Made by a program: the position numbers and the translations under genes. A DNA stretch of 64,000 bases from Chloroflexota bacterium (lineage in GTDB: Bacteria > Chloroflexota > Dehalococcoidia > UBA2979), in assembly GCA_045863195.1 (NCBI GenBank), contig BTUI01000010.1:15851-79850 (forward strand), written 5' to 3'. The notes under the pieces were generated by a model. The model had not been told where the DNA came from and ran no database searches. It worked only from the letters and a program-made list of their open reading frames with translations. Positions 1 through 64,000 of the stretch are shown here, piece after piece. How positions within the stretch are numbered: the stretch's first letter is position 1; each line of letters opens with the position of its first letter.

Positions 1-335
1 CGCTGGACCCCGAACTCGCCGAGCAGGTGATGGCGGACCTGGTGCGCGTCGCCCGCGAGGCGGGCGTCGCCACGCTGATCAACATCCACGACGTCGAACT
101 CGCGACGCAGTTCTGCGACCGGATGGTCGCGATCGCGCAGGGGACCGTGGTCTACGACGGCCCCGCCTCCGGCCTGACGGACGAGGTCCTCAACCGCACG
201 TATCGCTTCGACCGGTCGCCGAAGGTCTACGGCCGCACGGTCATGCGCGAGGCCGTCGCCGCGGCGTCCCGGCTCGACGAGGAGGCCGAGCGGCTCCTCC
301 GCGAAGTCGACCGCAAGGTGGGGAGCAACGTCTAA
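1..335 (+). CDS. phnC: Phosphonate ABC transporter ATPase, 5'-truncated by the window edge
   Basis: Reads ..LDPELAEQVMADL..LINIHDVELATQFCDRMV (D-loop tail, H-loop). TAATG overlap with phnE. Confidence 0.85.
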   Translation, partial: LDPELAEQVMADLVRVAREAGVATLINIHDVELATQFCDRMVAIAQGTVVYDGPASGLTDEVLNRTYRFDRSPKVYGRTVMREAVAAASRLDEEAERLLREVDRKVGSNV

Positions 336-1252
336 TGGCAGCATCCGGCACGACCCGCCCCGTCTCCACCACCCCCGAGGTTGATACCTCCGACCTGCTC
401 CGCATCTGGCCGAAGGTCACGGGCGGCGCGATTGGCCTCGGTGTCGCACTCATCCTCGTCTACCTGTGGGGGATCGCCGACACCAACGCGTCCCCGGGCA
501 CGCTGGTCGGCGGCCTGCCGAACATCTGGAACTTCGTGGTGCGGATGTTCCCGCCGGCGTTTGAGACGCGGCAGGAGCCGCTCATGACGCCGTACGTCGA
601 CCTCGTCGTCTTCTCGATCCCGCGCGTGGGGTTCGAGTCGATCACCTACCCGATGCCGACGATCGTCTTCGCCATCATCGAGACGGTGCAGATGGCGGTC
701 ATCGGCACCACGATCGCGATCTTCCTCTCGATCCCGTTCGCGCTGCTGGCGGCGCGCAATATCGCGCCGCACCCGCTGGTCTACCAGGCGGCGCGCATGG
801 TGCTGAACTGGAACCGCGCCATCCCGGACCTGATCTTCGCGCTCATTTTCGTCGCCGCGGTCGGCCTCGGCCCCTTCGGCGGCGTGCTCGCGCTGGGCAT
901 CGGCTCCATCGGCTTCATGGGCAAGGTGTACGCCGAGGCGATCGAGGCGATCGACCCGCAGCAGGTGAAGGCGATCCAGGCGACCGGCGCGAACCGGGTG
1001 CAGACGATCTTCTACTCCGTCTTCCCGCAGGCGATGCCGATGGTGACGTCCTACTCGCTGCTGCTGTTCGAATCGAACGTGCGATCCGCGACGATCCTCG
1101 GACTGGTCGGCGCCGGCGGCGTGGGCTTCACGATCACGAAGTACATGTCGCTCTTTCAGTACGACCGGCTGCTGGGCGCGCTCATCTTCATCATCCTGAT
1201 GGTCACCATCGTCGACCGCTTCAGCGCCTGGCTGCGCGGGAAGCTCATCTAA
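335..1252 (+). CDS. phnE: Phosphonate ABC permease
   Basis: RAIPDLIFALIFV..GLGPFGG, GKVYAEAIEAID, FESNVRSATILGLVGAGG signatures. Confidence 0.93.
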   Translation: MAASGTTRPVSTTPEVDTSDLLRIWPKVTGGAIGLGVALILVYLWGIADTNASPGTLVGGLPNIWNFVVRMFPPAFETRQEPLMTPYVDLVVFSIPRVGFESITYPMPTIVFAIIETVQMAVIGTTIAIFLSIPFALLAARNIAPHPLVYQAARMVLNWNRAIPDLIFALIFVAAVGLGPFGGVLALGIGSIGFMGKVYAEAIEAIDPQQVKAIQATGANRVQTIFYSVFPQAMPMVTSYSLLLFESNVRSATILGLVGAGGVGFTITKYMSLFQYDRLLGALIFIILMVTIVDRFSAWLRGKLI

Positions 1253-1265
1253 CACTCGAAACCTC

Positions 1266-1296
1266 GCGGGCCCTCGCTCCCCAGACGAGGGCCCGC
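1266..1296 (+). promoter_or_regulatory. Intercistronic stem-loop between phnE and phnD
   Basis: GCGGGCCCTCG-N9-CGAGGGCCCGC, perfect 11-bp inverted repeat, no U-tract. Confidence 0.55.
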
Positions 1297-1346
1297 TGGT
1301 GATGCCAGAGGGAATACGGGACAACGAAGTTCCATAGGAGTACGGC

Positions 1347-2450
1347 ATGAACTTGACCTGGCGCGGGCCACTGCTGGCGGTAGCCGGCGGCGCGGCTCTG
1401 ATCCTGGGCGCGGCGTGTGGGTCCGACTCGGAGACCACCACCGCGACCCCGTCCACCGGATCGCCCGCGGCGTCCGCCGCGACGGCGGCTCCGACCGAGG
1501 ACCCGAAGGCGGGCTGGCCGGAGGAGATCCGACTCGGCTTCTTCGGCGGCGACGACGCCGAGGAGGTCCTGGAGCGCGTTGAGCCGATGCGCGTGTACCT
1601 GGAGGAGACGCTGGGCCGACCGGTGACGATCTTCACCGGCACGTCCTACGGCGCGGTCATCGAGGCGATGCGCGCGAAGCGCGTCGAGGGCATGCTCGTG
1701 GGCCCGTTCGCGTACGTCCTCGCGGTGCAGGAGGCCGGCGCGGAAGCGCTCGCCGTCAGCATCTCCTGCTCCTCCAGCGAGGACCCCTGCAAGGTGGTCG
1801 AGAACCGACAGCCGCACTACTTCAGCGTCGTCATGGCGAAGAAGGGCAGCGGTATCGAGTCAATCGATGACCTCCGCGGCAAGGACTTCGCCTTCGTTGA
1901 CCCCGCGTCGACGTCCGGTCACCTGGCGCCGAAGACGCTGATCATCAAGAACGGCGTGGATCCGGACGTTGACATGAAGACGGTCTTCGCGGGCAGTCAC
2001 CCCACCGCCGTCCTCGCCCTCGAGAACGACAACGTCGTCGCGGCCGCGACGCACGAGAACAACCTGCTCAACCTGATCAAGGAAGGCCAGGTCAACGGCT
2101 GCTTCTACGCGGACGGCATCGCCAACCGTGGGACGCCGCGCACGCCGGAGGAGATCAAGCAGACGGCCGACGCCTGCGAGGACGGCAAGATCGTCATCAT
2201 CGCGCAGTCCGACCCGATCCCGAACACGCCGTTCGCGGTGCGGAGCGACCTCCCCGACACGCTGAAGCAGGCGATGAAGGACGCGCTGCTGGCGATCAAG
2301 GATGACCCGGAGGCGGTCGCCCTGGACCGTCGCTGGTTCGTCGACCCGACCGAGCAGCTCGGTCTGCAGTCCCTGGACCAGTACTACAACTCGCTCCGCG
2401 ACATCGCGAAGCTGCTTGACCTGGACCTGAAGGAACTGGCCGAGAGCTAG
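1347..2450 (+). CDS. phnD: Phosphonate ABC substrate-binding lipoprotein
   Basis: Lipobox (GAAC), YGAVIEAMR, GPFAYV, FVDPASTSGHLAP, FAGSH motifs. GGAG RBS. Confidence 0.9.
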   Translation: MNLTWRGPLLAVAGGAALILGAACGSDSETTTATPSTGSPAASAATAAPTEDPKAGWPEEIRLGFFGGDDAEEVLERVEPMRVYLEETLGRPVTIFTGTSYGAVIEAMRAKRVEGMLVGPFAYVLAVQEAGAEALAVSISCSSSEDPCKVVENRQPHYFSVVMAKKGSGIESIDDLRGKDFAFVDPASTSGHLAPKTLIIKNGVDPDVDMKTVFAGSHPTAVLALENDNVVAAATHENNLLNLIKEGQVNGCFYADGIANRGTPRTPEEIKQTADACEDGKIVIIAQSDPIPNTPFAVRSDLPDTLKQAMKDALLAIKDDPEAVALDRRWFVDPTEQLGLQSLDQYYNSLRDIAKLLDLDLKELAES

Positions 2451-2506
2451 CCCCATCCAGTCCCGAACGGCGAGCCACCCCTCCGTAATCGGCCGCCAAC
2501 GGATCA

Positions 2507-2539
2507 GGAACGGCCCGGCGTCCCCCGCCGGGCCGTTCC
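2507..2539 (+). terminator. Hairpin after phnD (terminator or mRNA stabiliser)
   Basis: GGAACGGCCCGGCG-TCCCC-CGCCGGGCCGTTCC, perfect 14-bp stem. Confidence 0.65.
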
Positions 2540-2694
2540 GCGTCTTCCGTCATGCGCGCATCCGGTGATCGATTTCGACGCTCTTGAACTGCCCGTAACG
2601 CAGCCCTAATCGCCCCGGATCGTCTCGCGCCTAGCGTGATCGCTGGACACACGGAAGGCGCGTTTCACGCGCCGCCACCCCACGGGGAGCATGT

Positions 2695-3114
2695 ATGGAA
2701 CGTGAGGCACGCCTCCAGGCGATCGCCTGCGCCGACCCGGAAGACCTGGTCGCGCTCGCGGACGACGTGCTGGAGACGCTGGATGTTGAGGTCACCCGCG
2801 GCCCGACCGTGGGCCTGCTGATGGTGCGCGTGGAGGAGCCGCTGGAGCGGCTGCCCTTCAACTTCGCGGAGGTCACCGTCTCGGAGGCGGAGGTCGCCGT
2901 TGGCGCCCACCGCGGCTACGCGATGGTCATGGGCAAGTCGCTGGAGCGCGCCCTGGCCGGCGCCGTCGTCGACGCGGCGGTCGAGGCCGGGCACACGCTC
3001 GCCCCGCGCATCGAGGCGTTCCTCGTCGAAGCGCAGCAGGCCGCCGACCAGTCGTGGGCCGACCGCTGGGCCGTCATCGCCCCCACCCGTGTGCGATTCG
3101 AGGACGTGACATGA
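2695..3114 (+). CDS. phnG: C-P lyase subunit PhnG
   Basis: PTVGLLMVR..FNFAEVTVSEAEV..GYAMVMG..AVVDA, C-terminal TRVRF. Confidence 0.9.
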   Translation: MEREARLQAIACADPEDLVALADDVLETLDVEVTRGPTVGLLMVRVEEPLERLPFNFAEVTVSEAEVAVGAHRGYAMVMGKSLERALAGAVVDAAVEAGHTLAPRIEAFLVEAQQAADQSWADRWAVIAPTRVRFEDVT

Positions 3115-3707
3115 GCACCGTGCCACCGATCAGCGTCACCGCGGACCTGGAGCAGCGCACCTTCCGCGCGCTCCTCTCTGCGATGTCGATGCCGGGGACG
3201 ATCGAGACCGTTGAAGCCCGCCGGGCCGAGGACGGCGAGTGGGGCGCCCCGATCGCCGTCGCGCAGTCGCTCCTCGACCACGAGGTGACGTTTCACGTCG
3301 CGGCGGCGCCCGGCCCGGAGGAGACGATTCTGCGGCGCACTGGCTCGCGCACCGCGCCGCTGGAGCGCGCCGGCTACGTCTTCGCGGACGCCGAGCACGC
3401 GCTCGCGGCCGTGGAGCGCTCTGTCGAGGGGCCGCTGGAGGAGCCGGAGCGCTCCGCCACCGTCGTGATCCTCTGCGAGACGGTGGGCGAAGGCGCGCTC
3501 ACGCTCACGCTCTCCGGCCCGGGCGTGGACGGCGAGACCACGCTCCGGGTCGGTGGGCTGGACCCGCGCGTGATCCGCGCGCGGACGGAGCGCAACTGGC
3601 CGTTCCCCACCGGCATCGACCTTGTCCTTGTTGACCCGACGGGACGCCTCGCGGCGCTCCCGCGCAGCACCACGGCCACGCTGGCCGTCTCCCAGGAGGT
3701 GTCGTAA
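3111..3707 (+). CDS. phnH: C-P lyase subunit PhnH
   Basis: QRTFRALLSAMSMPG, LLDHEV, PERSATV, LSGPGV, FPTGID, ALPRST. ATGA coupling to phnG. Confidence 0.92.
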   Translation: MSTVPPISVTADLEQRTFRALLSAMSMPGTIETVEARRAEDGEWGAPIAVAQSLLDHEVTFHVAAAPGPEETILRRTGSRTAPLERAGYVFADAEHALAAVERSVEGPLEEPERSATVVILCETVGEGALTLTLSGPGVDGETTLRVGGLDPRVIRARTERNWPFPTGIDLVLVDPTGRLAALPRSTTATLAVSQEVS

Positions 3708-4789
3708 TGGGGTACTCCTCCGTCCGCGGTGGGCTCGACGCGATCGAGCACGCGGAGCGGCTGATCCAGGACCAGGTCACACAGGGTGACCACACGCTGA
3801 GCGTGGAGCAGGTCGCCGACCACCTTCAGCTGATTACCGACCAGGTGATGGGCGAAGGCGGCGTCTATGACGTGGGCCTGGGTTCGCTCGCCGTGAAGCA
3901 GGCCGAGGGCGACCCGATCGAAGCGGCGTTCCTGTTGCGCGCGTACCGCACCACGCTGCCGCGCCTCGGCTACTCGCTCGCCTCCACCGGGCGGGAATTG
4001 CGCATCACGCGCCGCATCTCCTCCGCGTTCCGGGACATCCCGGGCGGCCAGGTGCTGGGGCGGACGCGCGACTACACGCAGCGCCTGATGGACTTCGCGC
4101 TCCTCGATGGCGTCGCCCCGGAGCCGGCGCAGCCGGCCACCGGCGAGCCCGCGCCGGATGACGACGAGTTCCCGCTCGTCATCGACTTCCTGCGCGCGCA
4201 GGAGTTGATGCCGCAGGCGCCGGAGCGCCCGGACATCGAGCCGTTCGACGTGACGCGCGAGCCGCTGCGCTTCCCCGCCACGCGCTCGGCGCGCCTCCAG
4301 GGGCTCGCTCGGGCGGAGACGGGTGCGCTGCTGTCGCTCGCGTACGCCGGCATGCGGGGCTACGGCGGCGACCACGGCTACATCGCGGAACTGCGGCAGG
4401 GCGAACTGCCGGTGAAGATCTCGCACCCGGTGACCGGGCGCGCTGTGACCATCGGCTGGGTGCCGGTGACGGAGTGCTACCAGCTGGTCGGCGGGCAGGC
4501 CTCGAAGTCGAAGGAGCAGCCGGACTACACGATGGGCTACGGCATGGTGATCGGGCGCAACGAGCGCAAGGCGATCTCCATGAGCATCATCGACGCCTCC
4601 CTGAAGAAGGAGGTGAAGTCCGGCAACGTCATCGAGGATGAGGAGTACGTCCTCTACCACTGCGACGCCATCGAATCGATGGGCTTCGTGGAGCACCTCA
4701 AGCTCCCGCACTACGTGGACTTCCAGGCCTCCCTGGTGCGCACGAGCAAGGTGCGCGAACTCGTGAAGGCGGCCCGCACCAATGCCTAG
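3707..4789 (+). CDS. phnI: C-P lyase subunit PhnI
   Basis: EAAFLLRAYRTTLPR, RRISSAFRDIPGGQVLG, GFVEHLKLPHYVDFQ (Zn-binding His pair intact). Confidence 0.95.
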   Translation: MGYSSVRGGLDAIEHAERLIQDQVTQGDHTLSVEQVADHLQLITDQVMGEGGVYDVGLGSLAVKQAEGDPIEAAFLLRAYRTTLPRLGYSLASTGRELRITRRISSAFRDIPGGQVLGRTRDYTQRLMDFALLDGVAPEPAQPATGEPAPDDDEFPLVIDFLRAQELMPQAPERPDIEPFDVTREPLRFPATRSARLQGLARAETGALLSLAYAGMRGYGGDHGYIAELRQGELPVKISHPVTGRAVTIGWVPVTECYQLVGGQASKSKEQPDYTMGYGMVIGRNERKAISMSIIDASLKKEVKSGNVIEDEEYVLYHCDAIESMGFVEHLKLPHYVDFQASLVRTSKVRELVKAARTNA

Positions 4790-5678
4790 CGTCACCACAC
4801 TCCTGGAGGAGCGCGGCACCGCGTTCGCCGGCTACTCCTTCGCATTCCTCGATGACATGGCGAAGCGGGAGATCCGCCGCGCCATCCTGAAGGGTGTCGC
4901 CATCCCCGGTCACCAGGTGCCCTTCGGTTCGCGCGAGATGCCGATCGCGCGCGGCTGGGGCACGGGCGGTCTGCAGATCACGCTCGCGCTCGTCGGTGGG
5001 CGGGACGTCATCAAGGTCATCGACCAGGGCGACGACGCCTCCGTGAACGCGGTCAACCTGCGCCGGCTGATCGCGAAGACGACCGGCGCCACGGAGACCC
5101 TCGACACGGCCGAGGCGACGCTGATCCAGACGCGCCACCGCATCCCCGAAGAGGTCATGCGCGAGGGCCAGGTCCTGATCCTGCAGGTGCCGATCCCGGA
5201 GCCGCTGCGCATGGTGGAGCGCTCCGTCGCGAACGCGCGCGCGATGCACGCGGAGATGGACTACTCCCGCATGTGGCTCGCCCTGTACGAGGACATCGTG
5301 CGGCGCGGCGAGGTGAGCGCCGGCGCGGGGTACCCCGTGCTGGTGAACGGCCGCTTCGTGATGGCGCCGAGCCCGATCCCGCGCTGGGACATCCCCAAGC
5401 TGGACGACGCCCGCTGCCTCTTCCTCTTCGGCGCCGGCCGGGAGAAGCGCATCTACGCGGTGCCGCCGTTCACGAAGGTGCAGCCGCTCGAGTTCGACGA
5501 CTACCCGTTCGACACCGAGCACTTCGACGGCCTTGCCTGCGCGCTGTCCGGCGCGACCAACGCCTACATGGTGCAGTCGCCCACGGAGGACGGCGGGACG
5601 CGCTGGACCGCCTCCGACACGAACTACGCGGACAAGGTGAAGGCCGGCATGGAGGTGGACACCCAGTGGAAGCGCTAA
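4782..5678 (+). CDS. phnJ: PhnJ homologue lacking the radical-SAM Cys motif
   Basis: AIPGHQVPFGSREMP, GWGTGG, KVIDQG, IQTRHRIPE, FGAGREKRIYAVPP. C-terminus reads CALSG..TASDTNYA in place of CxxC..CSDTDYC. Confidence 0.93.
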   Translation: MPSVTTLLEERGTAFAGYSFAFLDDMAKREIRRAILKGVAIPGHQVPFGSREMPIARGWGTGGLQITLALVGGRDVIKVIDQGDDASVNAVNLRRLIAKTTGATETLDTAEATLIQTRHRIPEEVMREGQVLILQVPIPEPLRMVERSVANARAMHAEMDYSRMWLALYEDIVRRGEVSAGAGYPVLVNGRFVMAPSPIPRWDIPKLDDARCLFLFGAGREKRIYAVPPFTKVQPLEFDDYPFDTEHFDGLACALSGATNAYMVQSPTEDGGTRWTASDTNYADKVKAGMEVDTQWKR

Positions 5679-6496
5679 CCGAGACGGGCCACCGCCCGGC
5701 TGACGCCGCCGCGGACGAGCCGCTGCTCCGCGTCCGCGGGCTCACGAAGATCTACCAGTCCGCGACCGGCAGCCGCATCGTCGCCTGCGAGGACGTGTCG
5801 TTCGACCTCTACCCCGGCGAGGTGCTGGGGATCGTCGGCGAGTCCGGCTCCGGCAAGAGCACGGTGCTCCAGTGCCTTTACCAGGACGTCGCCCCCACGT
5901 CCGGCGAGGCGTACCTCGCCTCGTTCGAGGGGGGCACGCGGAACCTGTGGGAGGCCGACCGGCGTGAGCGCCGGCACATCCGCACGCACGACATGTCGAT
6001 GGTCTACCAGAACCCGCGCCAGGGGCTGAACCTGATGGTGACGGCGGGCGGAAACATCGCTGAGCGGCTGCTGGCCGCGGAGTGGCGAAAGGTCGCCGAC
6101 ATCCGCGCGAAGGCCAGCGACTACCTGAGCCGCACGGAGGTGCCGCTGGACCGGATGGACGACTTCCCGGCGTTCTTCTCGGGCGGCATGCAGCAGCGCG
6201 TCCAGATCGCGAAGGCGCTGGCGAACAACCCGGCGCTGGTGCTGCTGGACGAACTCACCACCGGCCTGGACGTCTCCGTGCAGGCGGGCGTGCTTGACCT
6301 CGTGCGGGACATCCAGCACCGCCTGGGCATGACGGCGATCGTCGTCTCGCACGACCTCGGCGTGATCCGGCTGCTCGCCGACCGCACGCTCGTCATGAAG
6401 GACGGGCATGTGGTGGAGGCCGGGCTGACCGACCAGATCCTCGAGGACCCGCAGCACCCGTACACGCAGCTGCTCGTCAACTGCGTCACCCACTAG
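5666..6496 (+). CDS. phnK: C-P lyase ABC-type ATPase PhnK
   Basis: GTG start after GGAGG (5651). GESGSGKS, TAGGNIAERL, FSGGMQQRVQIA, EAGLTDQILEDPQHPYTQLLV. Confidence 0.93.
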   Translation: MEALTETGHRPADAAADEPLLRVRGLTKIYQSATGSRIVACEDVSFDLYPGEVLGIVGESGSGKSTVLQCLYQDVAPTSGEAYLASFEGGTRNLWEADRRERRHIRTHDMSMVYQNPRQGLNLMVTAGGNIAERLLAAEWRKVADIRAKASDYLSRTEVPLDRMDDFPAFFSGGMQQRVQIAKALANNPALVLLDELTTGLDVSVQAGVLDLVRDIQHRLGMTAIVVSHDLGVIRLLADRTLVMKDGHVVEAGLTDQILEDPQHPYTQLLVNCVTH

Positions 6497-6519
6497 CCGA
6501 AGAAGAGGAGGTCGAGCGC

Positions 6520-7287
6520 GTGACCGATCCGCTGCTCTCCGTCCGTGACATCAGCAAGCAGATCACCCTGCACATCCTGGACGGGAAGACCGTCTCGCCG
6601 TTGCGCGGCGTGTCGTTTGACCTGGACCCGGGCGAGTTCCTCGGGATCGTCGGCCCGTCCGGCGCGGGGAAGTCGTCGCTCATCAAGTGCCTGAACCGCA
6701 CCTACCTGGCGGACGGCGGCACCGCGCACTACCGCACGGCGGGTGGCGAGGTCGTCGACCTCCTCCACACGGACGAGCGGACCATGATCCGCCTCCGCCG
6801 CACGGAGATTCACTACGTCTCGCAGTTCCTGAAGGCGCCGCCGCGCGTGGCGGCGCTGGACGTGGTCGCCTCCGTGATCGTGAATCGCGGCGGCGAGCCG
6901 GCCGAGGCGCGGCGGCGTGCCGCCGAGACGCTCTCGATGCTCGGCATCGGGCCGGAGTTGCAGTCCTCGTACCCCTCGCTGTTCTCGGGCGGCGAGCAAC
7001 AGCGCGTGAACGTGGCGCGGGCGCTGGTGGACCCGCCGCGGCTGCTGCTGCTGGACGAGCCGACCTCCGCGCTGGACTCGGAGAACCGGGCGCGGGTGCT
7101 GGAGATTGTGCGCCAGGCGCAGGCGAACGGCACCGCGATGATCGGCATCTTCCACGACATCGAGATGCTCCGCGCGCTCGCCGACCACGTGATCGTCCTG
7201 GAGGACGGCCGGGTCGCGCAGTACGGCTCGATCCACGAGGTCGAGATTCCGAACTACATCGAGGCGGCCGCGGCCGAGTTCGTCTAA
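6520..7287 (+). CDS. phnL: C-P lyase ATPase PhnL
   Basis: GPSGAGKS, YVSQFL..PR, FSGGEQQRVNVAR, GIFHD. Confidence 0.93.
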   Translation: MTDPLLSVRDISKQITLHILDGKTVSPLRGVSFDLDPGEFLGIVGPSGAGKSSLIKCLNRTYLADGGTAHYRTAGGEVVDLLHTDERTMIRLRRTEIHYVSQFLKAPPRVAALDVVASVIVNRGGEPAEARRRAAETLSMLGIGPELQSSYPSLFSGGEQQRVNVARALVDPPRLLLLDEPTSALDSENRARVLEIVRQAQANGTAMIGIFHDIEMLRALADHVIVLEDGRVAQYGSIHEVEIPNYIEAAAAEFV

Positions 7288-7308
7288 GCCCTCGGGAGAA
7301 GGACTTCC

Positions 7309-8511
7309 ATGACCGTAGCCATCACCCACGCCAACATCGTCCTCGGCGACCACGTGCTGGAGGACGCGAACCTGGTGATCGAGGACGGCCGCATCGCCAC
7401 CTTCGGCCCGTGCCACGAGGTGGCCGTGCCGGACGGGGCGACGGTGCTCGATGCCGACCATGGCATGTACCTGATGCCCGGCATCATCGACACGCACAAC
7501 GACGGCCTGGAGAACGAGATCAACCCGCGTCCGCGGGCGGCGCTCCCGCCCTCGTTCGCGCTTCACAACTACGAGCGCCGCGCGCTGGCCGCCGGCGTCA
7601 CGACCTCCTTCCACGCGATCACGTTCGCGAACATGCTCCGCAGCGAGCGGACGATCGCCGACGCCGCGGCGCGCACCGAGATCATCCGCGCGGGGCGCGC
7701 CGGCGCCTCCATGGACCACCAGGTGCTGCACCGGCTGGACGTCTGGACGCCGGAGGGCGTCACGCCGCTCCTCGACTCGATGCGCCTGTGCGACGTGCAG
7801 GCGATGTCGCTGAACGACCACACCCCGGGCCAGGGCCAGTACCGCAACCTGGAGGCGTTCAAGAAGACGCTGGAGGCGTACCGCGCGGACGACCCCTCGT
7901 TCGACGCGCAGGCCGAGATCGACCGGCGCATCGCCGAGCGCCGTGACGACACCACCACGCTGACGGGCGTGTACGACCGCGTGACGCAGGCCTACGCGGA
8001 GGCGCCCTTCGTCATCGCCTCGCACGATGACGACTCGCCCGAGAAGGTGGACGTCATGCACAGCCTGGGCGCGACGGTCGCCGAGTTCCCCATCACGAAC
8101 GAGGCGGCGGCGCGGGCGCGCGAACTGGGGATGTGGATCACCGTCGGCGCGCCGAACATCGTGCGTGGCGGCTCGACCAGCGGGAACTCGGACGCGGCGG
8201 AACTGGTGGGGCTGGGTCTCGCCGACATCATCTGCGCCGACTACCACTCGCCGTCCATGCTGCTCTCGATCTTTCGCCTGGTGGACCGTGGACTCGCGAC
8301 GCTGCCGCAGGCGGTGAAGATGGTGACGGCGAACCCGGCCGCGGCCTTCGGGCTACTCGACCGAGGGCGCATCGAGGTGGGCCTCAGCGCGGACCTCGCG
8401 CTGGTGCAGCTGGTGGACGGGCACCCCGTGGTGCAGGCTGTGACCTACCGCGGCCGCCCGGTGTACGCGAACGCGAACAGCCTGCCGCGCCCGAAGGTAC
8501 TGACGGCGTGA
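7309..8511 (+). CDS. phnM: Ribose-1-methylphosphonate 5-triphosphate diphosphatase
   Basis: PGIIDTHND, DHTPGQGQYR, ASHDDD, AEFP, GAPNIVRGGS. Confidence 0.93.
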   Translation: MTVAITHANIVLGDHVLEDANLVIEDGRIATFGPCHEVAVPDGATVLDADHGMYLMPGIIDTHNDGLENEINPRPRAALPPSFALHNYERRALAAGVTTSFHAITFANMLRSERTIADAAARTEIIRAGRAGASMDHQVLHRLDVWTPEGVTPLLDSMRLCDVQAMSLNDHTPGQGQYRNLEAFKKTLEAYRADDPSFDAQAEIDRRIAERRDDTTTLTGVYDRVTQAYAEAPFVIASHDDDSPEKVDVMHSLGATVAEFPITNEAAARARELGMWITVGAPNIVRGGSTSGNSDAAELVGLGLADIICADYHSPSMLLSIFRLVDRGLATLPQAVKMVTANPAAAFGLLDRGRIEVGLSADLALVQLVDGHPVVQAVTYRGRPVYANANSLPRPKVLTA

Positions 8512-9302
8512 GGCTCACCGTCCTCGGTTCCTCCGCATCGCAGCCGGCCGCCGGCGACGCCTCCTCCGGCTACCTCGTGAGCGCCGGGGAGCAGGGCGCG
8601 CGGACGCATGTGCTGCTGGACTGCGGCAGCGGCGTGCTGGGCAACCTGCTCCAGCACGTCGCCCTACCGGAGTTGCGCGCGATCTTCGTCAGCCACATGC
8701 ACCCGGACCACTACATCGACCTCATCGCGATGCGGTACGGGCTGCGCTACGGCGAGCACGGCGCGCGCCCGGTGGACGTGTACCTGCCGCCGGGAGGCAT
8801 GCGCCAGTTGCAGGCGGTCTCCGAGGCGATCTCGAAGACACAGCCGTTCTTCACCGGCGCGCTCGACCTGCACGAGTACGTGCCGGGCGTCGCCGTCCCG
8901 GTGGGCGGGCTCTCGGTCACGCCGCAGGCCGTGGTCCACGGGATCCCCTCGCACGGCATGCGTGTGACGGACGGGCAGGCCACGCTCGCCTACTCCTCCG
9001 ACACGGTGATGTGCCCGGAGCTCGAGGTGCTGGCGAAGGACGCCGATGTGCTCCTGGCGGAGAACACGCTGGGTGGAGGCGCGCCAGACCACCACTATCC
9101 GCGCACGCACCTGTCGGCGGCGGAGGCTGGCGTCGTCGCGGGCCTGGGCGGCGTGGGGACGCTCGTCCTCACGCACTTCTGGCACACCGCGGACCGCGCT
9201 CGCGCCCAGCAGGAGGCCGCCGCCACGTTCACGGGCCGGGTGATCGTCGGGCGGCCGCACCTCCAGGTGGAGGTCGGCGCGCCGGCGGCCGTATCCCCGT
9301 AG
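8508..9302 (+). CDS. Metallo-beta-lactamase-fold hydrolase (RNase Z/PhnP-like)
   Basis: GTGA coupling to phnM. LLDCGSG, SHMHPDH, YSSDT, THL, LTHF. Confidence 0.8.
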   Translation: MRLTVLGSSASQPAAGDASSGYLVSAGEQGARTHVLLDCGSGVLGNLLQHVALPELRAIFVSHMHPDHYIDLIAMRYGLRYGEHGARPVDVYLPPGGMRQLQAVSEAISKTQPFFTGALDLHEYVPGVAVPVGGLSVTPQAVVHGIPSHGMRVTDGQATLAYSSDTVMCPELEVLAKDADVLLAENTLGGGAPDHHYPRTHLSAAEAGVVAGLGGVGTLVLTHFWHTADRARAQQEAAATFTGRVIVGRPHLQVEVGAPAAVSP

Positions 9303-9313
9303 CGCCTGCGCGC

Positions 9314-10108
9314 TCAGACGAGGTCGACGAGTACGCCGAAGTGGTCGCTCGGCAGCAGACCGTCGACCGGCGTGTCCAGCACGACCCGGGCGACGCTCGG
9401 CGTTAGCGCCGCTCGCTCGCCGGTAGCCGCCAGCAGATAGACGTAGTCGAGCCGCGCCTCGACGACCTCGTCGCCCGCGAGGTGCCGGATCGTGGCGGAA
9501 CGGGCGGGATCGCCTGCCGCCTCGAACGCATCGAGGGCGTGCCAGCCAGCCGCGCCTGAGCGCAGCATGGTGTGGACGGTGTGTCCCGCACGCGCGTTGA
9601 GGTCGCCGGCGAGCACCCGTGCCGCCGCGTCGCCGTGCCACCACGGGTCAGCGAGCACCTCCACCGCCTGCGCGACGCGGAGATCGTCGCGGTGACGCAG
9701 GTGGGTGAGGTGCGTGTTCGCGATGCGCACGAGGCCGCGGGGGCCCTCGACCGCGACGAGCAGCGCCGCGCGGTCGCCGTCATCGGGGTCGTCGGGGAGC
9801 GCTCTCGCGGTGACCTCCACGACCGGCCAGCGCGAGAGCGTCGCGAGGCCGGACCACGAGTCCACGGTGCCGCCATCGACCAGGCGCGGCTTTCGTCGCA
9901 CGGCGTGGAACGCCACGGACATGCCGAGCGCCTCCGCGAGCCGCCGGCGCGTCGACCGCGATCCGTCGGTCGCCTCCAGCACCTCCTGGGCGACGACGAT
10001 GTCCGGCTCCAGCGCGACGAGGCCGTCCGCGAGCACCTCCAGGCGCGCGGCGTAGTCGCCGTCGCCCTTGCCGGTGTTGATCGTGACGATGCGCAGGCGT
10101 TGGCTCAC
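9314..10108 (-). CDS. Endonuclease/exonuclease/phosphatase (EEP) family protein
   Basis: IVTIN, DIVVAQEV, NTHL, AGDLN, RLDYV, SDHFGV. GTGA overlap with the upstream gene. Confidence 0.85.
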   Translation of the reverse strand: MSQRLRIVTINTGKGDGDYAARLEVLADGLVALEPDIVVAQEVLEATDGSRSTRRRLAEALGMSVAFHAVRRKPRLVDGGTVDSWSGLATLSRWPVVEVTARALPDDPDDGDRAALLVAVEGPRGLVRIANTHLTHLRHRDDLRVAQAVEVLADPWWHGDAAARVLAGDLNARAGHTVHTMLRSGAAGWHALDAFEAAGDPARSATIRHLAGDEVVEARLDYVYLLAATGERAALTPSVARVVLDTPVDGLLPSDHFGVLVDLV

Positions 10109-10752
10109 GCGTACTTGCGGACGAACGCCTCGGCGTCCCCGGCAAGGTCGTCGAACCGCGCCTCGAGCGTCTCGCGGTCCCACTCCCACCAGGCGATCCG
10201 CTGCATCGCCTCGGCGATCTCTCGCGGCAGGCGTTCGCGGATCGGATGGGCCGGGACGCCGCCGACGATGGTGTACGGCGCGACGTCCTTCGAGACGACG
10301 GCGCCGGCCGCGATGACCGCGCCGTCGCCGATGGTCACGCCGGGCAGCACGATCGAGCCGTGGCCGACCCAGACGTCGTTCCCGATGACCACGCGGTCGC
10401 CCCGTCGCCACTGGAAGAAGTCGGCATCATCGGCCTCGCCGAACCCGTAGGCGACGCGGCGATACGTCATGTGGTGCTGCGTGGTGCGCCACATGGGGTG
10501 GTTGCCGGGGTTGATGCGGGTGTGCGAAGCGATCGAACAGAACTTGCCGATCTGGCTGTAGATCACGCTGCACTGGTCGACCAGGTAGGTGTAGTCACCG
10601 ATCGTCGACTCCGAGATCGTCGTCATCGCGCCGATGTCGCAGTACGGGCCGAGCGTGGAGAGGGTGACGCGCGCCTCCGGGTGGATGCGCGGCTCCGGCC
10701 CGAGGACCTTGCGAGCGGTGGTCGCGGCCGGCGGCGGCGTGTCGATGGTCAT
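10105..10752 (-). CDS. Hexapeptide-repeat acetyltransferase (phosphonate-cluster-associated, CatB-like)
   Basis: IGKFCSIA, INPGNHP, IGNDVWVGHG, GAVIAAGAVVSKDV, IAWWEW. Confidence 0.88.
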   Translation of the reverse strand: MTIDTPPPAATTARKVLGPEPRIHPEARVTLSTLGPYCDIGAMTTISESTIGDYTYLVDQCSVIYSQIGKFCSIASHTRINPGNHPMWRTTQHHMTYRRVAYGFGEADDADFFQWRRGDRVVIGNDVWVGHGSIVLPGVTIGDGAVIAAGAVVSKDVAPYTIVGGVPAHPIRERLPREIAEAMQRIAWWEWDRETLEARFDDLAGDAEAFVRKYA

Positions 10753-10777
10753 CGCGGGGTGCTCCTCGTTCCAGGGA

Positions 10778-11026
10778 CTAATGCGGCTGGGTGCCGGCGC
10801 CGTGCCGGTGTGGCTCCGTGCCGGGCCCGTGGTCGTGCCAGAAGGAGCCGAACGGCACGGCGGTGGCTCGGCGGCTCTCGTCGGCGGGGGTCACGCCGTA
10901 CACGCGGCGCGCGGGCAAGCCGTCCACCGGGCAGGCGACGGGGCGTGCGAGATCCTCCGCGGCGCGGTCGACATCGAACTCCGCGCCGCACGCGCTACAG
11001 GCGAACGGGTAGAGCGGCACCGGCAC
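10778..11026 (-). CDS. FmdB-like zinc-ribbon protein with His-rich tail
   Basis: PLYPFACSACG..CPVDG..RRVY, tail HDHGPGTEPHRH. GGAGG RBS upstream; start may be 11020. Confidence 0.7.
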   Translation of the reverse strand: MPVPLYPFACSACGAEFDVDRAAEDLARPVACPVDGLPARRVYGVTPADESRRATAVPFGSFWHDHGPGTEPHRHGAGTQPH

Positions 11027-11160
11027 CTCCAGGTGGTCTGACCCTACGCGGGCGCTGTTTCGGCCGTGTTGTGGCGCTGCACGCTAGTCGTGCCAGCCCA
11101 GTCCCGCCGGTAACGGGACGAAGGGCCCTCCCTCCCCCCGGGACCCCGTGATGAACTCTC

Positions 11161-11190
11161 AAACAACATGTAGTGACATACTAATCGTTT
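11161..11190 (+). promoter_or_regulatory. AT-rich promoter/operator candidate upstream of the nos operon
   Basis: AAACAACATGTAGTGACATACTAATCGTTT, an AT island with imperfect dyads (ATGT-N4-ACAT, TAGT-N5-ACTA). Confidence 0.35.
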
Positions 11191-11253
11191 GCGGCGCGCT
11201 CATATTTGGGAACGGTAATGCTGGCGGGTGCCGGCAGGGGGAGGACAGGACGG

Positions 11254-11673
11254 ATGGACGTGAAGCGGCTGGTGATGCGCGGCGTGCTGGTTACCGCAGT
11301 CGCCCTCGGCGGGTTCACCGCCGTGGCGTGTGGCGGCGGTGAGGACGAGGGCGACGCGGCGGCGGCGACGACCGAGGCGGCGGTGACGGCGACGGCGGAG
11401 GAGCACGAGGATGACTCGGACGACCTCATCAAGGGCCTGGCGCCGAAGGACTTCTACAACGCGAACTGCGCGACCTGCCACGGGCCGAACCGCGAGGGCG
11501 GTGTGGGGCTGCCGCTGACGCCGCAGTCGCTGACGAACACGGACGAGTTCTACGCGGACACGATCAAGAACGGCCGGGCCGGCACGGGCATGACCATGAT
11601 GGGCACCATCCTCGGCATGTCCGACGAGGAGATCGCCACGCTCGTGGAGTTCCTGAAGACGGACCAGCCCTGA
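11254..11673 (+). CDS. Lipid-anchored monoheme c-type cytochrome
   Basis: Lipobox AVAC, acidic linker, CATCH, distal Met (GTGMTMM). First gene of the nos operon. Confidence 0.85.
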   Translation: MDVKRLVMRGVLVTAVALGGFTAVACGGGEDEGDAAAATTEAAVTATAEEHEDDSDDLIKGLAPKDFYNANCATCHGPNREGGVGLPLTPQSLTNTDEFYADTIKNGRAGTGMTMMGTILGMSDEEIATLVEFLKTDQP

Positions 11674-11776
11674 TCACGAACACCCCTCATCACACAAACG
11701 AACAGGGCCGCGGGTTTGCCTGCCCTGCGTCACAGCAGAGACACCGCGGGGCAGCGAGAGAGGCTTGGGAACGTAC

Positions 11777-13831
11777 ATGGCATTGACCAGGCGTGAGTTC
11801 ATCAGCGGCACAGCCGCGGGTGCAGCGGGCCTCGTCGTCGGAGGCGTGGTCGGAAAGGTGGTCGGCGGCGGCGGCGACGATTCGGCCGCGACCACGGGCG
11901 GGACGGTGACGAACGTCTCGTCCGACATCACCGCGATCGCGGAGGCGCGAGGCCTGGAGCCCGGGGACATCGCGAAGGCCGTCAAGACGTTCGTGCCGGG
12001 CGGCAAGCCGAACCTGGACGAGTTTTACGTGTTCTCGTCCGGCGGCCACTCCGGCCAGTTGATGGTCATGGGCGTCCCGTCCATGCGCATCCTGAAGATC
12101 ATCGGCGTGTTCACGCCGGAGTCCTGGCAGGGTTGGGGCTATGGCTCCGAGTCGGACGCGATCTTCAAGGGTGGCACCACGAGCGATGGCGGCGCGGTGT
12201 CGCCCTCGCGGCCCACGCTCACGTGGGCGGACACGCACCACCCGGCGCTGAGCGAGACGAACGGCGAGTACGACGGCCGCTGGGTGTACATCCAGGACCG
12301 CGCCAACGGCCGCATCGCCATGGTCGACCTGCGCGACTTCAAGACGAAGCAGATCTACGACGTCCCGAACCTGCAGTCCTCGCACGGTGGTTGTTTCGTG
12401 ACGCCGAACAGCGAGTACGTACACATCTCCACGAAGACGCCCACGCTCCGGCCGGGCGTTGACCCGACCACGGCGCTGGAGAACTTCGCGGATTCCTTCC
12501 GTGGCTACTCCACGTTCCTCGCGCTCAACCCGCAGACCGGCCGGTTCGACATCGACCGCTCCTTCCAGGTCGAGCTGCCGCCGTACACGCAGGACCTGGC
12601 GGACGCCGGGAAGCTTCTGAGCAACGGCTGGGTCTTCATCGGCTCGTACAACACGGAGATGGCGTACGGCGGCAATCTGGAGGGCAACCCGCCCATCGAG
12701 GTGGGCGCCTCCAAGGCCGACTTCGACTACCTCCACATGGTGAACTGGAAGAAGGCGGAGCAGGTCGTCGGTTCCCGCTCCGTGATGCAGAACGGCATCC
12801 GCGTGATCCCGCTGGATGTCGCGGTGGAGGAGGGCATCCTCTACCTGGCCCCGGAGCCGCGGAGCCCGCACGGCGCGGACGTGAGCCCCAGCGGGCGCTA
12901 CATCGTCGTCGGCGGCAAGCTAGACCCGCACGTCACCATCTACGACATCGAGATGATCGAGAAGGCGATCGCCGCGGAGGACTTCGAGTCACGCGACCAG
13001 TTCGGCGTGCCGATCCTGCGGTTCGACTCCGTGGTCTCCGGCCGCGTGGAGGTGGGCGCCGGCCCGCTGCACACGCAGTTCGACGACAAGGGCTACGGGT
13101 ACACGTCGCTGTTCCTGGAGAGCGCCGTCGCTAAGTACTCGCTCGGTGCGCCGGACTTCAGCCCGGAGGAGTCGTACAAGCTCGTCGACAAGGTGCCGGT
13201 CCACTACAACATCGGCCACCTGGTGGCGATGGAGGGCGACACGGTCAAACCGGCCGGCAAGTACGTCATCGCGCTGAACAAGTGGTCGATCGACCGGTAC
13301 GCGGGCATCGGCACGCTGAACCCGCAGAACTTCCAGCTGGTCGACCTGACCGGCGAGAAGATGGAAGTGCTGTCCGACACGCCGATCGGCATGGCGGAGC
13401 CGCACTACGTGCAGGCGATCCGTGCCGACCGCATCAAGTCCTGGGACGTCTACCCGCCGGGCACGGACCAGATCACGATGGAGCCGAGCACCCACGCCAT
13501 TGCGGCTGGCGGTGAGCGCATCGAGCGCAACGGCGACACCGTTGAGGTGTACATGAGCGTCCAGCGCTCCAACTTCAAGCCGGACATCATCCGGGTGAAG
13601 AAGGGCGAACGCATCGTGCTGCACCTCACGAACGTCGAGGTGACGCCGGACGCGACGCACGGCTTCGCGGTGCCTCGCTACAACATCAGCATGAGCATCG
13701 ACCCCGGCGAGTACGCCCGGATCGAGTTCGTCGCAGACGTTGAGGGCGCGTTCGCCATGTACTGCACCGAGTTCTGCTCCGCGCTCCACCTGGAGATGCA
13801 GGGCTGGATCATCGTCTCGCCGGAGGCGTAG
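11777..13831 (+). CDS. nosZ: Nitrous-oxide reductase, clade II-type, Tat signal
   Basis: TRREFI Tat motif. Seven CuZ His (DTHH, SHG, SPHG, PLHT, IGHL, EPHY). CuA HGF..CTEFCSALHLEM. Confidence 0.97.
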   Translation: MALTRREFISGTAAGAAGLVVGGVVGKVVGGGGDDSAATTGGTVTNVSSDITAIAEARGLEPGDIAKAVKTFVPGGKPNLDEFYVFSSGGHSGQLMVMGVPSMRILKIIGVFTPESWQGWGYGSESDAIFKGGTTSDGGAVSPSRPTLTWADTHHPALSETNGEYDGRWVYIQDRANGRIAMVDLRDFKTKQIYDVPNLQSSHGGCFVTPNSEYVHISTKTPTLRPGVDPTTALENFADSFRGYSTFLALNPQTGRFDIDRSFQVELPPYTQDLADAGKLLSNGWVFIGSYNTEMAYGGNLEGNPPIEVGASKADFDYLHMVNWKKAEQVVGSRSVMQNGIRVIPLDVAVEEGILYLAPEPRSPHGADVSPSGRYIVVGGKLDPHVTIYDIEMIEKAIAAEDFESRDQFGVPILRFDSVVSGRVEVGAGPLHTQFDDKGYGYTSLFLESAVAKYSLGAPDFSPEESYKLVDKVPVHYNIGHLVAMEGDTVKPAGKYVIALNKWSIDRYAGIGTLNPQNFQLVDLTGEKMEVLSDTPIGMAEPHYVQAIRADRIKSWDVYPPGTDQITMEPSTHAIAAGGERIERNGDTVEVYMSVQRSNFKPDIIRVKKGERIVLHLTNVEVTPDATHGFAVPRYNISMSIDPGEYARIEFVADVEGAFAMYCTEFCSALHLEMQGWIIVSPEA

Positions 13832-13840
13832 GGCGCGCGC

Positions 13841-13874
13841 GGCCGGGGCGGGCAACCGGATGCCCGCCCCGGCC
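13841..13874 (+). terminator. Strong hairpin after nosZ (stabiliser or attenuator)
   Basis: GGCCGGGGCGGGCA-N6-TGCCCGCCCCGGCC, perfect 14-bp stem, no U-tract. Confidence 0.6.
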
Positions 13875-13884
13875 ACCGCGCCGG

Positions 13885-14373
13885 ATGGAGGCAGCGACGA
13901 TGCTGTCCCGCAGAAGGTTCCTGGTCTTCCTCGGATCCGTGGGCGCCGCGGGCGTGGCCGGTGTGACGATCGGCTGCGGCGGGGGCGAGGCGGACGCCAT
14001 GCCGGAGATCCGCTACGGCGAAGAGCCGTGCCGGCACTGCGGGATGATCATCGATGACCCCCGCTTCGCTGCCGCCCGGATGGACCACGGCGAGCGCCAC
14101 TTCGACGACATCGGCTGCCTGGTCGAGAACCTCGTCGAAGAGCCGGCGGTCGAGGGCGTGGCGACCTGGGTACACGACTTCAACACCGAGGCGTGGGTGG
14201 CGGGATGCGATGCCACCTACGTCCATTCGACCGCCGTGAAGACACCGATGGCGTACGGCGTCATCGCATTTGCCCGACGCGAGGACGCGAACGCCGCGTC
14301 CATCTCGCTGCCGGGGGACATCATCGCGTGGGACGCGCTCGCCGCGACCTGCGTGGCAGGGAGTGCGTCGTGA
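13885..14373 (+). CDS. nosL: Copper chaperone lipoprotein NosL
   Basis: SRRRFL Tat motif, lipobox IGC, CRHCGMII, FDDIGC, TPMAYG. Start may be 13900. Confidence 0.92.
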   Translation: MEAATMLSRRRFLVFLGSVGAAGVAGVTIGCGGGEADAMPEIRYGEEPCRHCGMIIDDPRFAAARMDHGERHFDDIGCLVENLVEEPAVEGVATWVHDFNTEAWVAGCDATYVHSTAVKTPMAYGVIAFARREDANAASISLPGDIIAWDALAATCVAGSAS

Positions 14374-16421
14374 CCGCAGGAGTGAAGCAGGGCGAGGTGG
14401 CGCGGGCGTCCGAGACGGCCCGCCCGCGCATTGATGTGCTGTGGTTCGGGGCGTCCCTGGTGTCCGCGGTGCTGATCGTGGTGGCGGCGTTCCAGCCGCT
14501 GTGGAAGCTGACGCTGAACGCCCCCCAGTACCCGAACGGCGTGCGCCTGACGGCGTATGGATCCCGCATGGAGGGCGACCTCCAGGAGATCAACGCGCTC
14601 AACCACTACGTCGGTATTCCCAAGATCGATCCCGCGAGCATCGTCGAACTCCGCCTCTTCCCGTTCGTCATCGGCGGACTCGTGCTGCTGTTGGTGCTCG
14701 GCGCGGTCTTCGCGCGGCACCGCTGGCAGCGGGCGCTGATCGCGGTCGCCGCGTGGGGGCTGCCGCTCGGATTCCTCGCGGACCTGCAGTGGTGGCTCTA
14801 CCGCTATGGCCACGACCTGCACGAGGACGCGCCGATCCGCCTCGAGCCGTTCACGCCGAGGGTGCTCGGTGCGACTAAGATCGTGAACTTCGACAGCGAT
14901 GCGGCCGTGACCGCCGGGTTCTGGATGCTCATCGCGGCGGCGCTGCTGGTGACGGCCGCACCCTGGACGATCCGCTTCGTCCGCGACTCCTGGAACAACA
15001 CCGGTGACGCGTCCGGCCGCACCGCCTCTTCAGCCCGGGTCGCCGTGCTCGCGATTTCCCTCCTCGCGGGTGCGGCGGCCCTGTCTCCTCAGGCGGCGCA
15101 GGCGCAGGACGCCCCGCCCGCTTCGATCGCCGCCGCGATCGCTGCCGCGCCGGCCGGGGGCACCGTGGTGATCCCCGCTGGCACGTACCAAGGTGCGCTC
15201 GTCATCGACCGCCCGGTCGTCCTCGTCGGCGAGGGGCGGCCGGTCATCGACGGCGGCGGTGAGGGCGACGTGGTGCGCATCACGGCGGCGGGCGTGACGC
15301 TGCGCGGCTTCGAGGTCCGCCACTCGGCGCGCATCGTGACCGGTGAACCCGCAGGCATCCGCGTCCAGGCGGACCGCGCCACGCTGGAGGACAACCGGCT
15401 TGTGGACGTCCTCTACGGCATCGTGCTCGACGAGAGCGACGGGCACGTAGTCCGTGGCAACCACGTGAGCAGCGTCCTCGAGCTGCCGGCAGAGCGGCGC
15501 GGGCACGCGATCTACGCGTGGTACAGCGCGGGCAACCTGATCGAGGACAACACGGTCACGCTCGCGAAGGACGGCATCTTTCTCGGCTTCGCCACGGACA
15601 CCGTGGTGCAGCGGAACCGGGTGACCGACCTCCGCTACGGCCTCCACACGATGTACGCATACGGCCTGGTGCTGCGCGACAACTCGTTTACGGACAACGT
15701 GGCGGGCGCGAGCCTCATGTACTCGCGGGACGTCCTCGTGGAGGGCAACGAGTTCTCCGGCAACCGGTCGCCGGCCTCCGGCTACGGGATCCTGTTCAAG
15801 GACATGGACGACGTGTCCATCATCAACAACCGCATCCACCACAATCGCCTCGGCCTCACCGTGGACGGGGCCCCCGCGACCCCCGGCGCGTTCGTGACGC
15901 TGGAGCGGAACCTGATCGCGTTCAACACGATCGCCCTCCAGCTCTTCACCACCACCGACATGACCTTCGTCGAGAACTCCTTCATCGGAAACGTGCAGCA
16001 GGTGGAGAGCCTGGGCGGCAGCCTGGAGACGCACAACCGCTGGTCGCTGGACGGCCGCGGCAACTACTGGGACGACTACGAGGGGTACGACGCGAACGGC
16101 GACGGCGTGGGCGACCTGCCGTACCGCTACGAGGGCGTGTTCGATGACCTGACGAGCCGCAGCGAGGCCGTGCGCGCGTACGCCTTCACGCCAGCGCGTG
16201 GCGCGCTGGATCTGGCGGCGCGCTGGTTCCCGATCTACCGCCCGACCCCGCGCGTGGTGGACGAGGCGCCCCTGATGACGCCGGTCGTCCGCTTCGCGGG
16301 GGCGCAGCCGGTGGGCCCGTCCGCCGGCGCTGCCGTGGCCAGCCTGGCGCTCATCACCATCGCGGTCGCCGTGTTCGGCTCCGGCGTCTGGACGGTGCGG
16401 GCAAGGTGGCGGACATGCTGA
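14370..16421 (+). CDS. nosD: NosB-like membrane domain fused to NosD beta-helix
   Basis: N-terminal APQYP..EINALNHYVG..YGHDL..API (NosB-like), then RGHAIY, DLRYGLHTMY, GNYWDDY.GYDANGDGVGD (NosD). GTGA coupling to nosL. Confidence 0.88.
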   Translation: MTAGVKQGEVARASETARPRIDVLWFGASLVSAVLIVVAAFQPLWKLTLNAPQYPNGVRLTAYGSRMEGDLQEINALNHYVGIPKIDPASIVELRLFPFVIGGLVLLLVLGAVFARHRWQRALIAVAAWGLPLGFLADLQWWLYRYGHDLHEDAPIRLEPFTPRVLGATKIVNFDSDAAVTAGFWMLIAAALLVTAAPWTIRFVRDSWNNTGDASGRTASSARVAVLAISLLAGAAALSPQAAQAQDAPPASIAAAIAAAPAGGTVVIPAGTYQGALVIDRPVVLVGEGRPVIDGGGEGDVVRITAAGVTLRGFEVRHSARIVTGEPAGIRVQADRATLEDNRLVDVLYGIVLDESDGHVVRGNHVSSVLELPAERRGHAIYAWYSAGNLIEDNTVTLAKDGIFLGFATDTVVQRNRVTDLRYGLHTMYAYGLVLRDNSFTDNVAGASLMYSRDVLVEGNEFSGNRSPASGYGILFKDMDDVSIINNRIHHNRLGLTVDGAPATPGAFVTLERNLIAFNTIALQLFTTTDMTFVENSFIGNVQQVESLGGSLETHNRWSLDGRGNYWDDYEGYDANGDGVGDLPYRYEGVFDDLTSRSEAVRAYAFTPARGALDLAARWFPIYRPTPRVVDEAPLMTPVVRFAGAQPVGPSAGAAVASLALITIAVAVFGSGVWTVRARWRTC

Positions 16422-17308
16422 GCGTCCAGGGCCTCTGCAAGCGCTACGGCTCGACGTCGGTGCTGGACGGCGTCTCCTTCGACCTGGACGCCGGGCGGGT
16501 GCTGGCGATCGTCGGGGCGAACGGTGCCGGCAAGTCCACGCTCCTCAAGAGCATCCTGGGCCTTGTCCGCTTCGACGGGACGGTTCGCCTCGATGGCATC
16601 GACGTCGCGCGTGACGGCCGCAAGGCGCGCCGGCGGATCGGCTACCTGCCGCAGCACCCGGCGTTCCACGGCGACCTGACGGTGCTGGAGACGGTCGCGT
16701 TCTACGCGCGCCTCCGCGGGGTCCCCGCGGCGCAGGCGCCGGCGGCGGTGGAGGCCGTGGGCCTCGTACCGCACGCCGACAAGGAGGTCGACGCGCTCTC
16801 CGGTGGCATGAAGCAGCGGCTCGCGCTGGCGGTCGCGCAACTGGGCGACCCGCCGCTCCTCGTCCTGGACGAGCCGACGGCGGGCCTGGACGTGGCCGCG
16901 CGGCTGGAACTGCGGCGGTTCGTGCAGCAAGAGCAGGAGCGCGGCCGCACGGTGATCCTTTCCACCCACTGGATGGAGGACATCCCGGCGATGGCGGACT
17001 TGGTCCTCGCGTTGGAGGATGGCCACGTGGCCTACTTCGGTGAGGCCGCTGCGTTCGCCGCCGCGTCCGCGCCGCAGAGCCGGATGTTCCTGCGGCTCAA
17101 CGGCCGCACGGAGGAGGCGCTCCCGCTCATCACCTCGCTCACCGGCAACGCCGCGCACGAGGGCGAGTGGGTGGCGGTCACCTGCCTCGCTGCGAGCAAG
17201 GCACAGGTGCTGGCCGCGCTCTTCGGCGCGGGCATCAAGGTGCTGGACTTCCGGGTGGAGGACGCGCCGGGCGTGCTGGCCTCGGCCGGGCGGGGAGGTG
17301 ACTCGTGA
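16406..17308 (+). CDS. nosF: ABC ATPase NosF
   Basis: GANGAGKS, IGYLPQ, LSGGMKQRL, LDEPT. Lies between nosD and nosY; start may be 16415. Confidence 0.88.
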   Translation: MADMLSVQGLCKRYGSTSVLDGVSFDLDAGRVLAIVGANGAGKSTLLKSILGLVRFDGTVRLDGIDVARDGRKARRRIGYLPQHPAFHGDLTVLETVAFYARLRGVPAAQAPAAVEAVGLVPHADKEVDALSGGMKQRLALAVAQLGDPPLLVLDEPTAGLDVAARLELRRFVQQEQERGRTVILSTHWMEDIPAMADLVLALEDGHVAYFGEAAAFAAASAPQSRMFLRLNGRTEEALPLITSLTGNAAHEGEWVAVTCLAASKAQVLAALFGAGIKVLDFRVEDAPGVLASAGRGGDS

Positions 17309-18123
17309 CCGCTGCCACCGCCGTGATGATGAAGGAACTCCGGGACGCGGTGCGCAGCCGCTGGCTGGCGGCGTTCGCGGTCGCCTTCGCCCTCGTGGCG
17401 CTCGCGCTCGCCGGGCTCCAGCAGGATGGCGACATCGGCGCGCAGGGGTTCAACCGGACCACGGCTGGGCTGATCAACCTCGCCCTGCTGTTGGTGCCGA
17501 TGCTGGCGCTGGCGATGGGTGCGGGCGCGGTTGCCGGCGAGCGCGACCGAGGCACCCTGACGACGCTGCTGGCGCAGCCGCTGACGGCGACGGAACTGCT
17601 GCTCTCCAAGTACGCCGGTCTGAGTCTCGCGATCTGGATGACGGTGGTGCTGGGCTTCGGCGCCGCGGGCTTCCTCGTCGCCCTCGTCAGCCCGATCCAG
17701 GACTTCGGCGGCTACCTGCTGTTCATCGTCCTGGCCGGCGGGCTGGCCAGCGCCACGCTGAGCCTTGGCGTCCTCATCTCCGTCGTCTCCGAGGGACGGA
17801 CGAAGGCCGTGGCGATTGCGATGCTGGCGTGGTTTGTCGTCGTGATCTTCTACCAGCTGGTGGCGATCGGGATCGCGCTCACCATCGCGCCGTCCGGTGG
17901 CGCGCTGGTGCTGGCCGCGGTGCTGAACCCGGTCGAGGCGATCCGAATTCTGGCGGTCCTGAGCCTGGAGCCGGACCTTCGTGTGCTCGGTCCGCTCGGT
18001 GCGTATCTGCACACCGAGTTCGGCGTGGGGGGAAGCGCGCTGCTGCTCGGCGGCGCGACCGTGGCGTGGGCGGCGGTGCCGCTGGCGTCTGCGGTCGTGA
18101 TTTTCAGGAGGCAGGACATCTAG
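17305..18123 (+). CDS. nosY: ABC permease NosY
   Basis: KELRDAVRSRW, GFNRT, AGERDRGTL..LLAQP, LNPVEA.R. Confidence 0.88.
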   Translation: MTAATAVMMKELRDAVRSRWLAAFAVAFALVALALAGLQQDGDIGAQGFNRTTAGLINLALLLVPMLALAMGAGAVAGERDRGTLTTLLAQPLTATELLLSKYAGLSLAIWMTVVLGFGAAGFLVALVSPIQDFGGYLLFIVLAGGLASATLSLGVLISVVSEGRTKAVAIAMLAWFVVVIFYQLVAIGIALTIAPSGGALVLAAVLNPVEAIRILAVLSLEPDLRVLGPLGAYLHTEFGVGGSALLLGGATVAWAAVPLASAVVIFRRQDI

Positions 18124-18155
18124 TCGCGTGAGGCGTGGCTGGAAGGAGGCCGTCC

Positions 18156-18560
18156 ATGGACCTCGGTCTGGGACAGGCAGGTAGTCATTCGTTGCGCATC
18201 GTGATCTACCTGGCGCAGCAGTACGGCGGTGGCCGACGGAAGGCGCGCGAGATCGCGGACGCGCTGAGCATCCCGGTGAGCCACCTGCCGGTCGTCCTCG
18301 CGAACCTCGTCCGGCACGGGATCCTCACCGCGACGGCCGGGCCGTACGGCGGCTACACGCTCGCGATGCCCCCCGGCCAGCTGACGCTCCTGCAGGTGAT
18401 CGAGGCGACCGAGGGGATGATCCACGAGCACACCTGCCTCCTCGACGGCTCCGCGGGCGAGCACGAGGACTGCCCGGTGCATCGGGCGTGGGAGTGCGCG
18501 CGAGACTCGCTCGTCTCCACGCTCGACCACACCAGCGTCGCCGATCTCGTCGGTGCCTGA
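18156..18560 (+). CDS. Rrf2-family transcriptional regulator
   Basis: GGAGG RBS. REIADAL, GPYGGYTLA, LTLLQVIEATEG, C-x11-CPVH. Confidence 0.85.
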   Translation: MDLGLGQAGSHSLRIVIYLAQQYGGGRRKAREIADALSIPVSHLPVVLANLVRHGILTATAGPYGGYTLAMPPGQLTLLQVIEATEGMIHEHTCLLDGSAGEHEDCPVHRAWECARDSLVSTLDHTSVADLVGA

Positions 18561-18656
18561 CGGGCGGGCGTGGCCGCCAGGGTGGCCACGCTCCTAGCCG
18601 GGCCGGGTGCTACTGTTCGGCATCCGCTCGCCGCTTGATCCAGCCGAAGGACTCCC

Positions 18657-19946
18657 ATGAGGGCCATCGCGCAGCGCCTGCCGTTCCATTACGGCTGGTT
18701 CCTGATGGGCGCGGGCGTGCTCTGCAACACGGTCTCGAACTTCGCCACGTTCTGGGCCGTCTCCATGTGGGTTCCCGCCATCGCCGACGACTTCGAGGTA
18801 GCGCGGACGCCCGTGGTGACCGCGTTCATCGGCGGGCAGGCCGTGTCCGCGCTGGTCGCGCCGTTCATCGGGCGCTATATCGACCGGAACGGCGCGCGCC
18901 GGCCGCTGCTGGTGGGATCCGTGGTGTTCCCCGGGGCGTTGCTGCTGACCTCCATGGCCCAGGGGCTGCTCCTCCTCTACATGGGGTGGATCGTCGTCGG
19001 GCTGGTGCGAGGTCTGACGCAGCCGATCCCGTTCAACTGGCTCATGACCCGGTGGTTTGACGGCCGGCTCCGGCAGTCCGCGCTGGGTGTGCTCACCGTG
19101 GGCTTCAGCCTGGGTGGGGCGACCTTCCTGCCGGTGCTCGCGGAGGTGCAGCGGTCAACCTCCTGGTCCTTCACGATGCAGGTGACCGCCGTCATCGTGT
19201 TCGTCCTGCAGGGTGTGACCGCGCTGTTCCTCGTCCGTAACCGTCCGGCCGACATCGGCATGGTGGCGAACGTTGGTGCGAGCGACCGAGGCCTGGCGCA
19301 GGTGCCGGCGGAGCAGGCGTGGGGCTTCACCGCCGCCGCCGCGATCCGTACGCCGGCGTTCTGGCTGCTGGGCTTCGCGCTCATGCTCTTCTTCATGGGC
19401 CAGGGCTCGGTGACCAACCTCGGGCTGGACTTCTTCCAGAGCCGGGAGGTGCAGGCCGGCGCGGCGGTGTTCGCCGCGGCGTCCTGGGTACGCACGATCG
19501 CGCGCATCCCCCTCGGCGCGACGCTGTCGCGGTACCGCACGCCCTATCCGCTGGGGGTGATCGTCGCGATCTCGCAGGGGATCGCGGTGGCGGCGCTGCT
19601 GCTGAGCACGGATCTCGTCGGGATCAGCATCTTCGTGGCGCTGTGGGGCATCGGCGGGGCGTTCGGGCCGATGCTCGAGCCGTTGTTCATCCCGCGCGTG
19701 TTCGGCGTGCGGCACTTCGGCGCGGTGAGCGGCAGCGTGGCGCTGGTCGCGTTCGTCGGCCAGCTGATCGGCTCGATCGGCGGCGCGTTCCTGTTCGACG
19801 TAACCGGGTCGTACTCGATCCCGTACTGGCTCTACACGGGCGGCTTCGGCGTCGCGGCGCTGCTCTTCCTCGCGGTGCGATGGGCGGAGGCGCGCCCCGG
19901 CCACATCGCGAAGGCGGAGGCGATGGGCCGGCCCCCGAGCGGGTAG
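18657..19946 (+). CDS. MFS transporter (OFA/MCT-like)
   Basis: YGW N-terminus, GRYIDRNGAR motif A, about 12 TM segments. Confidence 0.85.
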   Translation: MRAIAQRLPFHYGWFLMGAGVLCNTVSNFATFWAVSMWVPAIADDFEVARTPVVTAFIGGQAVSALVAPFIGRYIDRNGARRPLLVGSVVFPGALLLTSMAQGLLLLYMGWIVVGLVRGLTQPIPFNWLMTRWFDGRLRQSALGVLTVGFSLGGATFLPVLAEVQRSTSWSFTMQVTAVIVFVLQGVTALFLVRNRPADIGMVANVGASDRGLAQVPAEQAWGFTAAAAIRTPAFWLLGFALMLFFMGQGSVTNLGLDFFQSREVQAGAAVFAAASWVRTIARIPLGATLSRYRTPYPLGVIVAISQGIAVAALLLSTDLVGISIFVALWGIGGAFGPMLEPLFIPRVFGVRHFGAVSGSVALVAFVGQLIGSIGGAFLFDVTGSYSIPYWLYTGGFGVAALLFLAVRWAEARPGHIAKAEAMGRPPSG

Positions 19947-19964
19947 GCGACTCGCCGTGGCGGG

Positions 19965-21371
19965 TTAGAGTGCGACCACCTGGCTGCGCTCCGGCAGGTA
20001 CGTATCCCATCCCAGTTCGCGCTGCACCGCTCGGCTGAGGGCGGCGGATGCTTCCGGCGTGCCGTGGGTGACGAACACCAGCCGGGGCCGGTGCTGCATG
20101 CCGCCGAGCCAGCGGAGGAGATCCTCCCGGTCCGCGTGCGCGGAGAACTCCTCGATCTGCTCGACGCGCGCCCGTACCGGAACGTGTTCGCCGAACAGGA
20201 CGATCTCGTCGGCGCCTTCGACGATCCGCCGTCCGAGCGTGCCCGGCGCCTGGAACCCCGTGAACAGGATCGTGCACTCGGGCCGGGAGGCGTTGTGGAG
20301 CAGGTGGTGCCGGATCCGCCCACCGTCGCACATGCCGGCTCCGGCGATCACGATGTGGGGCGCCTCCACCGCGTTGATTGCGCGCGATTCCTCGGAGGTG
20401 TCGGTCACGCGCAGCGTCTTGAACTCGAAGCGGGAGTCGCCCGTCCGGAAGCCCTCCGCGACATCGCGGTCGAGGAGGTCCGGGAAGTCGCGGAAGACGC
20501 GCGTGACGGCGATCGCCATGGGGCTGTCGAAGTAGACCGGGGCGTGCGGGATCAGCCGCTGATCGAGGAGGCGACGGAGGTGGTACAGGACCTCCTGCGA
20601 TCGCTGCACCGCGAAGGCGGGGATGATCACGTTCCCGCCCCCCATCACCGTGCGGGTGATCACGTCCGCGAGGCGCGCCTCGATGTCGCCGGACGGGTGG
20701 GTGCGGTCACCGTACGTCGACTCCACGACCACGTACTCCGCCTCCGGGGCGCGCGACGGGTCGTGGAGGATCGGCCGTCCCCGACGGCCGAGGTCGCCCG
20801 AGAAGAGGATGCGGGCACGCTCGTTGCCCTCGGTCCACTCGATCAGCGCGCTCGCCGAGCCCAGGATGTGCCCGGCGTCCCGGAAGGTGAGCGAGATCCC
20901 GCGCGTGAGGCGCGTGGTGCCCCCGTACTCCGCGGTCTGCACCTGCTGCAGCGCCTGCGAGACATCGGCCGCCCGGTAGATCGGCGGCGGCCCCTCCTGC
21001 GACCGGCGGTGCGACCGGTGGTGGTGGCGTGCGGCGATCTCCGAGTCGTGCTCGGCGATGCGCGCGACGTCCTCCCAGACGATCTCGAGGAGCGCGGCGG
21101 TCGCCGGGGTGCACCAGATCGGCCCCCGGAAGCCATCGTGCACCAGCCGCGGGACGTAGCCACTGTGGTCGATGTGCGCGTGTGTCACGACGATCGCGTC
21201 GAGGGTGGCCGGGTCCACCTCGAACGGCTCGAGGTTGATCGGCTCGACGTCCGGCTCCTGGAACAGTCCGGCGTCCACGAGGATGCGCATGCCGCCGATG
21301 GTGAGCAGGTAGCGCGAGCCGGTCACGGTGCCGGCCGCCCCCAGGAACTGGATCGTCGCGTCCATCGCCAT
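19965..21371 (-). CDS. MBL-fold beta-CASP ribonuclease-like protein
   Basis: FLGAAGTVTGS, THAHIDHSG, AGHILGS, ESTYGDR, FSAHAD, THG. Confidence 0.9.
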   Translation of the reverse strand: MAMDATIQFLGAAGTVTGSRYLLTIGGMRILVDAGLFQEPDVEPINLEPFEVDPATLDAIVVTHAHIDHSGYVPRLVHDGFRGPIWCTPATAALLEIVWEDVARIAEHDSEIAARHHHRSHRRSQEGPPPIYRAADVSQALQQVQTAEYGGTTRLTRGISLTFRDAGHILGSASALIEWTEGNERARILFSGDLGRRGRPILHDPSRAPEAEYVVVESTYGDRTHPSGDIEARLADVITRTVMGGGNVIIPAFAVQRSQEVLYHLRRLLDQRLIPHAPVYFDSPMAIAVTRVFRDFPDLLDRDVAEGFRTGDSRFEFKTLRVTDTSEESRAINAVEAPHIVIAGAGMCDGGRIRHHLLHNASRPECTILFTGFQAPGTLGRRIVEGADEIVLFGEHVPVRARVEQIEEFSAHADREDLLRWLGGMQHRPRLVFVTHGTPEASAALSRAVQRELGWDTYLPERSQVVAL

Positions 21372-21547
21372 GCCGCGGCCCTCCGTGCTCGCCCCTCCTC
21401 GGAGGCGTTGCTCGGCACAGTGTGCCACCCGCCACCGGTGCCGGCGCGGGACGTTGGTCGCCCGGTGGGCGGGCCCGGATCCACGCTTGTTATCATCCCG
21501 CCGCTGCGCCCTGGATGGGACGCGCGGACGCCAAGAAGGAGCATGTG

Positions 21548-22474
21548 ATGCCGAACCACCTGGACGGGAAGACCGCGATCGTGACGGGAGGCGGCCGGGG
21601 CATCGGGCGCGGCATCGCCCTCGCGCTGGCGGAGCAGGGTGCGCGCGTGGTGGTGAACGACTTCGGTGGCTCGGTGGAGGGTACCGGCGCCGACACCTCG
21701 CCCGCGGACGACGTGGTGGCGGAGATCCGCCGGCGGGGCGGCATCGCGGAGCCGAACTATGCGGATGTCTCCGACCACCGCGCCGCGGAGGCGCTGGTTG
21801 GCCAGGCGATCAACACGTGGGGGCACCTGGACATCCTCGTGAACGTCGCGGGCATCTTGCGCGAGCGGATGATCTTCAACATGACGGAGGAAGAGTGGGA
21901 CGCGGTGATCCGCGTCCACCTGAAGGGGACGTACAACACGACCCACTTCGCATCGATCCACTGGCGCTCCACGCGCCGAGGCGGGTCGCGGCTGATCAAC
22001 TTCACCTCCACGGCCGGCATCAACGGCTCGCCGGGCCAGCCGAACTACGCCGCCGCGAAGGCCGGCCTGATCGGCTTCACGAAGTCCTGCGCGAACGCGC
22101 TCGGCCGGTACGGGGTCACCTCCAACGCCATCGCCCCGGGCGCCGCGACGCGCATGACGGACCGAGGCCGCGCGAACGCGGACGCCACGCGTTCCGGCAA
22201 CGCGGAGAGCGCGCGCGTGGCCGGGACGGAGCGCGACCCGGAGAACGTGGCGCCGATCGTGGTCTACCTGTGCTCGGACGCCGCGGCCAACGTGAGCGGG
22301 CGCACCATCGGCGCGTCCGGCTACCGGGTGAGCCTCTACAGCGACATGGAGATCGAGCGCGAGATCTACAACGACGGCCCGTGGGACATCGACCGGCTGT
22401 TTGAACTCGCGCCGAAGTCGATCTTCCGCGGCCTGGAGCCGCCGAGCGGCGACGCGCTCCGCATCGGCGCGTAG
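21548..22474 (+). CDS. Short-chain dehydrogenase (hydroxyacyl-CoA DH-like)
   Basis: TGGGRGIG, VVVNDFG, NVAGILR, YAAAK. Confidence 0.9.
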   Translation: MPNHLDGKTAIVTGGGRGIGRGIALALAEQGARVVVNDFGGSVEGTGADTSPADDVVAEIRRRGGIAEPNYADVSDHRAAEALVGQAINTWGHLDILVNVAGILRERMIFNMTEEEWDAVIRVHLKGTYNTTHFASIHWRSTRRGGSRLINFTSTAGINGSPGQPNYAAAKAGLIGFTKSCANALGRYGVTSNAIAPGAATRMTDRGRANADATRSGNAESARVAGTERDPENVAPIVVYLCSDAAANVSGRTIGASGYRVSLYSDMEIEREIYNDGPWDIDRLFELAPKSIFRGLEPPSGDALRIGA

Positions 22475-22508
22475 CGGCGTCAGGCTGACGAGCGGCGAGG
22501 AGGCTGCG

Positions 22509-23357
22509 ATGGCGACCGAGGTTCACGAAGTAGAGGTGCAGGAGGGCGTCGTCTTCGGACGCGGCGGTGGCCGTGACCTCCGCTGTGATGTCTACCGACC
22601 GGCCGGTGTCGCCGGGCCGCTCCCCGCCGCGCTCGTGTTGTACGGCGGCGGCTGGGTGCGCGGCAGTCGCGAGGCGGTGCGCGAGCAATCGCGCCGCCTC
22701 GCCGAGCGCGGCTTCGTCGCGGTGGCCGGGGAGTACCGGCTGTCCGGCGAGTCGCGCTGGCCGGCGCACATCCACGATGTGAAGGCCGCGCTGCGCTGGA
22801 TGCACGCGAACGCCGCCACGCTCGGCATCGACGCGTCGAAGATCGCGGCGGTGGGGTTCTCCGCCGGCGCGCACCTGTCGCTGCTGGCGGCGGGGACGCC
22901 CGGCGACCCGCGCTTCGCCGGCGATGGCGGCAACCCCGGCGCGTCCGAGGCGGTGGCCGCGGTGGTGGCGTTCTACCCGCCGGTGCACTTCCACATGCCG
23001 GGGGAGAAGCGGAGCGGTGCTTCGCCCGCCACGGCGCTGGCCGCCGACCTCACCGCCCAGGAGGCGGAGACGGCCGCGCCGATGACGTACGTCTCCCCGG
23101 CATACCCGCCGACGATGCTGCTGCACGGCACCGCCGACAAGGTGGTGCCGGTCTCCGCCTCGCTGCGGATGCAAGAGGCGCTGAGCGCGGTGCGCGTGCC
23201 GGTGGACCTGCGCCTCTACCACGGGCTGCCGCACGGCTTCCCGCGACTCCCCGGCCTGATGGAGGTCGCGATGACGGACGTGGCGTCCTTCCTGGACCGC
23301 GTGATGGTCGCGCCGGAGCGGTACGTGATCGACGGGACGATGCCGCCGGGCACCTAG
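22509..23357 (+). CDS. Alpha/beta hydrolase (HSL/BD-FAE-like esterase)
   Basis: YGGGW, GFSAG nucleophile, HGTAD, HGF. Confidence 0.88.
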   Translation: MATEVHEVEVQEGVVFGRGGGRDLRCDVYRPAGVAGPLPAALVLYGGGWVRGSREAVREQSRRLAERGFVAVAGEYRLSGESRWPAHIHDVKAALRWMHANAATLGIDASKIAAVGFSAGAHLSLLAAGTPGDPRFAGDGGNPGASEAVAAVVAFYPPVHFHMPGEKRSGASPATALAADLTAQEAETAAPMTYVSPAYPPTMLLHGTADKVVPVSASLRMQEALSAVRVPVDLRLYHGLPHGFPRLPGLMEVAMTDVASFLDRVMVAPERYVIDGTMPPGT

Positions 23358-23370
23358 TACCGTCGTCCGC

Positions 23371-23571
23371 ATGACGGCCACCGACGAGGAACGCGACCGC
23401 CTGCTCGCCCGATACCGCGAGGCGCTCGCCGAGATCGCCCGGCTCTCGCAGCCGGACGACCTCGGCGCGGGCGAGCGGACGGCAAGGCTCGCCGGGCTGG
23501 CTGCCTGGCAGGCCGAGGCCGACCGCCTCCACGCGCTCCTCGCCACCGGCGGGGACGCCCCACCGCGCTGA
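23371..23571 (+). CDS. Small hypothetical helical protein
   Basis: ATG ORF filling the gap, GC3-rich codons. No motif recognised. Confidence 0.4.
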   Translation: MTATDEERDRLLARYREALAEIARLSQPDDLGAGERTARLAGLAAWQAEADRLHALLATGGDAPPR

Positions 23572-23608
23572 CCGGACGGTACGATCGAGGCGGATCGGTG
23601 GAGGCGAG

Positions 23609-23977
23609 ATGCCCGGGGAACGCGAATCACGGCTGGTCTACTCCACGGACGGCGAGCGTGTCGTCCAGGCCAGGTCGCGCCCTGCGCCGGGCTCGAAGGC
23701 TGCGCCGTCGAAGCAGCCTGCGCGCACAGACCCGGACGATGGGTTCGTGCGGGTGCGGCGCGAGAAGTCCGGTCGTGGCGGCAAGACCGTCACCACCGTC
23801 ACCGGCGTCCGTGGCTCCGAGCGCGACCTGGACGACCTGCTGAAGGTACTGAAGCAGCACTGCGGCGCGGGCGGCACGCGCGAGGGCGCCACTCTGGAAA
23901 TCCAGGGCGACCATCGCGACCGGCTTCACGCGAAACTCGTCGCGCTCGGCCACCGCGTCAAACTCGCCGGGGGCTAG
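23609..23977 (+). CDS. yciH: SUI1/eIF1-like translation factor
   Basis: LVYSTDG, REKSGRGGKTVT, LKQHCGAGGT, EIQGDHR. Confidence 0.9.
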   Translation: MPGERESRLVYSTDGERVVQARSRPAPGSKAAPSKQPARTDPDDGFVRVRREKSGRGGKTVTTVTGVRGSERDLDDLLKVLKQHCGAGGTREGATLEIQGDHRDRLHAKLVALGHRVKLAGG

Positions 23978-24053
23978 CCGGGCCAGTCGCCGGACCCCCG
24001 TCCGGGGACGGCAGGAGCGAAGGGCGTAGACTGCCGCGATTCCCGGTGCCCGC

Positions 24054-25388
24054 GTGGCGCGGCCCGGTAGAAGGCCGCGTCCTGTGCTGCGCTGGATCTC
24101 CGAACGCATCTACTACGGCTGGGTGATGGTGGGCGCGGCGCTCGCGATCAATGCCGTCTCGTCCACCGTGAACCCGGTCGTCTTCTCCTTCATGATCGGC
24201 CCGATGGCGGACGACCTGGGGATCCCCCGGAGCGAACTCGCCTGGTCGTTCACGCTCCGGCTCGTCGCGGCGGGCCTGGTGGGGCCGTACCTCGGCGTCC
24301 TGATCGACCGCCACGGCACGAGGTGGATCGGAGCGGGGAGCGGCGCGCTCGTCGGCACGATGTTGCTGCTGCTCGCGATGTCGCACGACCTCTGGGTGAT
24401 CTACCTCGTCTTCGCCGTCTCGGGGCTCGCCGGCCTCGGTGGGCCCAGCGGGCAACTGCTGACGCAGGTCCCCCTCGCCAAGTGGTTCGTCGCGAAGCGC
24501 GGTCGTGCGCTCGCCATCGGCACCATGGGCATGGCGGCGGGCACCACGGTCGCGATTCCGGTCACGCAGTGGCTCATCGAGGGCCACGGCTGGCGGACGA
24601 CGAACGTGATCTTCGGCCTCGTCGTCATGGCAGTGGTGATCCCCGTAAGCGCGATCTTCGTGCGCCGCACCCCGGAGGACATCGGCCTGTTCCCGGACGG
24701 CGCGGACACGCCGCCGTCCGAGGTCACCGGGCAGTCGCCTCACCTCGCCCACCTCACCACCACCGAGGACTGGACGGTGCGCGAGGCGATGCGCACGCGG
24801 TCGATGTGGCTGCTGCTGGTGGCGCTGGGGATCGCGGGCGTGGTGCTGACCGGCACGCTCGTCTACCGCGTCGACTTCTGGCGTGACACGGGCATGTCGC
24901 CCGGCCTCGTGGCGCTGGGCACCACGCTCGATCCTCTGACGGTGGTGTTCTCCGTGTTCGCCTTCGGGCTGGTCGCCGACCGCGTCCCCGTCCGCTACCT
25001 CGGCTTCGTGGGCCTCGGTGGCCTCGCGGCCTCCACCGTGCCGATGATCCTCACGGATGGCGAGGCGTACACGATCGTGCTGCACAACGTCCTGTGGGGC
25101 GCTGCTGCCGGCGGCTTCATCACGCTCAACAACCTCGTCTGGCCGAACTATTTCGGGCGGGAGTTCCTCGGCGCGATCCGTGGGGTCGTGCTGCCGGTCT
25201 CGATCGCCGCATCGGGCATCGGCGCGCCGCTGTTCGGCTACATCCTGGACGCTGGTGTGGAGCCGCGCCGCCTCTGGTTCGCCGCGACGGTGACCTTCGC
25301 GCTCGCCGCCGTGCTCGTGCTCCTCGCGCGCCCGCCAAGGCGTCCCGCCACGGGCGTCGGGCACGCGCCTGCCGCGATCGTGACGTAG
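24054..25388 (+). CDS. MFS transporter (OFA/MCT-like)
   Basis: YYGW, GVLIDRHGTR, KWFVAKRGRA, YFGR. Exact start uncertain. Confidence 0.85.
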   Translation: MARPGRRPRPVLRWISERIYYGWVMVGAALAINAVSSTVNPVVFSFMIGPMADDLGIPRSELAWSFTLRLVAAGLVGPYLGVLIDRHGTRWIGAGSGALVGTMLLLLAMSHDLWVIYLVFAVSGLAGLGGPSGQLLTQVPLAKWFVAKRGRALAIGTMGMAAGTTVAIPVTQWLIEGHGWRTTNVIFGLVVMAVVIPVSAIFVRRTPEDIGLFPDGADTPPSEVTGQSPHLAHLTTTEDWTVREAMRTRSMWLLLVALGIAGVVLTGTLVYRVDFWRDTGMSPGLVALGTTLDPLTVVFSVFAFGLVADRVPVRYLGFVGLGGLAASTVPMILTDGEAYTIVLHNVLWGAAAGGFITLNNLVWPNYFGREFLGAIRGVVLPVSIAASGIGAPLFGYILDAGVEPRRLWFAATVTFALAAVLVLLARPPRRPATGVGHAPAAIVT

Positions 25389-25440
25389 ACTGCCGCGAGC
25401 CCGCCACCGGGCACCGGCCGACGAGGGGACGACGAGCGAC

Positions 25441-26697
25441 ATGGCGCAGGGCCGCCCGGGGTTGAGGCAGGCGGTCGCCGCCCTCGCGTACCCGGACTAC
25501 CGGCGCTTCGCGGCGTCCCTGCTCCTGACCTCCATGGGGGCGCAGCTCGTCCAGACCGCCACCCTCTGGCAGGTCTACGAGCTCACCGGCAGCGCGCTTC
25601 TGCTCGGCCTCACCGGGATCGCGAGGGCGGTGCCCCACATGGTGCTGTCCCTGGTCGGCGGGGTGATCGCGGACCGGGTGAACCGCGTGCGGCTGATCCA
25701 GGTCGGGCAGGTGCTGAACGGCGTCCTCGTCCTCGCCCTCGCGCTGCTCACCATCACGGGCACGGTGGAGGTGTGGCACCTCTACGTCATCACGTTCCTG
25801 AACAGCGCCTTCACCGCCGCGACCCAGCCCGCTCGCGCTGCCCTCATCCCGTCACTCATTGGCCAGGGGAACCTGGTGAACGCGATCGCCCTGAACGCGA
25901 CGATCATGCAGACCTCGCAGATCATCGGGCCGGCGCTCGGCGGCATCGCCCTCGCGTGGATCGACATCGGGCCGACCTACGTGATCAACGGGGTGATGTA
26001 CCTCGGCGGGATGATTGCGATCATCGGCATCCGCGCGCCGGTGACGCCCCCGAAGGCGACCGAAAGCCCGTGGCAGTCGTTCCTCGACGGCCTGGCGTTC
26101 GTCCGGCAGCGGAAGGTGATCGTCTCGCTGCTCCTGCTCGACCTCGCGGAGACCGTGTTCGGGAGCTACCGGGCGCTGCTGCCGATTGTTGCGGACAACA
26201 TGGGCGCGGGCGCGACGGGGTACGGCTTCCTCAGCGCCGCGCCCGGGGTCGGTGCGCTGGTCGGGGCGACCTTCATCCTGTCGCTGGGCGACATGCGCTA
26301 CAAGGGCCTCTACACGATCTTCGGGGTGCTCGGGTACTGCGTGGCGCTGGTCGTGCTGGGCCTCTCACCGTGGCTGTGGCTCGGGCTGATCGCCTCTGCG
26401 CTCCTCGGCGCGACCAACTCCATCCAGATGATCCCGAGGAACACCGTCATCCTCGCGATCTCCCCGGACGCGCTCCGCGGCCGCGTGGAGGCGTTCCGCA
26501 GCATGATGGCGGGCGGCGGCCCGCCGCTCGGCTTCGCGTTCAGCGGCGGCCTGGCGGCGGTCGTCGGCGCGCCGCTCGCGCTCGTCATCGGCGGCGTGGT
26601 GTGCGCGGTCGCCGTCGCCGGTATCGGCGTCGCCGACCGCGAACTGCGCGACCCGGACCTCGGTGCACCGCCTCGGCGCGACCGCGTGGAGGCGTGA
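25441..26697 (+). CDS. MFS transporter (DHA3/EntS-like)
   Basis: WQVYELTGS, GGVIADRVNR, PARAALIP, LRGRV. Confidence 0.85.
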   Translation: MAQGRPGLRQAVAALAYPDYRRFAASLLLTSMGAQLVQTATLWQVYELTGSALLLGLTGIARAVPHMVLSLVGGVIADRVNRVRLIQVGQVLNGVLVLALALLTITGTVEVWHLYVITFLNSAFTAATQPARAALIPSLIGQGNLVNAIALNATIMQTSQIIGPALGGIALAWIDIGPTYVINGVMYLGGMIAIIGIRAPVTPPKATESPWQSFLDGLAFVRQRKVIVSLLLLDLAETVFGSYRALLPIVADNMGAGATGYGFLSAAPGVGALVGATFILSLGDMRYKGLYTIFGVLGYCVALVVLGLSPWLWLGLIASALLGATNSIQMIPRNTVILAISPDALRGRVEAFRSMMAGGGPPLGFAFSGGLAAVVGAPLALVIGGVVCAVAVAGIGVADRELRDPDLGAPPRRDRVEA

Positions 26698-26713
26698 CGA
26701 CCGGACGCGCCGC

Positions 26714-27643
26714 CTAGAAGGGCAACTCCACGCCCACGCCCTGTTCCCGCGCCTTGCGGAGGACGTAAGCGCTGGCGGCGACATCCTCGATGCCGATGCC
26801 CTGGCTTTCGAAGAGCGTGATCGCGTCCGCGGAGGGGCGGCCGGCCACGCGTCCGCTCACCACCTCGTGCAGTTCGACCGCCTGGCCCCAGCGGAAGACG
26901 CCGCGGTCCGCGGCGGAGATCAGCTCGCCGCACTCGATCTTCGCCTGCTCCAGGTTGTCGACCGCGATCAGCGCGGACCGCTCGATGGTGGTGTCGTCCA
27001 CCTCGCGCTTCGCGTAGGAGTTCGACCCGGCGGCGACCACGCAGGTACCCGGCTCCAGCAGCGAACCATCGAACACCGGCTCCCTCGCGCTGGTGATCGC
27101 GACGACGATGTCCGAGCCGCGCACCGCCGCCTCCGAGGAGTCGACCGGCATGACGTCGAGGCCGAGGCGGTCGCGCATCTGAGCGGCGAACTGGCGTCGG
27201 GTCTCCTCCGTGCGTGCGAACACCTTCGCCTGGCGGATCGGGCGGACCGCAGCGATCGCCTCGAGCTGGGTCTGCGCCTGGCGGCCCGCGCCGATGACGC
27301 CGACGACGCCGGCGTCCGGCTTCGACATGTACTTCACGGCCACGCCGCTCGCCGCGCCGGTGCGGATCCAGGCGAGCGTGCCCGGCTCCAGCAGCGCCTC
27401 CAGCCGGCCCGTGTCCGTGCTGTAGAGCACGGTGAGGTTCGAATGCCGGATGCCGTATGCCCCGCTCCCCAGGACGCTGCCGCCCATCAGGGTGGACCCG
27501 GCCCGCCCGTACCGCCGCCGCTGCCGTGCCACGTTCTCCACGAGGCCGCGCGACTCCTGCCGGAACAGGTCATCGAGGACCTCGATGCACTCGTCCATCG
27601 GCAGCAGGCGCTGCACATCCGCGTTGGTCAGGTAGATCGCCAC
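26714..27643 (-). CDS. Ornithine cyclodeaminase/mu-crystallin family protein
   Basis: IRTGAASGVA, GAGRQA, AAGSN..REVD, LFESQGIGIEDVA. Confidence 0.9.
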   Translation of the reverse strand: MAIYLTNADVQRLLPMDECIEVLDDLFRQESRGLVENVARQRRRYGRAGSTLMGGSVLGSGAYGIRHSNLTVLYSTDTGRLEALLEPGTLAWIRTGAASGVAVKYMSKPDAGVVGVIGAGRQAQTQLEAIAAVRPIRQAKVFARTEETRRQFAAQMRDRLGLDVMPVDSSEAAVRGSDIVVAITSAREPVFDGSLLEPGTCVVAAGSNSYAKREVDDTTIERSALIAVDNLEQAKIECGELISAADRGVFRWGQAVELHEVVSGRVAGRPSADAITLFESQGIGIEDVAASAYVLRKAREQGVGVELPF

Positions 27644-27800
27644 GTCCGGCTCCCCTCGTGCGTGGGTCAGTGTATGTCCCGGCCGGACGGGCACCGCGCC
27701 TCTGTGTTGTCGTTGTCACGGGGTTGGGTCGTGCTACTCTCCGCACTTCCCGTTCACGTCAGGGATGGGGCTCCGGTGCCGGCCGGAGGAGGAGGGAACC

Positions 27801-29150
27801 GTGGCGACGCTGCGAGACCGACCGCGGACTGAGGCATCCGCCCCCGCTGCGACGGCTGCGAACGAGGTGCGTGCTGAGGCCGCCGGCGGCGGCGCGCCGC
27901 CACCGCGCCGTTCCCGCTTCGGCCTGCCTCGCACGTTCGAGTCGTTCCGCGACCGCGAGTTCCGCTGGTTCTACCTCTCGATGCTCGGCCAGATGGCCGC
28001 GATGAACATGCAGTTGGTCGTGCGCGGCTACCTCGCGTACGTGCTGACCGGGTCGTACGGCGCGCTGGGCCTCGTGGGCCTTATGGGCGGCCTGCCGATG
28101 CTGGTGCTCGCGCCGTTTGGCGGCGTCCTCGCGGACCGCGTGTCGAAGAAGAAGGTGCTCCAGGTCGGGCAGTTCGCCAGCATGACGAACGCCGGCGTCC
28201 TTGCCGCGCTCGCCTTCGCGGACGTGATGGCAATGCACTGGCTGCTGCTCTCCGCGCTCGCGCAGGGCATCGTCATGGCGCTCACGATGCCGACGCGGCA
28301 GGCGATGATCCCGGACATCGTCGGCATGCAGCGCATGATGAACGCGGTCTCGCTGAACATGGCCGGCATGAACACCATGCGGCTGTTCGCGCCGGCCGCC
28401 GGTGGGTTCATCGTGGAGTTCTTCGGCTTTGGCTGGGCGTTCACGGCCATGGCGTCCATGTTCCTCATCGCGATCTTCGCGCTGATGCAGGTGACCCGGC
28501 AGAACGCGACGGCGCCCGGCAAGGCCGGCGACAGCATCGGCGGTGTCGCGCTCAGCAGCCTGCGGGACATCGCGGAGGGCATGCGGTACATCGTGCGGAC
28601 GCGGCTGATGCTGGCGCTCCTCGGCATCTCCTTCATCTCGTCGATCTTCGGGATGCCGTACCAGTTCCTGCTGCCGGGCTACGTGGCCGACATCTTCGAC
28701 GGCGGCGGCGCCGAGGTCGGACAGTTGCTGGCGATCAGCGCCGTCGGCGCGCTCGCCGGTGCGCTGGTGCTCGCCACGCTGCCCTCGAAGCGTCGCGGCT
28801 GGATGCTGCTCGGCGGCTCCGCGGTGCTGGGGGCGGGGCTCTGGGCGTTCGTCCAGACGGACTCGTTCTGGGTCGCCGGCGGCCTGCTGATGATCGTGGG
28901 CCTCGGCTCGTCGTTCCGGCAGGCGCTGAGCCAGGGCCTGCTGCTCTCGAACGTGGAGAACGCCTACCGAGGGCGCGTGATGGCCGTGTTCATGATGCAG
29001 ATGAGCATGATGCAGCTGTCCACGTTCTTCGTCGGCGTGATCGGTGACCGCGTGGGCATCCAGAACGCCATTGGCGGGCTGGGCATCGGCCTGCTCCTGA
29101 CCGTGGCGTTCTTCACGCTCTTCGTCCCCTCGATCCGCCGGCTCGACTGA
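27801..29150 (+). CDS. MFS transporter (DHA3-like)
   Basis: GGAGGAGG RBS then GTG. GGVLADRVSK, PTRQAMIP, YRGRVM. Confidence 0.85.
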   Translation: MATLRDRPRTEASAPAATAANEVRAEAAGGGAPPPRRSRFGLPRTFESFRDREFRWFYLSMLGQMAAMNMQLVVRGYLAYVLTGSYGALGLVGLMGGLPMLVLAPFGGVLADRVSKKKVLQVGQFASMTNAGVLAALAFADVMAMHWLLLSALAQGIVMALTMPTRQAMIPDIVGMQRMMNAVSLNMAGMNTMRLFAPAAGGFIVEFFGFGWAFTAMASMFLIAIFALMQVTRQNATAPGKAGDSIGGVALSSLRDIAEGMRYIVRTRLMLALLGISFISSIFGMPYQFLLPGYVADIFDGGGAEVGQLLAISAVGALAGALVLATLPSKRRGWMLLGGSAVLGAGLWAFVQTDSFWVAGGLLMIVGLGSSFRQALSQGLLLSNVENAYRGRVMAVFMMQMSMMQLSTFFVGVIGDRVGIQNAIGGLGIGLLLTVAFFTLFVPSIRRLD

Positions 29151-29174
29151 GCCGCGGTCGAGGGCACTCGACGG

Positions 29175-30395
29175 TCACGCGCTGCGGAGGCTCCGCGCCC
29201 GGACGCCGATGATCGCCGCCGCGCTCACGAGCACGAGGCCCGCGCAGGCAAGCGCCCACGGCGCGCCCGCGCGCGCCGCGACCGCGCCGAGGACGATCGG
29301 GCCGATCCAGCCGAAGCCGATCGCCACGCCCCAGGCCCCCAGCACTCGCCCGCGCAACTCGTCGGGGACGTGCTTCTGCAGCAGGATCCACTCGAGCGCG
29401 TCCACCATCGCCGCCGCCGCCCCGACGCAGCAGACCGCGAGCAGCGACACGAGGTACCAGCCCGACAGCCCGAGGGCGATGAGGCCGAGCCCGAACGCGC
29501 CGAACACCCCCACCAGCAGGATGCCCTGCCGTCGCAGGTCGCTCAGCAGCGTGAGCGCGATCGTCCCGAGCATCGACCCCACCGACGAGGCGGCGACGAG
29601 GCCGCCGAGCCCGGTCGCGTCGACCTCCAGCACCCGCTCCGCGACGACCGGGAGCAGCGACTGGTAGGAGAACCCGAGGATCTCCACCAGCACCATCATG
29701 CCCAGCAGCAGCGCCACCATCGGGATGCGCACCACGGTCCGCAGGCCCTCGATGACGTCCGTCAGGAGCGAAGCCCCGGAGCGGGCGATGTTCCGCGCCG
29801 GGGCCGGGATGCCCGCGTAGATCACGGCGGCGGCGGCGACGGGGATCGCGGCCAGGATGAAGGTCGGTCCGGGGCCGAGTACCTCGATGAACACGCCGCC
29901 GCCGACCGACCCGAGCGCCGCGACCGCGCGCTGGCCGGTGGAGGTGAGCGCGATCGCGTTCGAGAGCCGCGCGGGACCGACGATGTCGCCGGCGAGGGCG
30001 TGCAGGTTCGCGGTGCTGAAGATCATCCCGCAGCCGCTCAGCGCCACGAGCGCCAGCAGCGCGCCGACCGAGAACCGGTCGAGGTAGACGAGCGCCGCCA
30101 TCACGAGGAACACGGCCGCGGTGCCGGCCGCGGTCAGCGCGAGGACCCTCGACCGCCGGTACCGGTCCGCCACGGCGCCCGCCACCGGCCCGAGGATGAT
30201 GCTGGGGGCGGATCGGGCCGCGAACGACGCCGCCGTCAGGAAGACCGAGCCCGTGGTGTCCAACACGAACCAGCCGACGGCGACGCGCTCCATCCACTGG
30301 CCGAGCGCGAACAGCACGGCGCCGGCCCAGAGCCGGCGGTAGCCGGGCACGGAGAAGGACACCAGCGCGCGCGGCCCTCGGGGCGGGTCAGTCAC
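29175..30395 (-). CDS. MFS transporter (DHA3-like)
   Basis: YRRLW, AGAVADRYRR, LRGRV. Confidence 0.82.
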   Translation of the reverse strand: MTDPPRGPRALVSFSVPGYRRLWAGAVLFALGQWMERVAVGWFVLDTTGSVFLTAASFAARSAPSIILGPVAGAVADRYRRSRVLALTAAGTAAVFLVMAALVYLDRFSVGALLALVALSGCGMIFSTANLHALAGDIVGPARLSNAIALTSTGQRAVAALGSVGGGVFIEVLGPGPTFILAAIPVAAAAVIYAGIPAPARNIARSGASLLTDVIEGLRTVVRIPMVALLLGMMVLVEILGFSYQSLLPVVAERVLEVDATGLGGLVAASSVGSMLGTIALTLLSDLRRQGILLVGVFGAFGLGLIALGLSGWYLVSLLAVCCVGAAAAMVDALEWILLQKHVPDELRGRVLGAWGVAIGFGWIGPIVLGAVAARAGAPWALACAGLVLVSAAAIIGVRARSLRSA

Positions 30396-30442
30396 CGAGG
30401 CCAGGGCGTCCGCCTTTCGTCCGTGTCCGTCCGCCGATCAGA

Positions 30443-32260
30443 CTATCGCCGCATGTGCATGTCGACGAAGTCGACGACGCGGCGGGCGAGGTCCAGACGG
30501 TGCGGCAGCCTGTGGAAGCCGTGCCCCTCCTCCGGGTAGACCACGTACTCCACCACACCCTCGGTCCGCCGCACCGTCTCCACGATCTGCTCGGACTCTT
30601 CCGGCGGTACGCGCACGTCATGGTCGCCCTGGAAGACCAGGAGTGGGGTGCGGATGAGGTGCGCCTTGTGGATCGGCGAGATCGTCCGCAGGAACTCCGG
30701 GTCCTCGCCGTACTCGCGCGAGCGGTGCTTGCGCCGCCACGGGCCGGTGAACCGCAGGAACGTCTCGAAGTTGGCGATGCCGTAGAGGTCGAACGCTGCC
30801 GCCCAGCGGTCGGGCGCCTCCGTGATCGCGGCGAGGACCATGAACCCGCCGTACGACCCGCCGAGGACACCGATCCGTTTCGGGTCGACCTCGCCGTTCC
30901 CGGCGAGCCAGTCGGCGGCGGCGATCAGGTCGCGCACGGAGTCCATGCGCTTCTCCACGTCATCCGCGTGGCTCCATTCCTTGCCGTAGCCGGAGGAGCC
31001 TCGGACGTTCGGGACCAGCAGCGCCACGTCGCCGCGGGCGAGGAGGTACTGCGGGCCGCTGTACCGCTCCCAGAGCGCCGGGCGGCTCTGCATCTCCGGG
31101 CCGCCGTGCACGAGCACCAGGCAGGGGAGCGTCCCGTCGCGAGGCGCGCCGTCCGGGACGTAGTAGAACGCCGGGATCTCGCGGCCATCGAAACTGCGGT
31201 AGCGGATCAGCCGCGGCTCCGGCAGCGAGTCGATCGGCAGCCCGCGCGTCTGGCTGGAGGTGAGCCGGCGCATCCGGCCCGTCTCCACGTCCGCGACCCA
31301 CACGTCCGGGACGTGGCGAGGGCCCTCGAACGTGAACGCGAACGACCGCCCGTCCGGGTGCCACGCGGGGGTGCTGGCGACACCCGCCGGCATCTCGTCG
31401 AGCGGCAGCCGCGCGCCGAGGCGTGCGTCGGCCGTGACCTCGTACGCCTCGAGCCGGCCGTAGCCGTCCTCGTTCACCACGAGGGCGAGGCGGCGTCCGT
31501 CTGGCGTCAGTGCCAGCGCCTCGATCTCCCACTCGCGCTCCAGCAGGTACTCGCGTTCGCCGGTCGCAAGGTCGATCCGCTGGAGCGCGAAGAACTCGCG
31601 TCCCTCGTTCGCCAGCACCAGCACGGCCCCGGCCGGGTGGATGTGCCCATACGTCCACTCGGAGAGGTCGTCGTGCGGCGTGAGCAGCCGGGGCTCCTCG
31701 ATGCCCTCGACATCGACGAGCCAGAGCGTGGCGTCTGCGGAGATCTCCAGGTTGGGGCGGGTGACCAGCAGGTGGTGGCCGTCCGGGGAGAACCGCCCGG
31801 CGGCGTTCATCCCGTCCTGCTCCAGAACCAGTCGCTCCTCGCCGGTGTCGACGTCGAGCACGTAGATGTCGAAGAACGCCGGGTTGCGGCGGTTCGATCC
31901 GTAGGAGACGGACCGCCCGTCCTCCGACCACGCGCCGAAGTTGTGGATCACCCGCGGCTGCGAGGCGAGGGCCCGGCTCGTGCCGGAGGCCAGGTTCAGG
32001 AGGTGCAACTGGTACTGCTCGTCGCCCCCGTCGTCCGCGATGTACAGCAGTTCGTCGCGGCTGGGGCGGAACGCGACCTGGTAGATGACGCCGCCGGTGT
32101 CGGTGAGCGCCCGCGCCTCGCCACCGGCCGAGGGGATGAGCCACGCCTGCGAGACCCCCGAGCGGTTCGACCGGAACGCCACGTTCGCGCCGGTGCGGTC
32201 GTAGGAGGGTTGCTCCGACACCTCGATGCTCACGAAGTCGTCCAGCGTGAAGTCCGGCAT
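30443..32260 (-). CDS. S9 prolyl oligopeptidase/acylaminoacyl peptidase
   Basis: Propeller repeats, HGGPE, NVRGSSGYG, GGSYGG, D.RVP, EGHGF. Confidence 0.92.
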   Translation of the reverse strand: MPDFTLDDFVSIEVSEQPSYDRTGANVAFRSNRSGVSQAWLIPSAGGEARALTDTGGVIYQVAFRPSRDELLYIADDGGDEQYQLHLLNLASGTSRALASQPRVIHNFGAWSEDGRSVSYGSNRRNPAFFDIYVLDVDTGEERLVLEQDGMNAAGRFSPDGHHLLVTRPNLEISADATLWLVDVEGIEEPRLLTPHDDLSEWTYGHIHPAGAVLVLANEGREFFALQRIDLATGEREYLLEREWEIEALALTPDGRRLALVVNEDGYGRLEAYEVTADARLGARLPLDEMPAGVASTPAWHPDGRSFAFTFEGPRHVPDVWVADVETGRMRRLTSSQTRGLPIDSLPEPRLIRYRSFDGREIPAFYYVPDGAPRDGTLPCLVLVHGGPEMQSRPALWERYSGPQYLLARGDVALLVPNVRGSSGYGKEWSHADDVEKRMDSVRDLIAAADWLAGNGEVDPKRIGVLGGSYGGFMVLAAITEAPDRWAAAFDLYGIANFETFLRFTGPWRRKHRSREYGEDPEFLRTISPIHKAHLIRTPLLVFQGDHDVRVPPEESEQIVETVRRTEGVVEYVVYPEEGHGFHRLPHRLDLARRVVDFVDMHMRR

Positions 32261-32351
32261 CGCACCGCCCCCTCGCCGTCGTGCGGGTGACGGCGAGGGA
32301 TAGTATGCGTGCGTATCGCAACCGTGATGCGTCACGCGAGGGGAGAGCGCC

Positions 32352-33518
32352 ATGCCCACCGCCTTCGAGCGCGCGCTGGAGCGCGCCGTCCCCGGGGTGA
32401 TCGAGGAGACCGTGCGCGTCACGGAGATCCCGGCGCCCACCTTCCAGGAGCGCACCCGCGCCCGCTACGTCCATGACCGCCTCGCCGGCATCGGCGGCTG
32501 GTCGTACCTGAGTATCGACTCCCACGCGAACGTCGTTGCCGTGCGGAAGGGCGAGCCCGGGCTGGCCCGCATCCTGCTGTGCGCGCACCTCGACACGGTG
32601 TTCCCGGACGCCGCCACGCCGGTGGTGCGCTCACGCGGCAAGCTGACCGGTCGCGGGGTCGGCGACAACAGCCTCGGGGTCGCCTCGATGCTCGGGGTCG
32701 CCGAGGTGATGCAGGCGACAGGCGTGAAGGGCGTCGGCGACATCATCTTCGCGGCGAACGTCGGCGAGGAGGGCCGAGGCGACCTGCGCGGCGCGCGGCG
32801 TCTGGTGAAGGAGTACGCGCGTGACTTCGATGCGATGATCGCGATCGAAGGCCATTCGTTGAACCGCATCCAGACGCAGGCGGTCGCCTCGCTGCGCTAC
32901 GAGGTCAGCGTGGAGACGGACGGCGGCCACTCCTGGGGCGCATACGGCCGCCCAAACGCGATCGCGCTGCTGGCGCGCGCGATCGTGGCCCTCGAGCCGC
33001 TCATGCCGGATCCGGCGGCCACGCCGAAGACCACGATGAACGTGGGCGTGATCCGGGGTGGCCGCAGCGTGAACACCATCGCGCCGGACGCGGTGTTCGA
33101 ACTGGACATCCGGTCGGTCGAACCGGCGAACGTCGACGCGCTGTTGAAGCGCGTCCGTGCGGCGATGAGGGCCGCCGTGGGCGCGGGCTTCGAGGTGAAG
33201 ATGAAGCGCATCGGCGCGCGCCCCGGCGGGACGATCCGTGAGGATGGGCCGCTGGTGCAGGCGATGCTCGGCGCGCGGAAAGGCCTCGGTCTGCCCGCGC
33301 CGGAGTTCTACGCCGGCTCCACGGATGCGAACGCCGCGCTCGGTGCGGGCTTCCCCACGACCTGTATCGGCGTGACGACGGGCGGCGAGGCGCACACGCC
33401 GCGCGAGTGGATCAGCACCGCACCGATCCGTCAGGGCGTCCCGTACCTCGGCCGTGCGATCGTCGCGGCGGCGCGCCTGCCGAGGTCCACGTTCCGCCGG
33501 TCAACGCGCCGGGCGTAG
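32352..33518 (+). CDS. M20 family metallopeptidase
   Basis: AHLDTVF, GDN, GEEG.GDL, GGHSW, STDAN, AHT. Confidence 0.88.
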   Translation: MPTAFERALERAVPGVIEETVRVTEIPAPTFQERTRARYVHDRLAGIGGWSYLSIDSHANVVAVRKGEPGLARILLCAHLDTVFPDAATPVVRSRGKLTGRGVGDNSLGVASMLGVAEVMQATGVKGVGDIIFAANVGEEGRGDLRGARRLVKEYARDFDAMIAIEGHSLNRIQTQAVASLRYEVSVETDGGHSWGAYGRPNAIALLARAIVALEPLMPDPAATPKTTMNVGVIRGGRSVNTIAPDAVFELDIRSVEPANVDALLKRVRAAMRAAVGAGFEVKMKRIGARPGGTIREDGPLVQAMLGARKGLGLPAPEFYAGSTDANAALGAGFPTTCIGVTTGGEAHTPREWISTAPIRQGVPYLGRAIVAAARLPRSTFRRSTRRA

Positions 33519-33591
33519 TCCCGCGTGAAGTCCCGGCGGGCTCGGGTCGTACGGGCTAGGGCGTAACGTTCGAGGCGCCCAGACTGGTGGC

Positions 33592-33963
33592 ATGGGCAGT
33601 ACCACCGTCCTCGGACGCCGCGCCGACCACCGCCTCGCGCTGGTGCTCGTCGTCGCGCTGCTTGCACCCTCCCTCGGGCCGGCCGCTGGCTATGACATGT
33701 GGGCGTGGTTCCCCGACCATGGCCACGCGGCCCTGGGCGCGGTGCCCGGCAACCACACCCACCCGTGGGACGCCGCTCCCGCCTCCGGTGCGGCCGCCGA
33801 GGTCGAGTTCACGGCGGGCAGCCTGCTCGGAGCATCGATCCTGCCGGTGTTGCTTGTGGCCGTGGCGCTCGCTCCGGCGATGGTGTCGCGTGTGCTCGCG
33901 GAGCGACGCCAGCAGGTGCCGATGGCAACGGTGCCTGATGTCGAGGGGCCACCCCCGCGCTGA
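33592..33963 (+). CDS. Small His-rich membrane protein ending PPPR; candidate regulatory leader of sco-pcuAC
   Basis: N-terminal hydrophobic helix, PDHGH..HTH, second hydrophobic stretch, C-terminal EGPPPR*. Ends 36 nt before sco. Confidence 0.7.
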   Translation: MGSTTVLGRRADHRLALVLVVALLAPSLGPAAGYDMWAWFPDHGHAALGAVPGNHTHPWDAAPASGAAAEVEFTAGSLLGASILPVLLVAVALAPAMVSRVLAERRQQVPMATVPDVEGPPPR

Positions 33964-33995
33964 CCTCCCCCGTCGATCACTGACGATCTGGGAGG
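33964..33995 (+). promoter_or_regulatory. Anti-SD/SD hairpin sequestering the sco ribosome-binding site
   Basis: CCTCCC (33964-33969) pairs with GGGAGG (33990-33995), inner CGTC/GACG. ATG at 34000. Confidence 0.65.
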
Positions 33996-33999
33996 CTCC

Positions 34000-34620
34000 A
34001 TGAATCACGTGAAGGCACGCCGGCGCGGATTCGCCGTCGGGCTGCTGGCCGCCATCGCCGCGGTCGCCCTCGTGGGGTGTCGCGAGGAGGCGCCGGACTT
34101 CGCCTCGGCGGTCGCGGATCCGCCCGCTGCCATGCCGGCGTTCGAACTGGTGGCGGAGGATGGCTCGCCGTTCCGGCTGGCCGACCTGCAGGGGCGGGTG
34201 GCGGTGGTGTACGTGGGGTACACCTTCTGCCCGGACATGTGCCCGCTCACCATGTCCCTCCTGGCGGAGGCGGTGGACCTGCTCCCCGCTGAGGTCAGGG
34301 ACGGGGTCCAGGTGGTGATGCTCACTGCCGACCCGGAACGGGACACCCCGGAGCGGACCGGGGAGTACGTGGCGTACTTTGACCCCGAGTTCCTCGGTGT
34401 GTCCGGTGACCCGGATGCCGTGCATGAGGCGCTCGCCTCGTGGGGCATCCACCCGGAGCATGGTCCGGTGTCCGCGAATGGCGGCTATGCCGTTTCGCAC
34501 CCCACGCGTACCTATGTGTTCAACCGGGAGGGGCTACTGCGGCTGTACGTACCGCACGACCTGCCGGCTCAAACGGTCGCCGACGATCTCGAACTCGTCT
34601 GGCGCGAAGGGAATGACTGA
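34000..34620 (+). CDS. SCO1/SenC copper chaperone lipoprotein
   Basis: Lipobox LVGC, GYTFCPDMCP (CxxxC), DPERDTP, YAVSH. Confidence 0.93.
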   Translation: MNHVKARRRGFAVGLLAAIAAVALVGCREEAPDFASAVADPPAAMPAFELVAEDGSPFRLADLQGRVAVVYVGYTFCPDMCPLTMSLLAEAVDLLPAEVRDGVQVVMLTADPERDTPERTGEYVAYFDPEFLGVSGDPDAVHEALASWGIHPEHGPVSANGGYAVSHPTRTYVFNREGLLRLYVPHDLPAQTVADDLELVWREGND

Positions 34621-35219
34621 TGTTCAACAACATGACCCGCACCGCTCGACACGCCCTGCTGTTCGGCGGGCTTGCGCTCGCCGGCCTCACGGCGGTGGCC
34701 TGCTCATCGGATGAGGACGCCGAGGCGACCCCTGTCGCGACCGCTGAGGTGACCGCCGCCGCCACGTCCGAGGCGACCGCCTCCCCGACCGAGGCGGCCC
34801 AGCCGGCGATCGAGGTCGCCGAGATCCGCGCCCGCGCCACGCCCGGGCTGGAGAACGAGAACAGCGCCGCGTACGCGAAGATCACCAACCGTGGCGCGGA
34901 GGCCGACCGCCTCGTCGGCGCCTCGGTGGACGCGTCAATCGCCGCGACGGTGGAACTGCACACCACCGTGAAGGAGGGCGACATGATGCGCATGCAGCAG
35001 GTGGACGGCTGGGACATCGCCCCCGGCGAGACGCTGGAACTGGCCCCGGGCGGTAACCACGTCATGATCCTCGGCCTGGTTGACCAGTTCGAGGTGGGCG
35101 AGCGCTTCACGCTGACGCTCATCTTCGAGCAGGCTGGTGAGATCCAGGTCGAGGTGCCGGTCATGGAGATCGCCACCTCCGGCATGGGCGGCATGGCGAC
35201 GCCGGGTGCGATGAACTAG
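34620..35219 (+). CDS. PCu(A)C copper chaperone lipoprotein
   Basis: Lipobox VAC, VELH..MMRM..LAPGGNHVM. Confidence 0.93.
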   Translation: MFNNMTRTARHALLFGGLALAGLTAVACSSDEDAEATPVATAEVTAAATSEATASPTEAAQPAIEVAEIRARATPGLENENSAAYAKITNRGAEADRLVGASVDASIAATVELHTTVKEGDMMRMQQVDGWDIAPGETLELAPGGNHVMILGLVDQFEVGERFTLTLIFEQAGEIQVEVPVMEIATSGMGGMATPGAMN

Positions 35220-35241
35220 CACCGGGTCGAGCGGATGCAAC

Positions 35242-35270
35242 GAGGGGCGGCCGCGAGGCCGCCCCTCTTC
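35242..35270 (+). terminator. Intrinsic terminator after pcuAC
   Basis: GAGGGGCGGCC-GCGA-GGCCGCCCCTC then TTCGTT. GNRA loop. Confidence 0.75.
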
Positions 35271-35292
35271 GTTCCACCGCGCTCGGAGGGTG

Positions 35293-36495
35293 CTACCAGG
35301 TGTGCTCCGCCTCGTACGGCGCATGTGCCAGCCGCAGCGCCGCGTCCCACCGCCCCAGGGCGGCGCGGTCGCGGACGCCCTCCAGCAGCCCCGCGCGGTG
35401 CGCCTCGGACGCGGAGTACCGCCCGAAGACGAGCGATGCGAGCGTGTCCGGCGTGAGCGCGAAGTCCACGTCCGCGCCGTCCGCCCGTGAGACCGCGCCG
35501 CCCTCGGCGGAGGTCGCCACGCTCCAGCGCCCCGCGTTCCACTCGCAGAACGGGTCGCGCAGGTCGAAGCGGAGTGCCGTCTCGGCGGCATACGGTCGCG
35601 CTGCGAGGGCATCCTCGACGGTCACGAGGCGGGCCATGATCCCGTCGCGGAGCGAGGCGTTCAGGAGCCGGGGCTCCACCAGCATGAGCGGAAGCGGGTC
35701 ATCGCTCGGCGCGTTGTCCCAGACGATCTGCTCCACGTTGTCGTAGCCGCCGAGGACGCCCCAGAGCGCCTGCGTCGCCTGCGGCGTCAGGGCGAAGTGG
35801 TCCATCACCCGCAGCACGTGCGGGCCGGCGCCACCGGCACGGCCGTGGACGTAGACGACATAACCCTGAGGTTCGCCGTCCTCCTCGTACGCCAGGATCA
35901 CCTGTCGCTGGCCAGCGGGCGGATCCTGCAGCGGGCCCGCGTCCCACATCGGGCGGCCGCGGTGGATCGTGGCCGTCCGGTCCTCGCGGAACCGCCGGTA
36001 GACGTCCACGAGCAGCCCGAACTCGGTCGCCACGTCCACCTCGCGCACCCGACCGTGCTGCGGCAGGGGATGGTGGAACTGGATGTGACGAGGCTCCACG
36101 CGGAAGGTCTGCCGGACGTTCACGGTGCCGTAGCCGTACCGCTGGTAGATCGCCATCCACGCCGGGTGCAGGCCGGCAATCGCCACCTCGCGGCGCTCGT
36201 GCATCTCCTCGAAGTGCTTGCGGGTGACCGCCCGCAGGTAGCCCCGGCGGCGGTGGGCCGGGTGCGTGGACACCTGTGTCACGCCGGCCATCGGCACCGC
36301 GCGGCCGTTGAGGCGCACCTGGAGCGGCCAGAAGGCGTAGGTCGTGGCGATCTCCCCATCGACGAACGCGCACATCGTCCACTCTGGGGCCATGCCGCTG
36401 AACATCGCCTCGGGCAGGGCAAGTTGCCTCGACCCCTGCCGCGCCAGCGCCGGCATCTCTTCAGCGCGGGCTGGGCGGATCTCTACGTGGGGCAC
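35293..36495 (-). CDS. Eis-like GNAT acetyltransferase with SCP2 C-domain
   Basis: VSTHPAHRRRG, IYQRYGYG, DPFCEWNAGRW, LASLVFG. Confidence 0.88.
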   Translation of the reverse strand: MPHVEIRPARAEEMPALARQGSRQLALPEAMFSGMAPEWTMCAFVDGEIATTYAFWPLQVRLNGRAVPMAGVTQVSTHPAHRRRGYLRAVTRKHFEEMHERREVAIAGLHPAWMAIYQRYGYGTVNVRQTFRVEPRHIQFHHPLPQHGRVREVDVATEFGLLVDVYRRFREDRTATIHRGRPMWDAGPLQDPPAGQRQVILAYEEDGEPQGYVVYVHGRAGGAGPHVLRVMDHFALTPQATQALWGVLGGYDNVEQIVWDNAPSDDPLPLMLVEPRLLNASLRDGIMARLVTVEDALAARPYAAETALRFDLRDPFCEWNAGRWSVATSAEGGAVSRADGADVDFALTPDTLASLVFGRYSASEAHRAGLLEGVRDRAALGRWDAALRLAHAPYEAEHTW

Positions 36496-36617
36496 GCTGG
36501 TTCCTCCATCGTCACGGGGCACAGATGGGCGGGAAGTGTATCCGCGTGGGGCTGGCGTCCGCCCGCGCGGGGGCGCGACCCCGGGCGCGGACTTGAACAT
36601 CTCTGACGGAGGGTGCT

Positions 36618-36642
36618 ATACATGACTAAGTCAATCAACTTT
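36618..36642 (+). promoter_or_regulatory. IscR/CymR (Rrf2)-type operator candidate overlapping a promoter
   Basis: ATACATGACTAAGTCAATCAACTTT matches 21/25 of the IscR type-1 consensus ATASYYGACTRWWWYAGTCRRSTAT as recalled. TTGAAC at 36593. Confidence 0.6.
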
Positions 36643-36703
36643 AGAAAGAACAGAGTGCGCCCGGATGGGCGTCTCAGTGACATCGACCCGGAAAGGACAC
36701 CCA

Positions 36704-37228
36704 ATGCCCCTGTTCCTGATCGAGACCCCCATCCCGGACGGCGGCAAGGAGGCCACGGAGGCCCTCTTCGGCACGCTGGCAGCGGCGGCAACGAAGGCGA
36801 ACGGCGAACTGATCGAGGTCCAGGTGGGCGTGGACGCCGGCCTGGTCTACGCGATCTTCGAGCACCGGGTCTCCGAGGTGCTGGAGGCGATCCTGCGCCA
36901 GGCCGGCATCGCCTTCGAGGAGGTCGCTCCGGTGCGCCTCGTCGGCGTCGAGCTGGAGGACGTGAAGGCACGCAAGGCCTCCACCGGCGCGAACTACCTG
37001 GTGGAGTGGGACATCCCGGCCGGGGTGACCATGGACCAGTACCTCAACCGCAAGCGCGAGAAGGCCCCGCTCTACGCGAACGTCCCGGAGACGCAGTTCC
37101 TCCGCACCTACGTTCGCGAGGACATGGTGAAGTGCCTCTGCTTCTACGACGCCCCGGACGAGGACGCGGTCCGTCGCGCCCGTGAGGCCGTGGATACGCC
37201 CATCGACCGCCTGACGCGGCTCGGGTAG
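36704..37228 (+). CDS. Tandem DUF4242-like protein
   Basis: AAGGA RBS. Two ferredoxin-like halves; the second has YLVEW..FLRTYV..KCLCFYDAPDEDAVRRA. Confidence 0.75.
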   Translation: MPLFLIETPIPDGGKEATEALFGTLAAAATKANGELIEVQVGVDAGLVYAIFEHRVSEVLEAILRQAGIAFEEVAPVRLVGVELEDVKARKASTGANYLVEWDIPAGVTMDQYLNRKREKAPLYANVPETQFLRTYVREDMVKCLCFYDAPDEDAVRRAREAVDTPIDRLTRLG

Positions 37229-37232
37229 CACC

Positions 37233-38327
37233 ATGGCCGCCCCAGCCGCCGGTCCGCGCCTGCTTGCCGATGACGCCCTGCACGAGGCGATCCGTGCCTA
37301 CGTGGGCCCGCGTGCCCCGGAGGTAGACGCCTGCCAGTGCACGCTGCGCGAGGGCCTGGCCCACCTCGCCGAACTCGGCGCGGTCGACCTCGGCGTGCTG
37401 CGTCGGGACGACGCGGCCGTGTTCGAGCGGATGTGCGAGGTCACGGCGACCGTCGCGCTGGACGACATGAGCCAGGCGTTCTCGCTCTGGGCGCACCGCA
37501 TGGCGATCGAGTACCTGTTCCAGTCGGACGAGGCGTGCCACCTGCGGTCGACGGTGCTCCCGCGGCTGCTCAAGGCGGAGGTGCTCGGTTCGACCTCCTT
37601 CGCCTCCGCGACCGCGAACTACCTCGCGGGGACGCCGCTGCCGCTGACGTTCAAGCGGCGCCCGGACGGCGGCCTCGTGGTGAGCGGGCGGATCGCGTGG
37701 GCCTCCAACCTGGAGCCACCGTTCATCTCCGTCGCTGCCGCCGCCAACGCGGACGACCCGTCCGACCGCGTGGTCTTTGCCTATTCGGAGGCCACGCCCG
37801 GCCTGAAGTTGCCGGAGTACCCGCGCATCCTCGCCCTGCAGTCCACCGCCAGCACCTCCCCGCTCTTCGAGGAGGCGCACGTCGCGCCGGAGGAGATCCT
37901 GACGCAGGACTTCGAGGGGTTCGTGGGGCGGATCTTCCCGACCTTCCTCATGATCCAGTGCTCGTTCTGCTGGGGCATGTCACGGCGCGCGCTCGCGGAA
38001 GCGGAATCCGGCCTGGCCGGCCCCGCCGAGATCCTGCGCGACGACTACGAGGCGCTCCGCGCCCGCTTCACGGACGCGGAGACGCGCCTCCGGACAATGG
38101 CGTCCACGGCTGACCGCACGCAGATCGCGCACCGCGACCTGCTCCAGTTGCGGCTCGACTTCGGTCGGCTCGCCGTCGACTCCGTGGCGCTGGAGGCGAA
38201 GATCGCCGGCGGCCGCGGCTACATGTTGCACAGTGGCACCTCCCGCCGGCTGCGCGAGGCGGCGTTCCTGCCGGTGCAGGCGCCTACGGAAATCCAGTTG
38301 CGATGGCTGCTGTCCCGCTCCGCATAA
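37233..38327 (+). CDS. Acyl-CoA dehydrogenase-fold flavoprotein
   Basis: SLWAHRM, SGRIAWASNL, GGRGY, RRLREAAFLPVQAP. Confidence 0.82.
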   Translation: MAAPAAGPRLLADDALHEAIRAYVGPRAPEVDACQCTLREGLAHLAELGAVDLGVLRRDDAAVFERMCEVTATVALDDMSQAFSLWAHRMAIEYLFQSDEACHLRSTVLPRLLKAEVLGSTSFASATANYLAGTPLPLTFKRRPDGGLVVSGRIAWASNLEPPFISVAAAANADDPSDRVVFAYSEATPGLKLPEYPRILALQSTASTSPLFEEAHVAPEEILTQDFEGFVGRIFPTFLMIQCSFCWGMSRRALAEAESGLAGPAEILRDDYEALRARFTDAETRLRTMASTADRTQIAHRDLLQLRLDFGRLAVDSVALEAKIAGGRGYMLHSGTSRRLREAAFLPVQAPTEIQLRWLLSRSA

Positions 38328-39076
38328 GCGGGGCCACCCGCCGCTTCCGGGACCGCGGACACCAGTTCACGGTCTTCGAAGGCCTGGATCTGGAGGTCCA
38401 GGACGGCGAGATCTTCGTGCTCCTGGGGCCCAGCGGCTGCGGCAAGAGCACCCTGCTGCGCGTGATCGCCGGCCTCGACGCGCTCGATGAGGGCGCGGTG
38501 GCACTCGAGGGCAACGAGCACGGCCGCGATGTGGGCATCGTCTTCCAGGAGCCGTTGCTCCTGCCGTGGCTGACGGTGCGCGAGAACGTGGCGCTCGGCC
38601 TCGGCTATCGGGCGAACGCCGGCGCGCGCCGTGACGGCGTGGTGGACGAGACGCTGGCGGAGTTCGGCCTGGCGGACCTCGCCCACGCCTACCCGGACGA
38701 ACTCTCCGGCGGACAGGCACAGCGCGTCTCGCTGGCGCGCACGGTGGTCACTCACCCGCGGGTGATCCTGCTGGATGAGCCGTTTGGCGCGCTGGACCCG
38801 CTCACGCGGCGCACGATGCAGCGCTGGCTGTTCGGCATCCAGCAGACGCTGGGCCTGACCGTGGTCATGGTCACGCACGACGTGGACGAGGCCGTCCTGC
38901 TCGGTGACCACGTTGCCCTGATGTCGCCCTCGCCGGGGCGCATCTTCCGTTCTTGGCGCTTCCCGCGTGAGGCGCGCGACTCCGCGCACCTGGCGACGAC
39001 GCGCGAGGAGGTGCTGCAGGCCTATGCCGAGGTCGCCGGTCCGGCGGCGCTCGTGCCGGCCCATCCCACCATCTGA
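38303..39076 (+). CDS. ABC ATPase (SsuB/TauB/NrtD-like)
   Basis: GPSGCGKS, VFQEPLLLPW, LSGGQAQR, LDEPFGALD. Confidence 0.9.
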   Translation: MAAVPLRISGATRRFRDRGHQFTVFEGLDLEVQDGEIFVLLGPSGCGKSTLLRVIAGLDALDEGAVALEGNEHGRDVGIVFQEPLLLPWLTVRENVALGLGYRANAGARRDGVVDETLAEFGLADLAHAYPDELSGGQAQRVSLARTVVTHPRVILLDEPFGALDPLTRRTMQRWLFGIQQTLGLTVVMVTHDVDEAVLLGDHVALMSPSPGRIFRSWRFPREARDSAHLATTREEVLQAYAEVAGPAALVPAHPTI

Positions 39077-39129
39077 AGTCAGGTCCGATCCAAACGAGTG
39101 ACCACGCCGCTCCACCGGCGAGATCGAGG

Positions 39130-40422
39130 TTGAACGAAGTGTCTCCGATTCTGTGGACCCCGCGCGACGGGAACCCGAGCACCCTCGGGCGTCGCACCTT
39201 CCTGCGTGGCGCCGGCGCCGGCATGCTTGGCCTGGCCGGGGCGGCGCTCATCGGCTGCTCCGACGACGGCGAAGAGGCGACCGCGACGGCGACCGCTGCC
39301 GCGACCGGCACCGTCGCCGCCGGCGACCCCTCCGCGACCCCCGCCGCCCTCGAGAAGACCGAGGTGCGCGTTGGGTACCTGCCGATCACGGACTCCACGC
39401 CGCTGGTCCTGGCGCACGGCCTGAACTACTACCAGGAGGCGGGCCTCACCGCCCCCGACCCGACGCTGTTCCGCGGCTGGGCGCAGATCGCGGAGGCATT
39501 CCAGGCGCGCCAGCTGGATGTGGTGCATCTGCTCATGCCGATGGCGATCTGGCTGAAGTTCGGCCAGAACGTCCCGCTGCGCCTGGTGGCGTGGAACCAC
39601 ACGGGCGGCTCCGCACTGACGGTGGCGCCGAGCGTCAACGCGGTCTCCGACCTCTCCGGCAAGACCGTCGCCATCCCGTTCTGGTACTCCATCCACAACG
39701 TGGTGCTGCAGATGCTGCTCCGCGAGGCGGGACTGAAGGTGCTCACCCAGGGCGAGCCCTCCGCCCAGAACAGCGAGGTCAAGTTGGTTGTCATGGCCCC
39801 GCCGGACATGCCGACCGCCCTCGCGAACGGCGCCATCGCCGGCTACATCGTGGCCGACCCGTTCAACGCCGTTGCCGAGGTGAACAACGTGGGCAAGATC
39901 CTGCGCTTCATCCCGGACGTGTGGTTCGAGCACGCCTGCTGCGTGGCGATCATGCACGAGGACGACGTGACGGAGCGCCCGAACTACACGCAGGCCGTGG
40001 TGAACAGCCTGGCCCGGGCGCAGGTGTACGCGCGCGAGAACCGCGCGGAGGCGGCGCGCATCCTCTCCGGCGACGGCAATAACTACCTGCCGCAGCCGCG
40101 CCCGGTCATCGAGCGCGCGCTCACCCACTACGACGTGGGCGAGTACGGCCCGAGCGGCGCGATCAAGCACGCCGACTGGAACACGGAGCGCATCGACTTC
40201 CAGCCGTTCCCGTACGGCTCTTACACGGAGGAACTGGTGCGCCAGTTGAAGAACACGGTGGTGGAGGGCGACAACTCGTTCCTTCAGAACCTGGACCCGG
40301 CGGAGGCGCACCGCCTGCTCGTGGAGGACAAGTACGCGCGCGCGGCGATCGACCACGCGGGCGGCGCCGCGAAGTTCGAGGTCGACGCGTCGCTCCAGCG
40401 CACCGAGCGGATCGGCGTGTGA
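39130..40422 (+). CDS. ABC substrate-binding lipoprotein (NrtA/CmpA/SsuA-like), Tat signal
   Basis: GRRTFL, lipobox IGC, GYLPITD, IPFWYSIHN, HACC. Start uncertain. Confidence 0.88.
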   Translation: MNEVSPILWTPRDGNPSTLGRRTFLRGAGAGMLGLAGAALIGCSDDGEEATATATAAATGTVAAGDPSATPAALEKTEVRVGYLPITDSTPLVLAHGLNYYQEAGLTAPDPTLFRGWAQIAEAFQARQLDVVHLLMPMAIWLKFGQNVPLRLVAWNHTGGSALTVAPSVNAVSDLSGKTVAIPFWYSIHNVVLQMLLREAGLKVLTQGEPSAQNSEVKLVVMAPPDMPTALANGAIAGYIVADPFNAVAEVNNVGKILRFIPDVWFEHACCVAIMHEDDVTERPNYTQAVVNSLARAQVYARENRAEAARILSGDGNNYLPQPRPVIERALTHYDVGEYGPSGAIKHADWNTERIDFQPFPYGSYTEELVRQLKNTVVEGDNSFLQNLDPAEAHRLLVEDKYARAAIDHAGGAAKFEVDASLQRTERIGV

Positions 40423-41306
40423 GATCGCAGCCCGCCCCCGGCGCGGCGACTGCAGGTGCAGGGCGAGGCTCCCGCGGCCGCGCCCTGGCCCTGGCCGTCG
40501 CCTACCCGGTGGCGGGCTTCCTCGCACTCCTCGCCCTCTGGTGGGGGTGGATCACCTTCTTCGTGGAGCCCGGTTCGTTCCAGGCGGCGTTCGCACCGGA
40601 CCGCGCGTTCGGCGCGCTCCGGCGTCTGCTGGAGGACGGGACGCTCAACCGCCACGTCATCGCCAGCCTGAAGCGGATCGCGGTGGGCCTCGGGATCGCG
40701 ACGGTGATCGGCATCCCGTTCGGGCTGGCGCTCGGCGGTCTGCCCGTGTTCGCGAAGGCGGCGGGGCTGGTCACCTCCTTCGTGCGGATGATCTCGCCGC
40801 TCTCCTGGACGCCCCTCGCGATCATCTGGTTCGGCGTCGGCGACCCGCCGGTCTACTTCCTCATCGCCATTGGCGCGGTCTGGCCGATCGCGCTCAGCAC
40901 GAGCGCTGGCGTCGCCTCGCTCGACCGGCAGTGGATCATGCTCGCGCGGAGCCTCCGGGCGAGCCGCCTGGAACTGCTCAGGACGATCATCTGGCCGGGC
41001 GTCCGCGGCGATGTGCTGACGGGCCTCCGGCTGGGCCTCACCACCGCGTGGATCATCCTCGTGCCGGCGGAGATGCTCGGCGTGGACTCCGGGATGGGCT
41101 ACTTCATCCTGGACTCGCGTGACCGCTTCGCGTACGCGGACCTCGTCGCCGCGATCATCGTGATCGGCGCGCTCGGCTTCGTCCTGGACCGCCTCGCGCA
41201 GTACTTCCTCACCCCGCGCCGCCGCACCCGCGCCCGAGGCGTGGCGACGCCGGTCGTCCGCTCCGCGGGCGCGCCGCTCCCTGGCCCGGCGGAGTACCGC
41301 ATCTAG
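40419..41306 (+). CDS. ABC permease (SsuC/TauC-like)
   Basis: SLKRI, RMISPLSWTP, LVPAEMLG. Confidence 0.9.
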   Translation: MRSQPAPGAATAGAGRGSRGRALALAVAYPVAGFLALLALWWGWITFFVEPGSFQAAFAPDRAFGALRRLLEDGTLNRHVIASLKRIAVGLGIATVIGIPFGLALGGLPVFAKAAGLVTSFVRMISPLSWTPLAIIWFGVGDPPVYFLIAIGAVWPIALSTSAGVASLDRQWIMLARSLRASRLELLRTIIWPGVRGDVLTGLRLGLTTAWIILVPAEMLGVDSGMGYFILDSRDRFAYADLVAAIIVIGALGFVLDRLAQYFLTPRRRTRARGVATPVVRSAGAPLPGPAEYRI

Positions 41307-41451
41307 GCGCCCGCCCCCCGACGTTGCTTCCCGCCTCCATAGTTGACGTGCGCGTACACGTTCGTGATAGTGCCGCTGCCACCGCGCGCCGGGACACCCT
41401 CGGCGGCCGCGTCGAGGCGGGCCGGCCTGCTGCGCCGGGAAGGGACTCACG

Positions 41452-42663
41452 ATGGACTGGAACGACACGCCGGAACAGGCGGCCTTCCGCCAGGAAGTGC
41501 GCTCGCTGATCCAGACGCGCCTCCCGGAGCGCTACCGCGGCGCGACCGAGGAGGAAGGCTCCTGGGGCGCCGACCGCAAGTCGAGCAACGAACAGGTGCG
41601 CCAGGCCGCGATGGACTGGGCGAACGCCCTCGCGGAGAAGGGCTGGGTCGCCCCGCACTGGCCGAAGGAGTACGGCGGCGCGGGCCTCACCCCCATGGAG
41701 CAGTTCATCTTCCGCCAGGAGATGGCGCAGGCCGGCGCTCCCGCGGTCGGCGGCATGGGCGTGCAGATGCTCGGCCCCACGCTGATTGTCCACGGGTCGC
41801 CGGAGCAGAAGGCCGCGCACCTGCCGAAGATCCTCTCCGGCGAGGTGGCGTGGTGCCAGGGCTACTCCGAGCCGGGCGCCGGCTCGGACCTCGCCAGCCT
41901 GCAGACGCGCGCCGTCCGCGACGGTGACGAGTACGTGATCAACGGCCAGAAGATCTGGACCTCCGGCGCGCACAACGCCGACTGGATGTTCGCCCTCGTG
42001 CGGACCGACCCGGATGCGCCGAAGCACCGCGGCATCTCGTTCTTGATCATGGACCGCCACACGCCGGGCATCACCATCCGCCCGCTCATCAACATGGGCT
42101 GGCGGCACGGCTTCAACGAGACGTTCTTCGAGGACGTCCGCGTCCCCGCCAAGAACGTCGTCGGCGAGGTCAACCGAGGCTGGTACGTGGGCGCCTCGCT
42201 GCTCGACTTCGAGCGCTCCAACATCCAGGGCGCGATCACGACGCGGCGCTCCATCAGCGACCTCGTCGAGTACGTGAAGACGCCGGACGGCCGGATGAAG
42301 TCGAAGTTGGGCACCAGCGGTGCGCTCCGCCATGAACTGGCGGAGGAGTACGTGCAGACGGAGGTGCTGTTCAACTTCTCGTTCCGCATCATCTCCATGC
42401 AGAACCGCGGCCTCATCCCGAACTACGAGGCCTCCACGGCGAAGTTGTACGCCTCCGAGCTGGTCCAGCGGCTGGCGAACACGGGCACGAAGATCTTCGG
42501 CCTGTACTCCAACATCTGGGACGACCACGACCCGAAGGCGCCGCTGAAGGCGCGCTTCACCCACTCGTACGTGATGGACGTCCCGCGCACCATCGCGGGC
42601 GGCACGTCAGAGGTGCAGCGCAACATCATCGCCACGCGCGGCCTGGGTCTGCCCCGCGGCTAG
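41452..42663 (+). CDS. Acyl-CoA dehydrogenase (FadE17/26-like)
   Basis: WPKEYGG, WCQGYSEPGAGSDLASL, NGQKIWTS, TIAGGTSEVQRNIIA. Confidence 0.92.
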   Translation: MDWNDTPEQAAFRQEVRSLIQTRLPERYRGATEEEGSWGADRKSSNEQVRQAAMDWANALAEKGWVAPHWPKEYGGAGLTPMEQFIFRQEMAQAGAPAVGGMGVQMLGPTLIVHGSPEQKAAHLPKILSGEVAWCQGYSEPGAGSDLASLQTRAVRDGDEYVINGQKIWTSGAHNADWMFALVRTDPDAPKHRGISFLIMDRHTPGITIRPLINMGWRHGFNETFFEDVRVPAKNVVGEVNRGWYVGASLLDFERSNIQGAITTRRSISDLVEYVKTPDGRMKSKLGTSGALRHELAEEYVQTEVLFNFSFRIISMQNRGLIPNYEASTAKLYASELVQRLANTGTKIFGLYSNIWDDHDPKAPLKARFTHSYVMDVPRTIAGGTSEVQRNIIATRGLGLPRG

Positions 42664-42686
42664 CGGCCGCACGCTCACGGCAACAG

Positions 42687-42712
42687 GAAGGCCCGCCATC
42701 CGGCGGGCCTTC
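42687..42712. terminator. Terminator between convergent genes
   Basis: GAAGGCCCGCC-ATCC-GGCGGGCCTTC, perfect 11-bp stem. Confidence 0.72.
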
Positions 42713-42736
42713 TCGTTGCGCGCGGTCCGCGCGAGG

Positions 42737-43420
42737 TCAGGAGGCGGGGCGCGGCGGCACCGGGTTCGCTTCCCGCCACGCGAACCAGTTGGACTTGGGC
42801 AGCGTGCCGGCCTTGAACTTCGCCTTGGTCTCCGCGAACACGCGGTCGATCTCGGCGTGGAACTCCTCCAGCGTGCCGTTGTTGTGGAAGACGTGGTCGG
42901 CGGCCGGCGCGCGGTCCTGCCACTTGCGCTGCGAGTCGAGGCGCTGCTGTGCCTCCGCGTCGTTGAAGTTGTTGCGCGCCATCAGGCGAGGCTTCGCGAT
43001 CTCGTCAGAGGCCGCGACCAGCCAGGTCGCGTCGCACCACTGCGAGTAGTTCGCCTCGATGAGGTTCACCGCTTCGAGGATCGCGACATCGTCCGGCCCG
43101 AGGGTGGCACGCCACCGCTCGATCGTCGTGCGCATCTCGTCTTCGATGTTCCCGATCGCACGCGTCCACCGGCGCATGTTCTCCGGGTTGCCGAAGACGA
43201 GGGCGCCGACCTTCTTGCGGTCGATGTAGCCGTCCTCGCCCACGATCTCCTGGCCGAACTCCTTCACCGCGTTGTCGAAGCCCGGCTTCCCGGGGTCGAA
43301 CATGCGGTGGACGATCTTGTCGGCGTCGCCGTGCGTGACGCCGTACTTCTCCACGAGGTAGGTGCACAGGCCGCTCTTGCCGGTGGCAATCGACCCGGAC
43401 ACGCCGATGATCATGGGCAT
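42737..43420 (-). CDS. coaE: Dephospho-CoA kinase
   Basis: IGVSGSIATGKS, DADKIVH, IDRKKVGALVF, RLMARN. Confidence 0.85.
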   Translation of the reverse strand: MPMIIGVSGSIATGKSGLCTYLVEKYGVTHGDADKIVHRMFDPGKPGFDNAVKEFGQEIVGEDGYIDRKKVGALVFGNPENMRRWTRAIGNIEDEMRTTIERWRATLGPDDVAILEAVNLIEANYSQWCDATWLVAASDEIAKPRLMARNNFNDAEAQQRLDSQRKWQDRAPAADHVFHNNGTLEEFHAEIDRVFAETKAKFKAGTLPKSNWFAWREANPVPPRPAS

Positions 43421-43552
43421 GCAGGACTCGCTTTCATCGCAGGTGCGCGCGCAGACTACCGCCCGCGCGCCTCATCTGCACCCCCGCGCCGGGCCAGCAG
43501 ACCCAGTATCCTCCGGCAGCGCGCCACGCGGGAGTGGCCGGGCCGGGAGGGC

Positions 43553-44635
43553 ATGATGGCCGGACAACCGTTGCGAGTCGGCGTGGTCGGCGTGGGGTTC
43601 GGGGCGACCGTCCACGTCCCCGCGTTCCAGTCCGAGGGCTGGGAGGTCCGCGCGATCTCCAGCCGGAGCGAAGACCGCGTCCGCAGGGCCGCCGCCGACC
43701 TCGGCGTGGCGGAGGCGCTGACCGACTGGCGTGAACTCGTCGCCCGCCCGGACATCGATGCCGTCGCCGTCTCTACGCCGCCGGCCGCGCACCACGAGAT
43801 CGTGACCGCCGCGCTCAGCGCCGGGAAGCACGTCCTGTGCGAGAAGCCGTTCGCCCTCAGTGCCACCGAGGCTGCCTCGATGGCCGCGCTGGCGAAGGAG
43901 CGCGGCCTGACGGCGATGGTGGCGCACGAGTTCCGCCACGCGCCGCAGCGCGCGCAGGTGCGCGAGTTGCTGGACGAGGGCGCCATCGGCACCCCGCAAC
44001 TGGTCTCCGCGGAGTTGTTCCTCGGACGCGCCGCGCCGGCCACGCCGCCACCGGCCACCTGGGCGAGCCGCGCCTCCGAGGGCGGCGGGTTCCTCGGCGC
44101 GCTCGGGTCGCACTACATCGACGGCCTGCGCCACTGGTTTGGCGACGTCGCCTCCGTCTCCGGCACGCTCCTGACGCTGCGCGCGGAGCGGTTGGAGGGC
44201 GGTGCGGTGATGATGGCGGACACCGACGACTCGTTCTCGATCACGCTCACGTTCCGCAGCGGCGTCGTCGCGACGATGGTCGCGTCCTCCGCCGTCTCGC
44301 CTTCACAGGGCGCGCGGATCACCGTCGCCGGGTCGGGCGGCGTGCTCTTGCTCACGCAGCGCGGCCCGAACCCGGAGCCGGACGGCATCGTCCTCGCCGG
44401 GAAGGCGGCCGACCGCGCCCTGACGCCGCGGGAGATGCCGTCGCGCTTCCGCCCGTTCGAGGATGACCGTGACCCGCGCCTCGTGGCGTTCCGGCTGCTG
44501 GTGCGCGACTTCGAGGCGGGCATCCGCGAGGGGCGGTCGCCCTCCCCGAACTTCGAGGACGGCCTGAAGTGCCAGCAGGTGTTGGACGCGGTGCGCGAGT
44601 CGGCCCGGACGGGCCGCCGGATCGAGATCGCCTAG
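43553..44635 (+). CDS. Gfo/Idh/MocA oxidoreductase
   Basis: GVVGVGFG, GKHVLCEKP, GGGFLGALGSHYID. Confidence 0.9.
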   Translation: MMAGQPLRVGVVGVGFGATVHVPAFQSEGWEVRAISSRSEDRVRRAAADLGVAEALTDWRELVARPDIDAVAVSTPPAAHHEIVTAALSAGKHVLCEKPFALSATEAASMAALAKERGLTAMVAHEFRHAPQRAQVRELLDEGAIGTPQLVSAELFLGRAAPATPPPATWASRASEGGGFLGALGSHYIDGLRHWFGDVASVSGTLLTLRAERLEGGAVMMADTDDSFSITLTFRSGVVATMVASSAVSPSQGARITVAGSGGVLLLTQRGPNPEPDGIVLAGKAADRALTPREMPSRFRPFEDDRDPRLVAFRLLVRDFEAGIREGRSPSPNFEDGLKCQQVLDAVRESARTGRRIEIA

Positions 44636-45483
44636 CGGGGGGCCTCGATCGCCCGCCGCAGCGCGGCCAGCGTCTCGGGCGCGTGGCCGAGGTCGAGCCG
44701 CAGGAGTTCGGCCGCCAGCGCGCGGTACAGCGCGGCGAGGTCGGGCGTCGTCGTGAGCGCCGCGAGGTGCCGCTCGACCGTCTCCACGTCGCCGCGCGCG
44801 ACCGGGCCGGTGAGCGCCCGCTCCAGCGGCAGCGCCGCCACGTTGCGGGCGGCGGCCAGGAGCAGCGGGGCCAGCGCCTCCCGCGCCGCCTCGGGTGACA
44901 ACCCCGCCGCGGACCAGGTCCGCGCCGCCGCCGCCATCAGGGCGACGGCATCGTTCGAGGCGAAGACCGCCGCGGCGTGGTAGGCCGCGCGGTCGACGCC
45001 CTCCAGGCGGACGCTCCGCGCACCGAGCGCCCCTGCCAGCGCCTCCAGGCGGGCGCCCAGCGGCTCCGGCGCTTCGATCCCGCAGGTGATGCCACGGAAC
45101 AGCGCGGGCGCCTCCTGCGGGGGCGTGCCGGCGGGGAACGTCTGGAGCGGGTGCAGGCACCCGGCAAGTGCGCCTCGGTCGGTCGCGCCGGCGAGGGCTT
45201 CGAGCCCGAGCGCGCCGGAGTGGTGGACGGCCGCCTGCCCGGGGCGCCACGACAGGCGGGCCGCCAGCGGCGCGATCTCCCGGTCCGGGACGGCCAGGTA
45301 GACCACGTCGCAGCGCTCGATCAGCACCTCGACCGGCGCGCCGGTGACGCCCGGCAGCGCGAGGAGCGCCGGGGCGGGCGGACGGCGGCTCGCGACCATC
45401 ACCGGGGCGCCGGTGGCCGCGAGGGCTGCGCTGAGGGCCGTTCCGAGGCGGCCCGGGCCGATCACGCCGGACGCGACAGACAT
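44632..45483 (-). CDS. Rossmann + DUF2520 protein (PanG-like)
   Basis: IGPGRLG, LAVPD, HHSGA, HPLQTF, YHAAAVFASN, LTGPVARGD. Confidence 0.85.
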   Translation of the reverse strand: MSVASGVIGPGRLGTALSAALAATGAPVMVASRRPPAPALLALPGVTGAPVEVLIERCDVVYLAVPDREIAPLAARLSWRPGQAAVHHSGALGLEALAGATDRGALAGCLHPLQTFPAGTPPQEAPALFRGITCGIEAPEPLGARLEALAGALGARSVRLEGVDRAAYHAAAVFASNDAVALMAAAARTWSAAGLSPEAAREALAPLLLAAARNVAALPLERALTGPVARGDVETVERHLAALTTTPDLAALYRALAAELLRLDLGHAPETLAALRRAIEAPR

Positions 45484-45554
45484 TCGTCCCCCCGAAACCG
45501 CCTCATCGTATTGCGTGCAGCGACCGAAAGAGTATTGTTCCGCATCATTCCGAT

Positions 45555-45571
45555 TCGCATCACAAATGCGA
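45555..45571 (+). promoter_or_regulatory. Inverted repeat in AT-rich divergent promoter region
   Basis: TCGCAT-CACAA-ATGCGA just upstream of the GGGAGG RBS of the 45592 lipoprotein. Confidence 0.45.
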
Positions 45572-45591
45572 TATTCATGGGAGGCACCAAC

Positions 45592-46782
45592 TTGCGCCGA
45601 TCTCTAGTGGCTGGGGTGGGAGGGCTGGTGTTGTTGGCCCTCGCTGCGACTGGCTGCGCATCGGACGAGGAGACCACCGAGGCCACGGTAGAGGCCGTGG
45701 CCACGGCGGCCGCGACCGAGGAGGCGCCCACGGCCACCCCCGAACCGGCGCCGACGCCGGACGCGGGGAACATGCTGGGGGCTCTGGTGCAGATCGACGG
45801 GGCAGGCTTTGCCGCGATCGACTCGAACCTGAACGGGGAGAAGCCGGAGATCGCGGCTGCGTGGCTCGGCAAGGTCGAGAAGGCGTCGCTCGCGGCGCAG
45901 TCCGTCCTGTGGCCTGACGCGACCAAGGGCGCGGTCGACGCGTTCGTGAAGGCCGCGAACGACCTCGCGGGTGCGCTGAAGGCGGACGACGCGGCGAAGG
46001 CGGCTCCGCTGGCGAAGGCTGCCGCGGAGGCGCAGGCGGCCCTGTCCGCGGAAACCTACAAGGCGGTGTCCGCGGCCGGTGCGAAGTCGGTCACGGGCGC
46101 TGGGCCCACGCTGGGCGCCCTCGGCGTGATCAACCTCGCCGGGATCGCCACGATGGAGAAGACGCTGGTCGACGGTGGCGAGGTCAACGCCGCCTGGGAG
46201 GGCCGCGTCGCGAACGCGCGCATCGCCGCGTCCGCGCTGGAGTGGCCGGGCGAGTCGCAGGCCGCGGCGGACACGTTCATCAAGGACGCGACCGCCTTCG
46301 AGGCGGCGATCAAGGCCGGGGATGCGGCGAAGGCGACCGAGGCCGCGACGGCCCTCAACAAGTCGCGCGGCACGCTGGCGACCCGCGGCTACGGCGCCCT
46401 GTCGGGCATGCGTGAGACGGCTGACGGCAACGGCGCGAAGCTCGCGGCGCTGGCCGCGGTTGACAACGCCGCGTTCCACGACATCGACGAGACGTTGAAC
46501 GGCGACAAGGCCGAGGTCAACGCCGCGTGGGCCGGCCGCATCGGCACGGCGAAGCGAGCCGTGCAGACGATCAAGTGGGGCGAGGGCGTCCAGGACCTCG
46601 CCACGACCCTCTCGCGCGCCATCTCCGCCCTGGAGACGGAGCTCGCGGTGAAGGACAAGGACGGCAAGCCTGCCGTGGACATCGCGAAGGCCGCCGCGGC
46701 GGCCAAGGCCGCCCACGAGGCGCAGCACGCCTTCAGCGAGAAGGCGTACGCCGGCCTCGGCAGCGGGGTGAGCGCTCACTAG
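45592..46782 (+). CDS. Uncharacterised lipoprotein with three helical repeats (paralogue A)
   Basis: GGGAGG then TTG start, lipobox ATGC, three units with W..WP. His motif only in repeat 3. Confidence 0.8.
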   Translation: MRRSLVAGVGGLVLLALAATGCASDEETTEATVEAVATAAATEEAPTATPEPAPTPDAGNMLGALVQIDGAGFAAIDSNLNGEKPEIAAAWLGKVEKASLAAQSVLWPDATKGAVDAFVKAANDLAGALKADDAAKAAPLAKAAAEAQAALSAETYKAVSAAGAKSVTGAGPTLGALGVINLAGIATMEKTLVDGGEVNAAWEGRVANARIAASALEWPGESQAAADTFIKDATAFEAAIKAGDAAKATEAATALNKSRGTLATRGYGALSGMRETADGNGAKLAALAAVDNAAFHDIDETLNGDKAEVNAAWAGRIGTAKRAVQTIKWGEGVQDLATTLSRAISALETELAVKDKDGKPAVDIAKAAAAAKAAHEAQHAFSEKAYAGLGSGVSAH

Positions 46783-46888
46783 TTCGCCCTTCGGTCCCGG
46801 TGGCGGCATCCGCCGCCCCCGGGGCTCCCGGGGTGCCCGCGCTCCAGGCCGATGCGATCCTTCGGGGACCCCACCGACGGAGCGCGCC

Positions 46889-47248
46889 GTGGCCCCAGTC
46901 CCGACCTTCGCGCCGTCCCGCCGCGCACCGAGGCGTGCAGCACTGATCCTGGTGCTCGCGTGGCTGCCGGGCCTCGCCTTCTTCGGCCACTGGTCGGAAC
47001 TCGCGGCGCCGCTCGGTATCCTTCCGGCCCCGTCTCATTCGCACGCGGCGTCCGGCGACCACGCCGACCACTGTCACGCGGATGTCTCGACCTGCGCCGA
47101 CCAGGGCAGCGCGCCTGTCCCCGTGGTCCCGCCGCACCTCGCCCTCGGCGTGGCCGCGACCGTTGCCCTGCTCCTCAGCGTGAGCGGGAAGCGCCTTCCC
47201 CTCGGGCAATCGTGGCTACCGCTGACCCCTCCACCGCGCACCGCCTGA
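46889..47248 (+). CDS. Small His/Cys-rich membrane protein ending PPPRTA; candidate regulatory leader
   Basis: GGAG then GTG. Hydrophobic N-helix, HSH..HADHCH-x5-C, hydrophobic stretch, LTPPPRTA*. Confidence 0.72.
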   Translation: MAPVPTFAPSRRAPRRAALILVLAWLPGLAFFGHWSELAAPLGILPAPSHSHAASGDHADHCHADVSTCADQGSAPVPVVPPHLALGVAATVALLLSVSGKRLPLGQSWLPLTPPPRTA

Positions 47249-47295
47249 GGCGTCCCCGCGCGGGACGCACGACTCACGCGATGCCTACCGGAGGG
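47227..47295 (+). promoter_or_regulatory. Anti-SD/SD pairing plus internal hairpin ahead of paralogue B
   Basis: CCCTCC (47227-47232, in the Thr-Pro-Pro codons) complements GGAGGG (47290-47295). GCGTCCC/GGGACGC hairpin at 47250-47268. Confidence 0.55.
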
Positions 47296-47302
47296 ATTCC
47301 CC

Positions 47303-48475
47303 TTGCGACGCTCGTTGATTGCGGGTGCCGGCGGCTTGCTCTTGATCGCCGCCGTCACGTCCGCCTGCACGTCTGACTCCGATGACATGACGCCGACCAC
47401 GGCCACGGCCACGGGGACGGCCACCCACACTGCCGAGGCGACCCCTCACACCGAGGACGCACATGGTGCCGTCGACCCCGGCGACCTGCTCGCGGCGGTG
47501 ATCCACCTGGATGCCGCCGGCTTCCACGCCATGGACGACGCGCTGAACGGCGATGCGCCCGAGATCGACCCCGCGTGGCTCGGCGCCGCCCAGCGCGCGC
47601 GGGTGGCCGTGGAGGCGGTTGCGTGGCCGGAGGGCCTCACGGACGCCGTGGAGGCGTTCGTGACGGCGAGCGCGGCACTCGAGGCTGCCCTCGACGCAGA
47701 TGACGCCGCGGCCGCGGCTCCGCTGGCCGTGACGGCACACGATACGCAGCACGCCCTCAGCCACGAGGCGTACCACGCGATCGGCGAGGCGGAGCCAGCC
47801 TCCGGCGGTGGGGCGACGCTGGCGGCGCTCGTGATCGTCGGTCGTGCCGGGCTCGTAGAGATGGCGTCGACGCTCGCCGGCGAGACGCCCGCGATCGACG
47901 CCGCGTGGCTCGGACGGGTAATGAACGCGCGCGCGGCGGCGGAGGCCGTTGCATGGCCAGGCGAGTCGCAGGCCGCGGCGGACGGCTTCATCGAGGCGGC
48001 GACCGCACTGGGAGCCGCGATCGAGTCGGACGACGTTGCGGCGACCGCCTCAGCGGTCGAGGTGGCGCTGCAGGCGCAGTCGACGCTCGCCACGCGCGCC
48101 TACGGCGCGCTGTCCGGCATGCGCGGCTCGGCCTCGTCGCCCGGGACGGTGCTGGCGGCGATTGCGATCATCGACGGTGCTGGCTTCCACGCCATGGACG
48201 ACGCACTGAACGGTGACGCGCCCGAGGTCGATGCCGCGTGGGCAGCGGCTGTGACGCGAGCGAAGCGTGCCGCTCAGACCGTGGCGTGGCCGGAGGGCGT
48301 GCAGCCGGCTGCCGATGCGTTCGTCGCCGCCGCCACCGCGCTGGAGACGGCGCTGACCGCGGCGGAGGTCGACCTCGCGGCTGCGGCGGAGGCGGCGGTC
48401 GCCGCGCACGAGACGCAGCACGACCTGAGCCATGACGCGTACGCTGCACTCGGTGGTACCGCCGGTGGGCACTAA
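47303..48475 (+). CDS. Uncharacterised lipoprotein with three helical repeats (paralogue B)
   Basis: TTG start, lipobox TSAC. Repeats 1 and 3 carry GFHAMDD..AH[DE]TQHxLSH. Confidence 0.82.
   Translation: MRRSLIAGAGGLLLIAAVTSACTSDSDDMTPTTATATGTATHTAEATPHTEDAHGAVDPGDLLAAVIHLDAAGFHAMDDALNGDAPEIDPAWLGAAQRARVAVEAVAWPEGLTDAVEAFVTASAALEAALDADDAAAAAPLAVTAHDTQHALSHEAYHAIGEAEPASGGGATLAALVIVGRAGLVEMASTLAGETPAIDAAWLGRVMNARAAAEAVAWPGESQAAADGFIEAATALGAAIESDDVAATASAVEVALQAQSTLATRAYGALSGMRGSASSPGTVLAAIAIIDGAGFHAMDDALNGDAPEVDAAWAAAVTRAKRAAQTVAWPEGVQPAADAFVAAATALETALTAAEVDLAAAAEAAVAAHETQHDLSHDAYAALGGTAGGH
47519..48241 (+). repeat. Intragenic direct repeat (repeat 1 versus repeat 3 of paralogue B)
   Basis: GGCTTCCACGCCATGGACGACGC is identical at 47519 and 48182; similarity continues for about 60 nt. 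Confidence 0.75.
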
Positions 48476-49064
48476 GCGATTCGGGCTGGTGGTTGGGCTG
48501 ATGGCGGCGCTTGCCGCCATCAGCCTCGCCTCGCCTCGCCCCGTGGCAGCGCACGCCGACTTCCTCCGCTCCGACCCGCCGGCGGGGGAGGCCGTGCGGT
48601 CCGCGCCGGGGCGCCTGACCGTCTGGTTCACGCAGGAGCTGTTCCGGCGCGCGGGTGCGAACGTGCTGGAAGTGACGGGGCCAGGAGGCGAGCGGGTTGA
48701 GCTCGACGATGTCGTGGTCGACGAGGTGGATCGCACGCAGATGTCCGTGGGGCTTAAGCCTGACCTGCCCGCCGGGGAGTACTCGGTGGCGTGGACCACG
48801 CTCTCGGCCGTGGACGGCGACACGCACGAGGGCTCCTTCACGTTCACCATCGACCCGGAAGCGCCGGCGCCTTCGCCCGCCCCGGAAGTGGTGACGCCAG
48901 TCGCCACCACCACCGCCGATCCGTCCCCGACGCCGGCGACGGCGTTGCCATACCCGGATGAGCCGGGAACGTTCCCGTGGTGGGCGGTGATCGCTGCGGC
49001 GGGCATGGCCGCGGCCGGACTTGCCGGGGCGTGGGCGCTCCGGCTGGGTGGCCACCGCTCGTGA
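48465..49064 (+). CDS. copC: Membrane-anchored CopC-family copper-binding protein
   Basis: VAA|HADFLRSDP, YSVAWTTLS.VDGD, Pro/Thr linker, C-terminal TM. Start uncertain (48432-48501). Confidence 0.82.
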   Translation: MGTKRFGLVVGLMAALAAISLASPRPVAAHADFLRSDPPAGEAVRSAPGRLTVWFTQELFRRAGANVLEVTGPGGERVELDDVVVDEVDRTQMSVGLKPDLPAGEYSVAWTTLSAVDGDTHEGSFTFTIDPEAPAPSPAPEVVTPVATTTADPSPTPATALPYPDEPGTFPWWAVIAAAGMAAAGLAGAWALRLGGHRS

Positions 49065-51313
49065 GGCGTACCGCCACGATCCTCGCGCTGGCCGTCCTTG
49101 TCCTCGCGGGGGCGTGGGCGGCCACGCGGGGCGTGGCGGAGGCGCATGCGGTGCTCGTGCGCTCCTCGCCCGCCGCAGGCGCGCAGTTGCCGGCCGCGCC
49201 GAGCGTTATCGACCTCTGGTTCTCGGAGCCGCTCGAGGCGCGCTTCTCGACGTTCGAGTTGCTTTCCACGGGCGGCGAAGCGCTCCCGGTGGACGGGCGG
49301 GCGGTGGATCCGCTGGACCCGTACCACCTGAGCGGATTGCCGCGCGGCCTGGGGCCGGGCCTCTACACCGTGTCGTACCGCAACGTCTCGCAGAGCGACG
49401 GGCACGAGTGGAGCGGGTCGTTCGCGTTCACCGTGCTGAATCCGGACGGCAGCGTGCCCTCAGGCGAGGCGTACCAGCCCGAACTCGGGCGGCGGAACTC
49501 GCCCGCGAACATCCTCGGCCGGTGGTTCACGTTCCTCGGGTTCTCGCTCGCGGCCGGCGGCGCGCCGCTGCTCTGGACGCTCCGTCGCGCGGAGCGGGCA
49601 GCGGGCCTCGTGCCGTTGCACGCAGAGGCGTCCCGGCGCGTCGCGCTGGCGGGGCTCCCGCTGCTGGTTGCGGGCGGCGCGCTCGTCATCACCGCGCAGG
49701 CGCAGGCGATCCCGGGGGCCGGCATCGTCGAGATCGCCGGCACCACGCGCGGCGGCACGATCTGGCTCTGGCGCATGCTCGCCGTCGAGGCCGTCTCGAT
49801 CCTGCTCGTGCTGTCGTTCCTCGCCGCCCGCTGGCGCGCGAGGCGTGGCGAAGTGGTGACGCTCGCTGCGCTCCCGCTCGCCGCGCTCGGGGGTCTCGCG
49901 ACGGTGTCGCTGCTCAGCCACGCCGCGGCGGCGCCGGGTTGGGGCTGGGCCGTCGCCTTCGACCTCGTGCACTTCGCCGTCTCCGCCGCGTGGATCGGCG
50001 GCCTCGTCGTGCTACTGGTACTGGCACGGGCCGCGAGCGGCGCCTCGGTCGAACGTGGCGCGGTGATGGTGCACGCGGTCGTGCCGTTCGCGACGTTCGC
50101 GGCCGCGTCCGTCTTCGTCCTCGGCGTGACCGGCGTGCTGCGGTCGCTGGGCGAACTGCCGTCGCTGCCCGCCCTCTGGGAGACGGAGTACGGCCGCTGG
50201 CTGATCGCGAAGCTGGCGCTCGTCCTGCCGATGCTCGGCGTCGCGTGGCTGAACCGCCGCGCGGTCGCCGCATCACGCGGCGCGAAGGGGAAGGCCGGGC
50301 TGGAGGCGGCAGCGGCGCGGGTGCGCCGCCTGTTGCCGCTGGAGGTCGCCGCCGGCGCGGCCGTGCTGTTCACCGTCGCCGTCCTCGGCCAGGTGCCGAC
50401 GCCGCGCGGTGCGACGGCGGTCGAGGCGGCGCCGGCGTCCGTGTTCAACGGTGTGGAGCAGTCCGGCACCCTCGCCGTCCACCTCCAGGTGACCCCGGCG
50501 GTCGTCGGCGACAACACGCTCCGCATCCACGTCTACAGCACCGCCCCCGCGGAGGGCTGGGCCGGCGATGCACCCACCGGCGAGGTGACCCGGGTGCGCG
50601 TCACGTTCGCGCAGGCGGGCGCCCTCGGCGGCGAGTCGGTGGACGCCGTGCCGCAAGGGCAGGGCATCTACACCGCGCAGGGCTCGTTCCTGAGCCTGGC
50701 GCTCACCTGGAACCTCACGGTCGATGTCGCGCGCGCCGGACAGGACGACGCGCGCTTCTCGTTCGTGGTGCCGATCGGGACGGGTGCCGCGGACGGCGCC
50801 TCGCGCGCTGCGTTCGCCTCGCCCGCGCCGCAACTCACGACGAGGGTGCTCGGCGCGCTGATCGCGCTCACGCTCGGCGCCGGCCTGGCGCTCGGGTGGC
50901 GGCATCACCCGCGCTACTCCGCGGCGACGCAGACCGCCGGCTGGGTGCTGATCCTCGGTGCGGTGTGGGTGGGGACGACCGGCGGTGGCGGCGGCACGGT
51001 CGGGAACCCCTCGCCCGGTGATCCGGCGGCGATCGAGCGCGGAGCAACGCTCTTCCAGCAACGGTGCGTGACCTGTCACGGCGACGAGGGTCGAGGCGAC
51101 GGCCCGGCCGCCGCCGACCTCACCCCGCCGCCGGCCGACCTCCGCCTCCACGTGCCGCTGCACCCGGACACGGAGACGTACCTGTTCATCACCAACGGGG
51201 TGCCGGGGACGGCCATGCCGGCGTGGGAGGAACTGCTGACCGAGCGCGAGCGCTGGGACCTGACGAACTACCTGATCGAGGCGTTCTCGAACGGCACCCA
51301 GCCGGCGCCGTAG
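49061..51313 (+). CDS. CopC-CopD (YcnJ-like) copper importer fused to Ig-like and cytochrome c domains
   Basis: AEA|HAVLVRSSP..SDGH, SHAAA..HF.VSAAWIGG, YGRWLIAKL, VTPAVVGDN, CVTCH..GTAMPAW. Confidence 0.85.
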   Translation: MRRTATILALAVLVLAGAWAATRGVAEAHAVLVRSSPAAGAQLPAAPSVIDLWFSEPLEARFSTFELLSTGGEALPVDGRAVDPLDPYHLSGLPRGLGPGLYTVSYRNVSQSDGHEWSGSFAFTVLNPDGSVPSGEAYQPELGRRNSPANILGRWFTFLGFSLAAGGAPLLWTLRRAERAAGLVPLHAEASRRVALAGLPLLVAGGALVITAQAQAIPGAGIVEIAGTTRGGTIWLWRMLAVEAVSILLVLSFLAARWRARRGEVVTLAALPLAALGGLATVSLLSHAAAAPGWGWAVAFDLVHFAVSAAWIGGLVVLLVLARAASGASVERGAVMVHAVVPFATFAAASVFVLGVTGVLRSLGELPSLPALWETEYGRWLIAKLALVLPMLGVAWLNRRAVAASRGAKGKAGLEAAAARVRRLLPLEVAAGAAVLFTVAVLGQVPTPRGATAVEAAPASVFNGVEQSGTLAVHLQVTPAVVGDNTLRIHVYSTAPAEGWAGDAPTGEVTRVRVTFAQAGALGGESVDAVPQGQGIYTAQGSFLSLALTWNLTVDVARAGQDDARFSFVVPIGTGAADGASRAAFASPAPQLTTRVLGALIALTLGAGLALGWRHHPRYSAATQTAGWVLILGAVWVGTTGGGGGTVGNPSPGDPAAIERGATLFQQRCVTCHGDEGRGDGPAAADLTPPPADLRLHVPLHPDTETYLFITNGVPGTAMPAWEELLTERERWDLTNYLIEAFSNGTQPAP

Positions 51314-52263
51314 TCCTCCACGACCCGCTCGTACAGGCCGCGCACCGTTTCGAGGTCGCGCGACTGGAAGATCGCCGCCTTCAGCGGCCGCGCCTCCGGC
51401 CGCCCGGCGACGTACAGCGCCAGGTGCTTCTTCGTCTGGAGCAGCGCCTCGTGCGGCGGCATCATCTCCGTGATCAGCGCCAGGTGCGCCTCAATCACCT
51501 CTCGCTCGCGGGCGACGCGCTCCGCCGGCGGCCGCGCCTCGTGCGCCTCGTCGAACAGCCACGGCCGGCCGAGGGCGCCGCGGCCCACCATGACGCCCGC
51601 GCAGCCGGTCTCCTCCATCATGCGGCGCGCCTCCGCCATCGAGCGGACGTCACCGTTGCCCGTGACGGGGACGTCCACGGCGCGCACCACGTCCGCGATC
51701 ACGTCCCAGGGGGCGCGCCCGGTGTATCGCTGCGACCGCGTGCGAGGGTGCACGGTGATGCCGTCCACGCCCACGTCCTGCGCCATGCGGGCGACCTCCA
51801 CCGCGTTCAGGTGGTCGTCGCTCCAGCCGCCGCGGATCTTGATGGTGAGCGGTACGTCGATGGCGCGACGGATCGCTGTCAGCAGCCGCGCTGTCGTCGC
51901 CACGTCGCGCATCAGGGCCGCGCCCTTGCCGCGCTTCGTCACCTTCGGCGCCGGGCAGCCCATGTTGATGTCGATGATGCTCGCGCCTGCCTCTACGAGG
52001 CGTTCCGCGGCGGGGACCATCGCCTCCGGATCGCAGCCGAGGAGTTGCATGGCGACCACGCCATCCTCCGGCCAGATGCGCGCCATGCGGAGTGTGCGCT
52101 GGTTGTCGTAGCGGAACGCCTCCGCGTCGATCTCCTCGTTCGTCGCGAAGCCCGCGCCACAGGCCACGGCCACGCGCCGGAAGGGTGCGTTCGTGTACGA
52201 GGCCATGGGCGCGAGGCGCACGGGCGCGGCGGCGATGAGGGCGGCGAGGTCGAGCGTCGGCAT
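51268..52263 (-). CDS. dusB: tRNA-dihydrouridine synthase (DusB-like)
   Basis: LAPMA, DINMGCP, KIRGGW, HPRT, GNGDV, GRGALGRPW. Confidence 0.85.
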   Translation of the reverse strand: MPTLDLAALIAAAPVRLAPMASYTNAPFRRVAVACGAGFATNEEIDAEAFRYDNQRTLRMARIWPEDGVVAMQLLGCDPEAMVPAAERLVEAGASIIDINMGCPAPKVTKRGKGAALMRDVATTARLLTAIRRAIDVPLTIKIRGGWSDDHLNAVEVARMAQDVGVDGITVHPRTRSQRYTGRAPWDVIADVVRAVDVPVTGNGDVRSMAEARRMMEETGCAGVMVGRGALGRPWLFDEAHEARPPAERVAREREVIEAHLALITEMMPPHEALLQTKKHLALYVAGRPEARPLKAAIFQSRDLETVRGLYERVVEDYGAGWVPFENASIR

Positions 52264-52320
52264 CTGTCGAGTATGGCCGCCCGGCGGGACGAGGTGAAGT
52301 GCGATGAAGTGCGGGGCATG

Positions 52321-52356
52321 AAGCGAAGGGGCCCCGCCGTTGCCGGCGAGGCCCCT
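52321..52356 (-). terminator. Intrinsic terminator after thiolase
   Basis: Minus strand AGGGGCCTCGCCG-GCAA-CGGCGGGGCCCCT then TCGCTT. Confidence 0.7.
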
Positions 52357-52380
52357 CGATGGTTCGCGTGGAGCGCGAGG

Positions 52381-53580
52381 CTACACGGTGAGGACCAGCG
52401 TGCCGGTGGCGGAGAGGCTGCCGCCGGTGCCGTTCACGATGCAGGAGTTCGCGTTCGTCTGCTTGCCCTTCAGGCCGTGGACGCCGTCCTCGGCCGTGCG
52501 GGAGAGCTGGCGGTACGCCTCCACCAGGAGCTGCATGCCGTACATACCGGAGTGGTTGAACGACAGGCCGCCACCGTTGGTGTTGACCGGGAACGAGCCA
52601 CCGGGGGCGGTGCGCCCGTCCTTGAAGAGGCTCGGGCCCTCGCCGCGCTTGGTGAGGCCAAGCATCTCCGCGGTGATGGCGACGGTGATCGTGAACGAGT
52701 CGTAGATCATCGCCATCTCCATGTCCTCCGGGCCCATGCCGGCCATCTTGTAGGCACGGCCGGCGGACGCGGCGGCGGAGGTCGCGGTGAAGTCCTTCAT
52801 CTCCAGCATCGTCTGGTGGCCGATCGCCTCACCCGCGCCGGCGACCCAGACCGGCGGCGTGCGGAAGGAGCGTGCGGCCGCCTCGGAGGCGACGATGACG
52901 GCGCCGCCGTGGTCGGTGACCAGGCAGCAGTCCAGGATGTTCAGCGGCCAGGAGATGATGCGGGAGTTGATCACGTCCTCAACGGTGATCGGGCCGCCGT
53001 TGGGGTTCGTCTCCTTGGAGTGCATCACGGCGCGCGGGTTGAGCATGGCCCACTTGCGGGTGCTCACCGCGATCTCCGCGAAGTCCTCCTTGGTGGTGCC
53101 CCACTGGTGCATGTGCCGCGTCATGGCGTGCGAGTACTGCGACGGGGCGCCCATCACGCCGTACGGCGTCATGAACTGCGCGTCCGGGCCGAGTGCGTCG
53201 CCGCCGCCGCCACCCGCGGCGCCCCGCGGGAAGGAGCGCCGGGAGTAGCCGGCCTGGCCGTTCACGACCACGCCGATGTCGAACATGCCGGCGTTGATCG
53301 CGGCGACCATGTGCGCCACGTGGATCTGGAAGGAGCAGCCGCCCACGGCGGTGGTGTCCACCCACTTCGGCACGATGCCGAGGTACTCCGCATACGCGTT
53401 GGCGCCGCCCGGGTTGGCGATCGCCTCGATGTCCTTCGTGGTGATGCCGGCTTCGCGGCAGGCGTTATGGATCGCCTCCACGCCGAGCATCATGTCCGTC
53501 TTCGGGGTTGTCGGGTACCCGATCTCGTCCGCTTCACCCGCCGCGACGATGGCGGCGGCCTTCGAGGGGTTGCTGGGCAT
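52381..53580 (-). CDS. SCP2-type thiolase-like protein
   Basis: VGGCS, DCCLVTDHGGA, IYDSFT, NTNGGGLS.NH.G. Confidence 0.87.
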   Translation of the reverse strand: MPSNPSKAAAIVAAGEADEIGYPTTPKTDMMLGVEAIHNACREAGITTKDIEAIANPGGANAYAEYLGIVPKWVDTTAVGGCSFQIHVAHMVAAINAGMFDIGVVVNGQAGYSRRSFPRGAAGGGGGDALGPDAQFMTPYGVMGAPSQYSHAMTRHMHQWGTTKEDFAEIAVSTRKWAMLNPRAVMHSKETNPNGGPITVEDVINSRIISWPLNILDCCLVTDHGGAVIVASEAAARSFRTPPVWVAGAGEAIGHQTMLEMKDFTATSAAASAGRAYKMAGMGPEDMEMAMIYDSFTITVAITAEMLGLTKRGEGPSLFKDGRTAPGGSFPVNTNGGGLSFNHSGMYGMQLLVEAYRQLSRTAEDGVHGLKGKQTNANSCIVNGTGGSLSATGTLVLTV

Positions 53581-53596
53581 CAGTTCCTCCGCTTCC

Positions 53597-54022
53597 CTAG
53601 CCGACCACGCGCCAGTACGGGATGGTGACGTCGTCGTTGGCCTTCTCGAACTCGATCCGGCACAGCGCGCCGATCTTCTTCATGATCTCCTCGGGCTTGG
53701 TGGGGTCCACGCCGCGGAGCACCGTGAAGATCCGGTCACCTTCGCGCAGGTCGATGTAAGCCGTGACGAACGGGGCCTCTTCCGCCCAGCCGCCGGCGGC
53801 GCGGTGCTGCACCGCGAACGTGTGCAGGTACCCCTCGCCGGTCGCCTCGATCCATTCGATGGACCGGGAGCCGCAGTTCGGGCAGACGATGCGCGGGTAG
53901 AAGTGTACGCGGCTACATGCCGTGCACCGGGGCAACTTGAGCTTGCCCTCCTTCGCGCCGTCCCAGTACGGCTTGTTGACGAACGGATCCGGGATCGGGA
54001 TGGGCTTGTTGTAGTCGGGCAA
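53597..54022 (-). CDS. DUF35 Zn-ribbon/OB-fold protein
   Basis: PYWDGAKEG, CTAC..YPR..CPNC. Confidence 0.88.
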   Translation of the reverse strand: MPDYNKPIPIPDPFVNKPYWDGAKEGKLKLPRCTACSRVHFYPRIVCPNCGSRSIEWIEATGEGYLHTFAVQHRAAGGWAEEAPFVTAYIDLREGDRIFTVLRGVDPTKPEEIMKKIGALCRIEFEKANDDVTIPYWRVVG

Positions 54023-54189
54023 TCGACACCCCCTCCTCGCGTCGCTCGAAGGCGACAGGCTGGCTCATGCCGGGGGCGGGCGCCCGCGGGCGCGCGGAAG
54101 GTACGCCCGAGGCGAGCAGGGCGTCAACGAACGTTGTGGTGCGTGAAACAGTGTGATGCGGAACGGGCAGGCCGGAGCCCCGCGGCCGC

Positions 54190-54465
54190 TCAGGAGGCGG
54201 CGCGCAGCGCCTCCGTGGCCGCGTCGGTGCCGCCCTCGGAGGCGACGTAGCCGGGGTGGCGGTGGGCGCGGAGGTGTTCGATGGCGCGGGTGATGAAATC
54301 ACCACAGGCCGGGCAGAGGGTGCAGAGGGTCAGGCCCGCGCCACGCGGCACGATCGACCACCGCTGGTGTGAGAGGAAGACCACCGCCCCCTCAGCACGC
54401 TCCATCCGCACCGCTTCGGCCTCCAGCGGGCCCTGGCAGCAGTCGCACGCCTGCGTGCTGATCAT
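54190..54465 (-). CDS. Small CxxC..CxxC protein
   Basis: CDCC..LCPAC. ATGA coupling with the upstream ORF; GGAGG RBS. Confidence 0.65.
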   Translation of the reverse strand: MISTQACDCCQGPLEAEAVRMERAEGAVVFLSHQRWSIVPRGAGLTLCTLCPACGDFITRAIEHLRAHRHPGYVASEGGTDAATEALRAAS

Positions 54466-54686
54466 CGGACGCCTCCCCGAGGCGACCGGGTGAGGAGGAA
54501 CGCAGCCGAGTTGACGTAATCAGCGCACGGGTCGCAGAGGACGTACTCGACAGGCTCCTGGCCGGGCACGAACCGGGCGTCGCCCTGCTGGCTGGCCGGC
54601 ACCATGGTGCCGGCGGTCAGGGTGACGCCGCGGACCTCGCGGCCCAGCGGTGCATCGCACGTGTCGCAGCGGATCACAATCGCCAT
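54462..54686 (-). CDS. Small CxxC..CxxC protein
   Basis: MAIVIRCDTC..VLCDPC. Similar to the downstream ORF. Confidence 0.65.
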   Translation of the reverse strand: MAIVIRCDTCDAPLGREVRGVTLTAGTMVPASQQGDARFVPGQEPVEYVLCDPCADYVNSAAFLLTRSPRGGVR

Positions 54687-54801
54687 GCCCCGATCTTCGG
54701 CAGGGCGGACGGGTTCCCGAAGCCCCCGGATGTGCCGAGGGCCGGCCACGCGGTTGCGCGACCGGCCCTCGACGTTGGGCCGAAGCCCGTAGGGCGGGCT
54801 A

Positions 54802-56139
54802 TTAGCGGCGGCGGAAGCCGTTCGTCGGGCGGCCGCCACGGCCACCGTTGCCGCCGGGGCGGCCACCGCGGGGAGCCGGACGGGTGCCCGGGCGGCCGCG
54901 GAAGGTGTCCGGCAGGACCGCGCCGGCCGGTGCGTCCCACGCGCCGAGGTCATCGAGCCGCTCGTCGTCCGGGCGCATCGGGACGATGGCGTAGTCCACG
55001 CCGGCCTCGCGCTGGACGCCGACGACATCCCGCGCCTGGTCGGAGAGCACCAGCGTCACCACCAGGCCGTCCGCGCCGGCACGGGCCGTGCGGCCCGAGC
55101 GGTGCAGGTAGGTCTTGCCGTCCTCCGGCGGGTCGAAGTGCAGCACCACGTCCACGCCGTCCACGTGCAGGCCGCGGGCCGCCACGTTCGTGGCGACGAG
55201 GACGCGCGCGTCACCGGCGGAGAAGCGGGCGAGCGTGCGCTCGCGCTGGTTCTGGCTGCAGCGGCCGTGGATCGGCAGCGCGCGGCGGTCATCCAGGTCC
55301 AACTGGTCGGCGAGGCGGTCCGCGCCGTGCGTGGTGCGGGAGAAGACCACCGCACGCTCAGCGCCGGCCAGGATGCGCGCCGCGACGGCGAGCTTGTCCT
55401 CGTACGACACGCCGATGAAGCGCTGCTTCAGCGTCTGCACCGTGGGCGTGTCGGAGATGACCTCCAGCCGGACGGGGTCCTGCTGGTAGCGGCGCGAGAT
55501 CGAGCCCGCGACGCCGTCCAGGGTGGCGGAGAAGAGCAGCGTCTGCGGCTTCTCCGGGATCTGGTCCAGGATGCGCTGGATCTGGGGCAGGAAGCCCATG
55601 TCCGCCATCTGGTCGGCCTCGTCCAGCACCACGAATGAGACGTCGTCCATCGTCAGTTCGCCGCGCTCGAGGAGGTCGTTGAGGCGGCCCGGCGTGGCGA
55701 TCACGATGTCCACGCCGGCGTGCAGCGCGCGGATCTGGCGGACCATGGAGGAGCCGCCGTAGATCGCGCACAGCCACAGCCCGCGCGAGGCGGCGAGCGG
55801 TGCGAGTTCGTCCGCGACCTGGTTGGCGAGTTCACGCGTGGGCACCAGCACCAGCGAGTGCGGGCGGCGACGCTTTGCCGTGGTCGTGCGCTCGATCATC
55901 GGCAGGCCGAAGGCGAGCGTCTTGCCGGAGCCGGTCTGGGCCATGCCGCAGACATCGCGGCCGGCCATGGCGTCCGGAATGGTGAGCGCCTGCACCGGGA
56001 ACGGGCGTGTGATGCCGTTCGCGGACAGCGCCGTGACAAGGTCCGGCGACAGGCCGAGCGCCTCGAACGTGGTGTCGAGCGCCGGGTCGCCGGTCTGGGT
56101 GGAGGTGCGGGCCGGGGTCGTGCCGGCCGGCGGGGTCAT
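54802..56139 (-). CDS. DEAD-box RNA helicase
   Basis: Q motif, AQTGSGKT, PTRELA, TPGR, DEAD, SAT, ARGL, HRSGRTAR, RGG-rich tail. Start approximate. Confidence 0.93.
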   Translation of the reverse strand: MTPPAGTTPARTSTQTGDPALDTTFEALGLSPDLVTALSANGITRPFPVQALTIPDAMAGRDVCGMAQTGSGKTLAFGLPMIERTTTAKRRRPHSLVLVPTRELANQVADELAPLAASRGLWLCAIYGGSSMVRQIRALHAGVDIVIATPGRLNDLLERGELTMDDVSFVVLDEADQMADMGFLPQIQRILDQIPEKPQTLLFSATLDGVAGSISRRYQQDPVRLEVISDTPTVQTLKQRFIGVSYEDKLAVAARILAGAERAVVFSRTTHGADRLADQLDLDDRRALPIHGRCSQNQRERTLARFSAGDARVLVATNVAARGLHVDGVDVVLHFDPPEDGKTYLHRSGRTARAGADGLVVTLVLSDQARDVVGVQREAGVDYAIVPMRPDDERLDDLGAWDAPAGAVLPDTFRGRPGTRPAPRGGRPGGNGGRGGRPTNGFRRR

Positions 56140-56400
56140 GAGTACCAGGAGATGCTCCCTCTCGGGGATGTCGGTGCCAGTGCAGGGGCCGGCCCGGTGC
56201 GCTCGCGCGCCAACGGGAACGAAGGAACGCCCCACCGACGGCGGGCATTCCGCTGCTCGTGTGAATCTCAGAGGCCGGTGCACCGGGCGGTCGGGCCAGC
56301 GTTCGGACACTGGCGGCCAGGCGTTCTTCCGGGCGTCACACGAACAGGCCGTCGTGCCGAGAAGAAGGAGGAATCTGAGGAGTCTGTCGCGCTGCCCTCG
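56140..56400 (-). ncRNA. Long structured 5' leader of the DEAD-box helicase (candidate cis-regulatory RNA)
   Basis: Several helices whose mismatches become G-U pairs only on the minus strand (see findings). Confidence 0.5.
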
Positions 56401-56493
56401 CGAATCGTGCGTGGACGGGGCGGCGAACCTGCAACCACCGTACCACGCTCCCGCGGTACGGGTGCCATCGGGCATGTCCCGAGGTCCGAGGGG

Positions 56494-57294
56494 CTACCGG
56501 CCGATGAATTTCGGCGCGCGCTTCTCCCGGAACGCCTGCACGCCTTCCTTCGCGTCCTCTGTGTTGCGGGCGAGTTGGGCCAGCCGCGTCTCGTAGTCCG
56601 TGAAGCCGTCCAGTTCCGCCAGGACGGATCGGTTCACCGTCAGTTTCCACGCTGCGTAGGTCTTCGTCGGGCCGTTCGCGAGTTCGTCGATGAACGCGCC
56701 CAGGCTCTCCTCCCACGTGGCGGCTGGCCACAGGCGCTGGAGGATCCCGACGCGCTCCGCCTCCACGGCGTCGATCACGCGACCGGTCATCAGCAGGTCC
56801 ATCGCCCGCGACTGCCCGATGAGCCGCGGGAGCAGGAGGCCCACCCCCTGCCCGGCGAAGATCGCCTTCCCCGAGCGGATGTCCCCGATCACGATGTCGT
56901 CCCGCGCCACGCGGAAGTCGCAGGAGAGCGCCGTCACCCACCCGGCCCCGTGGCAGAGGCCGTTGAGCGCGGCCACCACCGGCTTCGGCGCGCTCATGAG
57001 CGTCTTCACGAGGTTGTGGTGCGGCCCGAGGTTGGTGGAGAGGCCCACCGGCTCGCCGTAGCGGTCGGGGCGGCCACCCATGCCGCCGACGATGTCGTCG
57101 CCGGAGGAGAACGCGCGGCCGGTGCCGGTGATGACGATGACGCGCACGTCCTCGTCGCGGCCCATCGCGCGGACGAACTCGGTCACGCCCTCGAGCATGT
57201 CGAAGGTGATGGCGTTCAGGCGCTCCGGGCGGTTGAACGCGACCGTGGCGACCGCGCCGTTTCGCTCGAACCTCAGGCCGTCAACGGGATCCAT
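56494..57294 (-). CDS. Enoyl-CoA hydratase/isomerase family protein
   Basis: NRPERLNA, AFSSGDD, KPVVAALNG..GAG, EGVQAFREKR. Confidence 0.9.
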   Translation of the reverse strand: MDPVDGLRFERNGAVATVAFNRPERLNAITFDMLEGVTEFVRAMGRDEDVRVIVITGTGRAFSSGDDIVGGMGGRPDRYGEPVGLSTNLGPHHNLVKTLMSAPKPVVAALNGLCHGAGWVTALSCDFRVARDDIVIGDIRSGKAIFAGQGVGLLLPRLIGQSRAMDLLMTGRVIDAVEAERVGILQRLWPAATWEESLGAFIDELANGPTKTYAAWKLTVNRSVLAELDGFTDYETRLAQLARNTEDAKEGVQAFREKRAPKFIGR

Positions 57295-57376
57295 CGCTGC
57301 CCCCTCCTCATCGCGTCGAGCGGCGGCAGGCTACCACGAACGTCATGCGCCGTGGCCGCCCGCCGCGCACTCTCGC

Positions 57377-57925
57377 TCAGGCGGGCAGTGGCGGCTCCAC
57401 CCCTGCCGGGAGGGGCACGTCGAAGACGTTGAGCGTCATCGAGACGAGGCCGTAGTAGCCGACGATCCCGACGAGGTCGACGACACCCCGCTCCCCGAAC
57501 ACCTCGATGGCGCGGGCGTAGGTCGCGTCCGACACGCGCTTCGTGTTCAGGAACTCCGTCACGAAGTCGTAGATGGCGGCCTCCGGGCCGGTCACGTCCG
57601 GACGCACCCCCGTTCGGATCGCCTCGATCACCGCGTCCGGCAGCCCGGCCTCCCGCGCGAGGCGGGCGTGGGCGTAGAACTCATACTGGGACTTCCAGTA
57701 CGCGCCGGTGACGATGATCGCCATCTCCGACAGGCGCGGCGGGAGCGAGGAGTGGAAGCGGCAGAACTCGCCGAGCCGCTGCGCGCGGTCGGCGAGTTGC
57801 GGCGACCGCAGCCACGGGTCGAACGGGCCGCGAAGGCCGCCCCGCGGCCCGGACACGATCGCATTCGCGACCTCCTGCTGCTCGGGCGTCAGGTGGTCCA
57901 GGTCCAGCGGGGTCAACCTCGGCAT
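57377..57925 (-). CDS. Carboxymuconolactone decarboxylase/AhpD-like protein
   Basis: GPRG..GPF..WLRSP, EMAII, YEF.AH, VGIVGYY. Confidence 0.82.
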   Translation of the reverse strand: MPRLTPLDLDHLTPEQQEVANAIVSGPRGGLRGPFDPWLRSPQLADRAQRLGEFCRFHSSLPPRLSEMAIIVTGAYWKSQYEFYAHARLAREAGLPDAVIEAIRTGVRPDVTGPEAAIYDFVTEFLNTKRVSDATYARAIEVFGERGVVDLVGIVGYYGLVSMTLNVFDVPLPAGVEPPLPA

Positions 57926-57957
57926 CGGTCAGTCCTCTCGTGTGTCGGGCGCGGCGG

Positions 57958-58371
57958 TCACGCCGGTCGGAAGACGGGGATCGGGTACTCCCCGGAGTCC
58001 TGCGGCTCGAAGACCACCTGCACGCGCATGCCGATCTTCACGTCCTTCGTGGGGTCGCCCACGCCGGTGATGCCGCTCAGCATCCGGAAGCCCTCGTCCA
58101 GGTCGATGTAGGCCACGGCGTACGCGCCGAGGTCGGCGAAGGCAGGGCTGCGGTTCTGGCGCACCACGGAGTAGGTGTAGACGGTGCCCAGCCCCTTCGA
58201 CACGCGGGTCGCGAGGCGGGTGGAGCCGCAGGCCGTGCAGTGCGAGCGCGGCGTGAAGACCACGCCGTTGCACGCCTCGCACACCTGGTAGCGGAGTTCG
58301 TTCGCCTTCGCGCCGTCCCAGAAGGCCTGCGTGTCGTGTTCCGGGAAGACGGGCTGCAGTCGGTTGGCCAT
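57958..58371 (-). CDS. DUF35 Zn-ribbon/OB-fold protein
   Basis: AFWDGA, CEAC..PR..CTAC, GTVYTYSV, IGMRV. Confidence 0.88.
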   Translation of the reverse strand: MANRLQPVFPEHDTQAFWDGAKANELRYQVCEACNGVVFTPRSHCTACGSTRLATRVSKGLGTVYTYSVVRQNRSPAFADLGAYAVAYIDLDEGFRMLSGITGVGDPTKDVKIGMRVQVVFEPQDSGEYPIPVFRPA

Positions 58372-58399
58372 GTTCGGATTCCCTTCGGTCGGTGGTGCG

Positions 58400-59587
58400 T
58401 TAGTCGGCGGCGAGGATGACGGTGCCGCCGGCGTGGGTGGCGCCCAGGAGGCCACCGTTGCCGTGAGCGACCGCCAGCTTCGCGCCGGGCACCTGGCTGG
58501 TGGACTCGCCGCGCAACTGCCGCGCGGACTCCAGCAGCAGGAAGATGCCGCGCATGCCGGGGTGGTTGGAGGAGAGACCGCCGCCGTCCGTGTTCAGCGC
58601 CGGGCCGCCGGGCGTGTCCCAGCGCAGCCGGCCGCCCTGCACGTATGACCCCGCCTCGCCCTTCTTGCAGAAGCCGAGGTCCTCCAGCATCACCGCGACC
58701 GTGATCGTGAAGGAGTCGTAGATCATCGCGATGTCGATTTCGCCGGGCGTCACGCCCGCCTGCCCGAATGCGACCGGGGCGCTCTGCGCGGCCGCGCTGG
58801 TCGTGATGTCGTTCTGGTTCGTCTTGTACGCGGTGGCCTCGCCGGCGCCGATGAGCCAGACGGGCTTCTTCTTCGTCCCCTTCGCCACGTCCTTGCTCGC
58901 GATCACGATCGCACCGCCGCCGTCCGAGACCATGCAGCACTCCAGGAGGTGGAGCGGGTCGGCCAGCATGCGCGACTGCACCACGTCATCCACGGTGATC
59001 TCGCGGATATCGGCGAAGTTCAGGTCCTGCATCGCCTGCACGGCCTGAGGGTTACGCATCGCGTGCGCCCGCGTGGCGACGGAGATCTCCGCGAGCTGCG
59101 CGGTGGTCGTGCCGTACTCGTGCATATGCCGGTGCGCGACCATCGCGTAGTTGGAGATCAGCGTGACGCCGTACGGGTTCTCCATGTTCGACTGCCACGA
59201 GCCGCCGGCCCTCGGGCCGCCGGTGCCGATGGGGATGCGCTGGCTCGCGGCCTTCGAGCCATACGAGAGCACGGCCACGTTGCAGCGGCCCGCCGCGATG
59301 TCTCGCATCGCGTGCGCGGCGTGGAACTCGTAGGAGGAGCCACCCACCATGGTGGTGTCGATCACCTTCGGCTTGATGCCGAGGTAGGGCGCCAGGCCCA
59401 GGCCGCCGCCGCCTTCGCCCTCACCGGCGTCGTAGAGGCCGTCCACGTCCGCCCAGGAGAGCCCTGCGTCCTCCAGCGCCTTGCCGATCGACTGCGCCTT
59501 GATCTGGAGCGCCGAGACGCCCGGGTCCAGCCGCTTCGGCCATTCGTAGATGCCGACGATTGCGGCGTCCCGTTGCTGTGTCGCCAC
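58400..59587 (-). CDS. SCP2-type thiolase-like protein (nucleophile position Ser)
   Basis: VGGSS, ECCMVSDGGGA, IYDSFT, NTDGGGLSSNHPG. Confidence 0.87.
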   Translation of the reverse strand: MATQQRDAAIVGIYEWPKRLDPGVSALQIKAQSIGKALEDAGLSWADVDGLYDAGEGEGGGGLGLAPYLGIKPKVIDTTMVGGSSYEFHAAHAMRDIAAGRCNVAVLSYGSKAASQRIPIGTGGPRAGGSWQSNMENPYGVTLISNYAMVAHRHMHEYGTTTAQLAEISVATRAHAMRNPQAVQAMQDLNFADIREITVDDVVQSRMLADPLHLLECCMVSDGGGAIVIASKDVAKGTKKKPVWLIGAGEATAYKTNQNDITTSAAAQSAPVAFGQAGVTPGEIDIAMIYDSFTITVAVMLEDLGFCKKGEAGSYVQGGRLRWDTPGGPALNTDGGGLSSNHPGMRGIFLLLESARQLRGESTSQVPGAKLAVAHGNGGLLGATHAGGTVILAAD

Positions 59588-59679
59588 GCTGCACCTCCCC
59601 CGACGGCTCCCCCGGGCACCCGGTGCCCGGCAACACGGCCGTCATTGCGGGCGGAATGTAGCGCGGATATCGTCGCGGC

Positions 59680-60300
59680 GTGCGCATCGCCGTCATTTCC
59701 GACACCCACCTGCCGTCACTCATCCGCACCCCGGACGAACTGGGGCCGCAGCTGGCCGCCTTCCTGGCCGGCGCCGACCTGATCCTCCACGGCGGGGACG
59801 TGGTGCGGCCCTCCGTCCTCGACTGGTGTGAGCAATTCGCGCCGCTCCTCGTCGCGCGCGGGAACAACGACGTGTTCGACGACCGGCGGATGGCGGAGCG
59901 TCAGATCGTGGACATCGAGGGCTGGCGCATCGGGATGGTCCACGAACTGCGCCCGGAGGAGCGCCCGGTCTCCGTGCTGGTGGAGGAGGCGCTGGGCGGG
60001 GAGCGGGTGGACATCCTGATCGGCGGCGACACGCACATCGAGCGGCTGGAGTACCGGGACGGCGTGGTGGTGCTGAACCCCGGCTCGCCCACGCTGCCGC
60101 ATCACCGCGAATTCCGCCTGGGCGCCGCGGCGCTCCTCGAGATCACGCGCGACCGCCTGCACGCCGAGATCGTCGCCCTCGGCCACTCGGCGGATGCGGT
60201 GAATCCGACGGTGCCGCGCCACTTCGAGATCATCGAGCGGCGGATCGTCGCCGCCTCGCACAACGGCGAGCGGCTCCCGCTGGAGGGTGCCGCGGGCTGA
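59680..60300 (+). CDS. YfcE-like metallophosphoesterase
   Basis: ISDTH, HGGD, RGNND, GDTH, NPGS. Confidence 0.85.
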   Translation: MRIAVISDTHLPSLIRTPDELGPQLAAFLAGADLILHGGDVVRPSVLDWCEQFAPLLVARGNNDVFDDRRMAERQIVDIEGWRIGMVHELRPEERPVSVLVEEALGGERVDILIGGDTHIERLEYRDGVVVLNPGSPTLPHHREFRLGAAALLEITRDRLHAEIVALGHSADAVNPTVPRHFEIIERRIVAASHNGERLPLEGAAG

Positions 60301-60302
60301 CG

Positions 60303-60830
60303 TCAGTCCCGCGCCAGCTCCCAGCGCTCCAGCACCTCGTACACCTCGCCCTGGAGTTCGCGGTACTCGACCGCCGCGATCGCGTACGGCTCGTCGAGCG
60401 CGAGCGCGGCACGGGCCGCGGCGACCACGTCCGGTGAGGCGGTGGCGGCGTTGCGGAGGCAGGACACGTGCCACGGCCAGGGGCGGAGCACGGGGAACCG
60501 CGCGTGCGCCCCATCGAACAGCCGCTCGCGCGCCGCGTCCAGCGCCTCGTGCGCCAGCACCTCCACGTACAGCGTCTCGGTCCCGCCGGAGAAGCGGTGG
60601 ACGCCACCGAGGTGGACCGGGACGGCGGCGGGGAACGCGTGCACGACCTGCCGTGCGAGGGCGTCCCGCGCCTCGCGTGAGTCATCGTGCGGTGGGTCGT
60701 AGCAGAGCGTGACGTGGGGCGGATAGCGCCGTGCCTGCGCGGGGTCGTGGACCAGCCGCCACGCCTGGATGCGCTCGCCCGCGGCGCCCTCGATCGGCGC
60801 GATCAGAATCCGCCGGCCCTGCTCGCTCAT
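60303..60830 (-). CDS. 2H phosphoesterase (2'-5' RNA ligase family)
   Basis: PHVTL and WHVS motifs. GGAGG RBS. Confidence 0.75.
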   Translation of the reverse strand: MSEQGRRILIAPIEGAAGERIQAWRLVHDPAQARRYPPHVTLCYDPPHDDSREARDALARQVVHAFPAAVPVHLGGVHRFSGGTETLYVEVLAHEALDAARERLFDGAHARFPVLRPWPWHVSCLRNAATASPDVVAAARAALALDEPYAIAAVEYRELQGEVYEVLERWELARD

Positions 60831-60886
60831 GACACCTCCCGAGGACTCGTCGAGGTGCATCGTCACGCCCGTCCGTTAGGAACGCG

Positions 60887-62218
60887 TCAGGGCAGCCGGC
60901 CCGCGCGGTCGAGGAACGCGTCCACGATGCCGGCGAGGCCGGGCTCCTCCGTGTCGCCGTAGTCGTACCGCGCGCGGATTACCGGCACCGGCACGTCCAG
61001 CAGCGCGGCGAGGTCGATCGGCGTCCCCGACACCACGAGGTCGACCGGAGCGGTGGTGATGCTCGCCTGCAGCGCCGCAATCTGCTCCTCGCCGTAGCCG
61101 AGCGCCGGCAGGACGTTCCCGATGTGCGGGTAGGTCTCCAGCGCCTCCCGGATCGCCGGCGCGGCGTGCGGCCGCGGGTCGATGATCTGCGCCCCCGCCT
61201 CGGTCGCCGCGGCGTAGCCGGCGCCGTGCGACATGCCGCCGTGCGTGAGCGTGGGGCCGTCGTCCACCACCAGCACGCGTCGGCCGCGCACCGCCTCGGG
61301 ATCGTCGAGGCGCACGAGGGAGGCACCGCGGACGATCGGCGCGGTGGGGTTCAGCCGGCGCGCCTCCGCCTCGGCCGTCGCGACCTGCTCCGGCGTCGCG
61401 GCGTTGGACTTCGCGACGACCACGACGTCCGCCATGCGCAGCACCGCCTCGCCGGGGTGGTGGCGCGCGGCGTCCAGCGGGCGGAGCGCGTCCGTCAGCG
61501 CGATGTGCAGGTCGGGGCGCAGGAACGGGAAGTCGTTGTTGCCGCCGTCCCAGATGATGACGTCTGCCTCGCGCTCCGCCAGCGCGAGGATCGCGGCGTA
61601 GTCCACGCCGGCGAACACCACCGTCCCCGCCTCGATGTGCGGCTCGTACTCCTCGCGCTCCTCGATCGTGCAGTCCGCCGCCTCGAGGTCCTCGCGGGTG
61701 GCGAGGCGCTGTACACGCTGCCGTTCGAGGTCGCCGTACGGCATCGGGTGGCGGAGCGCGGCGACGCGCAGGCCGCGCGAGCGGAGGCGGCGGCTGATCC
61801 AGCGCGAAGTCTGCGACTTCCCGGTGCCGGTGCGTACGGCGGAGACCGCGATGACCGGGACGCGGGCCGTGAGCATCGTGCTCGCGGGGCCCAGCAGGGA
61901 GAAGTCGGCCCCCGCTGCGAGGGCGCGCGAGGCGGCGTGCATCACCGTCTCGTGCGTGACGTCGCTGTACGCGAACACCACCTCGTCCACGCGTTCCGCA
62001 GCGCAGATCGCCTCCAGGCGCGCTTCGTCCTCGATCGGGATGCCGGAGGGGTACAGCGGCCCGGCGAGCGACGCCGGATAGCGCCGGTTGGCGATGCCGG
62101 GGATCTGCGTCGCGGTGAAGGCGACCACCTCGCAGGCGTCGTCGTTGCGGAAGACGGCGTTGAAGTTGTGGAAGTCCCGGCCCGCCGCGCCCATGATCAC
62201 CACGCGTCGACGGTCCAT
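60887..62218 (-). CDS. COG2403 P-loop protein (cyclic 2,3-DPG synthetase/arginine synthetase-like)
   Basis: MGAAGRDFHNFN, AVRTGTGKS, RHPMPYG, TIEEREEYE, WDGGNND, DGPTLTHGGM. Confidence 0.85.
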   Translation of the reverse strand: MDRRRVVIMGAAGRDFHNFNAVFRNDDACEVVAFTATQIPGIANRRYPASLAGPLYPSGIPIEDEARLEAICAAERVDEVVFAYSDVTHETVMHAASRALAAGADFSLLGPASTMLTARVPVIAVSAVRTGTGKSQTSRWISRRLRSRGLRVAALRHPMPYGDLERQRVQRLATREDLEAADCTIEEREEYEPHIEAGTVVFAGVDYAAILALAEREADVIIWDGGNNDFPFLRPDLHIALTDALRPLDAARHHPGEAVLRMADVVVVAKSNAATPEQVATAEAEARRLNPTAPIVRGASLVRLDDPEAVRGRRVLVVDDGPTLTHGGMSHGAGYAAATEAGAQIIDPRPHAAPAIREALETYPHIGNVLPALGYGEEQIAALQASITTAPVDLVVSGTPIDLAALLDVPVPVIRARYDYGDTEEPGLAGIVDAFLDRAGRLP

Positions 62219-62232
62219 GCGGGGGCCTTCCT

Positions 62233-62823
62233 CTAGGGCGTCTCGTCCGCCTCGAGCGCGCAGATCGCGTCCAGCCCACGATACCGGCGTCCGCTGTCCA
62301 TGCCGAAGCCCACAAGCCAGCAGTCGTCCGCGGTACGGAAGGCGAAGAAGTCCGGCTCGATCGCGGCGGCGCGGCGTTGAGGCTTGTCGATCAGCACGCA
62401 CACCCGCACCGGCGTCAGCCCTCGGTCGGCGAGCATGTGGACGAGGGCGGACATCGTGGTGCCGGTGTCCAGCAGGTCGTCGACGAGCAGGACCGGGGCG
62501 CCCGGGTCAATGGCGCGGTCGAAGCGCTCCGGGAAGTCGATCGCCGGCTCCGTCAACACCCCGTCCCCGGCGTAACTGGACGCGAAGATCGGCGCGATCA
62601 GCCACTTGCCCGGGGCGATCCGCTCGAGGGCGGCGCTGAGCGCGGCGGCGATGTGCAGCCCGCCGGTCAGCACCGGCACCAGGTTCACCGCCGGCGCGTC
62701 CTCGAACGCCTCGGCGATGCGGTGTGCCAGGCCGTCCACGCCGGCGCGGACCTCGTCCGTGCTCCAGAGCACGCGCAGGTGCGGCGCGGCGGGCGTCTCG
62801 GCGGGGCGGAGGTCGGTGCTCAC
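62233..62823 (-). CDS. Hypoxanthine phosphoribosyltransferase-like protein
   Basis: VLTGG, SSY, LVDDLLDTGTT, LIDK, VGFGMD..YRGL. Confidence 0.8.
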   Translation of the reverse strand: MSTDLRPAETPAAPHLRVLWSTDEVRAGVDGLAHRIAEAFEDAPAVNLVPVLTGGLHIAAALSAALERIAPGKWLIAPIFASSYAGDGVLTEPAIDFPERFDRAIDPGAPVLLVDDLLDTGTTMSALVHMLADRGLTPVRVCVLIDKPQRRAAAIEPDFFAFRTADDCWLVGFGMDSGRRYRGLDAICALEADETP

Positions 62824-62871
62824 GGGCGGCTCCTCACCGGTGGCGGCATTGTAGGCGCATCGTCAGCCACG

Positions 62872-63825
62872 TCATTCGCGCCAGAAGGCGCGCCCCAGCG
62901 CGCCCGGCGGTTCGCCCTGGAACAGCCGCCCGAAGGCGCGCGAGCGCGCCGCCAGCCGGCGGATCTCGGGGCGGTTCACCAGCACCAGCGTCATGATCAT
63001 CAGCGGGAACGGCATGATCGGCAGCACCTGGGAAAGGTTCGGGAACGCCGGCTGCAGTTTCAGCGCCAGGACCTGCAGCAGGCCGAAGAGGTAGCACCCG
63101 AGGGCGGCCCGGCCGGGGTGCCAGCCACCGAAGATCACGATGGCGAGCGCGATCCAGCCGTAGTTCGCGATGTGGCCGTCCGACCACCCCGCCTTCACGT
63201 CCAGCGAGAACGCCGCGCCACCGATCCCCACGAGCGCGCCGCCGAGCACGGTGTACAGGTAACGCAGCCGGTTGACCGGGATGCCCCGGGCGAAGGCCGC
63301 CTCCGGCCGCTCGCCCACGGCCTGCAACTCCAGCCCTCGACGCGTATTGAACAGGAACCACATCGAGAGGCCGATGAGGATGAACGAGGCGTAGACGAGC
63401 GGGTTCTGCGCGAACAGGATCGTCCCGACCACCGGGAGTTCCGAGAGCCCGGGGATGTGCCACGAGCCGACGAACGGGCCGGGTTTGCGGACGTAGTCCT
63501 GCCCGAGGAAGGCGGAGAGGTTCGCCGCGAGCAGCGTGAGCACGAAGCCCACCGCCACCTGGTTCAGGCGCAGCTCGATGCTCGCGAAGGCGACGATGAG
63601 CGCGATGAACGCGGAGACGGCGGCGGCGGCGAGGAAGCCGAGCGTGACGCTGCCGGTCGTGAACGCGACGGCGAAGCCGACCATCGCGGACAGCAGCATG
63701 CTGCCGTCCAGCGAGAGGTTCACCACGCCGGCCTTCTCCGTGATCGTCTCGCCGATGACGGCGAACACCAGCGGCGAGGCGGCGGCGATGATCGTCGCGA
63801 TCGTGGCGGCGGAGATATCAGGCAC
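62872..63825 (-). CDS. Nucleoside/sugar-type ABC permease
   Basis: GETITEKAGVVNLSLDG, AVGERPEAA, GWIALAIVIFGGW.P. Confidence 0.88.
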   Translation of the reverse strand: MPDISAATIATIIAAASPLVFAVIGETITEKAGVVNLSLDGSMLLSAMVGFAVAFTTGSVTLGFLAAAAVSAFIALIVAFASIELRLNQVAVGFVLTLLAANLSAFLGQDYVRKPGPFVGSWHIPGLSELPVVGTILFAQNPLVYASFILIGLSMWFLFNTRRGLELQAVGERPEAAFARGIPVNRLRYLYTVLGGALVGIGGAAFSLDVKAGWSDGHIANYGWIALAIVIFGGWHPGRAALGCYLFGLLQVLALKLQPAFPNLSQVLPIMPFPLMIMTLVLVNRPEIRRLAARSRAFGRLFQGEPPGALGRAFWRE

Positions 63826-64000
63826 GGTCCGCCGCCTCGCGCTCGCGCTCGTGGAGCGCCTGCCAGCCGCTCGCCAGTAGGACCGCCAGCACCAGCGCGC
63901 CCTGGAACACGCCGCCGAGCGAGGAGTGCAGCCCGAGGCGCAACTGCAACTGCACGCCGCCGGCGGCGATGATCGCGAAGAAGAACGCGATCGGTGCGGT
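63818..64000 (-). CDS. Second ABC permease, C-terminal fragment
   Basis: Open frame TAPIAFFFAIIAAGGVQLQ..VFQGALVL..*, overlapping the next start. Confidence 0.7.
   Translation of the reverse strand, partial: TAPIAFFFAIIAAGGVQLQLRLGLHSSLGGVFQGALVLAVLLASGWQALHEREREAADRA

Follow-up and report, generated by a model that had tools for sequence, protein, structure and literature searches.

A conserved PhnJ lacking three of the four C-P lyase cysteines in a complete phn cluster from Dehalococcoidia

The phn cluster and its PhnJ

The window analysed here, a 64,000-nucleotide stretch of the genome of a Chloroflexota bacterium of the Dehalococcoidia (assembly GCA_045863195.1, contig BTUI01000010.1, positions 15,851 to 79,850), carries a phnGHIJKLM cluster in which phnJ sits between phnI and phnK (Table 1). 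An earlier reading of the sequence alone (the sequence-only reading) had described phnGHIKLM as unbroken, and this holds: phnG, H, I, K, L and M are open frames, each recognised by an NCBIfam or Pfam family. The entire phnC-E-D-GHIJKLM run with its accessory genes is likewise unbroken and is syntenic with a sister clade whose PhnJ proteins have all four cysteines, the gene order from phnE to the hexapeptide transferase being the same. The window start cuts the phnC-like gene, the whole of which occupies G000:C10:15229-16185 (L116:9230-10186), window base 1 being C10:15851. PhnK, PhnL and PhnM match the right families with scores under the strictest equivalog cut-offs (PhnM scores 342 bits against TIGR02318), and PhnD reaches 196 bits against TIGR03431 PhnD, under the cut-off of 261. 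The real start of phnH probably lies downstream of 3054 and that of the endonuclease/exonuclease/phosphatase-family gene probably near 10100. The metallo-beta-lactamase-fold gene, which is syntenic in relatives and has dN/dS values of 0.08-0.46, likely supplies a PhnP-type step.

Table 1. Features of the phn cluster, in window coordinates
Feature	Position	Strand	Remarks
phnC-like ABC ATPase, 3' part	1-335	+	cut by window start; PF00005 ABC_tran
phnE-like ABC permease	335-1252	+	PF00528; syntenic in relatives
phnD, phosphonate/phosphite ABC substrate-binding protein	1347-2450	+	TIGR01098, 209 bits
phnG	2695-3114	+	TIGR03293, 93.2 bits, above cut-off
phnH	3054-3707	+	TIGR03292, 140.5 bits, residues 34-206; PF05845
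phnI	3707-4789	+	PF05861, 422 bits
phnJ	4782-5678	+	298 aa, cysteine-poor, pattern C-S-A-A
Gly43 codon GGT	4908-4910	+	E. coli Gly32 (glycyl-radical site), kept; motif AIPGHQVPFG
Cys253 codon TGC	5538-5540	+	E. coli Cys241; sole cluster cysteine left
Ser256 codon TCC	5547-5549	+	replaces E. coli Cys244; AGC in L011
Ala277 codon GCC	5610-5612	+	replaces E. coli Cys266
Ala283 codon GCG	5628-5630	+	replaces E. coli Cys272 (proposed thiyl-radical residue)
phnK, ABC ATPase	5675-6496	+	TIGR02323, 254 bits, best family, under cut-off 303; start codon not fixed
phnL, ABC ATPase	6520-7287	+	TIGR02324, 232 bits, best family, under cut-off 256
phnM, ribosyl-phosphonate triphosphate diphosphatase	7309-8511	+	NF011990, 336.7 bits, above cut-off
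Metallo-beta-lactamase-fold phosphodiesterase	8541-9302	+	PF12706; NF041851-like, 153 bits; weak TIGR03307 PhnP match
Endonuclease/exonuclease/phosphatase-family gene	9314-10411	-	PF03372, residues 110-357; syntenic in relatives
Hexapeptide-repeat transferase of phosphonate clusters	10105-10752	-	TIGR03308, 284.5 bits, above cut-off

The PhnJ protein scores 416.7 bits on PF06007 (Pfam PhnJ; cut-off 25), residues 17-287 covering profile positions 2-273 of 275. In phmmer alignments to E. coli PhnJ (PDB 7z15_D and 4xb6_D; E 1e-96), along which residues were paired by hand count, E. coli C241, C244, C266 and C272 correspond to C253, S256, A277 and A283, confirming the positions at which three of the four essential cysteines had been reported lost. 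The translation of 4782-5678(+) holds just two cysteines, C212 and C253, again as claimed. One of the three ligands of an E. coli-type [4Fe-4S] trio is present (C253), S256 and A277 occupy the other two places, and A283 stands where Cys272 would be. The alignment also pairs G43 with E. coli G32, a retention that the sequence-only reading had noted, and H119 with E. coli H108. PhnI His330 and His335 align (to 7z15_C) with E. coli His328 and His333, a pair described in passages of PMC9947105 as part of a Zn 'His site'; together with PhnJ H119 they complete the His-site set in the window cluster. The PhnI pair is kept in all loci of three groups (4/4, 15/15 and 64/64, the 15/15 being the large cysteine-poor lineage described below).

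An AF2 model of the protein has a mean pLDDT of 85.4 (91-96 for the C-terminal domain) and superposes on 7z18_D with TM-scores of 0.85/0.91 and an rmsd of 2.6 Å over 276 columns. The predicted fold is that of PhnJ, with central insertion and C-terminal domain; the model speaks to fold compatibility only and is silent on metal dependence, since four-cysteine homologues were in the input alignment and the method ignores metals. PhnH is a structural paralogue with a common core fold (the window PhnJ scores 0.43-0.45 on the query and 0.64-0.75 on the target against 4xb6_B and 2fsu), and is described in part of PMC9947105 as being without the central insertion and the C-terminal cysteine domain. 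The window PhnJ, unlike PhnH, keeps both and is missing only the cysteines.

E. coli PhnJ (alpha-D-ribose 1-methylphosphonate 5-phosphate C-P lyase; PDB 4XB6, 7Z15-7Z19) is 53% identical to the window protein and shares with it the family, the partners phnGHIKLM, Gly32, His108 and the SDT.Y context of the C-terminal domain, but has cysteines where the window PhnJ has Ser, Ala and Ala. As characterised in E. coli, PhnJ turns PRPn into PRcP and an alkane in a SAM-dependent, anaerobic reaction. Kamat and colleagues (2011, 2013) are said to have found that the cluster, SAM, Gly32 and Cys272 are all required in E. coli. Passages of PMC11978286 and PMC9947105 restate this mechanism, Cys272 being the proposed thiyl-radical residue (PMC11978286), and both also describe structures in which the four cysteines, assigned by biochemistry to a [4Fe-4S] cluster and a thiyl radical, bind one Zn. 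The mechanism is unsettled: biochemistry joins the [4Fe-4S]/SAM site, Gly32 and Cys272, whereas in the structures, as set out in sections of PMC9947105, PRcP is modelled at a PhnI-PhnJ Zn site, in contact with PhnJ His108, and this product-binding pocket, Gly32 and the cysteine site lie ~30 Å apart.

Inheritance of the loss and selection on phnJ

The window genome (G000) is a MAG of 30 contigs, 95% complete with 3.5% contamination, and every genome of the cysteine-poor Dehalococcoidia clade to which it belongs is a MAG. The C-S-A-A pattern is found also in four other species-level Dehalococcoidia MAGs (L008-L011) and in six metagenome protein clusters (P0002-P0007). An independent activated-sludge run yielded a 786-base contig that matches 5426-5678 at every base, and contigs of a further study likewise agree without a difference over 4933-5556 and 5612-5678; the comparison used contigs throughout, and one set (X3) leaves 5562-5591 uncovered. 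Since TGC to GCC or GCG takes two to three changes and independent assemblies agree, sequencing error, already judged improbable from the sequence, is excluded, and the cysteine loss is real and inherited. Metatranscriptome contigs from two libraries are identical to parts of phnJ (4942-5208 and 5065-5272 only), a weak hint of expression, as DNA carry-over is possible, and one that bears on neither its level nor its strand.

The clade is monophyletic across its 11 rows (starred support of 99 in FastTree, and of 97 in IQ-TREE with the four cysteine sites masked), is nested in a starred set with four-cysteine sequences and groups with four-cysteine Dehalococcoidia with starred support of 99. These sister sequences (L012-L015, P0008-P0014) are 76-79% identical to the window PhnJ, have similar dN/dS, and at the sister loci carry TGC or TGT at all four sites. 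Four genomes encode Ser256 with TCC and L011 with AGC. Both codons are a single change away from TGC, an indication that serine arose twice.

Purifying selection acts on phnJ and on each neighbouring phn gene. Within the clade phnJ dN/dS is 0.02-0.34 (0.03-0.20 in the four-cysteine sister), and for the C-terminal domain the values are 0.07-0.48 and 0.03-0.34, respectively. A cysteine-poor clade with dN/dS well below 1, envisaged in the sequence-only reading, therefore exists. Values across the whole cluster are slightly above those of the sister clade throughout, and the ratio dN(phnJ)/dN(phnI) is ~0.69 for the window and L011 versus 0.86 for L012 and L013, so there is no relaxation specific to PhnJ. 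At columns at least 85% conserved among 172 four-cysteine PhnJ proteins the clade departs solely at 256, 277 and 283, which bears out the claim that all other motifs are kept; the same comparison yielded no new conserved residue able to carry new chemistry. All 15 members seen retain both Gly43 and Cys253.

Several searches were made for a replacement part. The suggestion that the protein is the structural partner of another PhnJ fared poorly: there is a single PF06007 match in the window genome and one PhnJ match each in three other MAGs (G002, G003 and G007), although absence is unproven as these four MAGs are 82-95% complete. The idea of other ligands did no better, there being no cysteine triad gained in the clade's PhnG, H, I, K, L or M. 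No relocated triad was found when PhnG/H/I/J/K/L/M, the metallo-beta-lactamase-fold gene, the endonuclease/exonuclease/phosphatase-family gene and the transferase were compared between five cysteine-poor and six four-cysteine loci; clade-specific cysteines occur at single positions only (PhnH 141, and PhnI 319 in 4/5 loci). A radical-SAM gene, also proposed as a possible partner, is not present in or beside the cluster, the nearest being ~74 kb off, but 15 radical-SAM domains are found elsewhere in the genome. To screen for partner genes, 5,543 stop-to-stop frames lying up to 7 kb from phnJ in 80 loci were clustered. No family was peculiar to the window clade's four loci; the large cysteine-poor lineage had as families of its own a metallophosphoesterase, a divergent PhnG and a frame antisense to phnI. 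We found no published description of a cysteine-poor PhnJ, or of an activity for one, in a search of mainly open-access literature. From the earlier interpretation, then, the second-PhnJ partner and the alternative ligands gain no support, supply of a radical in trans is left neither supported nor refuted, and a variant without its own radical-SAM chemistry survives.

Cysteine-poor PhnJ proteins in other bacteria

The weight of the finding changes because the same loss is widespread elsewhere. Among the matches listed for a Deinococcales PhnJ, all 120 relatives have at least three of the cysteines missing, and 42 of 123 aligned proteins (the 120 plus three cysteine-bearing comparison PhnJ) contain no cysteine whatsoever. 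Members of this large lineage include proteins from Thermus thermophilus HB8 plasmid pVV8 (WP_014677597.1), rhizobial plasmids, Mesorhizobium sp. AR07, Sinorhizobium sp. B11, Haematobacter massiliensis pOT1-5, Meiothermus, Oscillochloris and Anaerolineae. Residue 253 is Cys in 77/131 and Asp in 49/131. Gly43 is invariant throughout the cysteine-poor sequences and, with H119, is among 76 columns at least 97% identical across 321 PhnJ sequences, a degree of conservation that shrinks the family to few clusters at 50% identity (a representative search at that level listed mostly fragments). The large-lineage clusters retain phnF, phnG-M, phnN and DUF1045 or a metallophosphoesterase, phnN being kept in those of other phyla. 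Judged by these sequences, a cysteine-independent PhnJ is viable in nature.

The large lineage is ~55-62% identical to the window PhnJ and occupies a long branch of its own (starred support of 100). Both have lost the same three cysteines and keep Gly43, His119 and complete phn clusters, but the large lineage alone has changed at 20 more of the canonically conserved columns (F48Y, G49A, G217S and others), and many of its members possess a Tyr-rich C-terminal extension and a divergent PhnG, with a metallophosphoesterase in some clusters; none of these is seen in the window clade. That the window clade is simply part of this lineage was considered and is disfavoured, as the markers Y48, A49 and S217 are absent (the clade has F48, G49 and G217) and the tree places it with four-cysteine Dehalococcoidia with starred support of 99. 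When the two groups were constrained to cluster, the log-likelihood fell by 15.4 and the AU test (p 0.19) did not reject a single origin, so that describing the loss as recurrent rests on the best tree, the identities and cluster architecture. Amongst 401 Chloroflexota genomes sampled, 28 encode PhnJ and eight of these lack three or more of the cysteines.

An analogy, with no sequence relationship, is offered by zinc-ribbon ribosomal proteins, for which Makarova, Ponomarev and Koonin (2001) reportedly described C+ and C- forms: there, too, a four-cysteine metal site has repeatedly been lost from a protein that is otherwise conserved and functional. The zinc-ribbon metal, however, is purely structural, in contrast to the catalytic role assigned to the PhnJ site.

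What a cysteine-poor PhnJ may do

We give a probability of roughly one half to the reading that the window protein is a working, selectively kept Dehalococcoidia PhnJ that has dispensed with its C-terminal four-cysteine metal site. With that site gone there is no [4Fe-4S] cluster on the C241/C244/C266 equivalents and no equivalent of Cys272, and our best reading is that the protein would be unable to use the E. coli cluster/Cys272 mechanism. As such a phnJ is conserved and selected both here and in many other bacteria, the textbook mechanism would not be the whole story. The complex would still run the PhnJ step, from a 5-phosphoribosyl-1-phosphonate-type intermediate to the 1,2-cyclic phosphate, since the upstream PhnI/G/H/L genes, phnM and the downstream phosphodiesterase-type gene stay under selection. 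In a weakly supported component of the proposal, the bond would be broken within the conserved His/metal pocket formed by PhnI and PhnJ, with no need for a cluster on PhnJ or for a thiyl radical; the set of P-X substrates may be narrower or different, and the residue kept at 253, which is Cys in the window protein and either Cys or Asp in the large lineage, may itself be functional. Counting against this reading, breaking an unactivated C-P bond by a non-radical route is difficult chemistry, and a change confined to the cysteines with nothing gained fits the loss of one activity and retention of the rest equally well.

Extended to the family, this would make the four-cysteine radical-SAM module an accessory that is repeatedly discarded, with cluster- and thiol-independent cleavage at the PhnI-PhnJ metal pocket. 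We regard the extension as tentative; the invariance of Gly32, PhnJ His108 and the PhnI His pair despite the cysteine losses is what points towards a cluster-independent route, which, being thiol-independent, would probably be oxygen-insensitive. Three losses are counted on this view: the Dehalococcoidia clade, a small C-x-x-R group and the multi-phylum lineage with Thermus thermophilus HB8.

Alternatively, PhnJ may be catalytically dead and serve as a scaffold that still holds PhnK in place and forms its share of the PhnI pocket. The cluster would then be selected for work other than cleavage of unactivated C-P bonds, such as transport or ribosyl chemistry of the PhnI/PhnM type. This would account for the change of three cysteines only, with nothing gained, and, as PhnJ is the PhnK docking site and forms part of the His-site pocket in the structures treated in passages of PMC9947105, for continued selection on most of the protein. 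By the scheme given in the same source, however, the PhnI and PhnM reactions free no phosphorus from phosphonate without the PhnJ step, yet the downstream phosphodiesterase-type gene remains selected (dN/dS 0.08-0.46). Nor would a scaffold readily explain why the C-terminal domain that once bore the cysteines is still constrained and confidently modelled (pLDDT 91-96), why Gly43 is invariant in all cysteine-poor sequences or why phnN is kept in other phyla, and we consider a scaffold role unlikely.

A second alternative is that the radical chemistry has been split, a separate radical-SAM activase, encoded elsewhere, activating Gly43, and Cys253 taking over as the thiyl radical. Pyruvate formate-lyase and class III ribonucleotide reductase provide precedents, and SAM is reportedly spent only on radical installation and not at each turnover (Kamat 2013). 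Few substitutions would be needed, as no other conserved residue has changed; Gly43 and Cys253 are the residues kept in 15/15 members, and the genome has 15 radical-SAM domains. Residues 253 and 283 would be expected to be neighbours, given that a single Zn is shared by the four cysteines in the E. coli structures covered in parts of PMC11978286 and PMC9947105. Against this, the nearest radical-SAM gene is ~74 kb from the cluster, no gene family marks the four clade loci, and Gly32 is buried within the E. coli complex as portrayed in a section of PMC9947105. The scheme also fails for the large lineage, where residue 253 is Asp in 49/131 and cysteine is wholly absent in 42/123. We think it quite improbable.

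An incipient pseudogene, in which function was lost recently and the sequence is drifting, would be in keeping with the disappearance of three residues described as essential in E. coli and with a clade dN/dS slightly above that of the sister. It is very hard to reconcile with a frame open in 5/5 clade genomes, with dS up to 0.43-0.63 inside the clade at a phnJ dN/dS of at most 0.34, and with the absence of any other conserved-residue loss beside intact, constrained phn neighbours. An artefact of assembly, binning or sequencing, which a 30-contig MAG with 3.5% contamination might invite, is refuted for practical purposes by recurrence of the pattern in MAGs of four further species, drawn from different projects, and by the independent contigs with 0 differences.

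C-P lyase is the main broad-range bacterial route to phosphonate phosphorus, glyphosate included, and one way in which methane arises in oxic waters. Natural PhnJ proteins that lack the cysteine site but are conserved in complete clusters amount to a ready-made experiment on its mechanism, and one of the cysteine-poor proteins belongs to Thermus thermophilus HB8, a tractable, thermostable model organism. The gene phnJ is a common survey marker for methane release from methylphosphonate, and some studies take the four cysteines as a sign of function; such a check would miss 8/28 PhnJ-bearing Chloroflexota genomes and 15/80 of the genome loci sampled here.

The PhnJ protein of the window and its genomic setting

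The sequence-only reading had claimed that PhnJ here has three of four cysteines replaced, and this is fully upheld: the frame, the count of two Cys, the alignment and the codon positions all agree. The protein matches E. coli PhnJ (PDB 7Z15, 4XB6) at E 1e-96 and, counted along the alignment, C253, S256, A277 and A283 (codons TGC 5538, TCC 5547, GCC 5610 and GCG 5628; pattern C-S-A-A) pair with E. coli C241, C244, C266 and C272, with G43 and H119 equivalent to E. coli G32 and H108. All the genes around phnJ have open frames, in keeping with the claim of an unbroken C-P lyase cluster. Superposition of an AF2 model on E. coli PhnJ (TM-score 0.85/0.91; C-terminal domain pLDDT 91-96) indicates compatibility of the predicted fold and nothing beyond.

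Features of the window and of related loci
Feature	Location	Strand	Description
phnD	1347-2450		
phnJ	4782-5678	+	298 residues, two Cys in all; Pfam PhnJ match 416.7 bits
PhnM	7309-8511		
Metallo-beta-lactamase-fold phosphodiesterase			3' of the phn genes
Endonuclease/exonuclease/phosphatase (EEP)-family gene	9314-10411		After the phosphodiesterase gene
Hexapeptide transferase			After the preceding gene; type usual in phosphonate clusters
c-type cytochrome gene	11206-11673		Just downstream of the phn cluster
nosZ-like nitrous-oxide reductase	11765-13831		After the cytochrome gene; nos_propeller + cupredoxin/CuA domain
Upstream of phnC (L116)	G000:C10:6000-16500		Outside the window; sulphur-transport protein (PF04143), double rhodanese and AhpC/TSA-type peroxiredoxin genes
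Two phnJ genes (L088/L089)	G412:C49:3805-4620, 15771-16592		One Chloroflexota genome, one contig, 11 kb apart; both four-Cys
Thermus thermophilus HB8 pVV8 (L117)	NC_017767.1 19025-29333		Full phnC-D-E-G-H-I-J-K-L-M cluster
Haematobacter massiliensis pOT1-5 (L124, L128)	NZ_CP035515.1		Two phnHIJKL sets ~19 kb apart

The phnD product is 61% identical to that of L008, a locus from a related MAG, whereas identity is 82% for PhnE and 90-93% for PhnG, I, J and K; together with phnD dN/dS values of 0.26-0.61, this suggests that the binding protein has diversified or been replaced. PhnM has 3-4 Cys in the Cys-poor clade versus 7 in its four-Cys sister, and the EEP-family protein 0-3 versus 5-6, which hints at Cys thinning in this cluster throughout the window lineage.

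Conservation and selection in the Cys-poor clade

The source genome is a MAG of 2.9 Mb in 30 contigs, 95% complete. The C-S-A-A pattern recurs in three congeneric MAGs, each of another species (L008, L009 and L010; PhnJ 92-93% identical), in a more distant MAG (L011; 81%) and in all six of the nearest metagenome protein clusters (P0002-P0007). Sludge metagenome contigs from other studies show no differences in the four-codon stretch, a contig of run X6 spanning 5426-5678 and contigs of run X3 spanning 4933-5556 and 5612-5678 (0 differences). On these grounds an assembly or sequencing artefact is rejected, as the sequence-only reading had anticipated for sequencing error.

The sister group (loci L012-L015, protein clusters P0008-P0014; 76-79% identity) retains the full set of four Cys as TGC or TGT codons, and the phnE-to-transferase gene order of L012-L015 is that of the window clade. 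By the Nei-Gojobori method, dN/dS across the whole of phnJ is 0.02-0.34 in the Cys-poor clade and 0.03-0.20 in the sister, and for residues 247-298 it is 0.07-0.48 and 0.03-0.34, respectively; the Cys-poor clade with dN/dS well below 1 that had been sought is thus present. The remaining phn genes are likewise constrained (L010 'phnL', a paralogous match at a contig end, was left out). Values are slightly higher across the entire cluster in the Cys-poor clade than in the sister, so the small phnJ excess is not phnJ-specific; dN(phnJ)/dN(phnI) is 0.69 for the window-L011 pair and 0.86 for the L012-L013 pair. Among columns at least 85% conserved in 172 four-Cys PhnJ, the clade consensus deviates at 256, 277 and 283 only (321 aligned PhnJ, four rows with other patterns lying outside the groups). 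A decaying phnJ is rejected because of the low dN/dS, the alteration of just three Cys columns and the constraint on all phn genes. Four genomes encode Ser256 with TCC, L011 with AGC; each codon is one step from TGC yet at least two from the other, which suggests that Ser was reached twice, once the function of the site was gone.

Cys loss in other PhnJ lineages

In a FastTree phylogeny of 201 rows, the window clade (11 rows, 99*) lies within a starred set of 22 that includes 11 four-Cys rows, and a large Cys-poor lineage forms a single long branch (100*). For IQ-TREE (quick search, four sites masked), 85 rows were used: the complete window clade (11), 19 large-lineage rows, 3 + 1 others and a four-Cys set of 51 chosen by hand to span the FastTree tree. 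The run gave 97*, 100* and 99* for the three Cys-poor groups, with four state changes overall. A tree in which the window clade is joined to the large lineage has a log-likelihood 15.4 lower and is not rejected (AU test, p 0.19), so separate loss of Cys is our best estimate, short of demonstrated; identity, a cluster architecture common to the clade and its four-Cys sisters, and the lack of large-lineage markers all favour it.

The window query returned 80 genome loci, and in 15 of them at least three Cys are missing: four loci of the window clade and 11 of the separate lineage (MAGs from Anaerolineae, Thermoflexales, Dehalococcoidales, Trueperaceae and Deinococcales). When the search was seeded with a Deinococcales member, all 120 relatives among the matches listed lacked at least three, with Meiothermus, Thermaceae, Deinococcus, Oscillochloris and Burkholderiales among the source names; 42 of 123 aligned sequences (those 120 and, for comparison, three Cys-bearing PhnJ) have none. 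In the large lineage, position 253 is Cys in 77/131 and Asp in 49/131; Thr or Ser occupies 256, Leu, Val or Ile occurs at 277, and 283 varies. The lineage keeps 93 of 117 canonically conserved columns and has fixed markers including F48Y (131/131), G49A and G217S. Many members among P0272-P0391 carry a conserved Tyr-rich C-terminal extension (G-x-T-Y-Y/F-D-D-x-G-x-F-Y-x-x-G-Y/F-L) that is absent from canonical PhnJ and the window clade.

PhnJ is found in 28 of 401 evenly drawn Chloroflexota genomes, and in eight of these 28 (the window genome included) at least three Cys are missing. Two or three are missing from a third small group (P0018, P0043, P0074) and from the singleton P0069. In a small Chloroflexota clade with three of four Cys, either the second is gone and a His-bearing insert stands in its place (C-S-H/Y-G-H-Q...; L028/L106, P0085, P0096) or C-A-C-G replaces C-x-x-C (L026/L101, P0089); these may be variant ligand sets of the metal site.

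A plasmid search identified cultured carriers of the large-lineage type of Cys-poor PhnJ, all with complete phn clusters: the model thermophile Thermus thermophilus HB8 (pVV8), Mesorhizobium sp. AR07 (cluster with phnF, phnN and DUF1045), Sinorhizobium sp. B11 and Haematobacter massiliensis. These are the four records examined of 16 in the 60-80% identity band; three examined below 58% have four Cys. The pVV8 PhnJ has one Cys (C-T-V-M), and after its cluster come a hexapeptide-transferase gene, which is truncated, and a metallophosphoesterase (TIGR00282). No PF06007 match was obtained in the Thermus thermophilus control genome. On Haematobacter pOT1-5, the PhnJ of one set has four Cys and that of the other is Cys-poor (C-S-L-G), an arrangement that favours two systems over mixed complexes. 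The Cys-poor set lies among genes for integrase, toxin-antitoxin and IS66 functions, which flank it.

Function of the Cys-poor PhnJ

Judged by its sequence, the window PhnJ is a conserved, constrained protein predicted to be unable to bind a cluster as E. coli PhnJ does, and without Cys272. Enzymes that act upstream and downstream of PhnJ in the pathway remain under selection, from which we infer that the PhnJ step is still performed, and the Cys-free members of the large lineage point to a thiol-independent PhnJ function. PhnI retains, as H330 and H335, the His pair that coordinates Zn in the E. coli protein, and His119 of PhnJ is conserved as well; according to PMC9947105, the E. coli PhnI pair and the PhnJ His equivalent touch the modelled product PRcP. 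The presumed active site of the complex is intact. We propose, with modest confidence, that cleavage takes place in this conserved PhnI-PhnJ metal pocket, independently of any cluster carried by PhnJ and perhaps on other substrates; our confidence in this reading goes no higher than about 0.5 because a change confined to three Cys suits two rivals at least as well as new chemistry.

The first, that PhnJ is a radical-dead scaffold, we consider doubtful. Pairing with a second PhnJ, as the sequence-only reading had proposed, finds no counterpart in the window genome or in three related MAGs (completeness of the four 82-95%), each with a single PhnJ match (PF06007 in the window genome). The second, a glycyl radical activated in trans with Cys253 as thiyl, seems a little less probable still: the window genome has 15 radical-SAM domains, none encoded inside the cluster and the nearest ~74 kb away, and comparison of neighbourhoods at 80 loci revealed no gene family peculiar to the window clade. 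Substitute ligands, also suggested earlier, find no support, in that no protein of the cluster has gained a Cys triad when Cys positions are compared.

As far as the consulted portions of PMC11978286, PMC12413358 and PMC9947105 go, the four Cys are treated as conserved and serve there to check that a PhnJ is functional. The literature searched yielded no account of Cys-poor PhnJ, most subscription journals and key primary papers lying outside its reach. Such sequences are already public, annotated as ordinary PhnJ.

Follow-up and report, generated by a model that had tools for sequence, protein, structure and literature searches.

A candidate CutF-type sensor-leader without cysteine upstream of sco-pcuAC in a Chloroflexota bacterium

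In the window analyzed here (the whole 64,000-nucleotide stretch of contig BTUI01000010.1 from a Chloroflexota bacterium), a small open reading frame (ORF) with a polyproline end directly precedes two copper chaperone genes. These are sco (forward strand, 34000 to 34620), which encodes a SCO1/SenC copper chaperone with a CPDMC motif (PF02630, E = 2.8e-35), and pcuAC (forward strand, 34620 to 35219), which encodes a PCu(A)C copper chaperone (PF04314, E = 1.5e-33) and whose start overlaps the sco stop. What does the small ORF do at this position? We consider it probable that it is a CutF-type sensor-leader that controls the translation of sco-pcuAC. The interpretation offered in the original prediction, a copper-sensing ribosome-stalling switch, is supported by the sequence comparisons, from which we infer export, stalling, metal binding and regulatory coupling of the leader.

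The leader gene and its relatives

The leader ORF is a real, conserved gene, as judged from the ORF list, the GC content by codon position and its homologs. It encodes 123 amino acids plus a stop (forward strand, 33592 to 33963), running from an ATG at 33592 to a TGA at 33961 to 33963; when read by eye, the open frame ahead of 33592 contained no further in-frame ATG, GTG or TTG. The GC content of the three codon positions (0.80/0.57/0.84) is of the coding type, like that of sco (0.76/0.46/0.85). A 314-amino-acid ORF overlaps the leader ORF in antisense. The leader protein did not match any Pfam or NCBIfam family.

The protein has exactly the layout that had been claimed for it: a hydrophobic helix, the sequence PDHGH-x9-HTH, a second hydrophobic stretch and a terminal GPPPR, with cysteine absent throughout. 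The N-terminal hydrophobic segment (L15 to L28; forward strand, 33634 to 33675) follows a basic n-region of the form RR..R and may act as a signal peptide or a signal anchor. Its maximal Kyte-Doolittle mean over 17 residues was 2.25, and the corresponding segment scored at least 1.6 in 136 of 143 relatives. PDHGH (residues 41 to 45) and, nine residues later, HTH (residues 55 to 57) lie within a putative metal site delimited by conservation, W39-x3-H43-G-H45-x9-H55-x-H57-P-W-D60 (forward strand, 33706 to 33771). The alignment placed a V-E-F-T motif at residues 71 to 74 (forward strand, 33802 to 33813), which marks the start of a fixed-length "ruler." The second hydrophobic stretch covers about residues 78 to 98 (forward strand, 33823 to 33885; Kyte-Doolittle value, 2.61). 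It is transmembrane-like (at least 1.6) in 55/143 relatives, among them the leader's own subfamily, and clearly not so (below 1.0) in 28/143, and is not conserved family-wide. GPPPR constitutes the last residues before the stop; the PPPR codons CCA CCC CCG CGC (33949 to 33960) together with the TGA (forward strand, 33949 to 33963) form the proposed arrest site, which is marked by conservation. AlphaFold2, supplied with 143 sequences, returned a model with a mean pLDDT of 82.2 that contained two helices and a β-hairpin; a helix was placed at residues 9 to 32, and a strand at residues 71 to 74 (VxFT) was paired with a strand at residues 44 to 47 (HGH).

A profile search recovered 263 related clusters at an E value of ≤1e-3 and 122 at ≤1e-10. 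A set of 5.8 billion proteins yielded three proteins at an E value of ≤0.01, all of them 123 amino acids long and ending in PPPR; among the matches listed, relatives were mostly 109 to 191 amino acids in length. Of 99 genomes that belong to the same taxonomic family, 48 contained the leader family, with up to five copies per genome. Searches of the genome contigs with the single protein or with one of the alignments returned no relatives. A downstream ORF was found for 67 of 69 genomic copies. It encoded Sco in 21 cases, PCuAC in 1, a PepSY_TM protein in 2 and a cytochrome c in 1; a further 26 belonged to an unnamed secreted family and 9 to a family of roughly 290 amino acids, one member of which carries a CopC domain.

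Conservation of the histidine motifs and of PPPR in relatives had been named as a check, and both were found to be conserved. Across 143 aligned relatives, H43, H45, H55, H57 and P122 are invariant and P121 is at least 90% conserved; another family alignment showed W39, P58, W59 and D60 to be at least 90% conserved. Cysteine is likewise absent from 89 of the 143 relatives. PP[P][RQK] followed by 0 to 6 residues ends 65 of 69 genomic copies, with one residue after the motif in 46 and none in 10, and at most one residue follows R/Q/K in 119 of the 142 metagenomic relatives whose tails could be scored. A C-terminal PPP[RKQ] plus 0 to 6 residues was seen in only 2 of 1,706 crudely called genes of the host genome. 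The first proline codon of the motif is CCT in 27% and CCA in 25% of 60 genomic copies (52% together), compared to 4.0% and 4.6% genome-wide (8.6% together) and 6% and 7% at the other prolines of the same ORFs. The column of F73 holds F in 119/143 relatives, and that of T74 holds T in 93/143. The spacing from F73 to P122 is 47 to 56 residues in 143/143 (median, 51), with a poorly conserved intervening sequence, while that from H57 to F73 varies between 16 and 52 residues (5th to 95th percentile).

Several of these properties would also suit a stable small copper-binding protein of the membrane or the secreted fraction that acts as a partner of Sco/PCuAC or supplies them with metal, with PPPR as a structural or interaction motif and the hairpin as plain translational coupling that sets a constant ratio of leader to chaperone without sensing. 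The confident two-helix model with its HGH/VxFT hairpin, the transmembrane-like second segment of the leader's subfamily and the four invariant histidines, which could form a metal site, all fit such a protein, and CutF itself was first read as a copper-binding component whose proline-rich end might serve interactions, according to PMC8456105. We nevertheless regard this explanation as unlikely. Between F73 and PPP, length alone is conserved and neither sequence nor hydrophobicity; the tail lies at the extreme end of the protein in the 119/142 relatives mentioned above; the first proline of the motif shows an excess of rare codons; and the anti-Shine-Dalgarno (anti-SD) sequence follows the PPPR codons even where the ORF is extended by six codons (see below). 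In addition, the leader tail agrees with the end of CutF, a protein with reported stalling, and a Foldseek search of the PDB with the leader model found no structural relative (best E = 1.8).

Predicted sequestration of the sco Shine-Dalgarno sequence

The predicted sensor-leader would need a route from its tail to sco, and a hairpin between the two genes could provide it. CCTCCC (forward strand, 33964 to 33969) stands directly after the leader stop and forms the 5′ arm. The inner stem consists of GTCG (33972 to 33975) and CGAT (33984 to 33987), which enclose an 8-nt loop (forward strand, 33972 to 33987 in total), and the 3′ arm is the sco SD sequence GGGAGG (forward strand, 33990 to 33995), four nucleotides before the ATG at 34000. 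The 16S 3′ end of the host genome carries CCUCC, and the duplex of the sco SD with this tail amounts to −10.2 kcal/mol. The pairing of CCTCCC with GGGAGG had been predicted and was recovered in both the minimum free energy and the centroid structures; when 33930 to 34010 was folded as proposed, the hairpin was the only element of the centroid structure, yet the total folding energy was ordinary (z = 0.19; 109 of 200 shuffles folded at least as well). Folding of a 141-nt region gave a z of −0.54 relative to shuffles. The probability that the sco SD pairs with the tail window (PPPR codons to +20 nt) was 1.00; among 69 control gene pairs from the host genome with comparable spacing, 1 attained at least 0.99. 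The leader-sco spacer measures 36 nt and consists almost wholly of the SD-sequestering hairpin. The anti-SD lies 4 to 9 nt past the Arg codon, so that a ribosome halted at PPPR/stop would be expected to cover it.

To extend this analysis to the family, 54 loci were compared with 282 control gene pairs, which came from one genome and were crudely called by composition only. The median probability of pairing between the next-gene SD and the tail window was 0.75 for the family and 0.15 for the controls (Mann-Whitney p = 3.4e-13; the 54 loci are mutually related, and the p values given here therefore overstate independence). The excess was seen in all three spacing classes, and a probability of at least 0.5 was found for 42/54 family loci and 80/282 controls. 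Mean SD partner values were 0.27 for the PPPR codons, 0.20 for +0 to +9 and 0.11 for +10 to +19, compared to 0.06, 0.05 and 0.05 in the controls. For many family members, it is the PPP codons that make up the predicted anti-SD arm; such codons are inherently complementary to an SD, and part of the pairing signal therefore follows from coding PPP. Four copies with six extra codons have the partner inside the ORF, after PPP[KR] and 11 to 18 nt before the end of the stop codon. Thus, the anti-SD is anchored to PPPR and not to the stop.

The raw tail-SD duplex energy did not discriminate between family (median, −14.5 kcal/mol) and controls (−14.55 kcal/mol; p = 0.9), and at long spacings any difference in stability favored the controls (−16.8 versus −14.25; p = 0.051). 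Therefore, pairing probabilities were used instead. Conservation and covariation of the anti-SD, a further check named beforehand, spoke for the switch: cognate arms reached −14.67 kcal/mol and swapped arms −12.79 kcal/mol (permutation p = 5e-5), and after removal of row and column means a cognate advantage of −1.85 kcal/mol persisted (p = 5e-5) that showed no correlation with GC content. RNAalifold applied to eight tail-to-start regions recovered the anti-SD:SD helix with double-sided changes in 7/8 pairs, a weak result given that the MAFFT alignment was out of register, with many broken cells and an energy of only −1.54 kcal/mol. The distance from the R codon to the next start is at least 39 nt in all 65 copies, which would leave room for a paused 70S ribosome together with an initiating 30S subunit.

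A sensor-leader could also act mainly on transcription, with the paused ribosome blocking Rho, a terminator or an attenuator in the leader-sco spacer and with SD unmasking as a secondary effect. CruR has been reported to work through Rho-dependent termination, and among the relatives of the leader there are some with long spacers (as much as 400 nt from the R codon to the next start) and some with strong post-stop hairpins without SD involvement (e.g., L007 and L009). Moreover, the tail sequesters the SD little (<0.5) in 12/54 loci, with values of about 0.01 in L040, L043, L044 and L047, which make up the whole subgroup before the 290-amino-acid family. We judge a mainly transcriptional output improbable for the present locus, where hardly any of the 36-nt spacer lies outside the SD-sequestering hairpin and where a promoter and terminator scan of 33300 to 35500 found neither, including no intrinsic terminator; the SD occlusion in 42/54 family loci argues in the same direction. 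A search of 33000 to 35500 against Rfam gave no match at an E value of ≤1. Metatranscriptome contigs from four RNA runs of two studies contributed short perfect pieces at 33690 to 33850 inside the leader, at 33332 to 33574 (end of the upstream gene) and at 34548 to 34683 (sco/pcuAC junction), and none from the four runs spanned the leader-sco junction; the pieces may be DNA carry-over and are therefore uninformative on transcription and operon structure. Chance, that is, a spurious ORF in GC-rich DNA beside a fortuitous CCTCCC/GGGAGG match, is extremely improbable, for although GC-rich genomes yield many long open frames (the overlapping antisense ORF is one) and neither fold z-score is significant, the coding-type GC pattern, the 263 related clusters with invariant motifs, the conserved synteny with copper genes and the enrichment of SD occlusion over controls all stand against it.

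A proposed nascent-chain switch

The translational sensor-leader that we favor would operate as follows. The leader product would be exported cotranslationally by means of its N-terminal signal or anchor, so that the four-histidine motif (W-x3-HGH-x9-HxHPWD) would be outside the membrane while the ribosome completes the C-terminus. On the terminal PPPR the ribosome would dwell, in a polyproline pause adjoining the stop. The host genome encodes EF-P, which normally relieves PPP pauses. A dwelling ribosome would cover or unwind the CCTCCC anti-SD and thereby free the GGGAGG SD, which would permit initiation of sco and, with sco, of the overlapping pcuAC; upon departure of the ribosome the hairpin would re-form and hide the SD. 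How long the ribosome pauses would depend on metal at the exported histidine site. Copper is the most likely metal, and the four histidines could also bind nickel, zinc or cobalt. The signal would travel along the nascent chain, whose fixed length of about 50 residues from F-T to PPP would span the ribosomal tunnel and the Sec channel. As a guess, the histidine hairpin would fold upon metal binding, put the nascent chain under tension and cut the pause short; if so, the copper-acquisition chaperones would be made mainly under copper scarcity, by a CruR-like logic.

A more specific form of this proposal, a cysteine-free force-based metal sensor, is tentative, and we think it rather doubtful at present. 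Here, copper or another metal would clamp the four histidines into the HGH+VxFT β-hairpin at the outer face of the Sec channel. The hairpin would fold one "ruler" of ∼50 residues upstream of the peptidyl-transferase center just as the ribosome reaches PPPR, and folding would release the pause. The anti-SD, often situated within the PPP codons through the rare CCU, would then close again on the SD, and Sco, PCuAC and other copper-acquisition proteins would be made only when extracytoplasmic copper is scarce. If true, this would represent a second, chemically different nascent-chain solution to transmembrane metal sensing, with a sign opposite to that of CutF and independent of disulfide chemistry.

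To our knowledge, only two exported peptides that sense metal across the membrane as nascent chains have been studied in detail, CutF and CruR. Both are proteobacterial and cysteine based, and they disagree in sign and output. The present family would be a cysteine-free counterpart, with four histidines, a fixed spacer, a CutF-like PPPR and a PPPR-anchored anti-SD as its signatures, each of which can be converted directly into a mutant. With such a role, about 260 clusters of "hypothetical" proteins would gain a function, the Sco/PCuAC route of copper delivery to cytochrome oxidase would acquire a likely regulator in uncultured sludge bacteria, and the unnamed secreted downstream family would stand out as probably copper related.

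Relation to known leader peptides

The leader is distinct from Pfam DUF2946 (PF11162), the family of CruR. The leader protein gave no match to PF11162 at an E value of ≤0.1, and the central CxxC-type motif of DUF2946 is absent from it, as the leader has no cysteine. A match at an E value of ≤1 was obtained for only 4/143 relatives (best, 0.034). No match above the cutoff occurred in 41 relatives, and marginal ones occurred in 2 of 401 genomes of a phylum sample. A subthreshold match in relative L021 was rejected as a wrong-frame Arg/Ser-rich ORF, and the phylum-level matches were rejected as comparators because they were marginal and most contained internal stops. A language-model lookup named a DUF2946 cluster (0.92) as a distant neighbor, which serves as a lead.

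SecM, MifM and VemP share with the predicted switch an exported nascent chain, a C-terminal arrest sequence and a pause that opens an SD-hiding stem, and their arrest responds to force that pulls at the nascent chain. Unlike the leader, they monitor the Sec/YidC export machinery and no ligand, their arrest sequences differ, and the genes downstream of them are secA, yidC2 and secDF. Two hallmarks of SecM- and CutF-type leaders are predicted from the sequence here: an arrest-like PPPR near the C-terminus and an SD sequestered within reach of the ribosome.

CruR (Bp2923 of Bordetella pertussis, DUF2946; PMC9426467) is likewise the product of a short upstream ORF, contains a metal motif and has an end rich in proline; it controls the copper gene downstream of it posttranscriptionally, and its homologs are reported in operons with ScoC, PcuAC, YcnI and CopC. 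In contrast to the leader, CruR uses cysteine and reportedly works via Rho over a spacer of 162 nt, whereas the spacer here measures 36 nt and holds an SD hairpin. CruR is also reported to be independent of its own signal peptide and of EF-P.

The leader closely resembles CutF of Rhodobacter capsulatus as described in PMC8456105, PMC9973294 and bioRxiv 10.1101/2025.02.05.636593. CutF has 118 amino acids (123 here), with a Sec-type hydrophobic segment at the N-terminus, a metal motif in the center and then ...EGPPPR(L) directly before the stop, an end that the leader tail (PPPR plus 0 to 1 residue) matches. The tail P109EPEGPPPRL118 is experimentally required according to these CutF papers, including PMC8456105, in which deletion of the tail or exchange of PPP for PAP abolishes regulation, and stalling is reported. 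In cutFOG, too, a short spacer stem-loop is described as hiding the SD of the gene that follows, exported copper proteins are encoded downstream, and several paralogs per genome lie in differing copper neighborhoods. The size limit of <150 amino acids given for CutF-like proteins in PMC9973294 compares with 123 amino acids for the leader, and with regard to its other rules, the proline-rich end here is PPPR as the last four residues, with the sco start 36 nt past the stop. For the N-terminal signal peptide that those rules also ask for, the leader offers a candidate in its hydrophobic segment behind the basic n-region; the proteins of that study were gathered by an iterative profile search whose seeds were the CutF neighbors of cutO.

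The original prediction had also proposed a distinct family outside Proteobacteria. The distinction from Pfam DUF2946 held, while the claim of novelty went too far, because PMC9973294 lists CutF-like proteins that are nonproteobacterial and others that are histidine only. Ozturk et al. 2023 (PMC9973294) describe such proteins as "scarce" in Chloroflexota, and PCuAC is given there as a frequent downstream neighbor of CutF-like genes; Sco/SenC and PCuAC/PccA near such genes are mentioned by Roy et al. 2022 (PMC9426467) and Ozturk et al. 2021 (PMC8456105). The histidine-only clusters 14 and 17 of PMC9973294 precede HupE/UreJ and are linked to nickel and cobalt; by that description they are set apart from the present family, which precedes Sco, PCuAC and CopC-type proteins and may itself be among the proteins listed in that study. 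The leader also differs from CutF itself. It lacks similarity to DUF2946, and the anti-SD arm of many family members is formed by the PPP codons. The downstream products are Sco/PCuAC here and a multicopper oxidase in the case of CutF, and the ligands of CutF are C69xxHC73, whereas the leader offers four histidines and no cysteine, so that the disulfide-versus-copper model proposed for CutF is inapplicable. With these differences, the leader family reads as a cysteine-free variant of the known CutF-type switch.

The leader ORF and the sco hairpin

The window contains an open reading frame (ORF) of 123 residues on the plus strand, running from the ATG at 33592 to the TGA at 33961-33963, with no alternative start codon upstream of 33592 within its open frame. 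Its translation opens with basic residues and a hydrophobic segment, followed by PDHGH, a nine-residue gap, HTH and a second hydrophobic stretch C-terminal of both motifs, and it ends in ...VEGPPPR (GPPPR with the TGA directly after). All features described in the original prediction were thus present at 33592-33963, and the codon-position GC (0.80/0.57/0.84) was coding-like, being patterned as in the adjoining sco (0.76/0.46/0.85). A 314-aa antisense open frame (33556-34500, minus strand) overlaps the leader and sco; its codon-position GC (0.84/0.53/0.78) marks it as a shadow frame of the genes on the plus strand, and it was rejected as a gene.

One base past the stop, CCTCCC (33964-33969, plus strand; the anti-SD) was proposed to pair with GGGAGG (33990-33995, plus strand), sco's Shine-Dalgarno (SD) sequence, which lies 4 nt ahead of the ATG at 34000. 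The centroid structure of 33930-34010 bore this out, retaining the hairpin as its sole element, with a 4-bp inner stem and an 8-nt loop between the two arms. As a whole, the region folds with an energy that is ordinary for 71% GC DNA (z = 0.19 and -0.54), and the case therefore cannot depend on energy alone. By Pfam, the downstream genes are sco (34000-34620, plus strand; PF02630) and pcuAC (34620-35219, plus strand; PF04314), the start of pcuAC overlapping the stop of sco. The neighbors at 30443-32455 (minus), 32352-33518 (plus) and 35293-36600 (minus) were ordinary in Pfam assignments, with no evident copper link; they comprise a hydrolase of the S9 prolyl-oligopeptidase type, an M20 peptidase, whose gene stops 73 nt short of the leader, and an Eis-like GNAT acetyltransferase that also carries an SCP2 domain. 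Near-identical DNA is contained in sludge and bioreactor metagenomes.

Distribution and conserved features of the leader family

The leader protein had no Pfam match at an E value of ≤0.1, and no meaningful NCBIfam match was obtained for 10 family members scanned. A word-indexed protein search returned three proteins including the window's own, each of 123 aa and PPPR terminated. Six-frame genome searches detected the family in 18 of 61 relatives, all within the window's own taxonomic family, and in none of the 24 genomes searched outside that family but within its class. A profile built from 20 sequences detected it in 48 of 99 genomes of the window's taxonomic family, spanning 13 of 21 genera and reaching five copies in a single genome; when 401 genomes sampled evenly across the phylum were searched, the window's genome alone matched. 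When 1.84 billion representatives were searched exhaustively with a profile, 263 clusters were obtained at E values of ≤1e-3 and 122 at ≤1e-10. The best 150 listed matches of this search plus P0003 from the word-indexed search gave 151 related proteins (P0002-P0152), of which 142 were aligned with the window protein; nine (P0095, P0096, P0106, P0111, P0123, P0126, P0142, P0145 and P0150) were left out as fragments, fusions or tail-less.

Among these 143 sequences, H43, H45, H55, H57 and P122 were invariant and P121 was conserved in at least 90%, in agreement with the expectation that the His motifs and the C-terminal PPPR persist in relatives; 89 members were cysteine free. The tail was kept in 65 of 69 distinct genomic copies, where one residue (46 copies), none (10) or two to six (9) followed the R/Q/K after the prolines. 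Of 142 scorable protein tails, 105 had one such residue and 14 had none. Only 2 of 1,706 proteins in a crude gene set of the window's genome end PPPR-like. F73 was phenylalanine in 119 of 143 sequences, and its distance to P122 was 47 to 56 residues in all 143 (median, 51), whereas the distance from H57 to F73 varied from 16 to 52 (5th to 95th percentile). The stretch between F73 and PPP was poorly conserved in sequence, transmembrane-like in only 55 of 143 and clearly not so in 28; it is the length that is maintained. At the first proline of the motif, 52% of 60 copies use one of the rare codons CCT and CCA, which account for 8.6% of 36,068 proline codons genome-wide and for 13% of 845 prolines elsewhere in these ORFs.

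The window's own genome carries a second copy outside the window (L025, G000:C6:42084-42551, minus strand), with the motifs W-x-PGHQH...HAHPWD...VVFTFD...PPPPRA-stop; 147 nt 3′ of it lies a second Sco-like lipoprotein gene with a weak SD (-3.2 kcal/mol).

Downstream genes and predicted occlusion of their SD sequences

A same-strand downstream ORF was found for 67 of the 69 copies. By Pfam assignment, 21 encode Sco, 1 PCuAC, 2 PepSY_TM and 1 cytochrome c; 9 belong to a ~290-aa family (with a CopC domain at locus L077, E = 9.5e-13), 26 to an unnamed ~210-aa secreted family, the commonest, and 3 to another unnamed family, and 4 are singletons. The PepSY_TM product (502 aa; PF03929, E = 2e-59; loci L081 and L084 in genomes G458 and G013) and the small c-type cytochrome (PF13442; L066 in G013) stand in place of a chaperone. 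The ~210-aa family (L030:1927-2547 and 25 further loci; 25 of 26 aligned) combines a signal peptide, a mature N terminus A-H-[EG]-R, an Ig-like beta-sandwich, a C-terminal membrane helix and a basic end. It matched nothing in Pfam or NCBIfam, and its AlphaFold2 model (pLDDT 80.9) gave only weak Foldseek matches (E of about 1e-3 to 3e-2), including copper-binding FetP/P19, CrdA and DUF4426; it may represent a copper protein of the extracytoplasmic space that has yet to be described.

For 54 distinct loci, we folded the segment that begins with the PPPR codons and ends at the next start codon (25 to 135 nt from the R/Q/K codon). As controls, we used 282 pairs of same-strand genes from the window's genome in a matched spacing range, with genes called by composition alone and starts picked by the same SD rule. 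The SD paired with a region comprising the PPPR codons and the next 20 nt at a median probability of 0.75, compared to 0.15 in controls (P = 3.4e-13), PPP codons being inherently SD complementary and the P values in this section being optimistic because the loci are kin. The excess was seen in every spacing class, and pairing reached at least 0.5 in 42/54 loci versus 80/282 controls and at least 0.9 in 14/54 versus 10/282. Mean pairing of the SD was 0.27 versus 0.06 on the PPPR codons, 0.20 versus 0.05 within 10 nt past them and 0.11 versus 0.05 at 10 to 19 nt. The SD was paired in 49 of the 54 loci, and in 42 of these the partner centre lay within -12 to +20 of the R codon end (median, +8.4). 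In the four copies whose ORF is six codons longer, the partner falls within the ORF, immediately past PPP[KR] and 11 to 18 nt before the stop-codon end; the structure thus takes its position from PPPR rather than from the stop. Tail/SD-region duplexes were more stable for cognate than for swapped arms (-14.67 versus -12.79 kcal/mol; P = 5e-5, 20,000 permutations), and a difference of -1.85 kcal/mol (P = 5e-5) remained once row and column means had been subtracted, without correlation with GC (rho = 0.08). The R codon lay at least 39 nt from the next start in all of 65 copies. By predicted pairing, the anti-SD is conserved and covaries, as the original prediction would have it.

In many copies (e.g., loci L058, L069, L075 and L079), the proline codons CCU CCN CCN are themselves the anti-SD, and the long-range stem encloses the whole spacer, up to about 120 nt. 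Two Sco-type copies (L007/L054 and L009/L032) have a strong GC hairpin (7 to 8 bp, 4-nt loop) directly after the stop, overlapping a second possible hairpin, with the sco start 54 to 71 nt further; these look like alternative structures. SD occlusion is 0.78 and 0.20, being only partial in one of the two.

Overall, the raw duplex energies of family and controls did not differ (P = 0.9), long-spacing controls being if anything more stable. SD occlusion was weak in 12 of the 54 loci, among them the entire subgroup preceding the 290-aa family. A stable copper-binding membrane protein combined with plain translational coupling is the strongest rival explanation, and we consider it unlikely. An output through Rho or attenuation, as in CruR of Bordetella, appears more doubtful still. 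Chance, set beside the coding-like GC, the related clusters with their invariant motifs, the copper-gene neighbors and the enriched SD occlusion, is scarcely credible.

A probable CutF-type switch without cysteines

We consider it probable that the leader is a CutF-type sensor-leader. Export would place the His motif outside the membrane, while a ribosome dwelling at PPPR would cover the anti-SD and allow initiation at sco-pcuAC; upon its departure, the hairpin would close. The fixed spacer of ~50 residues would suit a chain threaded through the ribosome's tunnel plus the Sec channel, and then the His/FT module would be just emerging as PPPR is decoded. In the AlphaFold2 model (pLDDT 82), the HGH and VxFT strands pair with each other. 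With cysteines absent, a bound metal would be more likely to favor folding and pulling than to prevent them. Therefore, our guess, the least supported step, is that copper shortens the pause, in which case the chaperones would be made when copper is scarce. The window's genome encodes EF-P, and its 16S rRNA has the canonical CCUCC end. The original observation is confirmed, and comparative sequence tests support its interpretation.

Applying rules on size (under 150 aa), tail (PP within the final 15 residues), signal peptide and presence of a gene downstream, Ozturk et al. (2023) assembled 5,334 "CutF-like" proteins, a few of them from Chloroflexota (PMC9973294). PCuAC is described there among the commonest neighbors, and His-only clusters precede HupE/UreJ. 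The leader fits in its 123 aa, terminal PPPR and downstream sco, its hydrophobic segment being a putative signal peptide; the His/PPPR family may already be counted in that set. Roy et al. (2022) note ScoC and PcuAC as members of such operons (PMC9426467); a full-text literature search on CutF-like proteins listed no paper on a His/PPPR family before sco. The proposal of a distinct family held in that Pfam's own model does not place the family in DUF2946 (PF11162), but not as to the switch, whose kind was already known, with Chloroflexota members reported.

In CruR, the other studied case, action is reported to be Rho mediated, with copper relieving the stall (PMC9426467). CutF of Rhodobacter capsulatus is described as a 118-aa protein with a Sec signal peptide, C69xxHC73 and the end P109EPEGPPPRL118; tail deletion or PPP→PAP abolished copper-dependent CutO production, and a cutF-cutO stem-loop masks the cutO SD (PMC8456105, PMC9973294, bioRxiv 10.1101/2025.02.05.636593). 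The window protein ends in ...VEGPPPR, much as CutF does in ...EGPPPRL, whereas in place of C69xxHC73 it has four histidines and no cysteine. Since this kind of switch is known, we read the leader family as a new, cysteine-free and unannotated variant of it.

Follow-up and report, generated by a model that had tools for sequence, protein, structure and literature searches.

Ahead of a lipoprotein-CopC-CopCD gene cluster in the window (the whole stretch of 64,000 nucleotides of Chloroflexota DNA that was analysed) lies a short open reading frame which combines a cluster of histidines and cysteines with a proline-rich C-terminus. Is it a gene, and does it encode a protein that acts as such, or a leader peptide whose translation controls the genes that follow it?

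The putative leader gene and its operon

The ORF is made up of the following parts:

46879-46882, + strand: GGAG Shine-Dalgarno (SD) sequence, 6 nt upstream of GTG 46889, the putative start of the leader ORF
46889-47248, + strand: leader ORF of the HCH-PPPR family, 119 aa, GTG start, TGA stop
46922-46978, + strand: N-terminal hydrophobic helix, residues 12-30, helical in the structure model
46985-47095, + strand: His/Cys cluster G33-H34-W35, H50-S-H52, H58-x-x-H61-C62-H63-x5-C69
47096-47218, + strand: linker of fixed length and variable sequence, including a hydrophobic stretch (residues 82-99)
47219-47239, + strand: P111-L-T-P-P-P-R117 (PxxPPPR), putative ribosome-arrest motif
47246-47248, + strand: stop codon TGA

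This layout had been recognized in the preliminary description as a 119-aa ORF with an N-terminal helix, a metal-ligand cluster, a hydrophobic stretch and the C-terminus LTPPPRTA, and each element was recovered in its place. Because its G+C content by codon position (0.77/0.61/0.83, compared with 0.77/0.59/0.86 in the next gene) is like that of genuine genes here, and because it has conserved relatives, ORF 46889-47248 is a real conserved gene. Among its close cluster mates one is also 119 aa long and another has been called at 100 aa. The hydrophobic helix comprises 19 residues, has an Arg-rich start and is preceded by RRAPRR; from its sequence it may be either a signal anchor or a signal peptide. 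Residues 58-69 read HADHCHADVSTC, with HSH at 50-52, and the three consecutive prolines of the tail occupy positions 114-116. The structure model has moderate local confidence (mean pLDDT 76) and no compact fold (pTM 0.33).

The genes downstream are, in order:

47303-48475, + strand: lipoprotein carrying an unnamed four-helix-bundle domain in three copies, directly downstream of the leader
48432-49064, + strand: CopC (PF04234, E=1.8e-16)
48977-51313, + strand: CopC-CopD-cytochrome c fusion (PF04234, PF05425, PF13442), given as the longest ORF

The leader is separated from the lipoprotein gene by a 54-nt gap, after which CopC and CopCD follow; the fusion probably starts later than 48977. These genes look like components of copper acquisition and delivery, and the lipoprotein gene is the putative direct target of the leader. 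A promoter and terminator scan of 45300-47500 returned no promoter-like site and one terminator-like site on the minus strand, and an Rfam search over 46500-47600 returned no family and one match at chance level. Contigs from RNA libraries (four runs) match 47017-47258 and 47071-47221 without differences, with DNA carry-over being possible, and another spans the junction between the first lipoprotein and the leader (46700-46959, 2 differences, depth 2-4). None of these short contigs of low depth (2-4) bridges the leader-lipoprotein junction, and as evidence they count neither way.

Conservation and spacing in the HCH-PPPR family

Five relatives of the leader were detected by a word search and 193 representatives by a profile search (cut-off E<=1e-3, with 34 at E<=1e-10); they are mostly 95-170 aa long, and all 193 are without a name or Pfam family. 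Pfam and NCBIfam searches with both leaders of the window (the second is described below) and both lipoproteins gave no significant match, and for the 46889 leader none at E<=0.1. Two of 150 relatives touch DUF6153 (E=0.0065).

The HCHx4-6C motif is present in 150 of 153 relatives, and 144 of the 153 combine it with PP[RQKEN] within the last 20 residues (PPR 121, PPQ 8, PPK 6, PPE 5 and PPN 4). In 150 sequences H34 is invariant, while G33, W35, H58, H61, C62, H63 and C69, as well as the Pro-Pro of the tail, are at least 90% conserved; a logo anchored on the tail shows P(-4) at 78%, P(-1) at 63% and R(+2) at 84%. A hydrophobic N-terminal segment is found in 141 of the 150 members and a hydrophobic linker segment in only 68. 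All 144 measurable members have 45-51 residues (median 49) from the last Cys to the first Pro of the Pro-Pro, and the 46889 leader has 46. This length is constant despite the varying linker sequence, and the GH-to-HCH distance in the upstream part of the family varies from 10 to 96. Folded proteins, too, can have such a fixed length.

In 12 loci that were inspected the leader is always the first gene, and the next gene is always the four-helix lipoprotein, at a gap of 22-54 nt; this is followed by CopCD in 10 loci, by SCO1-PCuAC in one and by the end of the contig in one. These orthologues are related by descent, and the counts of family members and loci are not independent. A search of 151 alphaproteobacterial genomes found no genuine member of the family. 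The matches L005 (Erythrobacter) and L093/L094 were rejected as out-of-frame matches within other genes, and weak matches of a phylum scan (two in genome G390 and one in G223; L019-L021, L031, L032), which lacked the motifs by regular expression or had in-frame stops, were left out of all counts.

Predicted pairing of the proline codons with the next Shine-Dalgarno sequence

Three elements of the predicted RNA fold connect the end of the leader to the lipoprotein gene:

47227-47232, + strand: CCCUCC anti-SD within codons 113-115, paired with 47290-47295 in both MFE and centroid folds
47250-47268, + strand: 7-bp GC hairpin enclosed by the long-range helix (arms 47250-47256 and 47262-47268)
47290-47295, + strand: GGAGGG SD of the lipoprotein gene, 7 nt before TTG 47303

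The complementarity of CCCTCC, contained in codons T113-P114-P115 (ACC CCT CCA), to the GGAGGG was part of the original observation, as was the hairpin, and both reappear in our folds, the former as a helix in MFE and centroid structures. In the predicted fold the SD of the lipoprotein gene is not free, its P(unpaired) being 0.0016, where 200 other GGAGG-led genes from this genome have a median of 0.28; 8% of these controls have values of 0.01 or less, and the fold energy of the leader-lipoprotein region is ordinary (z = -1.5). The SD of the lipoprotein gene is predicted in silico to be shielded by RNA structure, a feature of the CutF type. The putative arrest motif uses the rare proline codons CCT and CCA, which have shares of 4.5% and 5.7% of the proline codons of the genome. 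Five of the 12 HCH-PPPR loci have a partner of the SD in their Pro-Pro codons and two others have one close to the stop (5-7 of 12); five lack the anti-SD in the proline codons, among them those closest to the present one (L003 and L004). The anti-SD/SD design is common to about half of the HCH-PPPR orthologues.

A second putative leader with a His-only motif

A second gene of similar layout occurs in the window:

33592-33963, + strand: second leader, 123 aa, with the His-only motif WFPDHGH...HTHPWD, ending in EGPPPR before the stop
33964-33969, + strand: CCUCCC anti-SD directly 3' of the stop of the second leader, pairing with GGGAGG at 33990-33995
34000-35219, + strand: SCO1/SenC (34000-34620) and PCuAC (34620-35219)

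The GGGAGG at 33990-33995 precedes the start of SCO1 (34000). BLASTP found no match between the two leaders. Of 99 genomes from the order, 36 have a member of the second leader's family, which shows the pattern WxPDHGH...HxHPWD...vFTxGD...PPPR; the PPPR motif of the tail is kept in 28 of 30 loci, and SCO1, PCuAC, CopC/CopCD or the lipoprotein is encoded downstream in 22 of 30. In 15 of 27 loci a partner of the SD lies between -12 and +18 nt relative to the Pro-Pro codons, most often as CCUC immediately past the stop. One further locus (C6:42357-42542) was set aside as a weak profile match with no recoverable HGH-containing frame.

Both leaders had been proposed to head copper operons, to carry an anti-SD at the putative stall site and to belong to a recurring regulatory system with interchangeable sensor motifs. 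The copper context holds in all 12 HCH-PPPR loci and in 22 of the 30 His-only loci, and the anti-SD recurs in 5-7 of 12 and 15 of 27, respectively. The two families share their tail, each keeping a C-terminal PPPR, and their contexts, and the rest is not alignable; on this comparison the sensor motifs look interchangeable. The proposal is supported by these data, with the regulation itself being inferred, but a system of this kind is already known, namely the CutF/CruR class. A scan of the genome, also suggested at the outset, yielded 33 small ORFs with PPPR near the C-terminus, only two of which have both a coding signature and a hydrophobic N-terminus; both of these head copper operons.

Relationship to CutF and CruR

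The CutF/CruR class ("CutF-like", DUF2946) has been described in Proteobacteria by authors who already report varied Cys/His motifs and a few members from Chloroflexota (PMC9973294). The 46889 leader, with its 119 aa, falls under the rule for CutF-like proteins (<150 aa, PP motif within the last 15 residues), and its genomic neighbourhood also agrees with the published definition (PMC9973294). In CutF of Rhodobacter capsulatus, deletion of the arrest motif P109EPEGPPPRL118 or its change to PAP is reported to abolish Cu-dependent production of CutO, and EF-P to be involved (bioRxiv 10.1101/2025.02.05.636593; PMC8456105); a gene for EF-P is present in the genome studied here. The CutF motif alone is described as not being a strong staller in E. 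coli-based tests (PMC9973294).

The leader resembles CutF in size (119 and 118 aa), in the combination of an N-terminal export signal, here putative, with a central metal motif (H61-C62-H63...C69 as against C69xxHC73), and in the tail, where both have PPP at 114-116, R117 and a proline at -4 (PLTPPPRTA and PEGPPPRL). Like cutF in cutFOG, it stands first in a copper operon, a short distance from a gene whose SD is hidden by an RNA structure, here a predicted one, and CopC, CopD, SenC/SCO1 and PCuAC are reported neighbours of the CutF-like class. It differs from CutF in its His-rich metal motif (HxxHCHx5C plus GHW, as opposed to CxxxC), in its phylum, Chloroflexota, whose members the CutF authors call scarce, in the controlled gene, which would be an unnamed four-helix lipoprotein rather than a multicopper oxidase, in the position of the anti-SD inside the arrest codons and not in an intergenic stem-loop, and in a Cys-to-PPP spacing of 45, which is 41 in CutF as numbered in the literature.

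CruR (Bp2923) of Bordetella pertussis, given as the prototype of Pfam DUF2946/PF11162 (PMC9426467), undergoes an arrest that has been demonstrated in vitro (PMC12992588). Its 45 intervening residues are reported to be conserved within 1-2 in >2000 proteins and to be functionally relevant (PMC9426467), and it is described as acting via Rho over a 162-nt spacer without need for its signal peptide or EF-P. In alphaproteobacterial DUF2946 genes we find a spacing from the Cys motif to the Pro-Pro of 44-51 in 25 of 28, and a RAPP tail with invariant R and PP in the 28 sequences. The comparison with DUF2946 proposed in the preliminary description brought out no sequence relationship: neither the 46889 leader nor any of 150 relatives matches PF11162 at E<=1, the whole genome has no PF11162 match above the curated cut-off, and hhalign of alignments A3 and A1 against the 28 alphaproteobacterial DUF2946 proteins (A4) gave probabilities of 2.2% and 1.4%. 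The CxxC and RAPP motifs of DUF2946, and of CruR itself, are not found in the HCH-PPPR family, which has HCHx5C and PPPR instead, and its gaps of 22-54 nt with predicted SD sequestration contrast with the 162-nt spacer and Rho of CruR. The leader is nevertheless similar to CruR in being the small first gene of copper operons, in having SCO1, PCuAC and CopC among its neighbours, and in its Cys-containing sensor motif about 45 residues before a C-terminal Pro-Pro arrest site, here putative.

The same logic of an exported or membrane-targeted chain, a C-terminal arrest and a paused ribosome that opens an SD structure is known from SecM, MifM, VemP and ApdA/ApdP, which monitor Sec/YidC activity and not metal and have arrest sequences of the RAGP or RAPP types.

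Proposed mechanism and alternative explanations

Taken together, the 46889 leader is probably a metal-sensing ribosome-arrest leader of the CutF/CruR type, judged from its sequence and context, and copper is most likely the sensed metal. As a sequence family it is new, but the kind of switch is a known one. We infer, as follows, that the ribosome pauses, that the pause depends on metal and that it acts on the SD. The N-terminal hydrophobic helix would bring the nascent chain to the membrane, where the cluster of H34, H58, H61, C62, H63 and C69 would surface on the outer side, and the ribosome would pause at P-x-x-P-P-P-R, about 46 residues past the cluster. Since the paused ribosome would occupy the CCCUCC of codons 113-115 that is otherwise paired with GGAGGG, the SD would be freed and the lipoprotein-CopC-CopCD genes translated, whereas quick resolution of the pause would lead to termination, re-formation of the helix and low expression of the operon. 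Occupancy of the metal site may alter the force on the exposed chain or its folding and thereby how long the pause lasts. As the genes after the leader resemble those for acquiring and delivering copper, we lean slightly towards the logic of CruR, in which a chain without metal pauses (on) and is released by copper (off). Points against this reading are the absence of the anti-SD from the proline codons in 5 of 12 loci, the ordinary fold energy, the 8% of control SDs that are equally buried, the failure of profile comparisons to link the family to DUF2946, the moderate rather than low local confidence of the model, the possibility that a folded protein accounts for the fixed length, and the weak stalling by the CutF motif alone in E. 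coli-based tests.

Alternatively, the gene might encode a small protein that is stable in the membrane and binds copper at its outer side, as a chaperone or a partner of the lipoprotein, CopC or CopD, with PxxPPPR as a polyproline interaction motif and no control of translation. CutF itself was first interpreted in this way (PMC8456105), and the conserved His/Cys ligands and membrane helix, the copper-handling proteins that are always co-encoded, the second hydrophobic segment of 68 of 150 members and the moderate model confidence (mean pLDDT 76) are all consistent with it. We nonetheless consider it unlikely: the spacing is fixed where the linker sequence is not, and is the one seen in the CruR family; the gene invariably stands at the head of its cluster, close to the next gene; the tail corresponds to the arrest motif of CutF; an anti-SD is found repeatedly at the pause site, in the His-only family even beyond the stop, where it is useless to a protein; and the pTM is 0.33.

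An arrest leader might also act on transcription, as in CruR, with the paused ribosome blocking Rho-dependent termination rather than working through the SD pairing. The spacing shared with CruR, the 5 of 12 loci that lack the anti-SD and the resemblance of the downstream genes to copper acquisition (compare the transporter of CruR) would fit, but the gaps of 22-54 nt as against 162 nt in cruR-bfrG, in a system where long gaps are reported as typical (PMC9426467), the PPPR instead of RAPP and the strongly sequestered SD render this quite improbable. That a 6-bp GC match and a PPP tail are functionless attributes of a conserved hypothetical protein is scarcely credible in view of the conservation data (144 of 153 relatives and 28 of 30 His-only loci keep the motif, and just 2 of the 33 PPPR ORFs have the coding signature and hydrophobic N-terminus, both ahead of copper operons), even at 71% G+C, with 33 such ORFs in the genome and 8% of control SDs as deeply buried.

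If the leader is a metal-sensing arrest peptide, the CutF/CruR principle, by which an exported peptide senses a metal while still nascent and pauses the ribosome that makes it, also covers uncultured Chloroflexota, with two families whose sensor motifs are built on His instead of Cys. More tentatively, and rather less likely than not, the spacing of about 48 residues between a conserved sensor element and the PP in three unalignable families (DUF2946 with CxxC...RAPP, HCHx5C...PPPR and His-only) might reflect convergence and not hidden common descent. It would then mark a fixed position on the path from ribosome to membrane at which metal binding by a nascent chain is sensed, the arrest tail and the ruler before it would form a general platform that takes different metal-binding motifs, and Chloroflexota would have an extracytoplasmic copper sensor that needs no dedicated regulator protein. 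The recurrence of 45-51 residues in unalignable families offers a testable geometric rule for such sensors. Two sets of proteins so far annotated as "hypothetical" become candidate leader peptides of copper operons, and the unnamed four-helix-bundle lipoprotein, probably copper-related, is flagged as a regular first target of the putative switch.

Structure and conservation of the first leader

The candidate copper-sensing leader, the second leader and the genes adjoining the first are located as follows (+ denotes the forward strand):

33592-33963, +: second leader, 123 aa, ending EGPPPR at the stop, with 3 relatives in a word search
45577-46782 and 47303-48475: paralogous lipoproteins, 47% identical to each other
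46889-47248, +: first leader, 119 aa, with a GTG start at 46889, GGAG upstream at 46879-46882 and a TGA stop at 47246-47248
47290-47295, +: Shine-Dalgarno (SD) sequence GGAGGG of the downstream lipoprotein gene, whose TTG start is at 47303
48977-51313: fusion of CopC, CopD and, at the C-terminus, a cytochrome c domain (PF04234, PF05425, PF13442)

The first leader has an Arg-rich N-terminus and a hydrophobic helix (residues 12-30), followed by a putative metal-ligand cluster (G33-H34-W35, H50-S-H52 and H58-A-D-H-C-H-A-D-V-S-T-C69), another hydrophobic segment at residues 82-99 and the C-terminal tail P111-L-T-P-P-P-R-T-A. Codons 113-115 (ACC CCT CCA) contain CCCTCC at 47227-47232, and a 7-bp hairpin (47250-47256/47262-47268) forms when folded in isolation. 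The sequence elements listed in the preliminary description (the ORF, the HSH and His-Cys cluster, the PPPR tail, CCCTCC, GGAGGG and the 7-bp hairpin) are all present where it had placed them. The G+C content by codon position (0.77/0.61/0.83) is like that of the neighboring genes. An AlphaFold2 model based on a 150-sequence alignment of the family predicts helices at 12-30, 35-42 and 82-99 (mean pLDDT 76, pTM 0.33), and is without a confident compact fold.

A word-based search recovered 5 proteins from 134 candidates. Searching 1.84 billion representatives with a profile built on these five yielded 193 matches at E<=1e-3, of which 34 reach E<=1e-10 and 2 reach E<=1e-30. In an alignment of the best 150 of the 193, lengths are mostly 95-170 aa and mean column identity is only 12%; H34 is invariant, and P27, G33, W35, H58, H61, C62, H63, C69 and both prolines preceding the Arg are conserved in at least 90%. 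Pfam and NCBIfam gave no naming match for the first leader, and the handful of cluster members that carry a name, 'hypothetical protein' in each case, derive from MAGs of Tepidiformaceae and Dehalococcoidia; two contigs with relatives are labeled as Chloroflexi and Dehalococcoidia MAGs. This is a real, conserved and unnamed family. Counting the window's genome, it is present in 10/99 genomes and 3/21 genera of the order and in 4/401 sampled genomes of the phylum, and a search of 151 alphaproteobacterial genomes found no real member.

Motifs were surveyed in 153 sequences, namely 150 from the profile search (the best of 193) and 3 from the word-based search. HCHx4-6C occurs in 150 of these, and in 144 it is combined with PP[R/Q/K/E/N] within the last 20 residues (PPR 121, PPQ 8, PPK 6, PPE 5, PPN 4), with a further Pro directly ahead of PP in 89 of the 144; among the remaining nine, the pattern does not match the Cys motif in three and six have no tail. 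The PP motif lies 0-12 residues from the C-terminus, and an alignment-free profile anchored on PP (P at -4 in 78%, P at -1 in 63%, R at +2 in 84%) gives PxxPPPR. All 144 place PP 45-51 residues after their last Cys (median 49); in the first leader the value is 46. Unlike this spacing, the stretch between the post-helix GH and HCH spans 10 to 96 residues, and total length varies from 95 to 244 aa. A hydrophobic segment is found in the linker of only 68/150 members.

The second leader family and genome-wide occurrence of PPPR tails

A profile of the second leader matches in 36/99 genomes of the order and 11/21 genera, often with several matches per genome (up to 4), and this family is therefore commoner than that of the first leader (10/99). 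Its members share WxPDHGH, HxHPWD and a vFTxGD element, and PP[RQK] stands 0, 1 or 6 residues ahead of the stop in 28/30 loci. The distance from the His motif to PP is regarded as variable because it spans 61-109 residues. By pattern, the Phe/Tyr of vFTxGD lies 45-52 residues ahead of PP in 23 of the 28, and the remaining five loci carry a recognizable version with different residues at about the same position. BLASTP detects no similarity between the two leaders, and hhalign joins their families over the last 19 columns only (probability 45%).

The preliminary description had proposed scanning the genome for PPPR-ending ORFs. Among its 10,278 ORFs with 60-180 aa, 33 have PPPR within the last 4-10 residues; 6 pass a crude G+C filter, and only 2, the two leaders, combine the G+C pattern of real genes with a hydrophobic N-terminus. 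Both precede copper genes. A looser tail pattern brings in three unrelated proteins.

Two further observations come from outside the window in the same genome. At G000:C6:42357-42542 the N-terminal part only of the second-leader profile matches weakly (E=4.5e-7) in a 229-aa open frame, which may represent either a third paralogue or a fusion. At G000:C7:52532-52924 (minus strand) a secreted Cys-rich protein of 130 aa ends in GLPPR and carries C-x-x-H-D-x-C, presumably recalling bacterial phospholipase A2; it is probably unrelated to the leaders.

Gene neighborhoods

Context was compared across 12 distinct first-leader loci: the window, L003, L004 and nine more genomes of the order and class, with L006 and L007 left out as repeats of L003 and L004. 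In 12/12 the next same-strand gene, 22-54 nt past the leader stop, encodes a relative of the 47303-48475 lipoprotein. At two loci the longest-ORF choice for this gene was a spurious frame, and a gene caller located the lipoprotein. The CopC-CopD-cytochrome c gene then follows in 10/12; at L030 SCO1 and PCuAC come after the lipoprotein, and at L004 the contig ends there. The 45577-46782 lipoprotein adjoins the leader upstream in the window's genus; elsewhere the leader is preceded by unrelated or divergent genes.

Downstream of the second-leader loci (L033-L062) are SCO1 with PCuAC (12), PCuAC alone (1), CopC/CopCD (8) or a lipoprotein alone (1); nothing is recognizable at 6, one is doubtful and one has too little sequence. 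The downstream genes were not nameable at L045, L049, L050, L054, L055 and L057, all in genomes of genus g19. The earlier proposal of two sequence-distinct PPPR leaders heading copper operons is borne out: both families are conserved, unalignable but for the tail, and followed by copper genes in many genomes.

Neither window lipoprotein matches a Pfam or NCBIfam family. Both contain three repeats of a helical domain of ~110 residues with conserved His and Trp; relatives at the leader loci have 1-4 copies and are always downstream of the leader. In the ESM Atlas the modeled structure is a four-helix bundle; its closest structural neighbors are all hypothetical, and in one Chloroflexota cluster there is a fusion to DUF1775 (YcnI-type copper protein).

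Predicted RNA pairing

Folding of 121 nt predicts a helix between CCCUCC (47227-47232) and GGAGGG (47290-47295) that encloses the hairpin and is present in the MFE and the centroid structure alike. This agrees with the anti-SD match claimed previously; the fold energy is ordinary (z = -1.5). The predicted probability that the lipoprotein SD is unpaired is 0.0016, against a median of 0.28 in 200 randomly drawn genes of the same genome with GGAGG 5-9 nt ahead of the start, 8% of which have values <= 0.01. Across the 12 loci the value is <= 0.1 in 8, and the SD partner is CCUCC in the Pro codons in 5 (the window and L025-L028), at or just before the leader stop in 2 (L029, L030) and elsewhere in 5, including L003 and L004. 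For the second leader, CCUCCC at 33964-33969 pairs with GGGAGG at 33990-33995, and in 15/27 relatives the partner lies -12 to +18 nt from the PP codons, mostly as CCUC just past the stop. Because the loci are related, these counts (12 and 27 loci) overstate independence. An anti-SD at the putative stall site had been described for both leaders; in the first it does lie within the Pro codons, and in the second it directly follows the stop. The Pro codons CCT and CCA make up 4.5% and 5.7% of Pro usage in 1425 long genes of this genome, and the window motif reads CCT CCA CCG.

Probable functional relationship to CutF and CruR

CutF of Rhodobacter capsulatus has 118 aa and is exported, and opening of the cutO SD stem-loop with copper requires its CxxxC, signal peptide and proline-rich C-terminus in cis (PMC9973294). 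Its metal motif is C69xxHC73 (PMC8456105) and its arrest motif P109EPEGPPPRL118; changing PPP to PAP abolishes regulation, and the stall is counteracted by EF-P (bioRxiv 10.1101/2025.02.05.636593). 'CutF-like' proteins are defined as having <150 aa, a signal peptide, PP among the final 15 residues and a neighbor on the same strand. They fall into 29 clusters whose motifs are built on Cys, on His or on both, lie ahead of copper genes including PCuAC, and are called 'scarce' in Chloroflexota (PMC9973294). CruR, the DUF2946 prototype, acts Rho-dependently across a 162-nt spacer and has SCO1, PCuAC and CopC among its neighbors; 45 residues intervene between its Cys motif and the Pro-Pro arrest site, a distance kept to within 1-2 residues in more than 2000 proteins, and changing it by five residues has an effect (PMC9426467); its arrest was demonstrated in vitro (PMC12992588).

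The first leader shares the exact PxxPPPR tail with CutF and the spacing rule with CruR, along with the architecture, the operon position and a predicted SD-masking helix. Taken together, these features suggest that it most probably works like CutF/CruR; the metal sensed, the ribosome pause and the direction of the response are inferred. The suggested comparison with DUF2946 gave no detectable membership, either by HMM (0/150 relatives at E<=1) or by profile-profile comparison. The papers searched on 'CutF-like' proteins and on Chloroflexota, arrest peptides and copper yielded no description of either leader family, and the first may already lie within the published CutF-like clusters (PMC9973294). 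In the alphaproteobacterial DUF2946 genes (L063-L090), an [R/Q][A/G]PP-type tail stands 1-20 residues ahead of the stop in 28/28, and the last Cys lies 44-51 residues from PP in the 25 measured; this sample independently reproduces the published spacing rule.
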